NCBI GenBank assembly: GCA_947168565.1
Contig: CAMVMM010000010.1
Location: 9,278 to 73,277, forward strand
From: an uncultured Clostridia bacterium
Lineage (GTDB): Bacteria; Bacillota; Clostridia; Christensenellales; CAG-138
DNA length: 64,000 nucleotides
Direction of reading: 5' to 3'
Made by a program: the position numbers and the translations under genes. A model generated the notes under the pieces. That model was not told the DNA's origin and made no database searches. It was given only the letters and a program-made list of their open reading frames with translations. Positions 1 through 64,000 of this stretch are shown piece after piece (the first letter of the stretch is position 1; every line of letters begins with the position of its first letter).

Positions 1-24
1 TACGGCTTAAAAAACGATATCGCC

Positions 25-261
25 GTGCCAAATGATTTTAAGAGCGAGGCAATAAACCGCCTCAATACCTTCGATACCGATTCGCTTATTGAAAGCATGG
101 CGGAATTCTTTAATAAGCGTGAGGAAGGGGAGATATTCTTCTTCACGCGGGAAATGGCGGATGAGTTTATACTTGAAGCGGTCAAAACTTGCTTAAAAGA
201 GCTGGATGCGCTTGAAAGCGGCGGTGCGCTCATGGATATGTATGAATGCGCGTGGAGCTGA
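25..261 (+). CDS. hypothetical small acidic protein (possibly truncated by the window edge)
   Basis: GTG-initiated 78-codon ORF. The same frame stays open back to position 1, so the true start may lie upstream of the window. No recognisable motif. Confidence 0.45.
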   Translation: MPNDFKSEAINRLNTFDTDSLIESMAEFFNKREEGEIFFFTREMADEFILEAVKTCLKELDALESGGALMDMYECAWS

Positions 262-290
262 TAAACGCAGTATTGATATAGGGATGAAAT

Positions 291-617
291 ATGAAGGACT
301 TCACTTTGAACGAAATGCTTGAAATGCAGAAGGCGCTTCAGGAAAAGTATAAGCATAAATGGAGCGCACTCACGCCGGAGCAGGGACGGCATCAGCTTCT
401 TTGGATGATCGGCGAGATTGGCGAGGTGATAGACATAATCAAAAAGCATGGGGGAGAGAAGGCGAGCGGTGAACCCGAAATCAGAGCGCAGCTTGTGGAG
501 GAAATGGCGGATGTGCTTATGTATTATAACGACGTTCTTCTTTGCTACGGCATCACCGCGGACGAGCTCAAGCAGGCTTATGAAGCAAAGTTCAAAAGGA
601 ATATGACGAGATGGTAA
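291..617 (+). CDS. MazG-like nucleoside triphosphate pyrophosphohydrolase (small all-alpha NTP-PPase)
   Basis: 108 aa. Contains the EIGEVIDIIKK ... EEMADVLMY pattern typical of the MazG/YpjD-type EExxE/D metal-binding helices. Confidence 0.75.
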   Translation: MKDFTLNEMLEMQKALQEKYKHKWSALTPEQGRHQLLWMIGEIGEVIDIIKKHGGEKASGEPEIRAQLVEEMADVLMYYNDVLLCYGITADELKQAYEAKFKRNMTRW

Positions 618-1270
618 AGGAAAAAACTGCGATCAAAAGGCTTATCGCGCTGATTTCGGCGCTGATTCTCACCGCGATCTCCGTCCTTGCGCCCGCAGCC
701 CGGGCGGAGGAAACCGAGCCGGTGGTTTTGGATACCATAGAAATCCTCGGCTTCACCGAGCCCGCATGGGGCGCGGCGGCGGATTTTGAGGTTTCCGTGC
801 CGGAGGGCGCGCATTATTACGTGGATTACACGAACTGGTTTTGGTATATCCCGGGCGGCGAAACCGGAATGCTGCCGAGTGATGGGGCATTCACGTTGGA
901 AAACGCCTGCTATTACCAGGAATTTGAGATCTGGCCGGAGGAGGGGTACACCTTCGCGGACGACGTTCTTGTATATATAAACGGAAGCGCAGAGCTGGTG
1001 GATCGCGCAGTCTGGTCGCTCAGTTCACCCTATTTTTTGGTGGATACGATAGATTTTACCGTGCACGGGCCCGCCGCCCTCCCCGGGGACGCGGATCTGA
1101 ACGGCGAAGTGAACGTGTCCGATGCGCTTATAGTCATGCGCGCCGCTATGGGGCTTATGGAGCTTGAGCCCGCCGCGCTTGAGGCCGCGGACGTGAACGC
1201 AAGCGGCGAGGCGGATATGGCGGACGCCGTTAGCATTCTTCGCGCCGCTATGGGGCTTGTGGAGCTGTGA
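611..1270 (+). CDS. secreted protein of unknown function with C-terminal type-I dockerin
   Basis: Signal peptide (LIALISALILTAISVLAPAARA). C-terminal duplicated Ca-binding segments GDADLNGEVNVSDALIVMRAAMGL / DVNASGEADMADAVSILRAAMGL. ATG overlaps the preceding stop. Confidence 0.8.
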   Translation: MVKEKTAIKRLIALISALILTAISVLAPAARAEETEPVVLDTIEILGFTEPAWGAAADFEVSVPEGAHYYVDYTNWFWYIPGGETGMLPSDGAFTLENACYYQEFEIWPEEGYTFADDVLVYINGSAELVDRAVWSLSSPYFLVDTIDFTVHGPAALPGDADLNGEVNVSDALIVMRAAMGLMELEPAALEAADVNASGEADMADAVSILRAAMGLVEL

Positions 1271-1292
1271 GGCGCCAACGAATGATAAAAAA

Positions 1293-2993
1293 ATGACCGA
1301 ATCGCGCAAAAAGAAAACCGTTGAAATGAAAAACGTGCTCTCCGCCGCCTCCCGCGCCGAGTTTCGCGCATGGCTTGAGGAAAATCACGATACTCAGGCT
1401 GAATGCTGGCTTGAAGTGAAGCGCGGAAGGCCCGCCGATGACGGCTGCTTTTACTATCTGGACGCGGTGGAGGAGGCGCTGTGCTTTGGCTGGATAGACA
1501 GCACGAGCGTGCCGGCGGGGGAGGGGCGGCTGCAAAGGTTCTCCCCGCGAAGAAAATCAAGCCCGTGGACGGAGCTGAACAAGGAGCGCGTGCGCAGGCT
1601 GGAAAAGCTTGGGCTTATGACCCCGGCGGGCAGGGCGGTGCTGCCGCCGATGGGCGCACGCAGCTTCAAAATGGATGAGGATATTGCCTCTGCGCTCAAA
1701 AAAGCGCGCTGTTATGCTATATTTCGCGCCTTTCCTCCGCTTTATCAGCGCGTTCGGGCGTATAACGCGGCGTTTTTCAAAAAGCGCGATCCGGCGCAGT
1801 ATGAAAAAGCGCTTGCCCACCTGATAGAGGAAACCAAAAAAGGCAGAATGTTTGGCGAGTGGAACGATTATGGCAGGCTGCTTGAGTATGAAAACGGAGA
1901 AAACGCCGTAATGCGGCAAACGGTCGATTTTTTACCAAGCGAGCATTTCCCCAAGGACGCAAATGTGCCTCAAAGAGCGGATATACTTGCGCAGCTTGCT
2001 CTTTTCGGAATACCGGGCGCGGCCGAGATCAGGCTGATCGACTCCACGCACGATGAAAACGATATTCGCCTGAACTACATAATCGATAAAAAGTGGGTGC
2101 TGCGCTTCTGCCGCGCGAACGCCATGAACGAAAAGCGCCTTTCGGAGCTTTCGCGGCTTATCGCGCGCTATCTTGATTTCGGCCTTATCTGCCCGCGCTT
2201 TATTGCGGACGGGGCGGGAAAGTATCTGCATCCGTGGGAAAATCTCGTCTGCTATCTGTCGGAATACGTCGATCTTCAGCTGGCTTCGGAACTCAAGCTC
2301 GAGCCCGAAGCGGGGGATGCGCTCTTTTGCGAGGTGCAGCGCAGCGTTGCCGCATTCGCACAGAAGTACAAAAACATTGACCTGTCGGACACGATGGGCA
2401 TGTACAGCCTTTTCGACCTCTCACCCTTCGATATGAAGGAGGGGATCGACGAAAAGCAGCAGAACTTCAATAAGCTGATCGCGCTTCTTCGTGATGAGGG
2501 CGAAAACGCGTTTGCGGAGAAACTGATAAACAGGCATGAAGCCGTCCGCGCCGAGCTGAAAGCGGTCTATAAGGCCCTTCCGCGCTGCGTTTTTCAAGGC
2601 GATGAGAATTTCTCGAATATTCTTATGGATAACGGGCATTTCGCCGGCTTCATCGACTTCAACCTTGCGGGATGCGAGGTCGTCGTAAATCAGTTTGTAA
2701 ATATCGCTTCCTTCGATCATGCCGAAAAAACTGAGGAGCCGATCGGCGCGGCAGCAAGGCTTGATGCTTCCATAAAAGGCTTTCACGAGAGCATGGCGCA
2801 AATGCTTGAGCATTACGAAGCTTCCGAAGCGGAAAAGCGCGCGGCGGCGCTGTACGCCTGGATCGCGTTCGTCTGCCAATGGCCGGTATTCTGCTATTTC
2901 AAATGGGCAATGAAGGGCGAATTGCGCAGCGAGATACTGGAGCTGATCGGGCTTATTGCCGAAATGCCGGAGGAGCTGCTGATGCCGCGATGA
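1293..2993 (+). CDS. fusion protein: YdeI/DUF1801-like N-terminal domain + APH/choline-kinase-like phosphotransferase domain
   Basis: N-terminus has FRAWLEENH...EEALCFGWIDS (YdeI-type). C-terminus has FQGDENFSNILMDNGHFAGFIDFNLAG (kinase-fold HxDxxxxN...IDF-like). One uninterrupted frame. Start ambiguous: ATGs at 1257, 1293 and 1326. Confidence 0.7.
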   Translation: MTESRKKKTVEMKNVLSAASRAEFRAWLEENHDTQAECWLEVKRGRPADDGCFYYLDAVEEALCFGWIDSTSVPAGEGRLQRFSPRRKSSPWTELNKERVRRLEKLGLMTPAGRAVLPPMGARSFKMDEDIASALKKARCYAIFRAFPPLYQRVRAYNAAFFKKRDPAQYEKALAHLIEETKKGRMFGEWNDYGRLLEYENGENAVMRQTVDFLPSEHFPKDANVPQRADILAQLALFGIPGAAEIRLIDSTHDENDIRLNYIIDKKWVLRFCRANAMNEKRLSELSRLIARYLDFGLICPRFIADGAGKYLHPWENLVCYLSEYVDLQLASELKLEPEAGDALFCEVQRSVAAFAQKYKNIDLSDTMGMYSLFDLSPFDMKEGIDEKQQNFNKLIALLRDEGENAFAEKLINRHEAVRAELKAVYKALPRCVFQGDENFSNILMDNGHFAGFIDFNLAGCEVVVNQFVNIASFDHAEKTEEPIGAAARLDASIKGFHESMAQMLEHYEASEAEKRAAALYAWIAFVCQWPVFCYFKWAMKGELRSEILELIGLIAEMPEELLMPR

Positions 2994-3035
2994 GCGCGTT
3001 TTCCACCATAAAAGCCGGATAAAAAGGAGAGATAA

Positions 3036-3641
3036 ATGAACCCTGCCGAACTGCTGAAAATCCTTCATACCGTTGAAAAATTAAAGGATACCATTCGCCA
3101 TTCATACACCTCCGGCGGAAGGCATGAAAGCGTTGCGGAGCATACCTTTCGCATTGCGCTGGCGGCGTACTTCATAAAGGATGAATTTTCGGAAGCGGAT
3201 ATGGATCGCGTTATAAAGATGTGCCTTGTCCACGATCTGGGCGAAATTTTCACCGGCGATATACCGGCTTTTGATAAATCCGCCGCCGATGAAGCGAACG
3301 AAGCGCGCCTGCTCGAAAGATGGGTGAACTCGCTTCCAGAGCCGCTTTCGAGCGAGTTGACAGCCCTTTTCAGGGAGATGAACGCGCAAGCGTCGCTCGA
3401 AGCCCGTATCTTCAAGGCGCTTGACGGGCTCGAGGCCGTGATCCAGCATAACGAAGCGGATATCTCCACCTGGGAAGCGCATGAGTATGAGCTGAACCTT
3501 TGCTACGCCGAGGACAGATGCGCCTTTTCGCCGTTTTTCGCACAGCTCAGAGCGGCCGTTCGCAAGGAAACTGCGGAAAAGATAGCGGGGGAGAGCTTTA
3601 ATAGTGACGAATTCACTAAAATAACTCACAAAACGCAGTAA
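3036..3641 (+). CDS. HD-domain phosphohydrolase (YfbR-like 5'-nucleotidase family)
   Basis: ESVAEHTFRIA ... CLVHDLGEIFTGDIPAFDK gives the H...HD...D metal-binding signature. Confidence 0.8.
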   Translation: MNPAELLKILHTVEKLKDTIRHSYTSGGRHESVAEHTFRIALAAYFIKDEFSEADMDRVIKMCLVHDLGEIFTGDIPAFDKSAADEANEARLLERWVNSLPEPLSSELTALFREMNAQASLEARIFKALDGLEAVIQHNEADISTWEAHEYELNLCYAEDRCAFSPFFAQLRAAVRKETAEKIAGESFNSDEFTKITHKTQ

Positions 3642-3697
3642 ACTATTCGTAATGCGGCGCAGGATCGCCCGGTCACAGTTTAGTTTGCTCATTATGC

Positions 3698-3726
3698 TTG
3701 CAAATCCCGCGCCAATCGGTTATAAT
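3698..3726 (+). promoter_or_regulatory. sigma-A type promoter for ssrA
   Basis: TTGCAA - 17 nt - TATAAT, about 45 nt upstream of the mature tmRNA 5' end. Confidence 0.6.
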
Positions 3727-3772
3727 ATAGATGTGGAGCTGTGCGCAAAGCTTTCGCCGCTCCAATGCGCAT

Positions 3773-4125
3773 GGGGGCGTACATGGTTTCGACGGGGATC
3801 GTGGATGCCGGATAAGCGAGCCGAAGCCCCGAGCTTCGTTAAAAGCGGGAAACTCTTAAATATAAACGACGAATCCAATTTCGTACCCGTCGCCGCTTAA
3901 TCGGTGACCGTCCGCCCGCAGTTGCCCACGACTGCGGATACGGGCGTCATTAAAGTGGGGAACCAGCTCCGGCCTGTTCCGACCGGAGTGGGATCAAGGA
4001 ACTACTGAAAGCGCGATCCTGTCGGCAGGAGCGCGCCGGAGGGAACGTTAAAATACCGACTACGCTCGTAGAAAGTCTTGCAGACAGTTTTTCGGACAGG
4101 GGTTCGATTCCCCTCGCCTCCACCA
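3773..4125 (+). ncRNA. ssrA: tmRNA (transfer-messenger RNA, SsrA)
   Basis: 5' GGGGGCGTACATGGTTTCGACGGGG pairs with 3' ...GGGGTTCGATTCCCCTCGCCTCCACCA. This gives a 7-bp acceptor stem with G3:U, a T-arm and an encoded CCA. The internal tag frame ends ...NDESNFVPVAA-TAA (3865-3900). Confidence 0.95.
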
Positions 4126-4126
4126 A

Positions 4127-4160
4127 TTACAAAAGGGAGTATTTATACTCCCTTTTGTAA
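4127..4160 (+). terminator. hairpin immediately 3' of ssrA
   Basis: Perfect inverted repeat TTACAAAAGGGAGT-atttat-ACTCCCTTTTGTAA. No long U-tract beyond the stem. Confidence 0.5.
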
Positions 4161-4269
4161 TTGAGCAGAATGGAGGAATCGAACGCCCGAAGCAAAACGA
4201 TCCGGTGAATCGTTTTGCCGGGCCGGATACGCTTCTTAGAGGCACAAGTTTTTTACTGTAAACACCATA

Positions 4270-4302
4270 AAACCGCACGGCTGAATAGGTCGTGCGGTTT
4301 TT
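4270..4302. terminator. bidirectional intrinsic terminator
   Basis: AAAACCGCACG-gctgaataggt-CGTGCGGTTTTT. A-run and T-run flank the stem. It lies downstream of the minus-strand AKR gene and of the ssrA region. Confidence 0.7.
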
Positions 4303-4338
4303 CCGTCAAAACCATTATTATGCCAAGCAGCCCGTTGT

Positions 4339-5385
4339 TTACCAGCCTGCGAATCTTTTCTGCTCGTCCAGCGCAAGGATCTGCGCCATATCGCTTTGGC
4401 TCAGCTCAAAACCGAACACGTCGTAATTTTCGCGTATATGATCGGGATTTTTGGAGCCGGGTATCGCTATGTATCCCGCCTGAAGATGCCAGCGGAGTAT
4501 CACCTGCGCGGGAGTTTTGCCGTATTTTTCCGCAAGGGAAGCTATAACTTCGTTTTCAAAAAGCTTTTGCGTGTTTCCGCGCCCGCCGAAGGGGTAATAG
4601 GAATTTATCACTATTCCGAGCGATTCGGCGTATTCCTTCAGCTCCCTGTTTTGGGTGAAGATATGGTTTTCTATCTGTATCACCGCGGGCGGTATCTCGG
4701 CAAATTCAAGTATCTTGTTTAAAGAATCCACAGTGTAGTAATTGGATATGCCTATGGAACGTATCTTTCCATCCCGAACTGCGCTTTCCATTGCGCGGTA
4801 CACGGCTTCATCGTTCCTTCCCGGCTGATGGATCAGCATAAGGTCGATATAGCCGCAGGCAAGATCCGCAAGCGATTCGTCTATCGCCTCATCGGCGCGA
4901 TCAAAATCGGAAGGCATGATCTTGGTGGTTATAAAAACCTCCTCGCGCTTCACTATGCCGCTTTCTATCGCCCGCGCAAGAGCGAGCCCAACGCCCTGCT
5001 CGCATTGGTAATACCGCGCGGTGTCGATGAGCCGCACGCCGCATTGAAGCGCGTGATAAACGCATTCGTCCGCCTGCTCGTTCGTCATGGTCCAGGTGCC
5101 AAGCCCGATGATGGGCATTTCGTGGCCGCTGTTCAGCGTCACGGTGCGCGTTTCAAAATCGAAAACGGGCGTCTGCGCGGGGGCGGGCGTTTCTGCGGCG
5201 GGGGAAACCGAATCTGTCGGCGCGGGGGAAACCAAATCTGTCGGCGCGGGGGTGGCGGAACCTTCGTCGCTTCGCGGCGCGGTGCAGCCGAATAGCGACG
5301 CAAGCAGCAAAAGCGCGATCAAAAGTGCGGCGCGCAGGATGCGGCGCTTTGCCTTGCCGGTCGATTCGATACAGGTCTTTTTCAT
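4339..5385 (-). CDS. aldo/keto reductase with N-terminal lipoprotein signal and Pro/Thr linker
   Basis: AKR motifs GLGTW, DTARYY, ITTK, LIHQP, IGISNY, IENH. N-terminus is K/R-rich, then LLLLASLFGC (lipobox-like), then TPAPTDLVSPAPTDSVSPAAETPAPAQTP. Confidence 0.9.
   Translation of the reverse strand: MKKTCIESTGKAKRRILRAALLIALLLLASLFGCTAPRSDEGSATPAPTDLVSPAPTDSVSPAAETPAPAQTPVFDFETRTVTLNSGHEMPIIGLGTWTMTNEQADECVYHALQCGVRLIDTARYYQCEQGVGLALARAIESGIVKREEVFITTKIMPSDFDRADEAIDESLADLACGYIDLMLIHQPGRNDEAVYRAMESAVRDGKIRSIGISNYYTVDSLNKILEFAEIPPAVIQIENHIFTQNRELKEYAESLGIVINSYYPFGGRGNTQKLFENEVIASLAEKYGKTPAQVILRWHLQAGYIAIPGSKNPDHIRENYDVFGFELSQSDMAQILALDEQKRFAGW
5201..5248. repeat. 24-nt tandem duplication inside the AKR linker-coding region
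   Basis: GGGGAAACCGAATCTGTCGGCGCG / GGGGAAACCAAATCTGTCGGCGCG. On the coding strand this encodes APTDLVSP/APTDSVSP. Confidence 0.85.
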
Positions 5386-5397
5386 GCCGCTTTTTCC

Positions 5398-5715
5398 TCA
5401 GCAACCCTTGCCGTCCATGCCGCAGAAGTCGGGGCGCTTCTCGCGGTACATCACGGGAAGCCCCATCGACGCAAGTACGCCCTCCCAATCGAGGGTAACG
5501 CCGCCGTCCTCAAGCACGATGGCGGGGATGCCTACGCTGCCCTGCTCCCTGCACGGATCGAAAACGGGCAGAGCGTCGCGCAGGCGCAGAAACTCCTTTA
5601 GATTCCTCATGCTCTCGTTTATGTCGATATAGCTGTACTCTATGCCGTGATGGGTGAAGTTCTTTTCGCATTCGCGGCAGTCCGGGCAGAGCCCGCTTCC
5701 GTAGATCTTAAGCAT
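5398..5715 (-). CDS. glutaredoxin/NrdH-like thioredoxin-fold protein
   Basis: 105 aa. N-terminal KIYGSGLCPDCRE (CxxC after beta1) and later GIPAIVLEDG. 12 nt upstream of the AKR gene. Confidence 0.7.
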   Translation of the reverse strand: MLKIYGSGLCPDCRECEKNFTHHGIEYSYIDINESMRNLKEFLRLRDALPVFDPCREQGSVGIPAIVLEDGGVTLDWEGVLASMGLPVMYREKRPDFCGMDGKGC

Positions 5716-5860
5716 TTTTTCTTCCTCCGGTAATTCTATTGTTTTTTAATCGTGTTATTTGTTTTCATACTCTTCGTGCCGATTCCGTTAGTAAACCGTG
5801 TGGGCGCAGTAAGCGCTGCGGCGTTTTGAAGTGCCGCACACGAAACGGCGGCACGGTTTT

Positions 5861-6520
5861 TCAATGCGTTAAAACCTTGAACTCCCTGCGGCTGCCGTCT
5901 ATCAGACCCTCCTCCTTAAGCTGCCTGATCTCGCGCATCATCGCGCTCCTGTCCACGTTAAGATAATCCGAAAGATCCACAAGGCTCATCGGGATGGTGA
6001 AATAGCCGTCCTTATTCTTGGGGCAGATGGAGGAGGCGTAGCTCAGGTAGGAAAGCACCTTCCGGCGGATGGTATTCTGATGCAGCAGCGAAATATGCAG
6101 CGAAAGCACCTGCGATTTCTGCGCCGCCATGATAAAAAGATCGCTGATTATCCGGCTGTGGTGATCGCAAAGCTTTGCGCAGGGCCTTATTATGTGGTCG
6201 TAGTCAAGGAAAAGCACGCGGCAGCTCGTTTCGGCGGTAACTACGTACACAAACCGATCCAACGGCAGCGCGAAGGGCTCGCCGAACACATCCCCCTGCA
6301 TTATGCGCTCTATAAGGAAAATATCCCCGTCCTCGTTCAGAATTTGCAGCCTGGCGCAGCCGCTTTCAAGTATCTCCACCCGCTTGGGCTCGCCCGCTTC
6401 GTAGGTAAGTATGGTTTCGCCCGCCAGAAAATCCCTGCGATAGGGCTTGAAGCAGGTCAGGATATGCGCCATGGCTTCCTCGCCGATGGAGTCAAAAATA
6501 TTTCGCTTTTCCATTTGCAC
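5861..6520 (-). CDS. Crp/Fnr family transcriptional regulator
   Basis: 219 aa. cNMP-binding-like beta-barrel N-terminus and C-terminal HTH (SLVDLSDYLNVDRSAMMREIRQLKEEGLI). Confidence 0.85.
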   Translation of the reverse strand: MQMEKRNIFDSIGEEAMAHILTCFKPYRRDFLAGETILTYEAGEPKRVEILESGCARLQILNEDGDIFLIERIMQGDVFGEPFALPLDRFVYVVTAETSCRVLFLDYDHIIRPCAKLCDHHSRIISDLFIMAAQKSQVLSLHISLLHQNTIRRKVLSYLSYASSICPKNKDGYFTIPMSLVDLSDYLNVDRSAMMREIRQLKEEGLIDGSRREFKVLTH

Positions 6521-6922
6521 CCTCCCTTTTCGGCGGAAACGGTCGAAGGCTCACGGGCGGAACGCCGAAAAGCTGCGCGCTTTGCGCCGCAAGACAAGGC
6601 TATTATACCATATTTCTTTCAGAAAAACTCGAATAACTGTTGCAAATGCCACAATATCCTTGTGAATATACAAGTGAATAATAAATATATTAACCGTGCT
6701 CGCGGGAAGTCCGCCTAACGCATTACGCCATGAATAAAAAACAGAGGCAGAAAAAGCATTTTATACTATCCTGCATTTGAAGCATTGAGAGCGGGCGGGC
6801 AGAGCATTAACCGAAGCCAATCCGCAGGATCGCGGCTTGACGCTTGCGCTGCAACAAGGATCTGACGAAGCGGCTGCAGCGGAAAAGCTGCCGTACCAAT
6901 TAAGGCTTTTTGTGTGGGACGG

Positions 6923-6965
6923 TATAAACCGTAAAACCGTAAAACTGTAAAACCGAAAATCCGCC
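6923..6965. repeat. octamer microsatellite-like repeat (TAAAACCG)n, about 5 imperfect copies
   Basis: TATAAACCG TAAAACCG TAAAACTG TAAAACCG AAAATCCG, about 105 bp upstream of the protease promoter. Confidence 0.7.
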
Positions 6966-7068
6966 TCTTATCGGCCCCGTATGCCGCCCGCGCACGGCCG
7001 CTTTTGCGCCCCGGAGTTTTCCCCAAAGAAAAATTATACAATAATGGACGTATTCCTAAAGAAAACCC

Positions 7069-7097
7069 TTGACACAATCCGTTAATATAATTATACT
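7069..7097 (+). promoter_or_regulatory. sigma-A type promoter of the S8 protease gene
   Basis: TTGACA - 17 nt - TATACT. Confidence 0.6.
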
Positions 7098-7103
7098 TAT
7101 ATC

Positions 7104-7229
7104 GACCGTGACTGTATATGCGGTATACCGGAACCGAAGCTCAGGCTTCGGCAGGGGAGTAGGCTTTAAAAGCGCCGAAAACCGGTATCCGCTCTGCACC
7201 ATGGTCAAAAAAATACTTTGGAGGAATAT
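7104..7229 (+). promoter_or_regulatory. structured 5' leader of unknown class
   Basis: Outer helix GCGGTATACCGG (7120-7131) / CCGGTATCCGC (7182-7192) encloses hairpin CCGAAGC-tcag-GCTTCGG (7134-7151). The leader ends at RBS GGAGG (7220-7224). Confidence 0.35.
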
Positions 7230-10200
7230 ATGAAAAGAACACTCAAAGGCATCCTCGCCTGCCTGCTCGCTTTTATGCTTGTGCTTCCCGCACTCACAGG
7301 CGCGCTGGCAGAGATCGCCCGTGAGCTCCCCGTTTCCGAGGACGTCGCCGTCGTAAGATCCGGCGCGTACGAAGCAAACAGGGCGAACGGCACCTCACGC
7401 TCCTATGGCACCTCCGCCATCAGGCGGGGCAGAACCTTCGCCGCCGCCGACGTGCAGGCGAGTGAAGGCATCAAGCCCACCGACAGAGTAACCATCATGG
7501 TTGAGCTCTCCGCCGCTCCCGCAGCGGACGTGGCTTCAAACCTCAAAAACGCGGGCGGCTACCGTGCGCAGCTCGCCGCCTCCCATAAGCAGGCGGCGGC
7601 CGAGATCGAATCAAAGCTCGGTGTTGAGGTGGAGATGCTTCACAGCTACACGGTTCTGTTCAACGGCTTTGCCTTTGAAGGCGAATACCGCCTTGTGGAG
7701 GAGATCGAAAAGCTGAACGGAATGCACGCCTTCGTTTCCCCCGAATGGGAGAGCCCCACTCTTTACAACTCCGTGGATATGGTCGGCGCGCTTGAAGCAT
7801 GGGAGCTCGGCTATACCGGCAAGGGCTACACCATCGCAATTCTCGACACGGGCTGCAGGGTGAACCACCCCGCTTTCAGCACCATGCCCGATGAGTCCGC
7901 CGTTCAGTTCACCCAGGACGACATCGCCGCGCTTATCGCGGAGGGCGGCTTCCAGGGCAACGAGCATGGGATGGACGTGAACGAGGTCTACGTGAACGCG
8001 AAGATCCCCTTCCAGTGGAATTACTACTATAATCATGCGGACGCCGCACATCCCGGCACCAGCGACCACGGCACCCACGTTGCGGGCATCGCCGCCGGCA
8101 ATAACGACGTCATACAGGGCGTTGCGCCCGATGCGCAGCTTGCCATCATGCAGGTGTTCGCCCCCACGGGCGGCGCAAGCTGGTCAAACATCCTTCCCGC
8201 GCTTGAGGACTGCGCCGTGCTCGGCGTGGCCGCCGCAAACCTTTCGCTCGGCTCCGCCTGCGGCAGGGAGGCCTTCTACGATCCCTCCTATGAGCAGACC
8301 CTTGAGCGCTGCGTTGAAGCGGGCGTCAACCTCTCCATGAGCGCCGGCAACGACCACGATTCCTCAAGGAGCAACCGCTGGGGCGGCAACTTCGGCGTGG
8401 TTGCGAACGCAAGTCTCAGCTCCACCGGCTATGCGCTTGCAAGCACCCCCGATTTCGGCGTGGTCGGCTCGCCCTCCACCTGGCCGCACGGCATCTCCGT
8501 TGCGGCGGTTGAAAACTCCATGTCCAGAACCTATTATATAGAGGCGGACGGCAATCAGTACCCCTACTCCGAGAACGCGGCGAACCCCGTCAAGATGGCG
8601 GATGCGCTCGGCGGCGGCACCTACGAATACGTCATGGTGCCCGGCTTCGGCGCTGAAGAGGATTTTGCTCAGGTGGACGTTGACGGCAAGATCGCCGTTG
8701 TGGTTCGCGGCGGCATCAACTTCGTGCTCAAGGCGGCGAACGCGGAGGCGGCCGGCGCGGTTGCCTGCATCATCTACAACAACACCGCAGGCACCCTCAG
8801 CATGGTTGCCTACGAGGGCGGCGGAATACCGCATATCGCCATCAGCCAGCAGGAGGGCCTTGAGCTTGCCGAGCTCGAGAATAAGCAGATGTACGTATCC
8901 GATGAGGAGGGTCTGCTTGCGGTTTCCTCCGGCAATATGACCACCGCCTTCTCCAGCCGCGGCGTGACCGCAAATATGGCAATGAAGCCCGAGATCACCG
9001 CCCCCGGCGGCACGATCTATTCCTCCACCGACCCGAATATTTCGGACGGCAACTGGTACGAGGCGTGGAACGGCACCTCCATGTCCGCTCCGCACGTTGC
9101 GGGCGGCATGGCTATCATCTCCGAATACGTTGACAATATGTTCCCCAATGCTTCAACTGCGGAAAAGCAGGAGCTTGTGGACATAATCCTTATGAGCACC
9201 GCCACCCCCGTATACGATCCGAGCGGCGCGTACGCCCCCGTGCATCAGCAGGGCTCGGGCGAGATGAACCTGAGGAAGGCGACCACCACCAAGGCGTATA
9301 TCACCGTTGAAGGCACCAAGGGCGAGCGTCCCAAGCTCAATCTGGGCGACGATCCCGAAAAGACCGGCGAATACAGCGCCACCTTCACCGTGCATAATTT
9401 CGGTGATGAGACCCTTAATTATTCCATCGCTCCCAGCGTTGTGCTGAACGATCTTGCGATAATCGGCAGTCTGGACGGCGAACCCATCATAGTTTACAGC
9501 GGACGCACGATGGGCTTTGAAAACGGTATGCCCGCCATGCTGCTGGGCGACGTTGATATGGACGGCATAGTGAGCGCATACGATGCGCTGCTCATCACCC
9601 GCTGCTCCATGGATATGGAGTGGGTAAACAATCCCGATGCGTGCGACCTGAACGGCGACGGCGAGATCGGCGTAGACGATGCGCTTCTTGCGATGCGTAT
9701 TGCGCTTGGCATTGAGCTGCCCGCGTACAGCGAGCCCACCGAGGGCGACGTGAACTTCGACCTGCCCGCAAGCATTAGCGTGCCCGCGGGTGAAACCGTT
9801 GAAGTGACCGTGTATTTCACCCTTTCCGATGAGGTGATGGTGTATCTGGACACCTATTACACCGCCGGCGCGATGATCGAAGGCTTCTTCGAGCTCGTGC
9901 CCACGTTCGGTGAAAACAGCCTCACCGTGCCCTTCATCAAGTATTACGGCGACTGGAACTATCCCGCCACCATCGACGTTGGCTACTACTATGAGGATAA
10001 TCCGTGGAACAGCAACAACTTCCCGAACACCGCGGGCTATCAGACTGTGGACGGCGTTGTTTACGGTCTCGGCATCAATCCCTACGTGGAAACCGAGGAT
10101 CTTGCCTACTATCTTGAGGATCGCAACGCGATCTCCCCGAACGGCGACTACTTCCTTGACACGCTGAACCTTGTGTACGCCGGTCTTCTTCGTAACTCCG

Positions 10201-11228
10201 CCGTGCGCTACGTTGTGTGCGATACGGAGGGCAACGAGCTTCACGAGATCTTCTCCTCCGGCGTTTGCACCAAGGGCTACAGAACCAGGGGCGGCGACCG
10301 CGATCAGCTCGGCGTTACCTACATGAACTTCCCCGCGAACTTCGATTTCACCCAGTTCGGTGAGGAGGAGGTAGTGGTGCGCGTTATCGCCGATCTGGAC
10401 AACGACGGCAGCTACACCACCGAAGCCTACACCCCCGAGGCAAACGAGAATCCCTGCTGGAATATCCCCATCCACGTGGACACCTCCGCTCCCACCATCA
10501 GCAACGTGTACGTCAGCGGCAACGGCGTTACCTTCGACGCAACGGACGATCACTACGTGGCGGCGGTCATGGTGCTTGATGAGGACGGCGAGATCCTGTC
10601 CGCTCAGGGCGTGTTTGAAACCGAGCGCGGCGCGGTGACGAACGTGACCGTTCAGCTTGACGTGGGTCAGTACGTGGTCGTGGCGGACTATGCCGGAAAC
10701 GAGCAGTGGTTCGAGTTCATCGGCACTCCGCTCGTGCCCATCGAGCCTCCGGCGCTTGGACCCGAGCTTATCTACTCCATGGGCTTCAACACCGAGGATA
10801 ACCTTGCCGGCTGGCAGGTTGTGGATAAGGACGGCGACGGCGCGAACTGGGGCATGCGCTCCACCGGAAACATCTACGAGGGCGACCGCTGCATGAGCTC
10901 CACCTCATATCAGCGCACTCCGGATAACTGGCTGCTCGCTCCCTCCATCGTGCTTCCCGAGGGCGAGCCCTATCTCACCTTCTTTGCTCGCGGCAACTAC
11001 TCCACCGCGTATGACGAGCATTTCGCGGTCTATATCGCGCCCACCGGCACCCCCAGCGTGGACGATTATATAGAGATAATGCCCGAAACCGCGTGCATCA
11101 ACGCCTATCAGCAGTACACCGTGGATCTGAGCGAATACGCGGGTCAGGACGTGCGCATCGCTCTGCGCCACTTCAACAGCTACAACCAGAACTATATCAC
11201 CATGGATCTTTGGCAGATCTGGAACTGA
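7230..11228 (+). CDS. secreted multidomain S8 subtilisin-like serine peptidase (lactocepin/C5a-peptidase-like) with PA domain, internal dockerin and C-terminal choice-of-anchor-J-like domain
   Basis: Catalytic triad AILDTG / HGTHVAG / GTSMSAPHVAG. PA-like insert GKIAVVVRGGINF. Dockerin GDVDMDGIVSAYDALL...DLNGDGEIGVDDALLAMRIALGI (about 9545-9715). C-terminus GWQVVDKDGDGANW...DNWLLAP. Start moved to ATG 7230 (RBS GGAGG, signal peptide). Confidence 0.92.
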   Translation: MKRTLKGILACLLAFMLVLPALTGALAEIARELPVSEDVAVVRSGAYEANRANGTSRSYGTSAIRRGRTFAAADVQASEGIKPTDRVTIMVELSAAPAADVASNLKNAGGYRAQLAASHKQAAAEIESKLGVEVEMLHSYTVLFNGFAFEGEYRLVEEIEKLNGMHAFVSPEWESPTLYNSVDMVGALEAWELGYTGKGYTIAILDTGCRVNHPAFSTMPDESAVQFTQDDIAALIAEGGFQGNEHGMDVNEVYVNAKIPFQWNYYYNHADAAHPGTSDHGTHVAGIAAGNNDVIQGVAPDAQLAIMQVFAPTGGASWSNILPALEDCAVLGVAAANLSLGSACGREAFYDPSYEQTLERCVEAGVNLSMSAGNDHDSSRSNRWGGNFGVVANASLSSTGYALASTPDFGVVGSPSTWPHGISVAAVENSMSRTYYIEADGNQYPYSENAANPVKMADALGGGTYEYVMVPGFGAEEDFAQVDVDGKIAVVVRGGINFVLKAANAEAAGAVACIIYNNTAGTLSMVAYEGGGIPHIAISQQEGLELAELENKQMYVSDEEGLLAVSSGNMTTAFSSRGVTANMAMKPEITAPGGTIYSSTDPNISDGNWYEAWNGTSMSAPHVAGGMAIISEYVDNMFPNASTAEKQELVDIILMSTATPVYDPSGAYAPVHQQGSGEMNLRKATTTKAYITVEGTKGERPKLNLGDDPEKTGEYSATFTVHNFGDETLNYSIAPSVVLNDLAIIGSLDGEPIIVYSGRTMGFENGMPAMLLGDVDMDGIVSAYDALLITRCSMDMEWVNNPDACDLNGDGEIGVDDALLAMRIALGIELPAYSEPTEGDVNFDLPASISVPAGETVEVTVYFTLSDEVMVYLDTYYTAGAMIEGFFELVPTFGENSLTVPFIKYYGDWNYPATIDVGYYYEDNPWNSNNFPNTAGYQTVDGVVYGLGINPYVETEDLAYYLEDRNAISPNGDYFLDTLNLVYAGLLRNSAVRYVVCDTEGNELHEIFSSGVCTKGYRTRGGDRDQLGVTYMNFPANFDFTQFGEEEVVVRVIADLDNDGSYTTEAYTPEANENPCWNIPIHVDTSAPTISNVYVSGNGVTFDATDDHYVAAVMVLDEDGEILSAQGVFETERGAVTNVTVQLDVGQYVVVADYAGNEQWFEFIGTPLVPIEPPALGPELIYSMGFNTEDNLAGWQVVDKDGDGANWGMRSTGNIYEGDRCMSSTSYQRTPDNWLLAPSIVLPEGEPYLTFFARGNYSTAYDEHFAVYIAPTGTPSVDDYIEIMPETACINAYQQYTVDLSEYAGQDVRIALRHFNSYNQNYITMDLWQIWN

Positions 11229-11289
11229 CGCTTAACGCGGCCGCATTCATACGCACAGCATGAGCGCGGCAAACCGGCATAAGCAGCGA

Positions 11290-11326
11290 GGGGCTTCGCG
11301 GATTTATCTGCGGAGCCCCTTTTTTT
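11290..11326 (+). terminator. intrinsic terminator after the S8 protease gene
   Basis: GGGGCTTCGCGG-atttatc-TGCGGAGCCCC followed by TTTTTTT. Confidence 0.8.
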
Positions 11327-11336
11327 GCGCAAAGGG

Positions 11337-11365
11337 TTGACAGGGCGCCGAAAAAATGGTATAAA
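11337..11365 (+). promoter_or_regulatory. sigma-A type promoter (extended -10) of the ABC-F gene
   Basis: TTGACA - 17 nt (ending TGG) - TATAAA. Confidence 0.6.
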
Positions 11366-11489
11366 GTATACGGAGAGGCTTGTTCTCTGAGAATCTTACT
11401 ATCCGAGAGGCCTTCTCCGCCCCACTTTTGATAAACAGAGGTATCCCGGGTTGATCATTCGCTGAACCGCATTAAATCCATACTCCGAC

Positions 11490-11530
11490 GCGCCGCGCAC
11501 ATATCGCGGTGCCTGCTTTATTGTTTTTTT
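11490..11530 (+). terminator. leader terminator (putative attenuator) directly upstream of the ABC-F RBS
   Basis: GCGCCGCG-cacatat-CGCGGTGC (8 bp including one G:U), then CTGCTTTATTGTTTTTTT. RBS GAGG at 11535 and ATG at 11545 follow. Confidence 0.55.
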
Positions 11531-11544
11531 CAGCGAGGTTTCAC

Positions 11545-13083
11545 ATGATACAATTAAATGACGTTTCGATATTTCTTTCCGCAAACGGGCGGGCGCTCGT
11601 TTCAAATATTTCATTTACCCTGAACCCGGGGGACAGAAGCGTGATAATAGGCGAGGAGGGCAACGGCAAAAGCACCCTTCTAAAGCTCATTTACGATCCC
11701 GCGCTCATCGCGGATCACGCGGAATACAGCGGCGGCATAAACAGGGGAGGGCATCGCCCGGGCTACCTTGCGCAGGAGCTTTCGCCGCGCGAGCAGGAGC
11801 AAAGCATTTCCGCCTATCTTGGGCTCGGCGAGGATTTTTGGCGGGCGGAGAGCCTTGCCGCCGAGCTGGGGCTTGATGGCGATATAGTGCATTCAAGCCG
11901 CCCCGTTTCAACGCTTTCGGGCGGCGAGCGTGTGAAGCTGCGGCTTTTGAGGATACTGCTTGATGAGCCGGATATGCTGCTGCTTGATGAACCCACGAAC
12001 GATATAGATATAGAAACGCTTGAGTGGCTGGAGGGCTTTATAAAGCGCTTTGACGGCGGAGTTTTATTCGTTTCGCATGATGAAACGCTTATTGAAAACA
12101 CAGCGAACGCCGTGATCCACCTTGAGATGGTGCATCATAAAAAATACTGCCGCCACACCGTTGCAAGCCTTCCTTACCGCGAATACGTGGCGCAAAGGGA
12201 GCGCATGATGCTCAATCAGGAGCAAACGGCGAATAAGGAGCGCGAGCAGCAGCAGAAAAAGGAGGAGCGCTGGCGGGAGATATACGAAAAGGTTGAAACC
12301 GCGCAGCGAAACGTTCCGAGAGGCGATCCGGGCACGGGAAGGCTGCTGAAAAAGAAAATGCACTCTGTGATGAGCCAGGGAAGGCGGCTTGAGCGGGAGC
12401 GCGAGGGCATGACCGAGTTGCCCGTGAGTGAAAGGCAGATATTTCTCGATCTTCCGCCGATGGAAATGCCGCGCAAAAAGGAGATACTGCGCTTCAAAAC
12501 CGAGGGGCTCTTCGCGCCGAACGGCGAAAGGCTGACGGCGGGCTTTGAGCTGAACGTGGACGCTTCGGAGCATATTGCAATAATCGGCAGAAACGGCGCG
12601 GGCAAAACCACGCTGCTGCGCCTTGTGGAAAGCGAGCTTTCGCAAAGAAAGGATATCCGCCTTTTCTATATGCCGCAGAATTATTTCGATCTGCTGGATG
12701 AAAGCGCTACCCCCGTGGAGTTTTTGGCGCCCACAATGGAGAAGGCGGCCGTTACGCGCGCGCGCACCTATCTTGGCAGCGTGCGCTTCACCCCGGATGA
12801 GGCGGAAGCCCCCATAGGCAGGCTCTCCGGCGGGCAGAAGGCGAAGCTGCTGTTCGTGCGGATGGCGCTTGAGGGCTATAACGTGCTTATTCTGGATGAG
12901 CCCACGCGCAATTTCTCGCCGCTCTCCAATCCCGTGATCAGGGGGATACTGCGCGGCTTCGGCGGCTGTATAATCAGCGTTTCGCACGACCGCAAGTTTA
13001 TTAGCGAGGTCTGCACCGGGGTGTATGAGCTTGATGAGAGCGGGCTTATGGAGTCCCGGCGGTTTGTGAGCGCAAAAAACTGA
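11545..13083 (+). CDS. ABC-F family ATPase (two fused ABC domains, no TMD; translation factor / possible ribosome-protection type)
   Basis: Walker A GEEGNGKST and GRNGAGKTT. Signatures LSGGERVKL and LSGGQKAKL. Walker B LLLDEPTNDID and LILDEPT. Charged inter-domain linker QEQTANKEREQQQKKEERWREIYEK. Confidence 0.9.
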   Translation: MIQLNDVSIFLSANGRALVSNISFTLNPGDRSVIIGEEGNGKSTLLKLIYDPALIADHAEYSGGINRGGHRPGYLAQELSPREQEQSISAYLGLGEDFWRAESLAAELGLDGDIVHSSRPVSTLSGGERVKLRLLRILLDEPDMLLLDEPTNDIDIETLEWLEGFIKRFDGGVLFVSHDETLIENTANAVIHLEMVHHKKYCRHTVASLPYREYVAQRERMMLNQEQTANKEREQQQKKEERWREIYEKVETAQRNVPRGDPGTGRLLKKKMHSVMSQGRRLEREREGMTELPVSERQIFLDLPPMEMPRKKEILRFKTEGLFAPNGERLTAGFELNVDASEHIAIIGRNGAGKTTLLRLVESELSQRKDIRLFYMPQNYFDLLDESATPVEFLAPTMEKAAVTRARTYLGSVRFTPDEAEAPIGRLSGGQKAKLLFVRMALEGYNVLILDEPTRNFSPLSNPVIRGILRGFGGCIISVSHDRKFISEVCTGVYELDESGLMESRRFVSAKN

Positions 13084-13169
13084 AAATGTTCCCTGAAGTA
13101 CACAAAAATCTCCACATTCTGTGGTATAATAACGGATAGTAAAGGCATTGAGAAGAAGGAGGAGAGCTT

Positions 13170-13880
13170 ATGAAAACTTACGCTGTGGCGGACCTGCACG
13201 GCTACCCGCTTGAAAAATTCGAGGCGCTGCTTGAAAAAGCGGGCTTTACGGATGAGGATTATCTCTATGTGCTCGGCGACGTTGTGGATAGAAACGGCGA
13301 CGGCGGGGTGCGTATGCTGCGCCGCTTCATGGAGATGGAAAACGTGGAGTTTGTGCTTGGCAACCATGAAAATATGCTGTATAAATGCAAATTCCTTTTT
13401 GATGAGGATGCGCCGGATTATGCCTCCTTCAACGCGCAGCAGATAAGAGCCTATGATCATTACACGCGCAACGGCGGCGCGGTGACCATAGTGAACCTTC
13501 GCGCGCTTGGCGAGCAGGAGCCCGGCGCGGTGGGCGATATTTTCGATTTTATCATCGAAGCGCCGCTCTATGCCGCCGTTACCTGCGGCGGGCGCGATTT
13601 CATACTGACCCACGCGGGGCTCGGCAATTTTTCGCCGGATAAAAGGCTGAAGGATTACACGCTGGATGAGCTTATCTGGACGCGCCCAACCATCGATACC
13701 GAGTATTTCGACGATATCATCACCGTTTTCGGGCACACGCCAACGCTCTATTACGGCGAGGAGCACCGGGGAAAGGTGATAAAAACGCGCTCATGGATAA
13801 ATATCGACGCGGGCGCGGCAAGCGGCCTGCCTCCCGCGCTTCTGCGGCTGGACGACCTTGAGGTGTTTTACGGCGAATGA
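13170..13880 (+). CDS. metallophosphoesterase (PPP-family Ser/Thr phosphatase / PrpE-ApaH-like)
   Basis: Motifs DLHG, GDVVDRNGDG, GNHENML, and FGHTP at the C-terminus. Confidence 0.85.
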   Translation: MKTYAVADLHGYPLEKFEALLEKAGFTDEDYLYVLGDVVDRNGDGGVRMLRRFMEMENVEFVLGNHENMLYKCKFLFDEDAPDYASFNAQQIRAYDHYTRNGGAVTIVNLRALGEQEPGAVGDIFDFIIEAPLYAAVTCGGRDFILTHAGLGNFSPDKRLKDYTLDELIWTRPTIDTEYFDDIITVFGHTPTLYYGEEHRGKVIKTRSWINIDAGAASGLPPALLRLDDLEVFYGE

Positions 13881-13922
13881 CGGGCGCATAGGCTTATAAA
13901 AATCGAGGAGAGGTGAAGCAAA

Positions 13923-14765
13923 ATGATCTGCCCAAACTGCAATTCAAAAATAGATAATTCCTGCACGAGCTGCCCGCTCTGCGGCGCGGAAGTCGGGCGC
14001 GGCGCGGCAAACAGGAGCGGCGCGAATGCTTACCGCAATCAAGGCGGCGCTGCGGGCTATGCATCGGGCTCCGGCATCCTCCTTGGAGCGGCCGCAAGGG
14101 CCGCAAGGGCAAACGCCGCCTTCTCCGAGGGCGAGCTTGTGTCGCCCCGCCTGTATAACGGCGTGCTGCTCGGCGTGGTGCTGTGGGGACTGCTTGTGAA
14201 TCTGGTGCTCTGCTCCACGGTGCACGATCTGCTTCTGCACGTGAACCCGCTCGTGTTCATAATCGGCTATTCGGTTTGCGCCATCGCGGGCATATTCATT
14301 TCAAGGAGATCGTCAAATCCGTGGATAAGCTTCCTTGGCTACAACCTGCTCGTGGTGCCTTTCGGGCTTATGCTCACCACGGTGGTGGAGGGCTACGGCG
14401 GAATAAGCGCGGACGTGGTAAAGGATGCGTTTCTTTACACCCTGCTCATCGCGGTCGGCATCTCGGGCGTGGCGCTTGCCTTCCCGCAGCTTTTTGAAAA
14501 GCTTGGCGGCGTGCTTGCGGGCGTGCTGCTTGGGCTTTTGATCTGCGAGGTGGTGCTGCTCATCCTCGGGCGCGATCAGGCGCTCGTGGATTGGCTTGTT
14601 GCCGGTCTTTTCGGCGTCTATATCGGCTACGACGTATACCGCTCGCAGCAGTATCCCAAAACCATCGACAACGCGGTGGACAGCGCGCTGGATATCTACC
14701 TTGATTTTGTGAATCTTTTTATTCGCGTCCTCTCCATAGCGGCAAGAAACAGGCGCAGGGATTGA
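13923..14765 (+). CDS. zinc-ribbon + Bax-inhibitor-1/YccA family membrane protein
   Basis: N-terminal CPNC...CPLCG ribbon, multiple TM segments, and C-terminal DSALDIYLDFVNLFIRVLSI typical of BI-1/YccA. Confidence 0.8.
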   Translation: MICPNCNSKIDNSCTSCPLCGAEVGRGAANRSGANAYRNQGGAAGYASGSGILLGAAARAARANAAFSEGELVSPRLYNGVLLGVVLWGLLVNLVLCSTVHDLLLHVNPLVFIIGYSVCAIAGIFISRRSSNPWISFLGYNLLVVPFGLMLTTVVEGYGGISADVVKDAFLYTLLIAVGISGVALAFPQLFEKLGGVLAGVLLGLLICEVVLLILGRDQALVDWLVAGLFGVYIGYDVYRSQQYPKTIDNAVDSALDIYLDFVNLFIRVLSIAARNRRRD

Positions 14766-14820
14766 GCAAAAGGGCTTGGAGCTGCATTTGAAACGATAAA
14801 ACGAACGCTTTTTTATGCAA

Positions 14821-14848
14821 AAAACGCGGACTGCACGCCCGCGTTTTT
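14821..14848. terminator. bidirectional intrinsic terminator between convergent genes
   Basis: AAAAAACGCGG-actgcacgc-CCGCGTTTTT. Confidence 0.75.
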
Positions 14849-14918
14849 AGTTTTATTCATGCATTCCGTTTTATTTTGAGGAAAAATCTGCCTATATGCC
14901 AATCGTCCATCCTTCGCC

Positions 14919-15956
14919 TTAAAAGGGCTTCAGCTCCATATCCGCCGTGCAGGAAACGAAGAATTCCGCAAGCAGGTCTATACAGTCCTGCACGTCCTTC
15001 AGCGAGCAAACCTCGGCGGGGTTGTGCATATAGCGCAGGGGGATGGACACGAGCGCGAACGGCACGCCGATGCCGGTTTTGTGCATCGTGTCGCCGTCGG
15101 TGCCGGTTCTGCCGCTTGCCGCCTCCGTCTGAACGCTCATATCCAGCCTTTTCGCGCACTCGCGCAGCGCCGCGTTCACCTTTTTATGGATGGAGGGATT
15201 GTTGCAGATAACGGGACCCTTGCCAAGCGCAATATCTCCGGTTTCGGCGGAGCTTATGCCGCAGTTGTCCGAGGTGTAGGTAACGTCCACCGCGATCGCA
15301 ATATTCGGCTTCACGCGGGATGCGGCAAAATACGCGCCGTTTCCGGTGGTCTCCTCGCCCGTGGTGGCAGAGGCGTAACAGCCCACGGACGCGCCGCGCC
15401 TCTTCGCCTCCGAAAGCGCCTCCATCACGATGAATGCGCCCAGCTTATCGTCCAGCGCCCTCGCGCTGAGGCGGCCGTTCAAAAGCTCCCTCGCGTCCGT
15501 GTCAAAGGTCACGGTATCGCCAAGCTCAACGACGCTCAGCGCATCCTCGCGGCTTTCCGCGCCTATGTCTATGCGCAGATCGGAGGCGCGAATGTCCTTA
15601 TTCTTGGCGATGGAGCGCGAATTTGCCACGGCGCCGTAGATGATGCCGTTTTTGGTGTATATGCGCACCTTGTGCCCGGGGAAGGCGGTGGTATAGATGC
15701 CGCCGATATGCGTCACCATCAGCGTGCCGTCGCTGCCGATTGCGGAAACCATAAGGCCTATCTCGTCCGCATGGCCCGCGAGCAGCACCTTGAAGGCGGC
15801 GTTTGGATTCACGGCGGCGGTAACGCAGCCAAGCTCGTCCACCGTCACAAGATCCGCCTTATCCTGCATGTAGTCGAAGATCTTTTTTTCTATCTCCGCC
15901 TCGTTTCCCGAAACGGAGCCCGTTTTCAGCAGCTCAAATAAAAAATCCCGATCCAT
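14919..15956 (-). CDS. M42 family metallopeptidase (glutamyl aminopeptidase / FrvX-like)
   Basis: MDRDFLFELLKTGSVSGNE..., LLAGHADEIGLMV, GALDDKLG-type segments. Start set at internal ATG 15956 (RBS GGAGG). The upstream part of the 471-aa ORF runs through promoter and repeat DNA. Confidence 0.88.
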   Translation of the reverse strand: MDRDFLFELLKTGSVSGNEAEIEKKIFDYMQDKADLVTVDELGCVTAAVNPNAAFKVLLAGHADEIGLMVSAIGSDGTLMVTHIGGIYTTAFPGHKVRIYTKNGIIYGAVANSRSIAKNKDIRASDLRIDIGAESREDALSVVELGDTVTFDTDARELLNGRLSARALDDKLGAFIVMEALSEAKRRGASVGCYASATTGEETTGNGAYFAASRVKPNIAIAVDVTYTSDNCGISSAETGDIALGKGPVICNNPSIHKKVNAALRECAKRLDMSVQTEAASGRTGTDGDTMHKTGIGVPFALVSIPLRYMHNPAEVCSLKDVQDCIDLLAEFFVSCTADMELKPF

Positions 15957-16023
15957 TAGCACCTCCGTTTTTGCGCGGCAAAGCTTTTTCGCTTCGCCGC
16001 AAATATTTGCTTTATGCACAAAT

Positions 16024-16052
16024 ATTATATCCTCTTTTTTTCGCGTGGTCAA
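16024..16052 (-). promoter_or_regulatory. sigma-A type promoter of the M42 peptidase gene
   Basis: Minus strand reads TTGACC - 17 nt - TATAAT. Confidence 0.6.
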
Positions 16053-16097
16053 CCCGCTGAAAGGCGAAAACGGCGGCGCAGAGTGGGGAAAAGGGGC

Positions 16098-16163
16098 GCG
16101 GACAGCGGGGAAAGGGATGCGAACAGCGGCGGAAAGGGGGACGGACAGCGGGGGAAAGGAGAG
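16098..16163. repeat. three tandem ~22-nt G/A-rich repeats
   Basis: GCGGACAGCGGGGAAAGGGAT / GCGAACAGCGGCGGAAAGGGGGA / CGGACAGCGGGGGAAAGGAGAG. Confidence 0.8.
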
Positions 16164-16176
16164 TCGATCGGCGCTG

Positions 16177-16279
16177 AAAGGCGGCGGGTTATGCGATTTT
16201 TGCAATATTTGAAGCAAGCGGGGTTGCGCTCCGGTGCCTATAAAGGCGGCAGTTATGCAATTTTTGCAATCTTTGAAGC
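16177..16279. repeat. two ~39-nt direct repeats (65-bp period) plus a degenerate third copy at about 16364-16385
   Basis: AAAGGCGGCGGGTTATGCGATTTTTGCAATATTTGAAGC (16177-16215) versus AAAGGCGGCAGTTATGCAATTTTTGCAATCTTTGAAGC (16242-16279). TTTTGCGATTTTTGGAT abuts the -35 of the orphan promoter. Confidence 0.85.
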
Positions 16280-16389
16280 CGAAAATAGCCAAAAAATCGC
16301 CGAAGAACAGAATATATTGCCACAAAAAATCCATATTTTACGGCAAAAAATGAATTCAAAAAAATTTTGCGATTTTTGGATAAAAGGTA

Positions 16390-16418
16390 TTGATTTTCTG
16401 CAACATAGGTGCTATAAT
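16390..16418 (+). promoter_or_regulatory. strong orphan sigma-A promoter (extended -10)
   Basis: TTGATT - 17 nt (ending TGC) - TATAAT. No plus-strand CDS follows. Confidence 0.6.
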
Positions 16419-16424
16419 AGTGCC

Positions 16425-16538
16425 TGTAAATAAGAGTGCGACCTCCATTGCATGGCAAAGATCGAAGCGAGGCGATCTTTCAATCTTATATTCATGGTTA
16501 GTCAAAAAGCCTTCGGATTAGCTGCCCGAGGGTTTTTT
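16425..16538 (+). ncRNA. candidate small RNA of unknown family (promoter-to-terminator unit, about 115 nt)
   Basis: Bounded by the promoter above and the terminator CCTTCGG-attagctgc-CCGAGGG+TTTTTT (16511-16538). Internal hairpins CCAT-tgc-ATGG and AAAGATCG-aagcgagg-CGATCTTT. Contains an ACCUCC anti-SD-like element. Confidence 0.4.
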
Positions 16539-16637
16539 GCGTTCTATGCGTTGTTTGCAAACCTGCGCAGCATCCAAAGCGCTGCCGCCGAAATATTGAA
16601 ATGAAGAATGCAGAACGGTAAAGCTTTCGCTCCGAAC

Positions 16638-16676
16638 GCAAAAGCACCGCCGCCCGGGATGCACCCGAACGGCGGT
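16638..16676 (-). terminator. intrinsic terminator of the GGGtGRT operon
   Basis: Minus strand reads ACCGCCGTTCGGG-tgcat-CCCGGGCGGCGGT (13 bp, two G:U), then GCTTTTG. Confidence 0.65.
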
Positions 16677-16702
16677 TTATAATCATGTGAGGCGGAGCCG
16701 CT

Positions 16703-17704
16703 TCAGCCCCTCATCGCCTTTTCAATGGCAACCGCCACGGCAACGGTGGCGCCCACCATCGGGTTGTTGCCCATGCCGATAAGGCCCATCATGTCCACGT
16801 GCGCCGGCACGGAGCTGGAGCCCGCGAACTGCGCATCGGAATGCATCCTGCCCATGGTGTCCGTCATGCCGTAGCTTGCGGGGCCCGCCGCCATATTGTC
16901 GGGGTGCAGGGTCCTGCCGGTGCCGCCGCCGGAAGCAACGGAGAAATACTTTTTGCCGTTTTCAACGCACCATTTTTTATAGGTGCCGGCAACGGGGTGC
17001 TGGAAGCGGGTGGGGTTGGTGGAGTTGCCGGTGATGGAAACGTCCACGTCCTCGCGCTTCATTATTTCAACGCCCTCGCTCACGTCGTCCGCGCCGTAGC
17101 AGCGAACCTTGCTGCGCTCGCCGCCGCTGAAGGCGCGCTCGCTGTGAACCACAAGCTCCCCGCTCAGGCGGTCAAGCTCGGTTTCAACGAAGGTGAAGCC
17201 GTTGATCCTGGCGATGATATACGCCGCATCCTTGCCAAGGCCGTTCAGGATCACCTTGATGGGGGTTTTGCGAACCTGATTCGCTTCGGAGGCAAGCTTT
17301 ATAGCGCCCTCCGCCGCCGCGAAGCTCTCGTGGCCGGCAAGGAAGCAGAAGCATTTTGTGCTCTCGTTAAGCAGCATTGCGGCAAGATTGCCGTGTCCAA
17401 GGCCCACCTTGCGGTGATCCGCCACGGAGCCGGGCACGCAGAAGCTCTGTATGCCCTCGCCGATGCATTTCGACGCTTCCTCGGCGGTCTTAACGCCGCG
17501 CTTTATTGCGATAGCCGCACCCACGGTATACGCCCAAACCGCGTTTTCAAAGGCGTTTGCCTGAGTGGTTTTAATAATGTCGCGCACGTCTATGCCCTTG
17601 CTCTCAACAAGCTTTGCGGCGCTCTCAAGATCGGCAATGCCCTCGGCGGCAAGCGCGGCACGGATCCTGTCTATCCTATTGGAATATCCTTCAAAATTAA
17701 CCAT
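16703..17704 (-). CDS. GGGtGRT family protein (function unknown)
   Basis: Contains the eponymous motif ...FSVASGGGTGRTLHPDNMAAGPASYGMTD.... Length is about 333 aa. Start taken at MVNFEGY (RBS GAGGTG); an alternative ATG at 17716 overlaps the upstream stop. Confidence 0.85.
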   Translation of the reverse strand: MVNFEGYSNRIDRIRAALAAEGIADLESAAKLVESKGIDVRDIIKTTQANAFENAVWAYTVGAAIAIKRGVKTAEEASKCIGEGIQSFCVPGSVADHRKVGLGHGNLAAMLLNESTKCFCFLAGHESFAAAEGAIKLASEANQVRKTPIKVILNGLGKDAAYIIARINGFTFVETELDRLSGELVVHSERAFSGGERSKVRCYGADDVSEGVEIMKREDVDVSITGNSTNPTRFQHPVAGTYKKWCVENGKKYFSVASGGGTGRTLHPDNMAAGPASYGMTDTMGRMHSDAQFAGSSSVPAHVDMMGLIGMGNNPMVGATVAVAVAIEKAMRG

Positions 17705-17712
17705 ATTGCACC

Positions 17713-18405
17713 TCATTCCTTGCGCGGGTCGATGTACTTCGCCGCCTCGTTGAACCTGCCGTACTGCTTTAAGCCGGACTCGTACGCTTCCTTATGGTCA
17801 ACGCCGTTTTTGATCTTTTCAAGCATAACGCCGAGATTGATGTATTCGTAGCCGATGATCTCGTCGTGCTCATCGAGCGCCAGCCTCGTGATATAGCCCT
17901 CCTGAAGGCTCAGATACCTTGCGCCCTTCTCGCGGGTGGAGTAGGTGGTGCCCACGGAGCTCATGTGACCCTTGCCAAGATCCTCCAGCCCCGCGCCGAT
18001 GGAGAGGCCGCCGTCCGAAAATGCGCTCTGCGTTCTGCCGTAAACTATCTGAAGGAAGAGCTCGCGCATGGCGGTGTTTATAGCGTCGCACACAAGGTCG
18101 GTATTGAGCGCCTCAAGGATGGTTTTGCCGGTGAGTATCTCCGCCGCCATAGCCGCGGAATGCGTCATGCCGGTGCAGCCGATGGTTTCGATGAGCGCCT
18201 CCTCGATGATGCCATTTTTAACGTTCAGCGTGAGCTTGCATGCGCCCTGCTGCGGCGCGCACCAGCCAATGCCGTGCGTAAAGCCGCTGATGTCCGTTAT
18301 TTGTTTTGCCTTGACCCATTTGCCCTCCTCGGGAATGGGGGCGGGGTCATGCACGGCGCCCTTGTGAACGCAGCACATATTCTCTACTTCATGCGTATAC
18401 TTCAT
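17713..18405 (-). CDS. NifU/IscU-like Fe-S scaffold-domain protein with C-terminal extension
   Basis: IscU-like Cys pattern (GIGWCAPQQGAC ... ETIGCTGMTHSAAMAAEILTGKTILEAL). Directly coupled to the GGGtGRT gene. Confidence 0.75.
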   Translation of the reverse strand: MKYTHEVENMCCVHKGAVHDPAPIPEEGKWVKAKQITDISGFTHGIGWCAPQQGACKLTLNVKNGIIEEALIETIGCTGMTHSAAMAAEILTGKTILEALNTDLVCDAINTAMRELFLQIVYGRTQSAFSDGGLSIGAGLEDLGKGHMSSVGTTYSTREKGARYLSLQEGYITRLALDEHDEIIGYEYINLGVMLEKIKNGVDHKEAYESGLKQYGRFNEAAKYIDPRKE

Positions 18406-18482
18406 AAAAGTTCCTTTCTAAAGTTCCTTTCCGCTACGGATTTTATGAATCGAAAACAGAGTACACCGAATTCAATCGTATA

Positions 18483-18532
18483 ATTATACCATATTTTCGG
18501 TGGATTTCAAGGGTTTTATACCACTGAAATCC
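18483..18532 (-). promoter_or_regulatory. promoter of the NifU-like/GGGtGRT operon, with an 8-bp inverted repeat overlapping the -35
   Basis: Minus strand reads TTGAAA - 16 nt (ending TGG) - TATAAT. Dyad GGATTTCA (18502-18509) / TGAAATCC (18525-18532) has a 15-nt spacer. Confidence 0.55.
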
Positions 18533-18709
18533 GCATTGTTGATCGCAGTTAGCTTCCAAAGTAAGCTCCACAGTGGGATTTGAAGCGGGATTAAACATTG
18601 GAGGCGGAAAGCGGCAGAATTCAGTTTGGGAAAAAAGGTCGTTTTAGCCGCTGCCGCACGGGGGCTTCATTTTTTCTTCAAGATATGGTAGAATAGATAT
18701 AATGGCTTA

Positions 18710-20308
18710 ATGTACCATGCGCGGCGTACCCGTGGCGGAGCGCGAGCGCACGGAAAAAAGCCCGGAAAGGAACTGCTAATCTTGGATAAAGTATTCCCGA
18801 CTCAGCACATAATGACCACCGCGCTTCTCTGCATGGCGGCGTACCTTGTGCTATTTCTATGCTATTCTTCATTTAAAAAGAAGAATGCGCTGCTGCTTAG
18901 TGCGTTCGATAAGTCCGATCGGAACCGCTTTCTGGTCGGCTGGCTGCTCGTGGCGGCGTTCGTTGTGCGCATAGCGCTTTCATGCTATCTTGAGGGGCAT
19001 AAAACGGATATAGGCTGCTTCACGATATGGGGCAACAATATCGCAAGCGGAGGCTTCCAAAACTTTTACAACAAGGCGTCGGGAATGCCGGATTATCCCC
19101 CGGGATATATGTATATTCTGGGGCTCATGTCCTCCGTTTCTCGCGCGCTTGGGCATGGGGTGTATGATGAGTTCGGAAACTACGACCTTCTGTATATTGC
19201 CTTCATCAAGCTGCCCTCCATAATCGCGGATCTTGCGGCGGCGTACCTTGTGTACCGCCTTGCCGTAAAGCGCCTGCGCTTTGCCCCCGCGTTTCTGCTT
19301 GCTGCGCTTGTGGCGTTCAACCCCGTGATGGTTTATATCTCCGGCGGCTGGGGGCAGATAGATCAGATACTCACAATACTCATCGTGCTGGCGATACTTG
19401 CGCTCAATGCAAACAAGCCCATCCTCGGCGGCATGATCTACGGCCTTGCGATCCTTATGAAGCCGCAGGCGCTGATGGTCGGCCCGCTGATGGCGCTGGC
19501 GTATTTCATGTATATCTTCGATCCGGATTTCTTTAAGAATTCCGAATACGAGTGCAGGGACGAGCTTAAAACACGCATCGCCAAAACTGCGATCGCGGTG
19601 GCGTGCGCCGTGGCGCTCATAATCATCTCCGCCATACCCTTTGCAAGCAAGGAGCTGCCGCTGTTTGAGCTTATCTGGAATAAGTACCTCGGCACGGCGA
19701 CCTCCTATAAATACGCCTCCGTAAATGCGTATAATATCTTCACCCTGTTCGGCAAGAACTGGGCGAGCCTGGACCGTGAGCCCATCCTCGGAGTTCTCGG
19801 CACCGTCGGCATGGTGATCTCGGTCGTATTCGGCGGCGTGCTCTACTGGTTCGGAAGAAAAAAGAATCGCGGCGCGCTGTACCTTGCGGCGGCGTTCACC
19901 TTCGTGTCGCTCTTCACGCTGGGCCACTATATGCACGAGCGCTATATGTTCCCGATGCTGCTGCTGCTCTTCATGGCGTATCTTTATTACCACGACAGAA
20001 GGCTGCTTTACGCCATGCTTGCCTATACCGCAACCGCGATGGTGAACTGCCTTGCCGCCTTCTATTACAGCAAATACCACGAATTCGGGCTTTATTGGGA
20101 TGAGCGCATAGTGTTCTGGTGCTCGCTTGCGAACGTGCTGCTGTTCATCGCGTTCACGGCGCTCTGCGTTTTCATAATGATAAAGGGCAAAACTGCGGAC
20201 GACGTGTTCGACGGCGAGGCGGAGGAAGAGCTTCCCGCCGGCTCGATCGCAAAAAGCGCCGTGAGCGGCGATAAGCCGAGATCGGCTAAAAAAACAGCCG
20301 GGCGCTGA
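18710..20308 (+). CDS. GT-C fold integral membrane glycosyltransferase (ArnT/PMT_2/DUF2029-like mannosyltransferase)
   Basis: At least 10 predicted TM segments. First-loop motif GHKTDIGCFTIWGN...MPDYPPGYMYILG and FIKLPSIIADLAAAYLVY. Start uncertain: 18710 could be leaderless, 7 nt after a TATAAT; 18812 is the alternative. Confidence 0.75.
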   Translation: MYHARRTRGGARAHGKKPGKELLILDKVFPTQHIMTTALLCMAAYLVLFLCYSSFKKKNALLLSAFDKSDRNRFLVGWLLVAAFVVRIALSCYLEGHKTDIGCFTIWGNNIASGGFQNFYNKASGMPDYPPGYMYILGLMSSVSRALGHGVYDEFGNYDLLYIAFIKLPSIIADLAAAYLVYRLAVKRLRFAPAFLLAALVAFNPVMVYISGGWGQIDQILTILIVLAILALNANKPILGGMIYGLAILMKPQALMVGPLMALAYFMYIFDPDFFKNSEYECRDELKTRIAKTAIAVACAVALIIISAIPFASKELPLFELIWNKYLGTATSYKYASVNAYNIFTLFGKNWASLDREPILGVLGTVGMVISVVFGGVLYWFGRKKNRGALYLAAAFTFVSLFTLGHYMHERYMFPMLLLLFMAYLYYHDRRLLYAMLAYTATAMVNCLAAFYYSKYHEFGLYWDERIVFWCSLANVLLFIAFTALCVFIMIKGKTADDVFDGEAEEELPAGSIAKSAVSGDKPRSAKKTAGR

Positions 20309-20337
20309 GAGCCGAACGTGATTTGAGGATGATCAAT

Positions 20338-23127
20338 ATGAAAAGAAACATTAAAAATATCAATAAAATAGCCTCGCGCTTTATGAGCGCCGTGCTCCTC
20401 GCCGCGCTGCTCGCCTCCTGCCTTTTCCTCCTGGGAAACAGCAAGGGGGCCTCGGCGGTCAAAAACGGCGATTTTGAGTCCGTCGGCTCAAACAGGATGC
20501 CCTCGGATTGGAGCTATTCCTCCTATCTGAACGATATGTCCATCTCCACCTGCGTCACGGTGGACGATCCCGAGCGCGGAAAGGTGGTCAAGCTTATGAA
20601 CACGGAGGAGGACGACGCGCACCTTGTGCAGACCGTTCCCGTGCAGCCAAACACCGTCTACCGCTTCTACTGCTACGTTAAAACCGAGGGCGTAGTGGGC
20701 GGCGCGGGCGGAAACATCGGGCTTGAGGATCTGACCTGCTACTCCAAATCCGTGATGGGCGATTCGGGCTGGACGCTTGTGGAGCTTATCGGCAAAACCG
20801 GCGCGAAGCAGACCGGGCTTGCAATAGGCTGCCGCCTCGGAAACTATTCCGCGGTGAGCAAGGGCTCCGCGTATTTCGACGGCTTCGGCATGGAAAAGCT
20901 GGATTCCTATTCCGGCACGGTGCAGAGCTTTGAGTCCGTAAACAGCGGCGGCAACGGCGGCGGCTCCGGCACTCAGGCGGAAAACCCGAAATCCTCCTCC
21001 AATATAGAGCAGTACACCGCAAGGATGAAGATGGGCGCAATCACCGTATCCGCCTATATCATCGCGCCGCTCGCCGTGTGGTTCATACTGCACATGGAGC
21101 ACGTATACGATAAGAAAAAGGGCGATAAGGCAATAAAAACGCCCGCTCAGCTCGCCCCCTCCTTCTTCAGCACCTCGGCGGAGCCCCTTCCCAAAAAGAC
21201 GGACACCAAGCTTCGCTACACAAAGCTGGACTGGCTGCTCGTTTGCGCGCTGACGGCGGTCTACGCCATATTGGCCGTCACAAATCTCGGCTCCACCAAT
21301 TTCCCGGATACCGAGTGGCGCGGCAGGAACGGCGCGAGCGTGCGCTTCGTGTTTGACGGCGAGGTGGAGATAGGCTCCGTGTGGCAGAACTGCGGCATCA
21401 CCGGAGGCGGCGGCGAATCCAGGTTTTCGCTGACCGGGGACGACGGAAAGTCCGCTGAATTCGACCAGAAATACGGCATAATGTATCGCTGGAATAAAAA
21501 CGACATGCCGGCGAACGTCAGGCCCATGAAGACCCGCACCGTTACCATGAGCATCACAAGGGGCGAGGGCGTGTTCAACGAGATCGCCTTCTTCGACAAG
21601 GAGGGCAATCTGCTGCCCGTGCGCGTGGAAAACGCTGCGGACGCCGCGCTCGTGGATGAGCAGAGCACCGTGCCGGAGTATCCGAACTATATGGTGGGTA
21701 TGTATTTCGACGAGCTCTATCACGCGAGGACGGCTTACGAGCATAAGCATTATCTCAAGGTATACGAAACCACCCATCCGCCGCTCGGCAAAATAATCAT
21801 CTCCATCGGCATCAGCATCTTCGGCATGAACCCCTTCGGCTGGCGCATCATGGGCGCGCTGTTCGGCGTGGCCATGATACCGCTCATGTATGCCTTCGGA
21901 AAGCGCATGTTCGGCAGAAGCTGGCTTGCGTTCCTTGCGGCGGGGCTTATGGCGTTTGACTTCATGCACTACGCGCAAACCAGGATCTCCACGATCGACG
22001 TGTACGGCGTGTTCTTCAACCTGTGCATGACCTACTATATGTATAAGTTCATCAGGATGGACCTTGGGGACAGCCTGAAGGATACCCTCAAGCCCCTCGC
22101 GCTCTCCGGCCTGTTCTTCGGCATAGGCTGCGCCTCCAAATGGATCTGCGTTTACACGGGCGCGGCGCTCGCGGTGATGTTCTTTGCCAAAATGATAGTG
22201 CTTTGGCTGAAGGCAAAGAGGATAAACGAAACTAAGGGCTTGGATGCAAACGATCCCGCAGTTAAAAATTCAAAGAATTTTGGGAAGAGATTCGTTAAAA
22301 CCTGCCTGTGGTGCATCCCCTTCTTCATCATCATACCCGTGACGATCTACGTGGCGTCCTATTTCCCGTATTACAAGGCGGAATGGGGCAAAAAAGCGGA
22401 AACCGACAGGATAGCGCAGATGCGCGCCGCGGGCGAGCTTGGCCAGAACGAATTGCCCGAGGGCTCGGTGCTTTCGCTTGGCGAAAAGGCAAAGGCGTAT
22501 CTAAACGGCGTTATCAAGAATCAGGAATATATGTATAATTACCACAGCAAGCTCGATTCCACCCACAGCTTCCAGTCCTCGTGGTATGAATGGCCGCTTT
22601 CAAACCGCCCCATGTGGTTCTACGCGGGCTATAATCACCCCGATAAGAATATGTACGGCACCATCTCCTCCTTCGGCAACCCGGCGGTCTGGTGGGTCTG
22701 CTTCGTGGGCACGCTGTTCATGGTGCTTATGACGCTGCGCGGCAGGTTCAAGCTTAATACGGATATCTTCTTCCTGCTGATGTGCATGGCGTCCAGCATG
22801 CTGCCGTGGATGCTCGTGTCAAGGTGCGTATTCATCTATCACTACTTTGCCACCGTGCCGCTCATAATCCTTGCAAGCGTTTACGTGCTCAAGCATTATG
22901 AGGATAAATTCCATTACATTCCGAAGGAAAAGGGCATGGAGCTTTCCAAGGCGGCAAGGCTGCTGCCGTACGCCAAGTTCGTGTGGCTGGGCGCCGCCGT
23001 GCTGCTGTTCATCATCTTCTATCCGGTAATCACCGGCATACCCATCAGCAGGTCCCTCGTGCAGGCGCTTCAATGGCTGCCCACGTGGAGCTTCACCGGC
23101 GGCTGGCCCTCCATTTGGCCGAATTGA
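20338..23127 (+). CDS. GT39-type (PMT-like) polyprenol-phosphate-sugar protein glycosyltransferase with N-terminal CBM-like and discoidin-like modules
   Basis: PMT core YFDELYHARTAYE...THPPLGKIIISIGISIFG with many TM segments. N-terminal NGDFESVG...W jelly-roll-like module, then a second extracytoplasmic module (...NEIAFFDKEGN). RBS GAGGA sits 8 nt before ATG 20338. Confidence 0.85.
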   Translation: MKRNIKNINKIASRFMSAVLLAALLASCLFLLGNSKGASAVKNGDFESVGSNRMPSDWSYSSYLNDMSISTCVTVDDPERGKVVKLMNTEEDDAHLVQTVPVQPNTVYRFYCYVKTEGVVGGAGGNIGLEDLTCYSKSVMGDSGWTLVELIGKTGAKQTGLAIGCRLGNYSAVSKGSAYFDGFGMEKLDSYSGTVQSFESVNSGGNGGGSGTQAENPKSSSNIEQYTARMKMGAITVSAYIIAPLAVWFILHMEHVYDKKKGDKAIKTPAQLAPSFFSTSAEPLPKKTDTKLRYTKLDWLLVCALTAVYAILAVTNLGSTNFPDTEWRGRNGASVRFVFDGEVEIGSVWQNCGITGGGGESRFSLTGDDGKSAEFDQKYGIMYRWNKNDMPANVRPMKTRTVTMSITRGEGVFNEIAFFDKEGNLLPVRVENAADAALVDEQSTVPEYPNYMVGMYFDELYHARTAYEHKHYLKVYETTHPPLGKIIISIGISIFGMNPFGWRIMGALFGVAMIPLMYAFGKRMFGRSWLAFLAAGLMAFDFMHYAQTRISTIDVYGVFFNLCMTYYMYKFIRMDLGDSLKDTLKPLALSGLFFGIGCASKWICVYTGAALAVMFFAKMIVLWLKAKRINETKGLDANDPAVKNSKNFGKRFVKTCLWCIPFFIIIPVTIYVASYFPYYKAEWGKKAETDRIAQMRAAGELGQNELPEGSVLSLGEKAKAYLNGVIKNQEYMYNYHSKLDSTHSFQSSWYEWPLSNRPMWFYAGYNHPDKNMYGTISSFGNPAVWWVCFVGTLFMVLMTLRGRFKLNTDIFFLLMCMASSMLPWMLVSRCVFIYHYFATVPLIILASVYVLKHYEDKFHYIPKEKGMELSKAARLLPYAKFVWLGAAVLLFIIFYPVITGIPISRSLVQALQWLPTWSFTGGWPSIWPN

Positions 23128-23148
23128 TAGGGGAGGAGGCAAAGCGTA

Positions 23149-23652
23149 ATGGATAAAGGCGCAAAACGGAGCGAGGGCAAAAAAAGCCTTGTTCAGTTTA
23201 TAAAATTCGCCCTTGTGGGGGCAAGCAACTCGGCGGTGGATTATGTCGTGTCATTCATCGTTACCAAGCTGCTCAGGCTCATAACGGCCGGAGGCTGGGT
23301 GAAATATGCCGCGAAGATCATCGGCTATGCCTGCGGCGTGCTCAACAGCTACATCTGGAACAGCAGGTGGACCTTCCGCGAGGAGCGAAAGCAGGATAAG
23401 CGCGAGATAATAAGCTTTATAGCCGTGAATCTCACCGTGCTTCTTGTGTCGCTGGGGCTGATCTTCCTTTTCAACAACGTTTTCAATATTGACGATTGGT
23501 GGAACGCCTCCTCCTTCCCGCAGTGGCTCAAGAGCATAATCGACGGCGAGCTTTTCTGCACCCTGCTTTCAACGGTTATCTGCATTCCGCTGAACTTTAT
23601 TCTCAATAAGCTCTTCGTGTTCAAAGCGGAGGATAAAAAAACTAAAGCTTAA
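23149..23652 (+). CDS. GtrA family membrane protein (lipid-linked sugar translocation)
   Basis: 167 aa, 4 TM segments. LVQFIKFALVGASNSAVDYVV... and C-terminal LNKLFVFK are typical of GtrA. Confidence 0.85.
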   Translation: MDKGAKRSEGKKSLVQFIKFALVGASNSAVDYVVSFIVTKLLRLITAGGWVKYAAKIIGYACGVLNSYIWNSRWTFREERKQDKREIISFIAVNLTVLLVSLGLIFLFNNVFNIDDWWNASSFPQWLKSIIDGELFCTLLSTVICIPLNFILNKLFVFKAEDKKTKA

Positions 23653-23762
23653 CTGTGTTTTTTGGCGGGGGCGCGGCAGGTGCGTCCCCGCGAATGCTTG
23701 AAATCACCCGGTCTTTTTCCGCCGCAAGTCAAGGCGGGATCGAGCGGGGAAAGGATGGAAAA

Positions 23763-25292
23763 ATGCTCGCAAGGATCACAAGCTACGCGCTCTCGGGGCT
23801 GGTCGGCTACCCCGTGACGGTGGAGACCGATCTCACCTTCGGCGGCGCGTCCTACGAAACCGTGGGGCTGCCGGATAATGCCGTGAAGGAATCCAAGGAG
23901 CGCGTGCATTCCGCTATCGCCAATTCCGGCTTCGCTTTTCCGCAAAAGCGCATAGTGGTGAACCTCGCTCCGGCGGACGTGCGCAAGGAGGGCTCGGTTT
24001 ACGATCTTCCCATTGCAATAGGCATTCTTGCCGCCGAAGGGGAGCTGCCCAAGGCGTATGCGGAAAAATGGCTCATGCTCGGCGAGCTTGCGCTCGACGG
24101 CAGCGTGCGCGGCATAAGCGGAGTGCTGCCCATGGTGATAGACGCATGCGAGCGCGGGCACACAAATATCATTCTTCCCAAGGTGAACGCAAGCGAGGCG
24201 GCAATAATCGAGGGCGCCTGCATAATTCCGGTGGAGAGCCTCTCGGAGGCGGTGCTGTTCCTTCGGGGACTCAAGCGCATAGACCCGCAGCCCTTCACCG
24301 CGTGGAGCGCGGCGGAGGAGGCGCATGAAGCCGATTTCGCTCTTATCAAGGGTCAGCAGGCGGCAAAGCGCGCCGCCGAGGTCGCCGCTTCGGGAAACCA
24401 TAATATCCTTATGGTGGGCACTCCCGGCTCCGGCAAAACCATGCTTGCGCGCAGCATTCCTTCAATACTGCCTTCGCTTTCAAACCTGGAGGCGCTTGAG
24501 ATAACCAAGATCCATTCCGCTGCCGGACTTTTAAAAAATTCCGGCGGCCTTGTGAACACGCGCCCCTTCCGCTCACCCCATCATTCCGCCTCCATTCCGG
24601 CGCTCGTGGGCGGAGGCAGCAGGGCGCTTCCGGGCGAGATAAGCCTTGCGCATTACGGCGTGCTGTTTCTGGATGAGCTGCCGGAGTTTTCAAAATCCGC
24701 GCTCGAGGCGCTGCGCCAGCCGCTTGAGGATGGGTTCGTGACCGTCACAAGGGCGGCGGCGAAGGCGAGATACCCGGCGGATTTCATGCTTGTGGCGGCT
24801 ATGAATCCCTGCCCCTGCGGCAATTACGGCTCAAGGCAGGCGCGCTGCCGCTGCACGCAGTTTCAGATAGAGCGCTACAGAAACCGCATCAGCGGCCCGC
24901 TGCTCGACCGAATCGACCTGCATATAGAGATGACCGAGGTGCCGTACACGGACCTTGCCTCAAAGGAAGCGGGCGAGCCGTCGAGCGTGATACGCGCACG
25001 GGTGGAAAACGCGCGCAGGATACAGCGGGAGCGCTTCAAGCAGGACGGCATTCTGTTTAACTCCCAGATGGGCTCGAAGCAGATCAGGCAGTATTGCAGG
25101 CTTGATCCAAATGCCGAAAGGCTGCTTGAGCTCAGCTTCAATAAGCTCAATCTTTCCGCAAGGGCGTACACAAGGCTTATCAAGGTGGCGCGAACCATCG
25201 CCGATATGGCCTCGCTTGCGGATATAAGCGGCGAGTGCATCGCAGAGGCGCTTCAATACCGCTCGCTGGACGCGAAATACTGGGGAAATTGA
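23763..25292 (+). CDS. comM: YifB/ComM family Mg-chelatase-like AAA+ ATPase
   Basis: MLARITSYALSGLVGYPVTVE N-terminus, Walker A GTPGSGKTMLA, HYGVLFLDELPEF, and C-terminal Mg-chelatase-like domain. Confidence 0.92.
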   Translation: MLARITSYALSGLVGYPVTVETDLTFGGASYETVGLPDNAVKESKERVHSAIANSGFAFPQKRIVVNLAPADVRKEGSVYDLPIAIGILAAEGELPKAYAEKWLMLGELALDGSVRGISGVLPMVIDACERGHTNIILPKVNASEAAIIEGACIIPVESLSEAVLFLRGLKRIDPQPFTAWSAAEEAHEADFALIKGQQAAKRAAEVAASGNHNILMVGTPGSGKTMLARSIPSILPSLSNLEALEITKIHSAAGLLKNSGGLVNTRPFRSPHHSASIPALVGGGSRALPGEISLAHYGVLFLDELPEFSKSALEALRQPLEDGFVTVTRAAAKARYPADFMLVAAMNPCPCGNYGSRQARCRCTQFQIERYRNRISGPLLDRIDLHIEMTEVPYTDLASKEAGEPSSVIRARVENARRIQRERFKQDGILFNSQMGSKQIRQYCRLDPNAERLLELSFNKLNLSARAYTRLIKVARTIADMASLADISGECIAEALQYRSLDAKYWGN

Positions 25293-25307
25293 CCGAGGTA
25301 GTTTATA

Positions 25308-26444
25308 ATGGGCTTGAATCTTACCCCTGCCGACAGAAGCTGCATCTTTATGAGCCTCGCCTTCGAGGGCGCGGCAAGAGCGGGTATGCAGTTTGCGGAG
25401 AATAACGGCGGCATAGCGGAAACGCACCTGCTTGTGAACGAGGGACGCGCCGATTACGGCAATCTCACCATGGAAAAGCGGCGGCGCATCGCGCTTTGCG
25501 CGAACGAGGGCTATATAGATGATTTTATTGCCGCGCTGGAGAGGGACGGCGTTTTCCCCATCACAAGGCACGATCCGCTCTATCCGCCGCTGCTTAAGAA
25601 TATTCCCGATCCGCCCTTCGTGCTGTATGCGCGCGGAGCGATGGCGTGCTCGCCCATCGAAAGCCCCGTTTCCATAGTCGGCACCCGCCGCTGCACGGAT
25701 TACGGGCGCAGCGTGGCGGAGCTGATGGGCAGAAGCCTTGCGGAGTGCGGCGCGGCAGTGATCTCCGGCCTTGCCTACGGGTGCGACAGCTTTGCGCATG
25801 AGGGCGCGCTTTCGGCATCGGGAAACGGCAATCCTTTCAAAACGGCGGCGGTGCTCGGGCAGGGCGTGCTCGTGCATAAGAGCGACAACACGCAGAAAAC
25901 CCTTGAAAAAATACTTGAGCACGGCGCGCTGTACAGCGAATATCTGCCCAAAACCAAGGCCACGCAGTATTCGTTTCCCATGAGAAACCGCATAATAAGC
26001 GGCATCTCACCGGCGCTGCTGGTGGTGGAGGCGGGCAGAAAGAGCGGCACCATGATCACCGTGTCCTGTGCGCTGGAGCAGGGCAGGGACGTGTACGCCG
26101 TGCCATGCAGAATAACCGAGCCGCTGAACTGCGGCACGAACGAAATGCTGAAAAAGGGCTGGGCCTCGCCCGTGTACGGAGCGGACGACCTCATCGATAT
26201 GCTGGGGCTTTCCCGCGCGAAAAGTGCGGCGGTCCCCGCCAAAAAGGGCGCCGGCGCCGCGCTTGAATTGCCGGCGGGCGGCGCAAGAGAAGTGTATGAA
26301 GCGCTGCTCACAGGCGAGAAAAATGTGGATGAGCTGCTGGAAAAAACAGGGATTTCCGCAGAAAAACTCAATCTGCACTTGACAGAATTGGAATTTTCGG
26401 GTTTAATAAAGCAGTTACCCGGCAGGGTCTACACGGCGGAATGA
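25308..26444 (+). CDS. dprA: DNA-processing protein DprA (Smf)
   Basis: SIVGTRRCTDYG, ISGLAYGCDSFAHEGAL and FPMRNRIISGIS motifs, plus a C-terminal winged-helix-like tail. Confidence 0.92.
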   Translation: MGLNLTPADRSCIFMSLAFEGAARAGMQFAENNGGIAETHLLVNEGRADYGNLTMEKRRRIALCANEGYIDDFIAALERDGVFPITRHDPLYPPLLKNIPDPPFVLYARGAMACSPIESPVSIVGTRRCTDYGRSVAELMGRSLAECGAAVISGLAYGCDSFAHEGALSASGNGNPFKTAAVLGQGVLVHKSDNTQKTLEKILEHGALYSEYLPKTKATQYSFPMRNRIISGISPALLVVEAGRKSGTMITVSCALEQGRDVYAVPCRITEPLNCGTNEMLKKGWASPVYGADDLIDMLGLSRAKSAAVPAKKGAGAALELPAGGAREVYEALLTGEKNVDELLEKTGISAEKLNLHLTELEFSGLIKQLPGRVYTAE

Positions 26445-26526
26445 ACAGTTTTTGCCGTTAAAATATAGAAAAACAGGATTTTTCCGCATGGGGCGCCTGC
26501 CCCGGGCGGTGCGCACAGGAGGAAAT

Positions 26527-28695
26527 ATGGCAGAGAATCTGATAATCGTTGAGTCCCCTTCAAAGGCAAAAACGATAGAAAAGTATCTCGGCTCAAAGTA
26601 TAAGGTCATCGCGTCAAACGGTCACGTGCGCGATCTTCCAAAGAGTCAGCTCGGCGTGGACGTGAACGCCGATTTTCAGCCCAAATATATCACCCTTCGC
26701 GGCAGGGGCGACGTGATAGAAAAGATCCGCAGGGAGGCAAAGGCGGCCAACCACGTGTATCTTGCAACCGACCCCGACCGCGAGGGCGAGGCTATATCGT
26801 GGCACCTTGCAAATATGCTCAAGCTCGATCCCGCCGCCAAATGCAGGATCGTGTTCAACGAGATCACCAAGGGCGTTATCCAAAAGAGTATAAAATCTCC
26901 AAGAAGCATAGATCTGAGCCTTGTGGACGCGCAGCAGGCAAGGCGCGTGCTGGACAGGCTGCTTGGCTATAAGCTCAGCCCGCTGCTTTGGGTGAAGGTG
27001 AAAAAGGGTCTTTCCGCCGGCAGGGTGCAGAGCGTTACAACCAAAATCATCTGCGACCGCGAGCGGGAGATACAGGACTTCGTGCCCAAGGAGTATTGGA
27101 CCATAACCGTTAAGCTTCACCACGGAAGGCATAATTTCGATGCGAAGTTTTACGGCATGAACGGGAAAAAGACCGAGCTCAAGAGCGAGGACGAGGCAAA
27201 ACGCGTGGTTGCGCTTTCGGACGGCGCGAGCTATATCGTAAGCGGCGTTAAAACGGCGAAAAAGCTTCGCCATGCGCCGGCGCCCTATACCACAAGCTCC
27301 ATGCTTCAGGATGCTTCAAACAGAGCCGGAATGCCGCCCAAGCGCACCATGCTCTGCGCACAGCAGCTCTACGAGGGCATAAGCATCAAGGGCAGGGGCA
27401 GCATCGGCCTTATAACCTATATGAGAACGGACTCCGTTCGCGTTTCCGCGGAGGCGCAGAGCGCGGCAAGGGCATATATCGCGGAGCAGTACGGCGAAAA
27501 ATACGTGCCGGAAAAGCCGAATTTCTATAAGGGCAGAAACGGTGCGCAGGACGCGCACGAGGCGATACGCCCAACGGACGTGACGCTGACGCCCGCCTCC
27601 ATCAAGGATTCGCTTGAGCCGGGTCAGTTCAAGCTCTATAAGCTTATCTACGAGCGCTTCCTTGCAAGCCAGATGAGCGAGGCGCTTGTGGAAACCACCA
27701 CCGTGAATATAGATACCGAAACGGAGGAGGTCTGCTCCTACCGCGCCACCGGCTCAAGAACGCTTTTCGACGGCTTCACCGCCGTTTACAAGAGCGCGGA
27801 CGAGGATCAGGAGGAGGGCTCCGTGTCCAACCTTCCCTCAATGGAGGAGGGCGATCACCCCAAGTTCATGGGCATCACGCCCAAACAGAATTTCACCGAG
27901 CCGCCGCCGCGCTATACCGAGGCATCCCTCGTTAAAACTCTGGAGGAGCTGGGCATCGGCCGCCCGAGCACCTATTCGCCCACCATCTCCACCATCATCG
28001 ATCGGGGCTACGTTGAAAAAGAAAAAAAGCAGCTTGTGCCAACGGAGCTGGGCTTCATAGTGAATAAGCTGATGGAGGATAATTTTGCCCGCATTGTGGA
28101 CGTTAAATTCACCGCCGGCATGGAATCAAGGCTGGATTCCGTGGAGGAGGGCAAGGAACGCTGGCAAAATATAATAGCGGACTTCTACAAGCCCTTCAGC
28201 GAATCGCTCGATAAGGCGTTTGAAAGCGTTGAGCGCGTGGAGATAAAGCCCGAGGTTTCGGATATTCCATGCGAAAAATGCGGCGCGATGATGGTTTATA
28301 AGGAGGGCAGGTTCGGCAGGTTCCTTGCCTGCCCCAATTACCCCACCTGCAAAAATACCAAGGCAATACTGGATAAAATCGGCGTTAAATGCCCCAAGTG
28401 CGGCGCAGAGGTGATAAAGCGCCAGGGCAAAAAGGGCAAGGCCTTTTACGGCTGCGAGCGTTATCCGGAGTGTGATTACGTTTCGTGGGACAGACCCACG
28501 GGCGAGGCCTGCCCGAAGTGCGGCAGGATGCTCGTTCAAAAGATAAGGGTGAACGGGCGCTATATCGCCTGCGAGGATAAGGACTGCGGCTATATCAAGC
28601 GCGGCGAGGGCAAAAAGCAGGATAAGCAGGAACAGCACGAACAGCACGAACAGCAGGAACAGCAGGAACAGCACGAACAGCACGAACAGCACTAA
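26527..28695 (+). CDS. topA: type IA DNA topoisomerase I
   Basis: LIIVESPSKAKTIEKYLG (Toprim), active-site region ITYMRTDS, and three C4 zinc ribbons. RBS AGGAGG precedes ATG 26527. C-terminal (Q/H)EQ repeat tail. Confidence 0.95.
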   Translation: MAENLIIVESPSKAKTIEKYLGSKYKVIASNGHVRDLPKSQLGVDVNADFQPKYITLRGRGDVIEKIRREAKAANHVYLATDPDREGEAISWHLANMLKLDPAAKCRIVFNEITKGVIQKSIKSPRSIDLSLVDAQQARRVLDRLLGYKLSPLLWVKVKKGLSAGRVQSVTTKIICDREREIQDFVPKEYWTITVKLHHGRHNFDAKFYGMNGKKTELKSEDEAKRVVALSDGASYIVSGVKTAKKLRHAPAPYTTSSMLQDASNRAGMPPKRTMLCAQQLYEGISIKGRGSIGLITYMRTDSVRVSAEAQSAARAYIAEQYGEKYVPEKPNFYKGRNGAQDAHEAIRPTDVTLTPASIKDSLEPGQFKLYKLIYERFLASQMSEALVETTTVNIDTETEEVCSYRATGSRTLFDGFTAVYKSADEDQEEGSVSNLPSMEEGDHPKFMGITPKQNFTEPPPRYTEASLVKTLEELGIGRPSTYSPTISTIIDRGYVEKEKKQLVPTELGFIVNKLMEDNFARIVDVKFTAGMESRLDSVEEGKERWQNIIADFYKPFSESLDKAFESVERVEIKPEVSDIPCEKCGAMMVYKEGRFGRFLACPNYPTCKNTKAILDKIGVKCPKCGAEVIKRQGKKGKAFYGCERYPECDYVSWDRPTGEACPKCGRMLVQKIRVNGRYIACEDKDCGYIKRGEGKKQDKQEQHEQHEQQEQQEQHEQHEQH
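28627..28692 (+). repeat. codon-level tandem repeat encoding QEQHEQHEQQEQQEQHEQHEQH at the TopA C-terminus
   Basis: (CAG/CAC)GAACAG repeated 7 times, immediately before the stop codon. Confidence 0.9.
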
Positions 28696-28726
28696 AACCG
28701 GGAGCGGAACGGGCAGGAGGATCGAT

Positions 28727-30049
28727 TTGAAAACCCAACCTTGCGCAAGCGTGATAGGAGCGGGGCTTGCGGGCTGCGAGGCGGCTCACACCCTCTCCAA
28801 AATGGGAATAAGGGTTCGGCTTTACGAAATGAAGCCCGAAAAGCGTTCGCCCGCGCATAAGTCCGATGAGCTGTGCGAGCTGGTGTGCTCCAATTCCCTG
28901 CGCTCGGATAAGCTTGAAAACGCCGTGGGCCTGCTCAAGCAGGAGCTTAGAGAGCTTGGCTCGCTCGTGATGGAATGTGCGGACGCGACCCGCGTTCCGG
29001 CCGGCGGCGCGCTTGCGGTGGACAGGGAAGGCTTTTCCAAAACGGTGACGCGGCGCATCATGGACGATCCGAATATCGAGCTTATATCGCGCGAGGTGGA
29101 GGAGGTTCCCGATGCTCCCGTAATAATCGCCACCGGCCCGCTCACCGAGGGCGCACTTATGCAAAGCATAGAGGCGCTGCTTGGGGAAAGCCTGCATTTT
29201 TTCGATGCGGCGGCGCCGATAGTGACGCTTGAATCCCTGGATATGAGCAAGGTGAAAAGGGCCTCAAGATACGATCGCGGCAGCGATTATCTGAACTGCC
29301 CCATGACCATGCTTGAATACTATAATTTCGTTCGTGCGCTCACCACTGCGGAAACCGTGCCCCTGCACGGCTTTGAGGACAAAAGCGTGTTTGAGGGCTG
29401 TATGCCCGTGGAGGTGATGGCGCGAAGGGGCGATCAAACGCTCGCCTTCGGGCCAATGAAGCCGGTGGGGCTTGGGGGGCTCACCGCAAGCGACGGCAAA
29501 AAGCCCTATGCGGTGGTGCAGCTTCGGCAGGACAATGCCGAGGGCACGCTCTATAATATGGTGGGCTTTCAAACCAATCTCCGCTTTCCGGAGCAGCGCC
29601 GCGTGTTCGGCATGATACCGGGGCTGGAGCGGGCGGAGTTCGTGCGCTACGGCGTTATGCACCGAAACTCCTACCTTCAATCGCCAAGGCATCTTTCAAG
29701 CGAATATGAGCTGGTTTCGCGCCCCGGCGTGTTCTTCGCGGGGCAGATAACGGGCGTTGAGGGCTATATAGAAAGCGCCGCAAGCGGCCTTTACGCGGGG
29801 CTGTGCCTTGCAAGAAGGCTCAGGGGGCTTGCTCCCGTGGATTTTTCCCGCAGAACGGCGATAGGCGCGCTTGCGCACTACGTGAGCGAATACAACGGCG
29901 GCTCGTTTCAGCCAATGAACGTAAATTTCGGCATCATGCAGGGCATTGAGAACGCGCCGAGGGATAAAATGCAAAGATACGCGCTCATTTCGGAAAGAGC
30001 GCTTGAGGAAATAAAAAATCTAACCTTTGAGGACAGAATATGGAAATAA
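28727..30049 (+). CDS. trmFO: methylenetetrahydrofolate--tRNA-(uracil54-C5)-methyltransferase TrmFO (Gid)
   Basis: [15 protein letters not shown] motif, [19 protein letters not shown] start after AGGAGG. Confidence 0.93.
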
Positions 30050-30573
30050 GAGGAACCACAATCGTGGCCGTTCGCAAGGACGGCAAAACCGCCGTTGCGG
30101 GCGACGGGCAGGTCACGCTCGGCGAGCACACGGTGATGAAGCACACGGCGAAAAAGGTTCGCCGCATATATAACGACAAGGTCGTGGTCGGCTTCGCCGG
30201 CGGCGTTGCGGACGCGTTCACCCTCTGCGACCGCTTCGAGGGCAAGCTCACCTTTCACGGCGGCAGCCTCAGAAGGGCGGCGGTGGATCTGGCGCAGGAT
30301 TGGCGAAACGACAAGGTGATGCGCAAGCTGGAGGCGCTGCTTATCTGCGCCAATGAAACGGATCTGCTCATAGTTTCCGGCACGGGCGAGGTCATCGAGC
30401 CGGACGACGGCATAGCGGCGATAGGCAGCGGCGGCATGTACGCGCTTGCGGCCGCGAGGGCGCTTTCGCAAAACACGGAGCTTTCGGCGGCGGAGATAGC
30501 CGAAAAAAGCATACTCATAGCCTCCGATATCTGCGTTTACACCAATTCGAATATCACGGTGGAGGAGGTTTAA
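30040..30573 (+). CDS. hslV: ATP-dependent protease subunit HslV (ClpQ)
   Basis: N-terminal ...[11 protein letters not shown] (Thr nucleophile), [14 protein letters not shown]. Overlaps the trmFO stop by 10 nt. Confidence 0.95.
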
Positions 30574-30579
30574 CAGGCT

Positions 30580-31980
30580 ATGCTCACTCCCAAACAGATA
30601 GTGGATCAGCTCGATAAATACATCATCGGGCAAAATGAAGCAAAGCGCACGGTGGCGATTGCGCTTCGCAACAGATACAGGCGCAGCAGGCTTCCGGAGG
30701 AGCTGAAGGAGGAGGTGATCCCCAAGAATATCATCATGGCGGGTCCCACCGGCGTTGGCAAAACCGAGATTGCAAGAAGGCTTGCAAAGCTTGTGGACGC
30801 GCCCTTTGTGAAGGTGGAGGCCACCAAGTTCACCGAGGTGGGCTACGTCGGCCGCGACGTGGATTCCATGGTGCGCGATCTTGTGGAGGCGTCCATCCGC
30901 CTTGTGAAATCCAAATGGCAGCAGAAGGTGCGCGTGGCGGCAACGGCCGCAGCCGAGCAGCGCATAGCGGATATTCTTGCCGGTCAGCACGGCGCCAAAA
31001 AGCCTGTGGACGGCGATCAGCTCACCGCGCTGCAAAAGCTCTTCGGCGCTTTTTCACCCAATCAGGGGCAGGAGATCGCGCCCGCCTCCGAGGAGGAAAA
31101 GGAAAAATGGCGCACCAAGCGCGAAAGGCTCATGCACGAGCTTTCCGAGGGCAGGCATGAGGATGATATAATAGAGATAGACGTGACCGAAAGCCCCACC
31201 GGCGGCAGCGATCAGATGCTTGCCATGGGCATTGATATGAACCTGAACGAGATGTTCGGCGGGTTCCTTCCAAAAAAAACCAAAAAGCGCAAGGTCACGG
31301 TAAAGGAGGCGCGCCGCATCCTTGAAAACGAGGAGGCGGATAAGCTCATAGATATGGACGAGGTGATCCGTGAGGCCGTTGAAAAGGCGGAGCAGGACGG
31401 CATCATCTTTATAGACGAGATAGACAAGATCGCCGCAAACGGCGGCGGGCACGGCCCGGACGTTTCCCGCGAGGGCGTGCAGAGGGATATCCTGCCCATA
31501 GTTGAGGGCAGCGTTGTGAACACGAAATACGGCCCCGTTAAAACCAACTATATGCTGTTTATCGCGGCGGGCGCCTTCAGTATTTCCAAAATAAACGACC
31601 TGATCCCCGAGCTTCAGGGCAGGTTTCCGATCACAGTTAAATTAAACGCGCTTACCCTTGAGGACTATAAGCGCATACTCACCGCGCCCGAAAACGCGAT
31701 AATCAAGCAGTATACCGCACTTTTGGAAACGGACAGCATCCACATCGAATTCACCGAGCAGGCGCTTGAGAAGATAGCCGAGGCCTGCTTCAACGCGAAT
31801 GAAACCACCGAGAATATCGGCGCAAGGAGGCTGCACACCATAGTGGAAACGCTGCTGGATGATATTTCGTTTAACGCAACGGGCACCCATCCGATGATCA
31901 CCGTGGAGATAGATGAAAAATACGTCAGGGAGCATATAGAAGGAAGCTCCGCGGAGAACATAAATAAATACATTATCTGA
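30580..31980 (+). CDS. hslU: ATP-dependent protease ATPase subunit HslU (ClpY)
   Basis: [34 protein letters not shown], Walker [26 protein letters not shown]. Confidence 0.95.
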
Positions 31981-32044
31981 TCCCTTCGAGGATCCGCCCT
32001 GCGGCAATTCCGCCAAAGGGTGATTAGAAAAGGAGGATAATGCC

Positions 32045-34015
32045 TTGAGTTTATCAAAAGCAAAACTGCGCTTTGCCGCGCTAATCATGGCTGCGGCGAT
32101 CGCGGCAGGCTCGATTTCGGGCTGCGCGAACGTGCCCGCTTCAACGAACACGCCCGCGCCCGCTCCAACCGAGCAGACACAGCACACCGACCCGCCCGAG
32201 GAGGCGGGGGGAACACCGATAGTAACCTTTATTCCCGAAGACACGGGCTTGCCGAGTGAGGCTCCAACCGATGAGCCGACGGTGGAGCCCACCGAGGCGC
32301 CCACCGAGGCGCCCACAAAGGAGCCGGTCACGGAGGAGCCCAAGCGCACCGAGCCGACTTCCGCCCCCACGCCGAGCGTTACGCCCGACGCGGACGGCTT
32401 CTACCCCGTGGATTGGGCAACGGGGCATATAAACGCTCCCTACGTTAATTTCAGAGCCGCCCCTTCGCTTGATTCGGTCATCTATTCCGAGCTGACGCGA
32501 GGCACGGAGGTGAATGTGACGGGCGAAAGCGCCGATTGGTACCGCGTGCGCCACGAGGGCATTCGCGGCTATATCGCAAAGCCCTATCTCACCGTGGCGG
32601 GGCAGACCCCCATGCCGGAGCTGCCCACGGAGGATCCGTTTGCGCCTGTTGCAAACAGAAACGCCTACGCAAACAGGGAAATTGTGAATATGCGCGCCGA
32701 GCCCTCCACCGATTCGGATATAGTTGAGGAATTGAGCTACGGCACGAGCGTCACCGTTTACGGCGAATCGCCGGAATGGTACAGGGTCAAGCGCGGCGCA
32801 AAGAGCGGCTACGTTAAAAAGCCGTATCTCACCTACGGCTCGCTCGAAACGCAGGCGCCCGAAACCACCGCGCCGAACGTGACCGCAGCTCCCACGACCA
32901 CCCCGAGGCCTACGGCGACTCCCACGCCGGGACCCACGGCAACGCCGACCCCGAGACCCACGGCAACGCCGACCCCGAGGCCGACCCATACCCCCGCGCC
33001 CACGAGCGAGCCGTTCGTGCCGATGAACAACGTGACGGCATACACGAACAGGGCGTACGTCAACTTCCGCTCCGAGCCCTCTACCGAATCGGAGATAATA
33101 CGCATCCTCACCTACGGCACGCAGGTAACGGCGCTGGCGCAGACGAGCGAATGGTACCGCGTCCGGTGCGACGGCACGGTGGGCTATATCGCAAAGCCCT
33201 ATCTCACCCTCGGCACTCCGGCAACGCCCACGCCGAGACCCACGAGCGCGCCCACGCAGACGCCCAGGCCCACGCAAACGCCCAAGCCCACGCCCACGGC
33301 GGATCCCGATCCCTTCGTTGGCACGGACAACATGGCGGCGTACGTGAACGTGCAGCGCGTGAACTTCCGCTCCGCGCCGAACACCAATTCGGATATCATC
33401 GCCGTGCTTACCTACGGCACGGAGGTGCGCGTTACCGCGCAGAACAGCAAGTGGTACCGCTGCACCCACGGCGGAAGAACGGGCTATATAGCCAAGCAGT
33501 ATCTCACGCTCGGGCATTATGACCCGCCCGCGCCCACTCCGGCGCCCACTCCCGCGCCCACGCCAACCCCCAACCCCGGCGGGCATTATTTCACCGACTA
33601 CGAGATCCATCTCGTTGCGGCGCTCTGCCACATGGAGGGCCCCGGCAGCACCTACGTGGGCTACCGCGCGATCGCAAGCGTTGTTTACAACCGCGTTATG
33701 AATCAGTCCGGGCATTTTCCAAACACCGTTGTGGGCGTGCTGCTGCAGCAGAATCAGTTCGGCAACCGTCCGCTCTGGCTGTTTGAAAACACGCAGCCCA
33801 ATCCCGTGGCGCAGGCCTCCGCGGAGTACGTTTTCAGAACCCACGGAAGCACGCTGCCGCCCAAGGTGCTGTTTTACCGCGCGGTGTGGTGCGGCATTCC
33901 GTGGTATGATTTCACGGAATACTATGCCACCATCGAGGCAAACAACTACTACTACGGCATACTCTATTACGACGTGGAGCCGGGCGCGGCCGCTCCGGTG
34001 ACCATGGCGGAATAG
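32045..34015 (+). CDS. lipoprotein with four SH3b domains, Pro/Thr linkers and a C-terminal SleB-type cell-wall hydrolase domain
   Basis: TTG start. Signal plus lipobox (AAGSISGC). Four copies of VNxRxxPSxxSxI...GT.V.V...WYRV...G.GYI.K.YLT. C-terminus LVAALCHMEG...RAIASVVYNRV...VLLQQNQF (Hydrolase_2-like). Confidence 0.88.
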   Translation: MSLSKAKLRFAALIMAAAIAAGSISGCANVPASTNTPAPAPTEQTQHTDPPEEAGGTPIVTFIPEDTGLPSEAPTDEPTVEPTEAPTEAPTKEPVTEEPKRTEPTSAPTPSVTPDADGFYPVDWATGHINAPYVNFRAAPSLDSVIYSELTRGTEVNVTGESADWYRVRHEGIRGYIAKPYLTVAGQTPMPELPTEDPFAPVANRNAYANREIVNMRAEPSTDSDIVEELSYGTSVTVYGESPEWYRVKRGAKSGYVKKPYLTYGSLETQAPETTAPNVTAAPTTTPRPTATPTPGPTATPTPRPTATPTPRPTHTPAPTSEPFVPMNNVTAYTNRAYVNFRSEPSTESEIIRILTYGTQVTALAQTSEWYRVRCDGTVGYIAKPYLTLGTPATPTPRPTSAPTQTPRPTQTPKPTPTADPDPFVGTDNMAAYVNVQRVNFRSAPNTNSDIIAVLTYGTEVRVTAQNSKWYRCTHGGRTGYIAKQYLTLGHYDPPAPTPAPTPAPTPTPNPGGHYFTDYEIHLVAALCHMEGPGSTYVGYRAIASVVYNRVMNQSGHFPNTVVGVLLQQNQFGNRPLWLFENTQPNPVAQASAEYVFRTHGSTLPPKVLFYRAVWCGIPWYDFTEYYATIEANNYYYGILYYDVEPGAAAPVTMAE

Positions 34016-34062
34016 AGCCGTGGATTAAGGCTTCAGCCGCATGACCGCATAACAAAAACGGA

Positions 34063-34099
34063 AATACCGCAGCTCGATTCGGGCTGCGGTATTCTTTTG
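34063..34099 (+). terminator. intrinsic terminator after the SH3b-SleB gene
   Basis: AATACCGCAGC-tcgattcgg-GCTGCGGTATT, then CTTTTG. Confidence 0.75.
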
Positions 34100-34287
34100 C
34101 CTTGAGTATGCCGAATCCGTCCGAATCGCATGCTCTCTCTAATGCCGCTGCTTTACCAACCACGCAAAGCCCGAATCCGCAAGCGGAAAGGGGGAGGAGG
34201 CGGAGAGAGGCGCAAACGGGGCAAAGAGGGGGCAGTAACTGAAGCAAAAAGGCGGGCCTGATGGAATGCGAACCGTAAAGCGGGCGC

Positions 34288-34321
34288 AAAAAAGAGCGGC
34301 ACGCGAATCTGCGCGCCGCTC
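34288..34321 (-). terminator. intrinsic terminator after the surface-protein gene
   Basis: Minus strand reads GAGCGGCGCGC-agatt-CGCGTGCCGCTC followed by TTTTTT. Confidence 0.75.
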
Positions 34322-34346
34322 CATTCATGATTTAAGCTCTATCGGT

Positions 34347-35552
34347 TCAGTTCTTCTTCCTGCGGGAGAAGAGCACTGCCGCGCCGGAGACCGCCGCCGC
34401 GATGCCCGCGAAGGCAAGGCTTATGGTTCCGGTTGCGGGAACGGGAACAGGGGTGGGAGCCGCGGTGGGCTCTGCGGGGGCCTGCGTGGGCTCTACGGGA
34501 GCATCGGTGGGCTCTGCGGGAGCCTCGGTGGGCTCTGCGGGAGCATCGGTGGGCTCTGCGGGGGCCTGCGTGGGCTCTACGGGAGCATCGGTGGGTTCGG
34601 CGGGGGCCTGAGTGGGCTCGGGCTCGCCGTTCGCGCCGAAGTTGTAGGGATACTCAAAGGTGTAGTGCTCGCCGCTGCCGATGAAATCCTCATCGGTGAA
34701 GCTCTGCTGATCGTATTCGATGCCGAAGGTTTCATGCACCACGGAGAAGATGTCCGAAAGGCTCTGGAAGGTGGTGCTCTCGGGATCGATGATGGGATCG
34801 CCGCCCCACTCCTCGAAGTTGTTGTCCACGGGAATGAACGAGGAGGGTGCGCCGCCCTCAAGCTCCATGCGGAAATAATGGTTGTTCAGCGCAACGAAGA
34901 TGCTGCCGGGGCGAAGCTCCACGGCGCGCTTCTGAACGAGCATAAAGTCGGACCAATGCACGTTGTAGCAGCCCTCGCCGGTCCTCTCCACGATCTTCTC
35001 ATAGAAGGTGGCGGGGAACTCGTGCTGACCGATGGTAACACTCATGCTGCCGGTAACGTGATCGGCGGTCGCGGTGCCGCGAACGACGACGGAAACGGTT
35101 CTGCCAAGCTGTGCCATAACGCGCAGCGTGGTGCCCTCATGGGTGATATTTGCATATTCGCCGGGAACGGGCACGCAGATGCCGATCTCATAGTCGCAGT
35201 TGAGAAGGGGATCGCAGCCGGTGGCCTCAACGAGCTGGATCTCGTCGATGCCGTTTATCTCGGTAATGTACTCGATGCTGCCGAGAAGCTGCTCGCTGTA
35301 GCCCTCAACGCTTGCGGGCACGGCGTAGGAAAGCACCATGGTCACGGTGTCGCCCACCGCGATGGGGGCGTTTGCCGCCATGGGGGTCCAAACGTTGTAG
35401 GGAACCTCCCACTCGTCGTATTCAACGGTGGGATCGTTTTCAACGCGCACAAAAGCGGTTTCGAAGATGGGTGCCTGCTCGGATGCGAAAGCGGGGATGC
35501 CGAGAGCGGCGATCATCGCAAAGGCAATGAGCAGTGAAAGAAACTTTTTCAT
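34347..35552 (-). CDS. cell-surface protein with heptad Pro/Thr/Ala repeats and a sortase-type C-terminal sorting signal
   Basis: Signal peptide. C-terminal (EPT[QDE]AP[AV])n repeats, then PVPATG followed by the hydrophobic stretch TISLAFAGIAAAVSGAAVLF and SRRKKN. Confidence 0.8.
   Translation of the reverse strand: MKKFLSLLIAFAMIAALGIPAFASEQAPIFETAFVRVENDPTVEYDEWEVPYNVWTPMAANAPIAVGDTVTMVLSYAVPASVEGYSEQLLGSIEYITEINGIDEIQLVEATGCDPLLNCDYEIGICVPVPGEYANITHEGTTLRVMAQLGRTVSVVVRGTATADHVTGSMSVTIGQHEFPATFYEKIVERTGEGCYNVHWSDFMLVQKRAVELRPGSIFVALNNHYFRMELEGGAPSSFIPVDNNFEEWGGDPIIDPESTTFQSLSDIFSVVHETFGIEYDQQSFTDEDFIGSGEHYTFEYPYNFGANGEPEPTQAPAEPTDAPVEPTQAPAEPTDAPAEPTEAPAEPTDAPVEPTQAPAEPTAAPTPVPVPATGTISLAFAGIAAAVSGAAVLFSRRKKN
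34464..34622. repeat. about 7.5 tandem copies of a 21-nt repeat inside the surface-protein gene
   Basis: GGTGGGCTCTGCGGG(A/G)GC(C/A)TC units. These encode the EPTxAPx heptads on the minus strand. Confidence 0.9.
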
Positions 35553-35615
35553 AGTGATTTCATTCTCCTATCTTTATAAAATCATGCAAATGCTATTGTA
35601 GCATAAACTTTGATT

Positions 35616-36638
35616 TTATGCAACCTTGCTGCCGGTATTTTCCTGCTCGGGCGCGGCAGCCTTCTTTTTGCCGAAGCCGGCGCAGATCGCGTGATGCGGG
35701 CAGGCCGCCTTGCAGTCGCCGCAGCGGATGCACTCAAGGCTGTTCGGCGTTTTTACGATGTCCACACCCATGCGGCAGGCGTGACGGCACGCGCCGCAGT
35801 TGGTGCATTTGGATTCATCCACGCTGTAGCGGTACAGCGAGATGCGGTTGAAGAAGGAATAGATCGCGCCGAGGGGGCAAATATATTTGCAGAACGGGCG
35901 ATAGATGAAGATGGAGCCCACGAGCAGCGCGGTCATGATGGAAAGCTTGAGGATCGTGAGGCCGCCCGCCTCCGCCCAGCTCGTGATGCCCGTGCCGGTG
36001 CCCTGGCCGAGGTTTCCGAAGATGGAGCCGTAGGTCATGAGCGGAATGCCGCCTATCAGCATGCCGGAGGGGCAGATATACTTGCAGAAGAAGGGGTTGG
36101 GCTCGTACAGAAGCGGCAGAATGATGACGAAAACCACAAGGAAGAAATACTTGAGGTATCTCAGCGGCTTGTCGCCCGGGAAGGTGCGTATCTTCATCTT
36201 TTTCGGAACGGGGATCTTATAGATAAGGTCCTGAATAAGTCCGAAGGGGCAGAGGAAGCCGCACACGAGCCTTCCGCACAGCGCGCCGAACATCATCAGA
36301 AAGCCGACCACGTAGAACGCGAAGTAGTACATCGGGGGCGCAACGGCGGTGCCGGTCTTTGCGTCGAACCAGAACTTGCTGTATTCGCCCTGATTGAACA
36401 CGGCCTGAAGCGCGCCGATGGGACATGAGCCCAGAGCGCCGGGGCAGGAGTAGCAGTTCATGCCGGGAACGCAGACCTGCTTCAGCTTGCCCTGATAGAT
36501 CGTGCCCTTCAAAAAGCCGACGATGTAGCTGTTCGTAAGAATGCTGAACGCGGCCTGGATGCCTATCCTTCTGCGCTCAACGCTCTTGCGGAGCTGAGCA
36601 ATCGTTTTCTTGGGTTTATTGCTTGCTTTAACTTCCAT
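35616..36638 (-). CDS. polytopic NapH/NosR/MauN-like 4Fe-4S polyferredoxin membrane protein
   Basis: Four CX3CP motifs (CYSCP, CGFLCP, CKYICP, CKYICP) interleaved with TM segments. C-terminal CTNCGACRHAC and CIRCGDCKAACP ferredoxin motifs. Confidence 0.85.
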   Translation of the reverse strand: MEVKASNKPKKTIAQLRKSVERRRIGIQAAFSILTNSYIVGFLKGTIYQGKLKQVCVPGMNCYSCPGALGSCPIGALQAVFNQGEYSKFWFDAKTGTAVAPPMYYFAFYVVGFLMMFGALCGRLVCGFLCPFGLIQDLIYKIPVPKKMKIRTFPGDKPLRYLKYFFLVVFVIILPLLYEPNPFFCKYICPSGMLIGGIPLMTYGSIFGNLGQGTGTGITSWAEAGGLTILKLSIMTALLVGSIFIYRPFCKYICPLGAIYSFFNRISLYRYSVDESKCTNCGACRHACRMGVDIVKTPNSLECIRCGDCKAACPHHAICAGFGKKKAAAPEQENTGSKVA

Positions 36639-36639
36639 A

Positions 36640-36831
36640 TCAACCTATCCCCACGCATTCGCGGCAGAGCGCCACGGCCTTTGAGAGAACCGCGTTTATC
36701 TCGCCGTCCTTGATTCCGATTATCAGAAAGAGAACGCCGAGCGCGAACACGGCGGCGGGCACGATATAGCGCAGCGCGCCGCGGTCGAGAGGGCAGCTCT
36801 TTTTAACAATGGGCTTGCTTGTGTTTGCCAT
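36640..36831 (-). CDS. 63-aa single-TM CXXC protein (resembles 'CD1871A family CXXC motif-containing protein')
   Basis: One TM segment (YIVPAAVFALGVLFLIIGI) and C-terminal AVALCRECVGIG. Its stop lies 1 nt from the polyferredoxin start codon. The family name is recalled from annotation practice, not verified. Confidence 0.65.
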   Translation of the reverse strand: MANTSKPIVKKSCPLDRGALRYIVPAAVFALGVLFLIIGIKDGEINAVLSKAVALCRECVGIG

Positions 36832-36845
36832 AGCTCATCCTTTCT

Positions 36846-37808
36846 TTACGGCAGCAGCCTGTCGATGATGGCGCACCAGCCCTCGAAGGTGTTCGCGGCG
36901 GGCACGCGCTCAACTATGCGGCCGTAGGAGTCCACAAAATAGGTCATGGGATACGCCGTTGCCGGGAATGCCGCCGCCACGGAGGCGTTGTTTCTGATGA
37001 CCGGAATGGTGAAGCCCATGCCGTTCATAATGCCGATGGCGGTGGGGATCGCGCCGGGGGTCTCGGAATCGCCCAGTATGGAGAGGATCCTGAAGCCTCT
37101 TGCGCCGTATCTGCTCTCAAGCTGCGCAAAATGCGGCATTTCCTGGATGCACGGGCCGCAGGTGGTGGACCAGAGGTTTACCATGGTGAGCCTGTTTGCA
37201 TAGAGGAAGCTGTTGTCATAGGTTGCCTGATTGCCGTTTATCGCCTTGGAGGAGAAATTCGGTATATCGGGCTTGGGCGTGGCTGTGGGCGCCGGAGTGG
37301 GCGCGGGGGTGGGCGTCGGAGCCGGAGTGGGCGCCGGTGTGGGCGTGGGCCTCGGGGTCGCCGTGGGCGCCTGCGTGGGCACGTCGGTCGGCTTCGGCGT
37401 GGGTGTGCCAGCCGCGGGATTGCCCGTGGGCGGATTCGTTGCCGGCGGGTTGGTCGCGGGCGGGTTGGTTGCGCTCGAGGGGGTGCCGCTCGGCTGCTCG
37501 CTCGCCGGTTCGTCGCTTTGCGGAGCTTCGCTGTCCGGCGGTGTGGTATCCTCGGGGCCCTCGCTCTCGGGAGCATCCGAATCCGCAGGCTCATCCGAGG
37601 GCTGCCCGCTCTCGGGAGGCTCGGTGGTTTCACCCTCGGCGGTGGGGGAGGGCTCCTCGGAATCCGCGGGCCCGTCGGTGACGAGCCCGGGATCGGGGGT
37701 AGCCGGATTGGGGTTGGGCGCTATCCTCCAGGGGTGCGCGCAGCCCGTGAAAAGCAGAGCCAACGCAAGCATTATGCACAGCGTTATGCCAATGTTTTTC
37801 CTAAGCAT
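36846..37808 (-). CDS. lipoprotein TlpA/ResA-family thiol-disulfide oxidoreductase with a long Pro/Thr/acidic linker
   Basis: Lipobox LLFTGC. About 170-aa low-complexity linker (TNPPATNPPATNPP...TPAPTPAPTPTPAP). Trx fold with WSTTCGPCIQEMPHF. Confidence 0.88.
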   Translation of the reverse strand: MLRKNIGITLCIMLALALLFTGCAHPWRIAPNPNPATPDPGLVTDGPADSEEPSPTAEGETTEPPESGQPSDEPADSDAPESEGPEDTTPPDSEAPQSDEPASEQPSGTPSSATNPPATNPPATNPPTGNPAAGTPTPKPTDVPTQAPTATPRPTPTPAPTPAPTPTPAPTPAPTATPKPDIPNFSSKAINGNQATYDNSFLYANRLTMVNLWSTTCGPCIQEMPHFAQLESRYGARGFRILSILGDSETPGAIPTAIGIMNGMGFTIPVIRNNASVAAAFPATAYPMTYFVDSYGRIVERVPAANTFEGWCAIIDRLLP

Positions 37809-37857
37809 AGTCCGTCCTTTCGGAAAGGGGGGAACGGCTGAAAGCCTTTATATAAGC

Positions 37858-39033
37858 TTACAGGCCGAGCGCGGTGCGCAGCGCGAGGATCGCATCCTCC
37901 ATGCCCACGGAGCCGTTGCCGCTCATATCCGCGATGGGCAGAACAGCGCCGTCGACCCCCGCAAGACCCATCGCCATGCGCAGGATGGTTATGGCGTCCG
38001 AGGTGGTAACGCTGCCGCTGTTGTCCACGTCGCCGGGCACGAAGGAGGCCTGCTCGTAAACGGTGTAGATGTTCATATTGCCGGTCACGAAGCTGAAATC
38101 CTGATCCCAGCCCACGAAGGTGTAGCCCTCGTGCTCGGGCGCTTCGGGCGCGGTGGCGGCGGTGCCGTAGTCAACCATGCCCTGGGTTATTATGGTGTTC
38201 GTGATGCTGTCGTAGAAGCGAACGAGGAATCTCTGAATGTTGTAGCTGCCGTAAACCGTGGCGTCGCCCATGGCGATGTAGTAGTAGGGATCGTAGTGGG
38301 TAACGAGAATGTTTTCATCTATCTGGTGGTTGGGGTTGTCGGGGTTGATCTCCCAGCCGTTGAAGGTGTAGCCCTCGATCGCGGGGCCCTCGGGCATGGT
38401 GATGAGTCCGCCGTAGGGCACCTCAAGGGTGGTGAGCACCTCGTCGTTCGCCTTGTTTTTGAAGGTGATGGTGCAGTTTTCGCCCTGATGGTTGCGCACC
38501 ACGTCAAGCCACATGTCAACGTAATCCTTGAGCATATTGTAGCTGGGGAAGGAGCCCACGATGTGATCGAGCACAACGCCGTTGCGGTCAACGATCAGCG
38601 TCTGGGGAATGTAGCCGCTGGTGCTGAAAACGGAGCGGAGCACGCCGTCAAGGCGCATATTGAGCCATTTGTAGTCGCGCTGATTGAGGAATGCAAGCGC
38701 GGACTGCGGAGTGCAGCCGTTGGACTCGGAGATGGCGGCAACGACCTGAACGCCGTAATCCGGATTATCAAGGGAATACTGATAGAGCTGATTGATATGC
38801 GGCATTTCGTTCACGCAGGGGCCGCACCAGGTTGCCCAGTAGTTGAAGAAGGTGATATCCGCATTATCGAGGATGGAGCCGTCCACGGGGTTGCCCTCAA
38901 GGTCGGTGGTGCTGAAGTTTGCAATGCTCATTCCGAAGCCCGCGCGGGTCGCGTCCTCGGGCTTGGCCGCTGCAAAGGAGAAAGCGCTTACTGCAAGAAG
39001 TGCCGCAAGCATAAGGGAGATGAATTTTTTCAT
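37858..39033 (-). CDS. secreted TlpA-type thioredoxin fused to two GYTFxGW (Listeria-Bacteroides type) repeats and a C-terminal dockerin
   Basis: Signal peptide. WATWCGPCVNEMPHI. EGYTFNGWE and EGYTFVGWD repeats. GDVDNSGSVTTSDAITILRMAMGL / ADMSGNGSVGMEDAILALRTALGL. Confidence 0.88.
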   Translation of the reverse strand: MKKFISLMLAALLAVSAFSFAAAKPEDATRAGFGMSIANFSTTDLEGNPVDGSILDNADITFFNYWATWCGPCVNEMPHINQLYQYSLDNPDYGVQVVAAISESNGCTPQSALAFLNQRDYKWLNMRLDGVLRSVFSTSGYIPQTLIVDRNGVVLDHIVGSFPSYNMLKDYVDMWLDVVRNHQGENCTITFKNKANDEVLTTLEVPYGGLITMPEGPAIEGYTFNGWEINPDNPNHQIDENILVTHYDPYYYIAMGDATVYGSYNIQRFLVRFYDSITNTIITQGMVDYGTAATAPEAPEHEGYTFVGWDQDFSFVTGNMNIYTVYEQASFVPGDVDNSGSVTTSDAITILRMAMGLAGVDGAVLPIADMSGNGSVGMEDAILALRTALGL

Positions 39034-39122
39034 GGCTGTGTTCCTTTCGGCAATTTATTGTACGCTGAAAAGCCGGGCTCGGCGTTGGGAGCGCCGCTCT
39101 CACCCCTTTACGTACATTCAAT

Positions 39123-39151
39123 ATTATATCAGATACCATGACACAAAGCAA
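39123..39151 (-). promoter_or_regulatory. sigma-A type promoter of the thioredoxin/polyferredoxin operon
   Basis: Minus strand reads TTGCTT - 17 nt - TATAAT, about 90 nt upstream of ATG 39033. Confidence 0.55.
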
Positions 39152-39208
39152 GCGCAAAGCGAACCTTATTTTACAATTTTCGGAGCATGAAAAAACCGCT
39201 TGCACCGC

Positions 39209-39237
39209 TTGACTTTGCCGCCCTTCCGTGGTAAAAT
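39209..39237 (+). promoter_or_regulatory. sigma-A type promoter (extended -10) of pnuC
   Basis: TTGACT - 17 nt (ending TGG) - TAAAAT. Confidence 0.6.
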
Positions 39238-39329
39238 CAACCCGCTTGCCACCGGGCAGCAAAAATGCGGAAGCATTCGGCTCGCATCGTTAGGTCCTTG
39301 AAGATGCGTGCGCGAATGCTGTTTTTTTT
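39238..39329 (+). promoter_or_regulatory. pnuC 5' leader: small hairpin followed by a long terminator hairpin (riboswitch/attenuator candidate)
   Basis: CCCGCTTGCC-accg-GGCAGCaaaaatGCGG, then AGCATTCGgctCGCATC-gttaggtccttgaa-GATGCGtgcgCGAATGCT followed by GTTTTTTTT (39272-39329). Confidence 0.5.
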
Positions 39330-39373
39330 CGCAAGGCTTTAACTTAAAAGAATTGGAGAATCGGAAAAACAGT

Positions 39374-40114
39374 ATGGAAAAGGATCAAAAAAACAGGCCC
39401 GAAGCGCTGCTTGAAGCCATAAAGCGCGGCTTCGGCTCATTCACCGGCTTCGAGCTTGCGCTGTGGATAGGCTCGCTGCTTTTTATCATTCTGTCGTTCA
39501 TTCTGTTCGGCGGAAAAGGGCCGCTTACCCTCATCGCCTCCCTCATAGGCGTTACCGCGCTCATCTTCTCCGCAAAGGGAAACCCGATAGGGCAGGCGCT
39601 TATGATAGTATTCTGCATATTGTACGGCATAATTTCGTTCGGCTTCCGCTATTACGGCGAAATGATAACCTATCTGGGAATGTCCCTGCCGATGGCGGTG
39701 ATAGGGCTTGTGTCATGGCTTAAAAATCCGTTCAAGGGCGAATTGTCACAGGTGGCGGTGGGGCGCGTGGGCCTTGGCGAGGCGCTGCCGGCGGCGGCGC
39801 TTTCCATAGGCGTAACGTGGGTTTTTTACTTCATTCTAAAGGCGTTCAGCACCGCAAACCTGCTTTTCAGCACGCTTTCCGTAACCACCACCTTCATAGC
39901 GGCGTATCTCAATTTCCGCAGAAGCCCGTTTTTCGCCCTCGCCTACGCCGTGAACGACGTGGTGCTGATAGTGCTTTGGGTGCTCGCTTCGCGCGTGCAG
40001 CCCGACTATGCCTCGGTGGTGATATGCTTCATAGTGTTCCTTGTGAACGATCTGTACGGCTTTTTCAACTGGCTGAAAATGCGAAGGCATCAGGCCTCGG
40101 TGATAGACAGCTGA
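39374..40114 (+). CDS. pnuC: nicotinamide riboside (Pnu family) transporter PnuC
   Basis: About 246 aa, 7-8 TM segments. SAKGNPIGQ, and the C-terminal NDLYGFFNW motif characteristic of PnuC-type transporters. Confidence 0.85.
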   Translation: MEKDQKNRPEALLEAIKRGFGSFTGFELALWIGSLLFIILSFILFGGKGPLTLIASLIGVTALIFSAKGNPIGQALMIVFCILYGIISFGFRYYGEMITYLGMSLPMAVIGLVSWLKNPFKGELSQVAVGRVGLGEALPAAALSIGVTWVFYFILKAFSTANLLFSTLSVTTTFIAAYLNFRRSPFFALAYAVNDVVLIVLWVLASRVQPDYASVVICFIVFLVNDLYGFFNWLKMRRHQASVIDS

Positions 40115-40177
40115 TATGCCGCGCCTTCGATCGAAAAAACGATGCTTAAAAGCTTCGGCAGCTCTTCTTCCAAGCCC

Positions 40178-40219
40178 GAAAAGCTCCGCCCTTCTTTTCG
40201 CGGCATCGGAGCTTTTTTC
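40178..40219 (+). terminator. intrinsic terminator after pnuC
   Basis: GAAAAGCTCCG ... CGGAGCTTTTTT. Confidence 0.7.
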
Positions 40220-40289
40220 TCCGAACGGGCCGAGTGCAGCCCGTGCTTGACGCCGGAACAGAGCAAATATATTTTCTTGCTTCGAGCCA

Positions 40290-40318
40290 TTGACAACCCG
40301 CATACATTATGCTAAAAT
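40290..40318 (+). promoter_or_regulatory. sigma-A type promoter (extended -10) of the amidohydrolase gene
   Basis: TTGACA - 17 nt (ending TGC) - TAAAAT. Confidence 0.6.
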
Positions 40319-40404
40319 AATAATATAGAATATTTAACAGAAAGGCGGTTAAGGCGTGTTCCCACTCATGGTGAAAGCCACGGGTGTCAATGCACCGGAC
40401 AGTT

Positions 40405-42063
40405 ATGAAAAAGGCGGATCTTATCATTAAAAACGCTAAAATTTTCACGGCGGACAGGGAAAACCCTCTGGCCGCGGCCCTTGCGGTAAAGGACGGCAAA
40501 TTCGTTTACGTGGGCGATGAAGCCGGTCTGTCCGAGTATGAGGGCGAGGTTACGGATCTCGGCGGGAAATTCATCATGCCGGGCATCATCGACAGCCACG
40601 TTCACGTATCCTTCCCAATGGGCTTTGAGTATCTGGATGAGGTAGAGTCCATTACGTGCAGCGGCAAGCAGGAGTTCTTGGATATCATGAAGGACTATGT
40701 CGCCGGGCATCCCGGTCTTAAACGGTACAGGTTCATGGTGGACAAAAAGTACCTGAACGGAGAGGATATCGTGAAGGAGGACCTTGACGCGATCTGCCCG
40801 AACGCGGAGCTTCAGATTCAGGAAGCGGAGGGACACAGCGTTTGGGTAAACTCAAAGATCCTTGACAGGTATCATATTACCGACGACACACCGGATCCTG
40901 TGCCCGGAATCTCTTACTACGTTCGGAAAAACGGCCACGTGACCGGCAATGTCTTTGAAGGCTCGGCTGAAATGCCGATCATTCTCGACAGCGCGCTGGA
41001 GCTGACCGACGAGCAGATCGACACGGCGCTCGAGCGCTGGATCGACTTTTGCAAAACCGTCGGCGTGTCCGCCGTATTTGATGCCGGCATACCCGGATTT
41101 AATAAGTTCCATGAGCGGGTCTATCAGCGTCTGCGCGCTCTGGATCTTGAAGGAAAGCTGCCCGTTTATATCGACGGCTGCTATGTGGTCGCTGCCATGT
41201 GGGAAGTGGAAAAGGGTCTGGAGGAGCTGAAGCGGTTCCGTCGTGAGTACAACACGGAGCATCTGAAGGTCCACACCATGAAGGTTTTTATGGACGGAAC
41301 GCTGAAGATCCATACTGCGGCCATGGTCGAGCCCTATGAGGACACCAATACGACGGGAACCACCGCTTTCACCGCGCAGGAGCTCTCCGAGGTCATAAAG
41401 AAGCTGAATGACGAAGGTCTGGATCTGCACCTGCACACCGTCGGAGACGCCGCGTCCCGCGTGGTGCTGGACGCCGTGGAGCTTGCTCGGAAGGAGCTGG
41501 GAGAGAATTACCGCGTGAGGGTCACCTGCGCCCATCTGAAATTCCAGCACGATGAGGACATGGACCGCTTCGCAAAGCTGGGCGTGTTTGCGAATTATAC
41601 GCCCTCCTGGCACTGTGAATTCCCGGAGGAGCATATCCCCCTGTTTGGCGAAAAACGCACCTTCAATATGTACCGCTGCAAGACGCAGTGGAACACCGGC
41701 GCCGTGGTGACCTGGTCCAGCGATCCCATTGCCTTTGTGGATTTTTTGATCTGGAACCCCTATCTGGGCATGGAGATCGGCATGACGCGCTGGAACACGG
41801 AGAAGACAAGGATCTCTGAATTTGCCAGAACGCCCAAGGCATTCCCGCCCGCAAGCGAATGCATGACCATCGAGGAAATGATACTGGGCTATACCATCAA
41901 CGGCGCAAAGCAGCTCGGTATTGAAGCCAAAAAGGGCTCCGTCACCGCCGGAAAGGATGCGGACTTCCTGGTATTTGAAAACGATCTTCTCACGGCGGAG
42001 CATGAGGGCTTCAGTTATAACGCGCCCTGCGGCGTGTATTTCGGCGGGAAGAGGATGAGCTGA
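40405..42063 (+). CDS. Amidohydro_3 / YtcJ-like metal-dependent amidohydrolase
   Basis: ADLIIKNAKIFT...AVKDGKFVYVG, PGIIDSHVHV (HxH metal site), DLHLHTVGD, and a C-terminal GSVTAGKDADFLVF tail. Confidence 0.88.
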   Translation: MKKADLIIKNAKIFTADRENPLAAALAVKDGKFVYVGDEAGLSEYEGEVTDLGGKFIMPGIIDSHVHVSFPMGFEYLDEVESITCSGKQEFLDIMKDYVAGHPGLKRYRFMVDKKYLNGEDIVKEDLDAICPNAELQIQEAEGHSVWVNSKILDRYHITDDTPDPVPGISYYVRKNGHVTGNVFEGSAEMPIILDSALELTDEQIDTALERWIDFCKTVGVSAVFDAGIPGFNKFHERVYQRLRALDLEGKLPVYIDGCYVVAAMWEVEKGLEELKRFRREYNTEHLKVHTMKVFMDGTLKIHTAAMVEPYEDTNTTGTTAFTAQELSEVIKKLNDEGLDLHLHTVGDAASRVVLDAVELARKELGENYRVRVTCAHLKFQHDEDMDRFAKLGVFANYTPSWHCEFPEEHIPLFGEKRTFNMYRCKTQWNTGAVVTWSSDPIAFVDFLIWNPYLGMEIGMTRWNTEKTRISEFARTPKAFPPASECMTIEEMILGYTINGAKQLGIEAKKGSVTAGKDADFLVFENDLLTAEHEGFSYNAPCGVYFGGKRMS

Positions 42064-42134
42064 GGCAGCAGCGCTTCTTTTACACATACGATCCCGCAAT
42101 TCCGGTGCCGCTGCACCAAGCCCCATAAAGAATA

Positions 42135-42175
42135 AGACCGGGCAGCCATGAGGGCTGCCCGGTCTGCTGCTTTCG
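42135..42175 (+). terminator. intrinsic terminator after the amidohydrolase gene
   Basis: AGACCGGGCAGCC-atga-GGGCTGCCCGGTCT, then GCTGCTTTCG. Confidence 0.7.
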
Positions 42176-42309
42176 TGTATGGTTTATTTGCAAAAAACAT
42201 ACGGAAGGCGGGCAATACGATCCTCCGCCTGAAACCTTGATTCGGGCGGCGGCTTTTGCGCCGCATCCGCTCGCCCGCTCACAATAATTTAAATTTGGTA
42301 TGGTATCAA

Positions 42310-42338
42310 TTGAAAAGCGCGGCGCAAATTGATATAAT
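42310..42338 (+). promoter_or_regulatory. sigma-A type promoter
   Basis: TTGAAA - 17 nt - TATAAT, 55 nt upstream of ATG 42393. Confidence 0.6.
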
Positions 42339-42392
42339 GTAGGGGCAGGATACAGGCTTGACCCTCTGCAATAAAAAAAGGAAGTTAGGAAA

Positions 42393-44087
42393 ATGAAGAT
42401 CTCGAAAAAAACGAAAAGGCTGCTCTCCCTCATCCTCGCGGCTGCGCTTATCGTGTGCGCACTTCCGGCTTTTGCCTCAAACGAAGGAAAAGCCGCGCTG
42501 TCGATGCGAAAAAACGGCGCTTTGGATGCGGCGAATCTGAACGAGGCGCTGAACATTCCGGGCGGAAGCCTCGCCTTCCAAACGAGCTCGGATTACCCCT
42601 GGGTGGTTGACGGCGATATTGCCGTAAGCACCAATTCCGGCGTGCCCTCCAGCACGTCATCGGTGTGGACGAATATCACCGCCGCGGAAGGGGATATGCT
42701 CTGGTTCGATTTCTGGTCCCTCGGAGAGGGCACGGAGTATTTCTTCGACGGCCTTCAGCTTATTATCGACGGCAGCGTGCAGGCCCAATGGGGGCAGACG
42801 CAGAGCTGGGCAAGCTACATCTGCCCGCTCGCACCTGGTGCGCACGAGATACGCTTTACCTATTTTAAAGATTACAGCGTGGATGAGATCTACGACCTTG
42901 CCATGCTCGATAACGTGTACGTCGGGCCGCCGATAATGCCCGAATCCATCACGGTTCTCCCCGTAAGCGTTCCGGTCGGCAAAAGGGCAAACCTGAATTA
43001 TACCGTGCTGCCCGAGTACGCGCATGATATAAGCTGCGATTTTTCCGTGGAAAACTCGGCTGTTGCCTCCGTGGATGAAAACGGCGTTATAACCGGCGTG
43101 TCGGTCGGCAGCACCACCGTCACCGTCACAAGCCGCGCGAACCCTTCCGTTTACGGCACGGCGAGCGTTACGGTCACGGAGGCGGTGAGCTCCGTGGAGC
43201 TCGAGGGCTTCGCGCTGATGGATTTTGATTCAGATAATCTGACAGGCAATTGGATAAGATTTTTCGACCACGACCCCTCGTTCGTTGAAGCCACGGCGAA
43301 CATGGGCAAGGATACCTACGGCGCGGCGTATTATAACGGGAATGTGTACGGCTATCTGTATGATGCGAACGATACGCGCTTTTTCGTGATGGATGCCGAA
43401 ACGCATGAGATCACCTATCCCGGCGCAAGCAGCGGGGCCGACGTATGGGTGCGCGCCATGGCGTACAACTATGCGAACGACACCATGTATGCAATAGTGA
43501 ACAATTCGCTTGCGGCGGTGGATCTTTCCACCGGCGGGCTGAGCGTGATAGCGAATCTCAGCGGCGCGGTGGACGACGTGATGACCTTTGCGATAGACGG
43601 CGAGGGCAACGCCTACGGTTTGACGCTCAATTCGCTTCAAACCACGCTCGTTCGCATAGATCTTGAAACCGCCGTATGCACCGCGATAGGCGGGCTGGGC
43701 GCGGGCCTGAACTTTGCGCAGAGCATGACCTGGGATCACGGCACAAACAGGCTTTACTGGGCGCATGAGCTGGACGTTTCGGACAGCGGGCTGTATATTA
43801 TCGACGTCGACACCCTCGAGCTTACGAGCTGCGGCACCATCGGCAGGCAGGGTATGGAGATCTCCTGCCTTTTCACCACGAGCGAGCCGGGCGGCGGCGC
43901 GCTTGCGGGCGATGCGGATCTGAACGGCAGCGTCAGCATAGCGGACGCGATCCTCGCCCTGCGCCACGCGATGGGCCTCAGCCAGCTTTCGGGTCAGGGC
44001 TTCATCAATGCGGACGTGGATAATAACGGCTCCGTTACCACCGCGGACGCAATAATGATACTGCGCATGGCGATGGGATTGGCGTAA
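42393..44087 (+). CDS. secreted protein: jelly-roll-like N-module + Big_2 Ig-like domain + propeller-like region + dockerin
   Basis: Signal peptide. Big_2-like ITVLPVSVPVGKRANLNYTVLP...VTGVSVGSTTVTVTS. C-terminal GDADLNGSVSIADAILALRHAMGL / ADVDNNGSVTTADAIMILRMAMGLA. Confidence 0.85.
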   Translation: MKISKKTKRLLSLILAAALIVCALPAFASNEGKAALSMRKNGALDAANLNEALNIPGGSLAFQTSSDYPWVVDGDIAVSTNSGVPSSTSSVWTNITAAEGDMLWFDFWSLGEGTEYFFDGLQLIIDGSVQAQWGQTQSWASYICPLAPGAHEIRFTYFKDYSVDEIYDLAMLDNVYVGPPIMPESITVLPVSVPVGKRANLNYTVLPEYAHDISCDFSVENSAVASVDENGVITGVSVGSTTVTVTSRANPSVYGTASVTVTEAVSSVELEGFALMDFDSDNLTGNWIRFFDHDPSFVEATANMGKDTYGAAYYNGNVYGYLYDANDTRFFVMDAETHEITYPGASSGADVWVRAMAYNYANDTMYAIVNNSLAAVDLSTGGLSVIANLSGAVDDVMTFAIDGEGNAYGLTLNSLQTTLVRIDLETAVCTAIGGLGAGLNFAQSMTWDHGTNRLYWAHELDVSDSGLYIIDVDTLELTSCGTIGRQGMEISCLFTTSEPGGGALAGDADLNGSVSIADAILALRHAMGLSQLSGQGFINADVDNNGSVTTADAIMILRMAMGLA

Positions 44088-44141
44088 AGGAAAACTTGCT
44101 TTCCTGCGGAAAATGATGCGCGCCTTTGGCGCGTTGTGGTT

Positions 44142-44173
44142 GAAATGCCGCCGAGTGCGGCATTTCTTCTTTT
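44142..44173 (+). terminator. intrinsic terminator
   Basis: GAAATGCCGC-cgagt-GCGGCATTTC, then TTCTTTT. Confidence 0.75.
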
Positions 44174-44215
44174 AAAAAATATTAAACGAGGTTAATCGAA
44201 GAAACGGACAGAATT

Positions 44216-44278
44216 GGAGGAACAGAAAAGAAAAGAGAAAGAGAGAAAAGAAAAGGGAAAGATAGAAGAAAAAAGAAA
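44216..44278. repeat. 63-nt polypurine/polypyrimidine tract (two interruptions)
   Basis: GGAGGAACAGAAAAGAAAAGAGAAAGAGAGAAAAGAAAAGGGAAAGATAGAAGAAAAAAGAAA, between convergent genes. Confidence 0.9.
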
Positions 44279-44313
44279 CAGCGCAGAGGCAGGAGCCGCA
44301 GCGTATCATATTC

Positions 44314-45585
44314 CTAAATACTCTTTTCGCTGTTCACAAGGCGGGCGAGCGCTTCGCCGGCAGCGGCAACGTCCTCGGCGGTTATCTCCTGCGCGGAATA
44401 GCGAGCCTTAATATAGAGCGCGCGCAGAGCCTCGTCCGTTTCGCCATATAGCACGGGGCGCGAAAGGCCGGAAATATCGCCGCTGGTATCCGCAGAGGTT
44501 CTCGTTATGCCCCTGACGCGCAAAAAATCGAGGTAGCGGCGGTAGATGCCGCGAATCGCGTCCGCATTGGTCTTTTCCGCGCGGGCGCTTCTTCTGCGTA
44601 GCCTTGTGAACAGGCGCGGCCTTTGCGCGGGAAGGGCTTCGCCGCGCTCCGGGGAGGTATCGTCAAGGAAGGTGCGCTCGTGCTTTTTTGCCCTTAAAAG
44701 CCGGATAATAAGCGCCGTAAGCACCACGGCGGCAATAAGCGCTATTGCCACAGCCGTCCAGTTTATCGATTTCAGATCCACAAGCGGCGCAAAGCCCGCG
44801 TCCTCGGGAAGCGAGCCGGGATGGACGGGCTCCGGTTCGGCGGGGGAGGCGGATGCGTCCGGCGTCGGCTCCGGCGTTGGCGCGAAGTCGGCTTCAAACT
44901 CCTTGAAGGGCGCAAGCAGCGTTCCCAAAAGCTTCGTTATAAGCGAAATAAGCAGCATTATGGGATAAATCAGCGCGGCGAAAATACTTGAAAGATACGG
45001 CGCGATGAGCGTCAGCAGCACGCCGAGCACCGCGCCCGCAAGTATCGCCGCCAGATACCAGCCAATGATGCCGCCCTGCCACCGTGCGGAGCGAATATTT
45101 CCGGCGCGAAGGGTGCGCAGGGAGAGAAAGCCGAAAAAGAAGAAGCCGGCGGCAAAGGCAATGCCGGCAATATAGCTTGCCCGCCAGCCATCATCCGTGA
45201 GGTTTGGGGAATAGGAAAGCAGCGTATATGCGCTTACCACCGTTACGGCAGCGGCGACGGGCTTGAAGGTGCGTAAACAGCGCCACGCCTCGCCGTAAAA
45301 CCTGCCGAACGCAAGATAGATGCTGCAGCACACAAGCGGTATTCCCGCAGTGATGACGGATGAAAGCGAGGAAAACAGCGTCAGCGCGCAATAGGGAAGA
45401 AGCGAGATCAGGAGCCGCAGCGCCGCTTTTTCAACCTGCACCGCAGCAAGGCACGCGGGAAGCGCAAGCAGCACTATCGCCCCGCAGAGCGGGTAATCCG
45501 CCGCAGGCATGAGCCGCATAAGCACTGCAGGTATGAAATACGCGCACATATACGAAACAAGGCGAAACGCCGCTGAATTTCTCAT
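44314..45585 (-). CDS. polytopic membrane protein with C-terminal DUF4129-like domain (paralog B)
   Basis: About 8 TM segments, then a cytoplasmic tail IRGIYRRYLDFLRVRGI...ALRALYIKARYS (DUF4129-type). Paralogous to the next gene. Confidence 0.8.
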   Translation of the reverse strand: MRNSAAFRLVSYMCAYFIPAVLMRLMPAADYPLCGAIVLLALPACLAAVQVEKAALRLLISLLPYCALTLFSSLSSVITAGIPLVCCSIYLAFGRFYGEAWRCLRTFKPVAAAVTVVSAYTLLSYSPNLTDDGWRASYIAGIAFAAGFFFFGFLSLRTLRAGNIRSARWQGGIIGWYLAAILAGAVLGVLLTLIAPYLSSIFAALIYPIMLLISLITKLLGTLLAPFKEFEADFAPTPEPTPDASASPAEPEPVHPGSLPEDAGFAPLVDLKSINWTAVAIALIAAVVLTALIIRLLRAKKHERTFLDDTSPERGEALPAQRPRLFTRLRRRSARAEKTNADAIRGIYRRYLDFLRVRGITRTSADTSGDISGLSRPVLYGETDEALRALYIKARYSAQEITAEDVAAAGEALARLVNSEKSI

Positions 45586-45696
45586 GCCCGCTCCTTTCGC
45601 TGCCCTTTACCGCCCGCAAAAAAATGCCAAAACCAAAAGCGCGGGGGCTGCGCATTTGCAGTGATTTGAAATAAAACTTATTAAAACGGCGCATTA

Positions 45697-46959
45697 TCAT
45701 GAATCGTTTCCGCGCCGATTCTCTCTGGCCGTGATCCGATCGAACGCCCGCTCCGCAAGGGAAACCTCCTCGTCGGAAAGCTCCTCCTCGTTGTACCGCG
45801 CTCTGAGGTACAGCGCGCGCAGAAGCGCGTCCGGCTCCTCATCCAAAAGCATTTCGCTTGAGCGCTCCGAAAGCTCAAGGCTCGTGGTGCTGACGCCGGT
45901 AGAGATGCCGTTCATGCGCAAAAACGCGATGTAGCGGCGGTAGAGCTCGCGCACCTTATCGGCGTTTCCAAAGCCCTTTTTCTTTTTGCTGCGGCGGGAG
46001 GCGGAGCCGTTTTCAAGCCGCTCATGCTCCTTTATGCTGTCGTCATCTATAAGCTCCGCCGCCCTTTTCCTGCGGCCCTTTTTTATAAGCAGCACGGCGA
46101 GCACGGCGGCAAGCGCGGCGCCGATTGCGGCGATAAGCAGGAGCGGGATCCGGCGCGCTTGATCCCCGTCGACCCTTTTTTGAGGGGACGTGGAGGAGGG
46201 GGCGTATTCCCATTCATCGTCCGCCATGGGCGCGGCGGTGCTCATGTGGATGGGCAGATGGTCTATCGGAATGGGGGTGGTGGAGGGGCGCGGCTGACGC
46301 TCCGCGGTGGAGCAGCTTGCTATCCTTGAAGCAAGGCTCTCTATCGGCGTTTTAAAATCCGTATTGCGCATAAACGAGCCAAGCCCGATGCCCGCGGCTA
46401 TGCCGAGCGCAAGGGGCAGCGCCAAAAAGCCGATGTTGCCCGCCTGCCAGCGCGCGCTTTTTATATTGCCGGCGCGAGCGCAGCGCAGCGCAAGCAGCCC
46501 CAGCGCTATCGCCGCGATGAGGAAAACCATGAACGCGCTTTTTGCCGCGTCCTTCGGATGGGTCAGATGCGCGTAGGCGTAGAATATGAAAAGGGAAACC
46601 GCGAAAAGCAACGCAAGCAGCGCGGCGATCCATTTAAACTCGCTCAAATAGCGCCACGCGGGAATATCGAACCTTGCGGCGATCATGGAGGCCGCCGAAT
46701 AAACGCAGATCACGGAGGCGACTATCAGCGCGGCGGGCGTTTTGGGCACGAGCAGCAGCCCCGCGAAGGGCAGCAGCGCGAAAAGGACGCGCAGAAGGGT
46801 GTTTTCCGTATGCGCCGCAAGGAGCGAGGCAATCAGTATCAGCGCCGTGACCGCGAAAAAGCCGATGCAGCTATCCTGCATCAGCGGGGGAATGAGCGCG
46901 GCGGCGCAGAAATACACGCAGGCGTGTATCGTAAGGCGGAAAGCGGCGGCGTTTCTCAT
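45697..46959 (-). CDS. polytopic membrane protein with C-terminal DUF4129-like domain (paralog A)
   Basis: Same architecture. Shared N-terminus MRN(A/S)AAFRL, and VRELYRRYIAFLRMNGI...LLRALYLRARYN. Its start overlaps the DUF58 stop by 4 nt. Confidence 0.8.
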   Translation of the reverse strand: MRNAAAFRLTIHACVYFCAAALIPPLMQDSCIGFFAVTALILIASLLAAHTENTLLRVLFALLPFAGLLLVPKTPAALIVASVICVYSAASMIAARFDIPAWRYLSEFKWIAALLALLFAVSLFIFYAYAHLTHPKDAAKSAFMVFLIAAIALGLLALRCARAGNIKSARWQAGNIGFLALPLALGIAAGIGLGSFMRNTDFKTPIESLASRIASCSTAERQPRPSTTPIPIDHLPIHMSTAAPMADDEWEYAPSSTSPQKRVDGDQARRIPLLLIAAIGAALAAVLAVLLIKKGRRKRAAELIDDDSIKEHERLENGSASRRSKKKKGFGNADKVRELYRRYIAFLRMNGISTGVSTTSLELSERSSEMLLDEEPDALLRALYLRARYNEEELSDEEVSLAERAFDRITARENRRGNDS

Positions 46960-48002
46960 GCTTCGCCGCCTCCCCCCGTAAGCACGCAGACGCTTGCCCC
47001 CGCGCGCTCCCTGAGCCTTCGCGCAAGCAGGTCTATCTCCTCGTCCGCAGCAGGCGCGATTATTATATAGCCCTTGCTCGAATTGCCCTTTGATACGCGC
47101 TCCACGATGTATGAAAACGGATGGTAGCGAACGAACTGCGATATGCCGATCCTGCGCTGTATCTCAAAGCAATGCGTCCTGCCCACGCCCTTATCGGTGG
47201 AGAAAAGATCGCCGTTTGAATGCAGCGCGTAGGGTATCTTCCGCTCCTCCAGCCAGTCGCAGGCGGTGCGGATGAGCGAAAAGCAGCGCTCCTGCGTTTC
47301 CCTGCCTGCCCGCTCTATATCCACTATCACGGACACGTCCGTATCCATGGTAAAATCATGCTTTTTAACCGTTAAAACGCCGGTTTTGGCGGTCTGCGTC
47401 CATGAAATGCTTTTCAGCGGCTCGGCGCCGGTGTATTCGCGGTAGCCCAGCACCAGGCTCGGATCCTCGTTTATAAAGCGGCGCACGGACACGTCCCCCA
47501 TAAGCCCGCCCAGCGCGATAATATCCGGCTCATCCTCGCAGGGGGCGGCGGTGCAGATAACGCGCCCCGCTATATCATAGGAAGTGACCTTGGTCTTCAG
47601 CCCCAGAAAATCCCCGACCTCGACGTAGACCCTGCCTATATCGTGATGCCCGCGCTCCTTCAGGCAGAAGCGTATGCGCCCCTTTACGGCGGAGCGGGCG
47701 GGCAGATAGGTGTCCACCGTATAGGACTTGCTGAAAAAATCGCCCGTGTGATGGCGAAGCATCCATTCCTCGCTTTCGCGCACCTCCACCGCCTCGCTGA
47801 AGGTGAAGGAAAAGCTGACGAACATCATCGGCCAGCGCGCGGTGTTGCTAAGGCGGTAGCTGAGCGTTGCCACCTCGCCCGGTTCGGTAAGATCCATATT
47901 CGCCTCGCAGCGGAAAGCAAGGTGCCGCAGATTGAATTTCAGGCTCAGCACCTCAAGCAGGATGAACACAAGTATTACACATATCGCTATCGCAATCAGC
48001 AT
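46956..48002 (-). CDS. DUF58 domain protein (vWA-like partner of MoxR)
   Basis: N-terminal TM segment. LGYREYTGAEPLKSISWTQTAKTGVLTVKKH matches the DUF58 core motif (REY..GD....I.W..SA). Confidence 0.85.
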   Translation of the reverse strand: MLIAIAICVILVFILLEVLSLKFNLRHLAFRCEANMDLTEPGEVATLSYRLSNTARWPMMFVSFSFTFSEAVEVRESEEWMLRHHTGDFFSKSYTVDTYLPARSAVKGRIRFCLKERGHHDIGRVYVEVGDFLGLKTKVTSYDIAGRVICTAAPCEDEPDIIALGGLMGDVSVRRFINEDPSLVLGYREYTGAEPLKSISWTQTAKTGVLTVKKHDFTMDTDVSVIVDIERAGRETQERCFSLIRTACDWLEERKIPYALHSNGDLFSTDKGVGRTHCFEIQRRIGISQFVRYHPFSYIVERVSKGNSSKGYIIIAPAADEEIDLLARRLRERAGASVCVLTGGGGEA

Positions 48003-48058
48003 GGGGTTCTCCCTTTTTATTGCGGAACATTATTGCGGAATTTGCAAAAAGCCCGCGC

Positions 48059-48994
48059 TTATTCGAGCGGAACGGGCAGCTCCTCAAGCAGCCCCTCAAT
48101 ACAGGCGGCGGCGCTGAGATGCTTTCCCGAAAGGGTGGAAACGCGGTGCGCAAGCACGGGCACGGCAAGCTTTTTCACGTCCTCCGGAATAACGTAGCTT
48201 CTGCCCTCCATCGCGGCAAGTATCTGGCATGCCTTGTATAGCGCGATAGAGCCGCGCGCGGAAACGCCGTAATTCAGCTTGTCGCTCCGCCTTGTGGCGG
48301 TGATGATGCTCATAAGATAGTTCAGCACGTCGTCCTTCACCTCCACGCTGCGGTACCCGGCGCGAAGCGCGGCAAGCTCCTCGTGCGTGATAACGGGGGA
48401 GAGGGAGTCGATGATATTCTTCGTGTCCTCGCGCCGCAAAACCTGCTTTTCCTGCTCCTCGCTCATATAGCCCAGCGAAAGCTTCATCAAAAAGCGGTCG
48501 AGCTGCGCCTCGGGCAGCGGGAAGGTGCCGTAGGATTCCACGGGGTTTTGAGTCGCCATCACGATATAGGGCTCGTCAAGCCTGAAGGTCTCGCCGTCCA
48601 CGGAGATCTGCCTTTCCTCCATCACCTCAAGCAGCGCGCTCTGGCTCCTCGGCACGGCGCGGTTTATCTCGTCCGCCAGCACGACGTTTGCAAAAAGCGG
48701 GCCGCGCCTGAACTCGAATTCGCCCTTTTTCTGGTCGTAAAAATGTATGCCCGTAAGGTCGCTGGGCAAAATATCCGGCGTGAACTGAATGCGCTTGAAA
48801 TCGCCGCCGATGCTCCTTGCGAAGGCGCGCAGAAGCATGGTTTTGCCCGTGCCGGGAAGGTCCTCAAGCAGCACGTGGCCGCCCGCCACAAGGCAGATGC
48901 CGATATTCTTGATGGCGTCGTCCTTGCCGATTATGACCTTTCCGCAGTTATTCAAAAGCTTTTTTGCATACGCGGTGAAAATATTGGTGTTCAT
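48059..48994 (-). CDS. MoxR-family AAA+ ATPase
   Basis: GHVLLEDLPGTGKTMLLRAFA (Walker A), VLADEINRAVPRSQSALLEVMEE, ATQNPVE. Confidence 0.93.
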   Translation of the reverse strand: MNTNIFTAYAKKLLNNCGKVIIGKDDAIKNIGICLVAGGHVLLEDLPGTGKTMLLRAFARSIGGDFKRIQFTPDILPSDLTGIHFYDQKKGEFEFRRGPLFANVVLADEINRAVPRSQSALLEVMEERQISVDGETFRLDEPYIVMATQNPVESYGTFPLPEAQLDRFLMKLSLGYMSEEQEKQVLRREDTKNIIDSLSPVITHEELAALRAGYRSVEVKDDVLNYLMSIITATRRSDKLNYGVSARGSIALYKACQILAAMEGRSYVIPEDVKKLAVPVLAHRVSTLSGKHLSAAACIEGLLEELPVPLE

Positions 48995-49156
48995 GCCTGC
49001 CTCCGATTACACGATGGATTGATTCACGTTCGGTATAGGATACATTATATCACACGGAGGAAGGATAGGCAATAGGGAAGGCAGCGCTTTGGGCACGGCG
49101 CATGAAAATAAGGCAATACAGCATTAAATAATATATAAAAATTGGCAGTTTTGCTC

Positions 49157-49185
49157 TTGCACTTTCTTTTAGAAAAAGGTATAAT
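49157..49185 (+). promoter_or_regulatory. sigma-A type promoter
   Basis: TTGCAC - 17 nt - TATAAT, 57 nt upstream of ATG 49243. Confidence 0.55.
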
Positions 49186-49242
49186 TCGCGTGCAGATCCA
49201 GGCACGTGTCAATTTCAACAATCTAATCAGGAGGTCTTTCTT

Positions 49243-50673
49243 ATGAAAAAACACAGCACCCTTAAAGCCGCCCTCGCGGCCGTCCTCGCAGCGCTGATGG
49301 CGTTTGCGGTTTTCCCTGTCTCGGCAATGCCGAGCCTTGAAACGGAAAATACGGCGAATAATGTTGAGCCCTACTGGACCGTTCCGGAGGGATATGATCC
49401 GTATGATTACAATAAGTGCGCCGCCTTCCTTGAACAGGCGGATGTAAACGGAGTAAAGAACGGACAGAAGCTGAATCCGAACTACGATCCTAACGATCCG
49501 GACACTTGGGTTGCGGGCTCGTTTTCCTTGATTGATGAAAACGATCTTTATGATGAAAGCGGCTGGAGAGAGTGGTTCAACCCCGATGGTGGCGGTATTC
49601 AGTGCCCGATGCATATGCTTTATGACGAAATTCAGATCGGCTTTGGCTGGTATGACTGTGGGTATTATGCGGGTGGCGTCAAGCATGTCAGAACCATTGT
49701 GATCCCCATCTTAGGTCGTATTTATGAGAAAAACGGCCGAAATAATCCATACATAAATGAGGAGACGGACTGGGATCTTGCAGGAAGCATGGATTTCAGC
49801 GGCATGGAATGGTTGAACAATTTCATCGTTCACAGCGTATATGGCCGCGAAGGATATACTTGCTATGAGGCTATAAACTCGATAGATCTGTCAAATTGCG
49901 ATCAGCTTAGCGTGGTGTGCTGCCTGGATAGCAGCGTGACCGAGCTGAATCTTGCCGGTGATCGAAATATCCTTTGGCTCGACTGCTATTTGAGCGGCAT
50001 TGAGGGCGGGCTTGATATTTCTGCGTTGGAAGAATCAAATTCAAGCACCCCGCATTTGGACTATCTGAATATTATGGGCATGGCGCTCACGGAGTTTGAA
50101 TTCCCGCATATTGGTATAGAGAACTTGAGGTGCGGAGGGAACTTTTTTGATTCGCTGGATCTTTCCAATCTTACTTATCTACATGAATTCTGGGATAATT
50201 TTGATGGTCCGGATTGGGATTCTGATTACCTGGGACTTCAGGAGTTAAAGTACTGCGGCCGCATCTGCCGCGTTGAGGGGAATGGAAACATACATCGTGT
50301 GGAATATTTGTATAGCGAGATCGAGGAATGCTGGTTCAATGATAGTATTTCGGTCATCAGCTATGATTCAACCGACTTTGCCGGATGGTACGATGAGAGC
50401 GGAAATCTGCTTTGCGAGCAGACCACACTCTATTTTGATGAAGGCGCAACCGGTGTGTTTATCGCAAAATTCGTATCGGAGGAGGAGCCCATCCCCGGCG
50501 ACGTGGACGGCGACGGCGAGGTCACCGCGCTGGACGCGCTTTCGATAATGCGCCTGCTTGTGAGCGAAACGGACGGCAGCGATATGAACGTGGACGCCGC
50601 CGATATGAACGGCGACGGCGTGGTGGATATTCTGGACGCGCTGCTCGCGCTGCGCATGGCTATCGGCGCGTAA
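49243..50673 (+). CDS. secreted leucine-rich-repeat protein with C-terminal dockerin
   Basis: Signal peptide. LRR-like units (IDLSNCDQLSVVCCLDSSVTELNLAGDRNILWLDC..., LDLSNLTYLHEF). GDVDGDGEVTALDALSIMRLLV / ADMNGDGVVDILDALLALRMAIGA. Confidence 0.82.
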   Translation: MKKHSTLKAALAAVLAALMAFAVFPVSAMPSLETENTANNVEPYWTVPEGYDPYDYNKCAAFLEQADVNGVKNGQKLNPNYDPNDPDTWVAGSFSLIDENDLYDESGWREWFNPDGGGIQCPMHMLYDEIQIGFGWYDCGYYAGGVKHVRTIVIPILGRIYEKNGRNNPYINEETDWDLAGSMDFSGMEWLNNFIVHSVYGREGYTCYEAINSIDLSNCDQLSVVCCLDSSVTELNLAGDRNILWLDCYLSGIEGGLDISALEESNSSTPHLDYLNIMGMALTEFEFPHIGIENLRCGGNFFDSLDLSNLTYLHEFWDNFDGPDWDSDYLGLQELKYCGRICRVEGNGNIHRVEYLYSEIEECWFNDSISVISYDSTDFAGWYDESGNLLCEQTTLYFDEGATGVFIAKFVSEEEPIPGDVDGDGEVTALDALSIMRLLVSETDGSDMNVDAADMNGDGVVDILDALLALRMAIGA

Positions 50674-50723
50674 TGAGCGAAGCTCGGGCTGTTTTGATAA
50701 ATAAAAACCGCTTATGAAAACGG

Positions 50724-50760
50724 GGAAGCGCTTCGATGGGGGCGCTTCCTTTGTCTTTTT
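50724..50760 (+). terminator. intrinsic terminator
   Basis: GGAAGCGC-ttcgatgggg-GCGCTTCC, then TTTGTCTTTTT. Confidence 0.75.
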
Positions 50761-50803
50761 GACGAGCAGCTGCTATATATTTTTAAATCTACAATACGAT
50801 TGT

Positions 50804-50832
50804 TTGACAGCCCGCCCGCAGGGTGGTATTAT
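50804..50832 (+). promoter_or_regulatory. sigma-A type promoter (extended -10)
   Basis: TTGACA - 17 nt (ending TGG) - TATTAT. Confidence 0.6.
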
Positions 50833-50861
50833 TAGAAATATATCAAACTCAGGAGGCATTT

Positions 50862-53072
50862 ATGAAAAAGCTGCGTTCCCTTTGCGCCGTGCTTGCGGCG
50901 GTTCTTATTATGGCGGCATTCGTGCCGGCGGCGCTTGCAGCAGCTCCCTCGGACGGCGCTGCTGATTACCAAATAGTGCCCGCTGCGGGCGACGGCGTTT
51001 CGCTTTCATACGATGAAAGCGCATTCAGCCTCAGGCTGCTGCCGATGTACGGCCTTTTGCGCATAGAGGAGAATAAAACCCTCACCCTGACCGCAAGCTT
51101 TGAGGAGGGGTGGAGCTATAACGGGCAGTACACCAATTTCTTTCGCTCTCATTCGGAGCGCGTCAGCGTTTCAAACGGCGCGAACGGCGCAAAGGTTTTC
51201 ACCTTCAGCGCGGTGCGCGGCGAGTTTTTGACCGAGGATGAGCTCTGCACCGTGGGCATCTACGCTTCCCCGGCGGAGCTGCCCAGGCTTTCCATCACGG
51301 CGGAGCTGCCCTTTTCGCAGATAGATAAGCAAACCTGGGTGAATGCAAGCTTCACGCTCACCCTCGGCACGAAGCGGTTTTCAAGCGGCGATTTTGAGGG
51401 CACCGGCGCAATCAAGGGCAGGGGCAACACCTCCTGGGGGCAGCCGAAAAAGCCCTATTCCATAAAGCTGGATTCCAAAAAATCACTTCTGGATATTCCC
51501 AAAACCAAGAAATACGCGATAGTTCCCGGTTATTCCGATCCTTCGTTTATCCGCAATTACATGACCTATAAGGCGGGGCTGATGCTGGACGGCATAGGCT
51601 ACGTGCCGAAATGCGAATTTGTTGAGGTTTATCTGAACGGCAGCTACAACGGCATATATCTGCTTGTGGAGCGCGTGGATATAGAATCAAACAAGATAGA
51701 TATCGAGGAGGCCACGACGGACGAGCTGACCGGCGGCTACCTTATTGAAAAGGACGTGCGCGATAAGATAGATTTTTCAAGCGATCTGTGGTTCGATTGC
51801 CCCTATTGGGCGAATCAGGGGCAGGATTATTTCGTGCTGAAGGCGCCCGAGCCCGATGATGCGGCGCTGGCGGACCGTATGAGGCAGTACCTTGCCGCGC
51901 ACATGGTGAAGGTGCATAATGCGATAACGGGCGCAAGCTCCGAAAGCTACACGCAGTACGTGGACACAGCCTCGTGGATAGACTTCATGATAGTGCAGGA
52001 GCTTTCCAAGAATATAGACGGCAATATGAAAACAAGCTGCTATATGTATAAGCAGGCGCAGGACGATAAGCTTTACTTCACCGCGCCGTGGGATTTCGAC
52101 CTTGCGTACGGCAACCCCGAGACCACGTGGAACAACGCGGACTATACCCATAACGATTATTACGACTGCCCGGACGCGACCGGCACGGCGGATTTCATGG
52201 CGATAAACAGCTCCGCCCCGTGGTTCGACAGGCTCTATGACGATCACGAGGAGTTCCGCACCGCGCTGATGGAGAAATACGCGGAGTACAGGCGCAGCAT
52301 GATCCCCGCAATGATGGCCATGATGGATTCGCAGGGCGCGTACCTTTCCGCCGCTATGCCGCGGGATGAGGCGCTCTGGCACAGGGGCTTTCATCAGGGG
52401 CTTGCGGCGCTTCGAAGCTGGTTCGCCGGCAGGGTGGCGTGGCTTGATTCGCAGTGGATCGAAAGCGAGCCGATAGACCTTGATTTTGCGCTCAACCGCG
52501 AGGGCGGCAGCCTGCACTTCGTTACCTCGCAGCAGCATCCCTTCACGGGAGCCGTGGCGGACGGCAGGATAGCGGCCGTCAGCGGCATAGCGGGTGTGGA
52601 CGGTGCGCATTCAAGCCTGACGCTCACCCTCGATATGCTGGAGGGCGAAACGCTGAGCTTCGAGCATAAATACAGCACCGAGCCCGGCTACGATAATTTC
52701 ACCTTCGCCGTGAACGGCGAGAACCGCTTCACCTATTCCGGCTCGGCGGACTGGCAGAGCTACACCTTCACTGCGGATCGGAGCGGGAGCTATACCTTTG
52801 AATGGAAGTATGAAAAGGATGGTTCCGTGGGCAGCGGAAGCGACTGCGTGTGGATAGACGAGGTCGCGTATTCCGGCGATCAGCTCGGCGCGCTTGCGGG
52901 CGATGCGGACGCAAACGGCGTGGTGAACGTGGCGGACGCGCTGCTCGTGATGCGCTGCGCCATGGGGCTTGAAAGCTCCGTTCCATCGTTTAATAATGCG
53001 GATATGGACGGGGACGGCGAGCTGACCATGGCCGATGCGGTGGCGATACTGCGCATGGCGCTTGAGGCGTAG
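50862..53072 (+). CDS. secreted CotH kinase-fold protein with C-terminal jelly-roll-like module and dockerin
   Basis: Signal peptide. GRGNTSWGQPKKPYSIKLD and YLNGSYNGIYLLVERV (CotH). GDADANGVVNVADALLVMRCAMGL / ADMDGDGELTMADAVAILRMALEA. RBS AGGAGG precedes ATG 50862. Confidence 0.88.
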   Translation: MKKLRSLCAVLAAVLIMAAFVPAALAAAPSDGAADYQIVPAAGDGVSLSYDESAFSLRLLPMYGLLRIEENKTLTLTASFEEGWSYNGQYTNFFRSHSERVSVSNGANGAKVFTFSAVRGEFLTEDELCTVGIYASPAELPRLSITAELPFSQIDKQTWVNASFTLTLGTKRFSSGDFEGTGAIKGRGNTSWGQPKKPYSIKLDSKKSLLDIPKTKKYAIVPGYSDPSFIRNYMTYKAGLMLDGIGYVPKCEFVEVYLNGSYNGIYLLVERVDIESNKIDIEEATTDELTGGYLIEKDVRDKIDFSSDLWFDCPYWANQGQDYFVLKAPEPDDAALADRMRQYLAAHMVKVHNAITGASSESYTQYVDTASWIDFMIVQELSKNIDGNMKTSCYMYKQAQDDKLYFTAPWDFDLAYGNPETTWNNADYTHNDYYDCPDATGTADFMAINSSAPWFDRLYDDHEEFRTALMEKYAEYRRSMIPAMMAMMDSQGAYLSAAMPRDEALWHRGFHQGLAALRSWFAGRVAWLDSQWIESEPIDLDFALNREGGSLHFVTSQQHPFTGAVADGRIAAVSGIAGVDGAHSSLTLTLDMLEGETLSFEHKYSTEPGYDNFTFAVNGENRFTYSGSADWQSYTFTADRSGSYTFEWKYEKDGSVGSGSDCVWIDEVAYSGDQLGALAGDADANGVVNVADALLVMRCAMGLESSVPSFNNADMDGDGELTMADAVAILRMALEA

Positions 53073-53110
53073 TATAAAACGGAAAAACGATAGAGAGTAT
53101 GCAATAATGA

Positions 53111-53139
53111 ATGACCGCCGGAGCGAAACCGGCGGTCAT
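53111..53139. terminator. hairpin between convergent genes
   Basis: ATGACCGCCGG-agcgaaa-CCGGCGGTCAT. No clear U-tract on either strand. Confidence 0.45.
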
Positions 53140-53203
53140 GCTTAACTTAAAAACGATACTGTATTGGGATCAAATTCTGCCGCACAAAGCCCGCGGGGAG
53201 GCA

Positions 53204-54496
53204 TTATTCCTCGTTGAAATAATGCAGCACCAGCGCATCCAGCGCGGCCTGATCCTTTGCGCCCATCGTTTCGCGGCAGGAGTGCATGGCAAGCATAGGC
53301 ACGCCCACGTCCGCCGTGCTCATGCCGAGCTGCGAAGCGGCGTAGGAGCCGAGTGTGCCGCCGCCGCGCAGGTCGGGGCGGTTCATATAGTGCTGAAGCG
53401 GAATATCGTGCTTTTTGCAGATGCTTTCGATTATGCCTATGCCGCGCGCCTCGGTTGCGTAGCGCTGCTCATAGTTCATCTTGAGGGAAACGCCCTTGTT
53501 AAGCTCGCTCGCGCTCGTGCCGTCCGCAAGCTCCGCATGGTTCGGGTGCTTCGCGTGCGCCACGTCGCAGGAGAGCATGAAGCCGCCCGTGAGCGAATCT
53601 ATGTATTCGCTTCTTGACGCGCCAAGCGCGAGGGCGATCTTTTCAAGGATCATGCCGAGGGTGGAGCTGTTCGCGCCCTGCTTGGTGCCGGAGCCGACCT
53701 CCTCGTTGTCGAAAAGCACCGCCGCGCACACGCCGCGCTTTGCGCCGCAGCCCATGATGCCGGAAAGGATCGCGTAGGTGGAGGTGATATTATCCAGCCT
53801 TGCGGAGGTGAGCAGGCTTTCATCAAAGCCGCAGAGCACCGGCTTTTCGGTGTTGTAAAGGCAAAGATCGTAGCTCAATACGTCCGCCTCGTCAACGCCC
53901 ATGAGCTCGGCAAGCTTTTTAAGGAAATAGCCGTCCTTATTGAAATCCTTTTCGATGCTGGCGCAGATGGGCAGCATATCCTTGTTGGGATTGAGCGCCA
54001 CGCCCTTGTTTACCTCGCGGTTGAGGTGGATGGCAAGATTGGGTATGGTGAGAATGGGCTTTTCAAAATCCACAAGCCTGCGCTCGGGCTCAAGCACGTT
54101 TTCGGATCTGAGCGTCACAAGACCCGCCGCCGAAAGGGGACGGTCCAGCCAGGTGGCGTGGATCATGCCGCCGTAGGGCTCTATGCTCAGCTTCAGGCAG
54201 CCGCCGGAAGCCTGCTCCGGCGAGGGCTTGATATAGTAGCAGGGCCAGTCGGTGTGGCTTGCGGCAAGGCGGAAGGGGTCGCCGTTTTCGTATTCCGAGC
54301 CAACGTGAAACGCTATTACCATGGTGCCGAAGCATTTAACGTAGTAGTCCTTGCCCTTTTTAAGCTCCCACGCGCCGCGCTGATCGAGCATGGTGAAGCC
54401 CGCTTCGTCCAGCATGCGCATGGCCTCCGCCGCCGTGTGATAGGGCGAAACGGAGCGCTCAAGCAGGGAGATAAGACCGTTGATACTCTTTTCCAT
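53204..54496 (-). CDS. M18 family aminopeptidase (aspartyl aminopeptidase-like)
   Basis: SVSPYHTAAEA, HTDWPC, LAIHLNREVN, SARLDN, DVAHAxHPN-type motifs. Start at ATG 54496 after GGAGG. Confidence 0.9.
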   Translation of the reverse strand: MEKSINGLISLLERSVSPYHTAAEAMRMLDEAGFTMLDQRGAWELKKGKDYYVKCFGTMVIAFHVGSEYENGDPFRLAASHTDWPCYYIKPSPEQASGGCLKLSIEPYGGMIHATWLDRPLSAAGLVTLRSENVLEPERRLVDFEKPILTIPNLAIHLNREVNKGVALNPNKDMLPICASIEKDFNKDGYFLKKLAELMGVDEADVLSYDLCLYNTEKPVLCGFDESLLTSARLDNITSTYAILSGIMGCGAKRGVCAAVLFDNEEVGSGTKQGANSSTLGMILEKIALALGASRSEYIDSLTGGFMLSCDVAHAKHPNHAELADGTSASELNKGVSLKMNYEQRYATEARGIGIIESICKKHDIPLQHYMNRPDLRGGGTLGSYAASQLGMSTADVGVPMLAMHSCRETMGAKDQAALDALVLHYFNEE

Positions 54497-54568
54497 ATTG
54501 ACCTCCAAATTATAATATAATCGTGAATAAATCGCTGTTTGTTTAATGAAACAAACCAAGCAGCCGCG

Positions 54569-56533
54569 TCAGCGCCCCGAATACCTTCTTGCGTTTCTCA
54601 GGCGCCTTGAGCTCTTTCTGCCGCGCACTATGATAAGCCTTAAAACTATCAGCGCCGCGAGCACGAGGATGAGGATAATTATCCAGAAAAGCACGCCGCT
54701 TGAGCCCTTGAGCGAAAGAAATCTTGAGGCGTTGCTGATGCGGTAGCCGTTTGCATGGCTCTCAAAGCGCCATATCATGCCGTCGTTCACGCCGTCGGTG
54801 ATAAGCCCGCCCGAGCCGAGCGTTACGGGTACTCCGGCAAGGGAGCCGCCGGACGCGCCGGTTGAGAGCGCAAGTCCATCGGAAACTATAACGTACTCCG
54901 CGCCGTCCGCCACGTGGTCCTCGCGCCGGTAGTAGGCCTCGCCGTTGCTGTCGAAATACCTTCTGTAAAGCGAAAGCCCGCCCGCCTTGTCCTCGGAGGC
55001 GGAGGTGCGGAAAACGGTGCCTGTGGAATAAAGATAATTCCAATCCCTGCTGCTCTTTGTGTAAAGGCTTTTATCGTAATAAAGCCAGGTGGAGCTGCTT
55101 TCGCCGCCGGGCTCGGAGGAAAGCGAGAGCGCGGTTATCCTGCCGCTGCCGGGCGGGGGAGTGACGGAAACGAACGCCGTTTCGCGCGGCTCTATATTAA
55201 CGTCCGAGGCGGAGGCAACGTCCCTTTGCGCAATAAGGTTTGCGCGGATGAACGCTCCGTCGTAAAAATGATAGTCCACATAGCCCACAACGTCGCCCTT
55301 TCTGATGGGCGCAACGGAGTAATCCGGATTCACAACCGTTGTGATCTTTGCGGGATCCTCCATATATTCGCGCACGGTGGTGTACGCGCCCGTGATGGAA
55401 AGCCCCGCTATATCAGCTTCGGCGGTGAACACGCCCTTTTCCGCGTCGAAGGGGGAATGGTTTTCGGCGGTCAGCTCGAATTGGGTCTGAACGTCAAATT
55501 CCGAAAGGGCGTAGGCGCGGTAGTTTTCAAAGCCCCAGTCGTAGATCTGAGGAGCGGTTTGGTAGCGGTAGTAGGAGGTGTTTTCCGTGTTGCTGTCCCC
55601 AAATTGAACGAGGATGAGCGTCACGCCGTCCTTCCTCGCCGCGCTCACAAGGCAGTAGCCCGCGTCGTTCGTTTCGCCGGTTTTTCCGCCGATGCAGCAA
55701 TCATACAAGTAGCTTTCCGTGTCGGAGGATTTTTTGCAGATAAGGCGGTTTGAATTTTCCAGATAAAAGCCGTTCGGGTGAATGTTTGTGGGCGCCACCT
55801 GATACGTGGGGGTTGCGATTATCTGCGCCACGGTGGGGTTTTTCAGCGCCGCGCCCATCAAAACGGCAAAATCACGCGCGGTGGTGCAGTGCTCCTGCTC
55901 GTGCCTGCCGTCCACCGTCACAAAATTGGTGGAATTCATGCCAAGCTCCCGCGCCTTTGCGTTCATAAGGCTCACAAAAAGGGAAACCGAGTCCGCCGGA
56001 TCTATCCAGGAGCCGAAATGCTCGTATGCCGTTTCTATCGCAACAGCCTTCGCCGCGTCGTTTCCGGAGCGCAGCAGCATGCCGTATAAAAGGTCTATGA
56101 GCGAGATCTGCTCGCCCACCTCAAGCCCCATGAGCGAGCTTTTCGGGCCGAAGCCCACCACGGGGCGCCAGCCGAGGGTAATGACCTTGTTCAGATCGGG
56201 CAGGTTTTCAACCGCCACAAGCGCGCTCATCAGCTTGGTTGTGCTTGCGGGGAAGCAGCGCTTTTCGCCGTTTCGTGAGTAGAGCAGCGCGCCCGTGTCC
56301 GCCTCTATAAGGTAAAGATAGGGCGTGGTGATATGCTCAAACGGGTCCGCCTCCTCGTCGATGGGCGCGGGGGTGGGCATATCCTGTGCGGGGCCTTCCG
56401 ATTGCTGCGCGCTCGCGGGCGTGTTTTCGGCGGCTTCCCCTTCGGATCCGCCTTCCCGCTCCGCAAGCGAGCCGATTGCAAACGAAAGCAGCATCAGCAC
56501 GGCGATGATTATGGATAATAAGCGTTTTTTCAT
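54569..56533 (-). CDS. D-alanyl-D-alanine carboxypeptidase (S11, PBP5-like) with a long C-terminal extension and C-terminal TM anchor
   Basis: SxxK (PASTTK), SGN (RSGNDAA) and KTG (GGKTGET). About 270 extra residues, then LFWIIILILVLAALIVLRLII. Confidence 0.88.
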   Translation of the reverse strand: MKKRLLSIIIAVLMLLSFAIGSLAEREGGSEGEAAENTPASAQQSEGPAQDMPTPAPIDEEADPFEHITTPYLYLIEADTGALLYSRNGEKRCFPASTTKLMSALVAVENLPDLNKVITLGWRPVVGFGPKSSLMGLEVGEQISLIDLLYGMLLRSGNDAAKAVAIETAYEHFGSWIDPADSVSLFVSLMNAKARELGMNSTNFVTVDGRHEQEHCTTARDFAVLMGAALKNPTVAQIIATPTYQVAPTNIHPNGFYLENSNRLICKKSSDTESYLYDCCIGGKTGETNDAGYCLVSAARKDGVTLILVQFGDSNTENTSYYRYQTAPQIYDWGFENYRAYALSEFDVQTQFELTAENHSPFDAEKGVFTAEADIAGLSITGAYTTVREYMEDPAKITTVVNPDYSVAPIRKGDVVGYVDYHFYDGAFIRANLIAQRDVASASDVNIEPRETAFVSVTPPPGSGRITALSLSSEPGGESSSTWLYYDKSLYTKSSRDWNYLYSTGTVFRTSASEDKAGGLSLYRRYFDSNGEAYYRREDHVADGAEYVIVSDGLALSTGASGGSLAGVPVTLGSGGLITDGVNDGMIWRFESHANGYRISNASRFLSLKGSSGVLFWIIILILVLAALIVLRLIIVRGRKSSRRLRNARRYSGR

Positions 56534-56932
56534 ACGCATACCTCATGGCATTCTTGAAACTGCGGCGCGGTTCGCCGCATGGATACACAAAATAAATTAT
56601 ATCATTTATCGCTCCGCTTGTACATAGCGAAAATCTTGAAAAACCGACTTATATATAATAATAAGCGGCGGAAAACGCGGAAAAACCGCGATTCGGTTCA
56701 AAAACGAGCGCGTGCGGGCGGAATGCCGTTCGAATCGGGGCGTTCGGTGCAGGATAGTATAATCTGCGCCACCGGCACGAAAATACGCTCGGGCGGACAA
56801 TTTGGCACTTTTTTTCGCGCGCACAAGGTGATATAATAACAGGATAAAAGGCGGCGCCGGCAGCACGGCGCGAAGCCGTGAAAAGAAAGTGAAAACCAAA
56901 AGGAATATTAAAAGGAATACTTAAACCGAGGA

Positions 56933-58171
56933 ATGAAAGCAGGAAAACTCTTTTGTCTTTTGAAAAAATCAAGGCGCGTTTCGGCGCTGCTCCTTGCCGC
57001 GCTCTTTGCGGCGGGCTCGCTTTGCGCGTGTGCGGCAGGCGACGTCAACGGCGGCTTCACGCCCGATCCGGGCAAGGCGTTTGAATCTCCAAGGCCCCTT
57101 CCCACGGCTGCATTTACCGCCTCCCCCACCGAGGAGGCAACGGCTGAGCCCACGCCCGCCGTTACGGATGCGCCCGCGCCGGAGCCGGCGGAGCTTGAGG
57201 CGGCCTTCCGCGATATCAAGCTTCCCGCCGATGTGAAGCACGATTATTTTGCCATTCCGGGCGAGCTGCTTGCGCTTATGACCGAGGGTGATCGGGAGAT
57301 GTACAGGCGCGTTGCGCTTGCGTATTTTTCCGGCGAGAGCGAGGCGGAGATACCGCAGGGCATAGGCGAGTTTCCGAACCTTTGGCGCGTTGTGGATATG
57401 TATTTCCCGCTCTTTTTCGAGGATGTGGATGATGAAAGCATAGCCGTGAAGCATGGCAGGATCGTTTGGGAATACAAGGGCAGCGCGAAGGAGCATGAAA
57501 AAACCATCCGCGATTTTGAAGCGAGGGTGGACGAGCTGCTTGCGCCTGTGCGCGAGAGCGACAGCTTCATCATGCAGGTGCTCACGCTGTATCAGCATTT
57601 CACTTCCGGCATTGTTTACAACGGCATCGGGCTGGACGGGGTGGACCGCAACGAGCCGCCGTATCTGTACGATCACGCGGCGGACGCGATAATGCGCAAT
57701 ACCGGCGTTTGCTGGTGCTTTGCGCGGGCTTATAATTTCCTTCTTTGCCAGATCGGCGCGAAGTCGCTGACCGTTCACGGCCTCAGAAGGGGCGACGGCG
57801 CCATCCATGAATGGACGGTGTTCAGATTCAAGGATAAATGGCGCTATGCCGACCCCACTTGGGATCTTGGCGGAAATGCGCTCAATTTCTTCGGCTTCAC
57901 TTGCGTCACAAGGGAGATGGACGGCTATCCCGAGCAGGACGTTTCCGTGCTGGAGGGGCACAGCCTTCGCGCCTCAAAATATTTCGAGGTGACGGACACC
58001 TTCTATAAGTCGCTCTACACCGGAATGTGCTCGGGCGAGTGGTACGAGCTGGACCATGAAAACGGGCAGATTGTGTTTTACGAAACTGATTACAGCATTT
58101 TCTCTCAGCCCACGCCGAAAGAGCACTGCCGGTTCGATCCCGAAACGGCGGAGTATCAGTTCTTTGATTGA
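56933..58171 (+). CDS. lipoprotein with transglutaminase-like (Cys-His-Asp) core
   Basis: Signal plus AAGSLCAC. Pro/Thr/Ala linker. GVCWCFARAY ... HEWTVF ... ADPTWD is spaced like a TGase/papain-like triad. Confidence 0.7.
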   Translation: MKAGKLFCLLKKSRRVSALLLAALFAAGSLCACAAGDVNGGFTPDPGKAFESPRPLPTAAFTASPTEEATAEPTPAVTDAPAPEPAELEAAFRDIKLPADVKHDYFAIPGELLALMTEGDREMYRRVALAYFSGESEAEIPQGIGEFPNLWRVVDMYFPLFFEDVDDESIAVKHGRIVWEYKGSAKEHEKTIRDFEARVDELLAPVRESDSFIMQVLTLYQHFTSGIVYNGIGLDGVDRNEPPYLYDHAADAIMRNTGVCWCFARAYNFLLCQIGAKSLTVHGLRRGDGAIHEWTVFRFKDKWRYADPTWDLGGNALNFFGFTCVTREMDGYPEQDVSVLEGHSLRASKYFEVTDTFYKSLYTGMCSGEWYELDHENGQIVFYETDYSIFSQPTPKEHCRFDPETAEYQFFD

Positions 58172-58189
58172 GAAAAGCGGGCAAACACC

Positions 58190-58948
58190 ATGAACACGGA
58201 TACGGAGCTGATCAAAAAACGCTTTTCGGAGCTTGCAAAAAGGGCGGATAACAAGGGCATCTTTACCTACACGCCCTTTCTCGGCCTTGCCGAGCAGGAC
58301 GCGCTTTTTAGAATGAGGCGCGAGATTGCGTTCATTCCGCACGAAGCGTTCGGCGGCTCTGCGGGCTGCGAAAGGGTTATGGTGCGCTTCGGAAACGCAC
58401 AGACCCTCGGCTATGACGAGCCGTTTCCGATAAAACTGCTTTTCGCAGAGCCATTGAGCGCAAAATTTGCGGATAAGCTCACGCACCGCGATTTCCTCGG
58501 GGCGCTGATGGGGCTTGGTATAGAGCGCGAAACGATAGGGGACATTGTGCTTCGTGAAAACCGCGCATACATCTTCTGCGCGGAAACGATGGCGGAGCAT
58601 ATCAAAGAAAGCTTCACAAAAGCGAAGCATACCGACCTGAAGGTCAGCTTTGCCGAAAGCCTGCCCGAGGGCGCGCTTTACAGGCTGTCTCCCGCCGAGC
58701 TGACCATCGCAAGCGAAAGGCTGGACTGCATCATAGCCGCATACGCCAGGCTCTCAAGGGGCGACGCGGCGGAGCTTATAGGCAAGGGGCTCGTTTTCGT
58801 AAACGGAGCGCAGATCGAAAGCGGCTCAAAAACCGTTCCGGAAAACAGCATCGTTTCCGTGCGCGGCTACGGCAGATTCATTCTAAGAGAGCAGGCGCGA
58901 AGAACGCGAAAGGACAGGCTCGTGGTGCGGATAGAAAAATATGAATAG
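58190..58948 (+). CDS. YlmH-like RNA-binding protein with S4 domain
   Basis: N-terminal FTYTPFLGLAEQDAL and C-terminal S4-like RLDCIIAAYARLSRGDAAELIGKGLVFVNG. Confidence 0.75.
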   Translation: MNTDTELIKKRFSELAKRADNKGIFTYTPFLGLAEQDALFRMRREIAFIPHEAFGGSAGCERVMVRFGNAQTLGYDEPFPIKLLFAEPLSAKFADKLTHRDFLGALMGLGIERETIGDIVLRENRAYIFCAETMAEHIKESFTKAKHTDLKVSFAESLPEGALYRLSPAELTIASERLDCIIAAYARLSRGDAAELIGKGLVFVNGAQIESGSKTVPENSIVSVRGYGRFILREQARRTRKDRLVVRIEKYE

Positions 58949-59369
58949 CAAGGGAGCATGCAAAATGATAGAGTATAAACTGTTGACGGCGGACGATATG
59001 CCGAAAGGCAAGCGCCTGTATGAAGCATTGGGCTGGACGGCTTACCTTGGCGACGACGAATGCCTGCACCGCGCGTGGGAGAAGTCGCTTTTTGCTCTCG
59101 GTGCTTTTGACGGCGGCGAGCTCGTGGGCTTCGTTCGGTGCATAGGGGATGGCGAGCATACCGTGCTGATACAGGATCTTATCGTATTGGAGGAGTATCA
59201 GCGCAAGGGGATCGGCAGAACGCTGATGGAAGCCGTGTTTGAAAAATATGCTTCCGTGCGCCAAAAGTTCGTTGTAACGGGCGCGGACACGCCTGCCGTG
59301 CAGTTTTACCGCGCTCTTGGGCTGTATTCGCTTGAGCAGGGCGGTATGCTGGCGTTTTTTAAGCTCTGA
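58941..59369 (+). CDS. GNAT family N-acetyltransferase
   Basis: 142 aa. LIVLEEYQRKGIGRTLMEAV acetyl-CoA binding motif (Q/RxxGxG/A). Confidence 0.85.
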   Translation: MNSKGACKMIEYKLLTADDMPKGKRLYEALGWTAYLGDDECLHRAWEKSLFALGAFDGGELVGFVRCIGDGEHTVLIQDLIVLEEYQRKGIGRTLMEAVFEKYASVRQKFVVTGADTPAVQFYRALGLYSLEQGGMLAFFKL

Positions 59370-59462
59370 TTGCGCATCGGCTGTGGACTTATCCTGCGCA
59401 AGCAGGTATGAATCAAGCAATAATCCTTGTTTTACAGGTAAAAACGCCGAAGGAGGGAATAT

Positions 59463-59687
59463 ATGAAAAAAGCGCTGCTGATATTCGGAATCATTCTTAT
59501 AGCCGCGGGCGTTTTGGCGCTGCTTTTTGCCGCCGTCAACAGGTTCGGCTATTATAATCTGCTCGACGGCTCATCCGAACAATACGCCGCGCTGCGCCGA
59601 AGGATGAATATTTCCTTTATCGCCGGGCTTGCGCTTGCTTCGCTCGGCGCGGCCTGCCTTTTCATTCGCACAAGGCTGCAAGGCTGA
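59463..59687 (+). CDS. small two-TM membrane protein, unknown function
   Basis: 74 aa with two hydrophobic helices. RBS GGAGGG lies upstream. Confidence 0.6.
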   Translation: MKKALLIFGIILIAAGVLALLFAAVNRFGYYNLLDGSSEQYAALRRRMNISFIAGLALASLGAACLFIRTRLQG

Positions 59688-59704
59688 AAACGGAAGGGGA
59701 AAAC

Positions 59705-60238
59705 ATGGTTATTTGGATAAGCGGCCCGTACGGCGTGGGCAAATCCACGCTTGCCGAGGCTTTGGCGGGAAAAATGGAAAACGCACTTATCTTCGATGCG
59801 GAGCAGGTCGGCAACGCGGTTCGAGGAAGCTATCCCGATTGTCCCTACGGCTATATCTTCGAGGATTACCCGCTCTGGGGCGAATTCTGCGTTCGCCTTA
59901 TCTGCGACGTACACGAAAAATTCAATAAGGATATTCTCGTTCCGATGACGCTTTTGCGGGAAGAATCCTTCTCCATCATTGAAAAGCTGCGCCAAGCGGG
60001 TATAAAAACCGAGCTTATAGTGCTCGAAGCCTCGCATAAAACCGTTCACGACCGCATCCTGAAGAGGGGCGAGGAGGAGGGCTGCTGGTGCATGGAGAAT
60101 ATCGAGCTTTCAAGGCATGGGAGCGCCGCGCTGGACGGAGTGCATATCGAAACCGATGGAAGAACCGTTGAGGAATTGGCGGAGGAAGCGCTTGCGGCGC
60201 TCGGCGCGGCCTGCATCCTTATTCGATCAAAAATATAG
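59705..60238 (+). CDS. TmrB-like P-loop ATP-binding protein
   Basis: MVIWISGPYGVGKSTLAEAL..., YPLWGEF, ILVPMTLL, LRQAGI. These are collinear with my recollection of B. subtilis TmrB. Confidence 0.7.
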   Translation: MVIWISGPYGVGKSTLAEALAGKMENALIFDAEQVGNAVRGSYPDCPYGYIFEDYPLWGEFCVRLICDVHEKFNKDILVPMTLLREESFSIIEKLRQAGIKTELIVLEASHKTVHDRILKRGEEEGCWCMENIELSRHGSAALDGVHIETDGRTVEELAEEALAALGAACILIRSKI

Positions 60239-60361
60239 CTTTTTCAGCTAAACTGAAATCGCATTGAAACCGAAATCGGCGCGGTTTTATGGTTGGAAAA
60301 ATTTGATCGACTGACAGCAAAAACGAAAACAGATAATAATATATGAACGGAGGAAAAGAAA

Positions 60362-61477
60362 ATGGAAAATCGTGAAAGCAGATCAAGGGTCTTGGCGATA
60401 GGCATCTGCCTGCTGGTCGTGCTCGTGATAGCGGCGGCGGTGCTGATCTCGGTTTGCTCAAAGGGGCCTTCCGCAAGCGGGAAGCTCGGCGAATACTGGA
60501 CGCAGGATTCAGCGCCCGTCAAGAAGCTTGTGGAGTACGTTGAGCGGGTCACGAACCCGGCGAACAAGGCGGATTTCATCCCCGAAAAGGACCGCATCGC
60601 CGTTTTCGATATGGACGGCACGCTTACCTGCGAAACCTTCTATACCTATTACGACACCATGATGTTCATCGACTTCTGCCTCGTGTCGCATCCGGAGCGC
60701 GTTTCAAATGAGCTGAAGCAGGTTGCCGCTGCCATAAAGCCCGGCTATGTTGCGGATGAAACGCTTGCAAGGAATTTTGCCAAGGCGTACGCGGGCATGA
60801 CGGTGGAGGAGCTTTTCGATTACGCCACGGAGTTCGGCAAAAAGAAAACCGCCAGCTTCAACAATATGCTCTATTGCGACAACTTCTATCTGCCCATGGT
60901 GGAGATGGTGAAATACCTTTATGAAAACGGCTTCATCATCTACGTTATCAGCGGCACGGAGCGCACCACCACGAGGGCGATAGTTGCAAATTCACCCATA
61001 AAGGACTACGTTACCCCGAATCACGTTATCGGCACGGATTTCGAGGTGAAGCAGAAGGGGCATGAAGCCGAAAGCTCCAATATGGATTTCAAATATGTGG
61101 ACGGCGACGAGCTTGTGTTCACGGGCGGCTTCATTCAAAAGAATCTGAACGGCAATAAATCCATCTACATCGAGCGTGAGATCGGGCAGCGCCCCGTGCT
61201 TGCCTTCGGAAACAGCGGCAGCGACACCAGCATGATGAACTATGCGCTGGACAGCAGAAATCCCTACCCCGCGCTTGCCTTTATGGTGGTGGCGGACGAC
61301 GCCGTGCGCGAATGGGGCAAGCAGGATTGGGCGGAAAAATCCGCGGAGTACATCGCAAAGGGCTATATCCCCATTTCCATGAAAAACGATTTTGCCAAGA
61401 TCTATAACGACGGCATAACTCCGGCGGAGCAGCAGTATACCCCCATGGATTATGACGAGATGGACGAAGCGGCGTAA
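60362..61477 (+). CDS. membrane-anchored HAD-superfamily hydrolase
   Basis: N-terminal TM segment. HAD motif I AVFDMDGTLTCE, motif II ISGT, and late GNSGSDTSM (motif IV-like). Confidence 0.8.
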   Translation: MENRESRSRVLAIGICLLVVLVIAAAVLISVCSKGPSASGKLGEYWTQDSAPVKKLVEYVERVTNPANKADFIPEKDRIAVFDMDGTLTCETFYTYYDTMMFIDFCLVSHPERVSNELKQVAAAIKPGYVADETLARNFAKAYAGMTVEELFDYATEFGKKKTASFNNMLYCDNFYLPMVEMVKYLYENGFIIYVISGTERTTTRAIVANSPIKDYVTPNHVIGTDFEVKQKGHEAESSNMDFKYVDGDELVFTGGFIQKNLNGNKSIYIEREIGQRPVLAFGNSGSDTSMMNYALDSRNPYPALAFMVVADDAVREWGKQDWAEKSAEYIAKGYIPISMKNDFAKIYNDGITPAEQQYTPMDYDEMDEAA

Positions 61478-61559
61478 AGCGCGGGGCGGCATGAAGCGCC
61501 GCCGAGGCGAGAGGGCGGATCCCGCGCGGCATAGCGGATAACCGGAGAAGGAGGATAAT

Positions 61560-61895
61560 ATGACTTTGACGGAAAAGATAACGGCTGCGGCGTTTTTTCT
61601 GATCGCGGGAATTCTTGCTCTGCTTGCGGTAAGGCATTTTATGCAGCGCGGCTTTCTATTGAACAATGCGTACATTTACGCTTCCGAAAAGGAGCGGGAA
61701 ACGATGGACAAGGCGCCGCATTACAGGCAGTCCGCAATCGTATTCTGCCTTTTGAGCCTTGTGTTTATCGTGATAGGGCTTTCCATTGTGCTGCAAAACG
61801 GCAAACTGCTGCTGCTTGAGCTGCCTTTGACGGCCGGGGCGATAGCTTATGCCGTGATATCCTCGGCAAAGCAGCTTAAAAAGCCGAAGAGATAA
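61560..61895 (+). CDS. small membrane protein, unknown function
   Basis: 111 aa, 3 hydrophobic segments. RBS AGGAGG lies upstream. Confidence 0.6.
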   Translation: MTLTEKITAAAFFLIAGILALLAVRHFMQRGFLLNNAYIYASEKERETMDKAPHYRQSAIVFCLLSLVFIVIGLSIVLQNGKLLLLELPLTAGAIAYAVISSAKQLKKPKR

Positions 61896-62012
61896 TGAAA
61901 AACGAAAAACATAAAATAAAAAAACAAACGTAAAGAATAAAGCGTAAGCTGCCCGGCCGGTACGGTCGAAAAAACAGGGAATAAAAAGAAAAACATTAAG
62001 GAGAAAACGAAA

Positions 62013-62213
62013 ATGAAATATTCCATCATCACAAGGGGCATGGGCTGCCCGCACTGCATCAAGAAGGTAACGAAGGCTATGGAGGAGCTTGGCGCACAGA
62101 TCGAAAAGGTCGAGCTGAACGATATCGCGGTCTATTCCGATAAGTCCGAGGCGGATATCCGCGCCGCGATCGAGGCGAAGGGCTTCGAGGTGGTTTCCGT
62201 AAAGGCGGAGTAA
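62013..62213 (+). CDS. copZ: heavy-metal-associated (HMA) domain copper chaperone
   Basis: 66 aa with GMGCPHC metal-binding motif in a betaalphabetabetaalphabeta-sized protein. Confidence 0.85.
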   Translation: MKYSIITRGMGCPHCIKKVTKAMEELGAQIEKVELNDIAVYSDKSEADIRAAIEAKGFEVVSVKAE

Positions 62214-62220
62214 CAAGATT

Positions 62221-62868
62221 ATGTGCAGTTTACAGGGCTATGAAAAACAAATAGCGGGCTTGCTCGATTATCCGCGCTATATTTCGGGCGATGCGGAAGC
62301 GAAAAAGGCGATTTTCAGCGAGATCCTCCGCTTCACGAACGAATATTTCGGCATGAGCACGGAGCTTTTCTTCACAATGCCGGAGGGCTTTGAGGCGGCG
62401 CACGGGCTGACCGATCCGGACACGGGAAATATTCGTGTGAACGAGGCACTTTTCGACGACGGCGCGCCGTTTCTGCCGCTGTTCATCTTTCTGCACGAGC
62501 TGCGCCACGCTATCCAACAGGCAAGAACGGAGCTGTTCTCAAAGGAGATAGCCGTAAACTGCTCCCACATGATACAGTTCGACGGAACGGGCTATTTTGT
62601 TGACGGTGAAACCGTGATAACAGTTAAATTGGACGGCGAGCAGGCGTTCTATACGGAGCTTTACTTGGGCTCACCTGCGGAGATGGACGCAAATAAATTT
62701 GCGTATGATATGCTTTGCCCGGTTTGCGCCGATGAAGCTCTTACGGAGCATTACCGAATTTGGACTCCGAGCTATAGGATCATTCCAAAGGAAAGGATGC
62801 TTGAGGAGTTTTTGAAGGCTGCTGAGCGGATCGACCGCCTTGCCGAGGAAGCGGCAAATAATGCGTAA
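62221..62868 (+). CDS. hypothetical protein with HExxH zinc-metallopeptidase-like motif
   Basis: FIFLHELRHAIQQ, and downstream SPAEMDANKFA. No other family signature recognised. Confidence 0.6.
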   Translation: MCSLQGYEKQIAGLLDYPRYISGDAEAKKAIFSEILRFTNEYFGMSTELFFTMPEGFEAAHGLTDPDTGNIRVNEALFDDGAPFLPLFIFLHELRHAIQQARTELFSKEIAVNCSHMIQFDGTGYFVDGETVITVKLDGEQAFYTELYLGSPAEMDANKFAYDMLCPVCADEALTEHYRIWTPSYRIIPKERMLEEFLKAAERIDRLAEEAANNA

Positions 62869-63996
<1,128 letters not shown>

Positions 63997-64000
63997 AGCT

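Follow-up and report, generated by a model that had tools for sequence, protein, structure and literature searches.

A polyferredoxin, a mini-CxxC protein and exported thioredoxins encoded together in Clostridia may form an Fe-S-driven trans-membrane disulfide reductase

Exported reductases such as ResA, TlpA, DsbE, and Etrx are normally recharged via CcdA/DsbD. In a minus-strand operon within the window (the whole 64-kb stretch of clostridial DNA analyzed here), two thioredoxin-fold proteins of this kind are encoded beside a 63-aa membrane protein with a CxxC motif and a NapH-like polyferredoxin. A preliminary description of the locus proposed that the polyferredoxin and the small protein form an alternative electron conduit. 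We found that gene linkage and topology favor such a conduit, while its direction of flow and its chemistry are what we infer. From comparative genomics and from topology predicted by homology and charge, we consider it probable that the module acts as an Fe-S-driven trans-membrane disulfide reductase, feeding the exported thioredoxins and functionally replacing CcdA/DsbD.

The four co-directional minus-strand ORFs reported earlier are present at their reported positions among the window ORFs, and remeasuring returned the same gaps of 49, 14, and 1 nt, the last of these between the mini-CxxC and polyferredoxin genes. The operon is not limited to four genes, however, as a fifth had been overlooked. 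This gene starts 63 nt downstream of the polyferredoxin gene with no predicted terminator between them, and it belongs with the others in one operon, closed by the sole strong terminator on the minus strand (Table 1). Each of the four ORFs reported earlier has an ATG start and a Shine-Dalgarno-like sequence. Direct reading bore out the TTGCTT-17-TATAAT promoter and added a preceding TG, giving an extended -10 element; the consensus promoter scanner did not list this promoter because its -35 element matches the consensus at 3 of 6 positions.

Table 1. Features of the five-gene operon (window coordinates)
Feature	Position	Strand	Remarks
Promoter, TG-extended -10	39123..39151	-	-35 TTGCTT 39151-39146, 17-nt spacer, TATAAT 39128-39123; consensus match only
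Gene 1, secreted ResA/TlpA-type thioredoxin	37858..39033	-	WATWCGPC, then two Flg_new repeats, putative C-terminal dockerin
Gene 2, lipoprotein ResA/TlpA-type thioredoxin	36846..37808	-	lipobox, ~170-aa Pro/Thr linker, WSTTCGPC
Gene 3, 63-aa single-pass mini-CxxC protein	36640..36831	-	CD1871A family, ends CRECVGIG
Gene 4, 4-TM NapH-like polyferredoxin	35616..36638	-	Fer4_5 + C-terminal 2x[4Fe-4S] domain
Gene 5, sortase-anchored PxTG adhesin-/pilin-like protein	34347..35552	-	beta-sandwich, conserved cysteine trio
Intrinsic terminator closing the five-gene operon	34293..34322	-	12-bp stem, 9 G-C pairs, then T-run

Genes 1 and 2 both encode exported thioredoxins of the TlpA/ResA/DsbE type, each with a fold match above threshold, a canonical CxxC site, and an export signal; neither reaches the equivalog-level cutoffs for ResA or TlpA. 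The gene 2 product matches Pfam Redoxin (41.7 bits versus a cutoff of 26.6), has a visible lipobox and a TCGPC active site, and its thioredoxin domain has ResA, DsbE, Etrx, and TlpA as its nearest solved structures. It is the conserved thioredoxin member of the module. For the gene 1 product, Redoxin (34.2 bits versus 26.6), AhpC-TSA, and Flg_new all score above their cutoffs, the two Flg_new repeats corresponding to the GYTFxGW motifs noted earlier; the active site is WCGPC, a signal peptide is visible in the sequence, and the nearest solved structures to its thioredoxin domain are ResA, TlpA, and DsbE. The dockerin match of this protein is weak (Dockerin_1, 17.5 bits versus a cutoff of 22.9), with two DxDxxGxxxxxD-like loops seen by eye. 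Orthologues occur at four other loci (L001, L006, L007, and L009); the L001 protein has a clear dockerin match, and a paralogue at L009 has a confident one. No cohesin was found in the 64-kb window, and cohesin genes adjoin the module at two loci (L004 and L009). The putative dockerin tag of this thioredoxin is a clade-local feature: the window organism dockerin-tags many secreted proteins, and the tag is its general surface-display device, confined to the window's clade.

The gene 3 product matches the NCBIfam model NF040920 ("CD1871A family CXXC motif-containing protein") at 46 bits versus a cutoff of 32 over residues 28 to 63, and its transmembrane helix at about residues 22 to 40 and its C-terminal CRECVGIG are those of a CD1871A family member. 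This family comprises 552 representative clusters. Across the species loci, the motif C[LM]EC[IV]G[IL]G lies nearly always at the very C terminus, and charge bias indicates an N-in/C-out orientation in 95% of cases, from which the CxxC is predicted to face outside. Larger polytopic membrane proteins also end in this C-terminal module.

The polyferredoxin matches Fer4_5 (PF12801) in two stretches (69.9 bits versus 22), as well as Fer4 and Fer4_7. It consists of four "TM + C-x3(6)-C-P-x-G" repeats on alternating membrane faces, with predicted helices at residues 13 to 43, 105 to 129, 156 to 177, and 220 to 244, followed by a C-terminal di-cluster ferredoxin domain. Three of the four CX3CP motifs reported earlier are canonical and lie in the membrane domain (C126, C185, and C250), but the fourth motif of this domain is a variant, C62-x2-C65-P...C72-P, and the remaining match to the pattern (C309) is formed by the end of ferredoxin motif 2. 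Likewise, of the two ferredoxin motifs described as CxxCxxCxxxCP, one does end in CP, but the other ends in CR. All 81 sequences share 18 invariant cysteines, ten in the membrane domain and eight in the ferredoxin motifs. The pairs C126/C130 and C250/C254 and the full set of eight ferredoxin cysteines have aligned counterparts in Escherichia coli NapH and YccM, whereas the remaining six (C56, C62, C65, C72, C185, and C189), which sit in loop 1 and repeat 3, are absent from both. The stretch ahead of TM1 is assigned to the cytoplasm both by charge statistics and by variants that carry an extra TM-ectodomain-TM unit. Together with the NapH/YccM alignment, charge statistics and N-terminally extended variants predict that these six cysteines, like the CxxC of the mini-protein, lie on the outer face, so that the predicted topology provides extracytoplasmic cysteines in both proteins. 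The net charge of loop 1 (+3.2) weakly contradicts an outside location, and AF2 modeled the polyferredoxin poorly (pLDDT 63), giving no guide to the geometry of the outer cysteines.

The linkage of these gene families is conserved. The polyferredoxin subfamily is found in at least 598 species genomes, including those of C. difficile and Blautia. At 80 species loci, the mini-CxxC gene accompanies the polyferredoxin gene in 79 (immediately upstream in 76), and a thioredoxin-fold gene with a CxxC is present in 69; the mini-polyferredoxin pair lacks a nearby thioredoxin gene in 10 or 11. The CxxC is kept in 75 of 76 syntenic thioredoxin genes, mostly as CxPC, with CGPC the commonest form. Flanking genes otherwise differ among the 80 loci, so the linkage spans rearranged neighborhoods. 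The only other widespread neighbor is a REC+RelA/SpoT gene at 22 loci, those identified being Lachnospiraceae. No gene for a cytoplasmic electron donor is linked to the module, which, like the loci lacking a thioredoxin gene, counts against a conduit of this kind. The conserved core is not a one-off, and the thioredoxin is its only conserved extracytoplasmic partner.

We also looked for a conventional recharging protein. Searching every ORF with phmmer from a DsbD seed gave no DsbD-superfamily homologue in the 64-kb window, and among the 80 loci a single DsbD/CcdA relative lies near the module (L059), which doubles as a positive control of the search; this DsbD_2 gene runs on the opposite strand, and its product carries a heavy-metal-associated (HMA) domain as a fusion. 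The earlier statement that the module stands in place of CcdA/DsbD therefore holds at the local scope of the window and loci, and CcdA may be encoded elsewhere in these genomes beside the module.

The preliminary description took the arrangement to be undescribed, which is out of date: NCBIfam has a model of the mini-protein, and such an operon appears in a preprint of November 2025 (PMC12637426). That work reports a 4Fe-4S + CxxC + TlpA operon in gut Clostridia, including Blautia wexlerae (whose module is among our loci as L032), presents it as a biomarker across seven species, and speculates that the operon reduces extracellular targets, giving no mechanism. Its operon contains the same three gene families as the window module. 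It is presented without topology, NapH/CcdA comparison, or distribution analysis, and the window version differs in adding a dockerin-tagged thioredoxin and a gene for a sortase-anchored putative client.

The mechanism we propose has as its core a putative two-subunit membrane complex of the polyferredoxin and the mini-protein with its extracytoplasmic CxxC, which would partner the lipid-anchored thioredoxin. A low-potential cytoplasmic donor, most plausibly ferredoxin in these fermentative anaerobes, would load the 2x[4Fe-4S] domain. Electrons would then pass to the inner-face pairs C126/C130 and C250/C254 of repeats 2 and 4, common to NapH, and cross to the outer-face cysteines C56, C62, C65, C72, C185, and C189 of repeats 1 and 3. 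From there a dithiol/disulfide relay could run through the CxxC of the mini-protein to the CGPC of the lipoprotein thioredoxin, which would hold the thiols of exported proteins in a reduced state. The membrane cysteine motifs may be Fe-S cluster ligands or may work as thiols; if the outer motifs were Fe-S sites, clusters would have to be inserted on the outer face, which counts against the proposal.

In addition to the dockerin-tagged surface thioredoxin, the window clade has gained a gene for an adhesin-like protein with a cysteine trio as a likely client. The gene 5 product has the features of a sortase substrate, scoring 19.9 against the TIGR01167 LPXTG_anchor cutoff of 15.9 and falling just under that of Pfam Gram_pos_anchor (19.2 versus 20). 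In an alignment of 27 family sequences, the PxTG is kept, with P372 invariant and T374 and G375 present in at least 90%, and C113, C119, and C126 are conserved. The pair C119/C126 is invariant and, in the AF2 model (block-mean pLDDT of 78 to 96 over residues 31 to 310), flanks a beta-hairpin. Weak Foldseek matches of this model include ClfB, AgI/II, GBS80, and SpaD. The gene is syntenic at eight loci (L001 and L003 to L009), and, via its cysteine trio, its product is likely a clade-specific, dedicated client of the module.

This client also bears on whether electrons could flow the other way. In such anaerobic disulfide formation, the thioredoxin lipoprotein would oxidize secreted proteins such as the adhesin-like one, and the complex, as an analogue of DsbB or VKOR, would reoxidize the thioredoxin and pass electrons inward to a cytoplasmic acceptor. 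The placement of C119 and C126 around a beta-hairpin resembles a structural disulfide, no quinone-linked DsbB or VKOR turned up among the neighboring genes, and a precedent exists in Actinobacteria, where pilin folding depends on the oxidoreductase MdbA together with VKOR. We nevertheless regard reversed flow as unlikely. The CGPC/CxPC sites and the closest relatives (ResA, TlpA, DsbE, and Etrx) are those of reductases and not of DsbA, low-potential [4Fe-4S] ferredoxin domains would be poor sinks for the electrons of a thiol oxidase, and the anchored client occurs in one clade only, whereas the triad is widespread.

It is also quite unlikely, in our judgment, that the polyferredoxin does another job, such as CcoG-like metal reduction or extracellular electron export, with the mini-CxxC protein and TlpA merely assembling or protecting its outer cysteines or metal site. 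NapH-like superfamily members do feed diverse outputs (PMC8238504), the pair has no adjacent thioredoxin gene at about 10 of the 80 loci, and the sole DsbD_2 neighbor bears a heavy-metal-associated domain. Against this, genes for reductases, FMN-binding proteins, ApbE, metal transport, or cytochromes do not recur beside the module at the 80 loci, and the thioredoxin is the one extracytoplasmic partner that is conserved. The operon does not fit the flavinylated NapH-like systems of Meheust et al. 2021 (PMC8238504): neither FMN_bind nor ApbE matched any protein of the operon and no such cluster recurred among the neighbors. That the 63-aa protein is instead a RiPP-like precursor peptide, modified by the Fe-S protein and handled by the thioredoxin, is highly improbable: it is encoded by a small ORF adjoining an Fe-S protein gene and has a conserved C-terminal cysteine motif, but its transmembrane helix is conserved with a positive-inside bias, its C-terminal module also caps larger polytopic membrane proteins, the polyferredoxin has classic ferredoxin motifs and not the radical-SAM CX3CX2C, and the 80 loci show no linked gene for a peptidase or exporter.

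The Fe-S-driven reductase that we favor resembles CcdA/DsbD with ResA, TlpA, CcmG, or Etrx in that an exported or lipid-anchored CxxC thioredoxin is encoded next to the membrane protein presumed to recharge it. It differs in that the membrane component has no PF02683 or PF13386 match and has instead a 2x[4Fe-4S] domain, ten membrane-domain cysteines, and a separate single-pass CxxC subunit; its donor would probably be ferredoxin, compared to cytoplasmic thioredoxin for CcdA/DsbD. More tentatively, DsbD and CcdA could be joined by the mini-CxxC/polyferredoxin pair as a third class of trans-membrane disulfide reductase with a mechanism of its own, in which a NapH-type scaffold would couple cytoplasmic one-electron Fe-S chemistry to outer dithiol chemistry, much as if ferredoxin:thioredoxin reductase had a membrane-spanning analogue. 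If so, the redox state of extracellular thiols would be linked directly to the ferredoxin pool in C. difficile and the dominant gut Clostridia.

With NapH, MauN, YccM, NosR, RdhC (PceC), and CcoG, the polyferredoxin has in common four transmembrane helices and a CX3CP after TM2 and TM4, and it shares the C-terminal di-cluster ferredoxin domain with most NapH-like members but not with RdhC. Over 207 aa it shares 26% identity with E. coli NapH, and it scores far below the cutoffs of the whole-protein NapH/MauN models (TIGR02163, 54.1 bits versus 213; NF007013, 42.2 versus 234). Compared to NapH-like modules, it adds six invariant cysteines predicted on the outer face. NapG, NapA, or MauM/mau partners are absent from the operon and do not recur at the 80 loci; in contrast to NapH operons, the partners in the window are two thioredoxin-fold proteins, the CxxC mini-protein, and the anchored protein. 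The role of CX3CP in NapH, NosR, and RdhC is unexplained, with thiol chemistry having been suggested (PMC5928378), and the third class of reductase considered above, if real, would explain the purpose of these motifs.

The likeness to ferredoxin:thioredoxin reductase and HdrB-type enzymes is one of functional analogy only, in that one-electron Fe-S carriers would drive two-electron disulfide reduction. These enzymes are soluble, unlike the polyferredoxin, in which their CPC, CHC, and CCG motifs are absent and no sequence similarity to them was detected. MdbA/VKOR is alike in linking an extracytoplasmic thiol-disulfide oxidoreductase to cysteine-containing, sortase-anchored surface proteins, but it is oxidative and quinone-linked, whereas the window system has a reductase-type CGPC site and an Fe-S membrane partner.

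An ORF check recovered the four minus-strand genes of the preliminary description with exactly the boundaries and the gaps (49, 14, and 1 nt) reported there, and domain searches upheld its account of each product, the dockerin of gene 1 being a weak match. The TTGCTT-17-TATAAT promoter that it proposed is also present, with a TG-extended −10 element, and was absent from the output of a consensus scanner because only three of the six −35 positions match the consensus. Each of the four genes has an ATG start and a Shine-Dalgarno-like sequence. The four genes are real, but the operon does not end with them, as a fifth gene starts 63 nt 3′ of the polyferredoxin gene and precedes the only strong minus-strand terminator. 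An Rfam search of the operon and its leader gave no match. Convergent with the operon is a gene for a 656-amino-acid lipoprotein (32045-34015, plus strand) in which Pro/Thr linkers lie between four bacterial SH3 domains and the C-terminal domain is a SleB-type cell wall hydrolase. Pro/Thr linker coding sequence, in this gene and in the operon alike, coincides with antisense ORFs that are long but spurious (37231-39141 and 34266-35537, both plus strand, are examples).

Features of the thioredoxin-polyferredoxin operon and other dockerin proteins encoded in the window
Feature	Coordinates	Strand	Description
Promoter	−35, 39151-39146; −10, 39128-39123	minus	TTGCTT, 17-nt spacer, extended TATAAT preceded by TG (sequence reading)
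Gene 1, dockerin-thioredoxin		minus	Signal peptide, Redoxin/thioredoxin fold (WATWCGPC), two Flg_new repeats, weak dockerin (domain searches)
Gene 2, lipoprotein thioredoxin		minus	Lipoprotein, Pro/Thr linker, Redoxin fold (WSTTCGPC) (domain searches)
Gene 3, mini-CxxC protein		minus	63 aa, single-pass, ends CRECVGIG; NCBIfam NF040920, "CD1871A family CXXC motif-containing protein," above cutoff
Gene 4, polyferredoxin		minus	Two Fer4_5 stretches and 2×[4Fe-4S] domain (domain searches)
Fifth gene, anchored protein	34347-35552	minus	401 aa, secreted, PxTG sorting signal; TIGR01167 above cutoff
Terminator	34322-34293	minus	3′ of fifth gene
Dockerin protein	7218-11228		Secreted; subtilase with PA and Cleaved_Adhesin
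Dockerin protein	42393-44087		Secreted; Big_2
Dockerin protein	49243-50673		Secreted; no other domain match
Dockerin protein	50823-53072		Secreted; CotH kinase-like

When a single genome of each species was scanned for the cysteine pattern of loop 1, polyferredoxins bearing it turned up in at least 598 species, including Clostridioides difficile and members of Blautia, Dorea, Roseburia, and Coprococcus. For the best 80 of these at least 598 loci, we screened every ORF against HMMs derived from the window plus three metagenomic loci. The linkage suggested by the preliminary description is conserved: the mini-CxxC gene occurs in 79 of the 80 loci, directly upstream of the polyferredoxin gene in 76, and a thioredoxin-fold gene occurs in 69, with otherwise unrelated genes on either side. 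The CxxC is kept in 75 of 76 neighboring thioredoxin genes, mostly as CxPC, with CGPC the commonest form. Since the mini-protein and polyferredoxin genes occur without a nearby thioredoxin gene in 10 to 11 of these loci, this pair is the tightest unit. The 80 loci come from Lachnospiraceae, Oscillospiraceae, Christensenellales, C. difficile (L029), Eubacteriaceae, one Selenomonadales genome, and two spirochete MAGs. The full triad outside Clostridia, at ~47 to 50% identity, was seen in Treponema sp. (L040), Spirochaetaceae (L051), and Selenomonadales of the Negativicutes (L034), which suggests that the whole module has spread horizontally.

The only other widespread neighbor, found in 22 of the 80 loci (the identified ones Lachnospiraceae), is a gene directly upstream of the thioredoxin-mini-polyferredoxin module whose product (for example, L042:4045-5133, 362 amino acids) fuses a response-regulator receiver to a RelA/SpoT-type small alarmone synthetase domain. 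This adjacency could reflect lineage synteny or a regulatory link. No recurrent gene for a cytoplasmic donor, Msr, an FMN-binding protein, ApbE, or a cytochrome was found near the module among the 80 loci.

We also asked whether relatives of DsbD, which the polyferredoxin was proposed to replace, accompany the module. Using phmmer with an Escherichia coli DsbD seed against all ORFs of the window and 85 loci, we found no homologue in the window, whose multi-TM ORFs encode PnuC, Bax1-I, glycosyltransferases, and DUF proteins. The window also encodes two tandem paralogous membrane proteins of ~420 amino acids with eight predicted TM helices (44314-45585 and 45697-46959, minus strand), which have weak DUF4129 and DUF2339 matches only. 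The single match among the 85 loci, in an Oscillospiraceae MAG, is a divergently encoded fusion of HMA (heavy-metal-associated) and DsbD_2 domains beside the module but on the opposite strand (L059:7128-8537, minus), as confirmed by Pfam; it is the only DsbD-superfamily neighbor in the 80 loci. The DsbD-seeded search is therefore able to detect clostridial DsbD relatives, and these are not linked to the module in the window and the 85 loci.

An exhaustive profile search with the mini-protein yielded 552 representative clusters. The mini-protein almost always has C[LM]EC[IV]G[IL]G as its extreme C-terminal end, and its charge pattern is N-in/C-out in 95% of cases. About two dozen polytopic membrane proteins of 245 to 300 amino acids (P0258, P0260, P0261, P0271, P0275, and others) end in a mini-protein-like TM segment followed by AVxICTECIGLG at the carboxy terminus, so the CxxC tail also ends a larger, uncharacterized membrane protein family. 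These unrelated proteins account for the long matches to the mini-protein domain, and we therefore rejected such matches as evidence for thioredoxin-mini or mini-polyferredoxin fusions. Polyferredoxin variants of greater length have extensions of the DUF5684 or TM-ectodomain-TM type, and these contain no CxxC.

A repeat made of a TM helix and then the motif C-x3(6)-C-P-x-G occurs four times in the polyferredoxin, and 18 cysteines are conserved without exception (81 of 81 sequences). Of the four CX3CP motifs originally reported, three are canonical (beginning at C126, C185, and C250), but the fourth is a match to the end of ferredoxin motif 2; beside the canonical three, the membrane domain contains a variant motif, C62-x2-C65-P-x5-C72-P. 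Both reported CxxCxxCxxxCP ferredoxin motifs are present, but only one has the CP ending. In Foldseek and PDB sequence searches, the ferredoxin domain alone gave matches; hence, there is no solved NapH-type membrane module available. The AF2 model of the polyferredoxin is poor (pLDDT of 63 from a 25-sequence alignment).

The CX3CP motifs of NapH are cytoplasmic in published topology work, and by homology with NapH, repeats 1 and 3 of the polyferredoxin are predicted to face outward. Several features agree with this orientation: charge statistics show strongly positive segments before TM1, in loop 2, and after TM4, with loop 3 neutral; the positive segment before TM1 is kept in natural variants with an extra N-terminal TM-ectodomain-TM unit; and helix 190-211 is polar in other family members and is therefore not a fifth TM helix. 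However, loop 1 itself is net positive, which counts weakly against its predicted outer location. Given the N-in/C-out mini-protein and outward repeats 1 and 3, the mini-protein CxxC and six subfamily-specific polyferredoxin cysteines would all be on the predicted outer face, the side where the lipoprotein thioredoxin is tethered.

Taken together, the best-supported reading, and a plausible one from these sequence comparisons, is that the module is an Fe-S-driven trans-membrane disulfide reductase. Electrons would pass from a cytoplasmic donor to the 2×[4Fe-4S] domain, through an inner cysteine pair to the outer cysteines of the polyferredoxin, and then via the mini-protein CxxC to the lipoprotein thioredoxin and its clients. 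Both thioredoxin domains are related to ResA, TlpA, DsbE, and Etrx, and CGPC is the classical reducing site. An oxidative, DsbB-like role, another primary function with the thioredoxin assisting in assembly, and a RiPP precursor reading are all less consistent with the active-site type, with the absence of further outputs linked to the module, and with the conservation of the TM topology. The membrane cysteine motifs may work either as thiols or as ligands of Fe-S clusters. A study of PceC (PMC5928378) described the function of CX3CP as unknown and favored disulfide chemistry on the ground that NosR contains at most 8 Fe.

At least four further dockerin proteins are encoded in the window, and the dockerin is thus this organism's general surface-display device, an instance of cohesin-dockerin display outside cellulose degradation. 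The window contains no cohesin gene; in related loci L004/L005 and L009, a membrane-anchored cohesin gene lies directly upstream of the dockerin-thioredoxin genes. In one dockerin-thioredoxin paralogue (L004:4177-4866; also in L005), the CxxC has been lost (WATWSAESC), and the protein may serve as a scaffold or adaptor without redox activity. The extensions on longer thioredoxin proteins contain no Pfam domain.

The fifth gene is syntenic in all close relatives examined (L001 and L003 to L009) and, among the best 80 of at least 598 loci, is confined to the window's clade. Its product matches no Pfam or NCBIfam family beyond the anchor, is 34 to 44% identical in loci compared directly, and belongs to a small, unannotated family of ~30 clusters in which C119 and C126 are invariant and C113 nearly so. 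The AF2 model is confident (block-mean pLDDT of 78 to 96 over residues 31 to 310) and mostly beta, and its structural matches are weak (E of ~1e-3, TM of ~0.2), the top ones being mostly Gram-positive wall-anchored adhesins and pilins (ClfB, AgI/II C-domains, GBS80, and SpaD). We rejected a thioester-domain adhesin because the motifs misfit and no listed top fold match is described as such a protein. The clade's additions, a candidate client and a dockerin-displayed thioredoxin, suggest directed redox upkeep of a specific surface adhesin.

To our knowledge, it is poorly understood by what means strict anaerobes among the Gram-positive bacteria maintain their exported proteins in a reduced state. 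If the module is a ferredoxin-driven reductase that works outside the membrane, it would couple the redox reactions of central fermentation to the chemistry of surface proteins, and we speculate that its influence could extend to oxygen tolerance, adhesins, sortase, and sporulation proteins.

The three module genes carry only generic names in databases, and we found no mechanistic account of the module or its families in the literature. The preliminary description knew of no report of the arrangement, which at the level of gene content is no longer undescribed. In a bioRxiv preprint dated 7 November 2025 (PMC12637426), "a novel operon" that encodes a 4Fe-4S protein, a CxxC protein, and a TlpA reductase is reported from seven gut species, Blautia wexlerae being the dominant one. 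Its authors point out the TM segments, speculate that extracellular targets are reduced by the operon, and associate operon abundance with immune-related adverse events in melanoma immunotherapy. What appears new here is the comparison with NapH, the four-repeat architecture and the six predicted outer-face cysteines, the wide distribution of the module, its independence from DsbD as judged by linkage, and the expanded five-gene variant with its candidate client.

The NapH-like modules described by Méheust et al. in 2021 are coupled to flavinylated proteins and not to thioredoxins. If true, the reductase reading would offer a first clue to the function of the CX3CP motifs that are conserved in the NapH family. 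E. coli NapH is 26% identical to the polyferredoxin, and NapH, YccM, and the polyferredoxin have repeats 2 and 4 (C126/C130 and C250/C254) and both ferredoxin motifs in common. In contrast, NapH and YccM lack the six cysteines of loop 1/repeat 1 (C56, C62, C65, and C72) and repeat 3 (C185 and C189), where only the prolines are kept.
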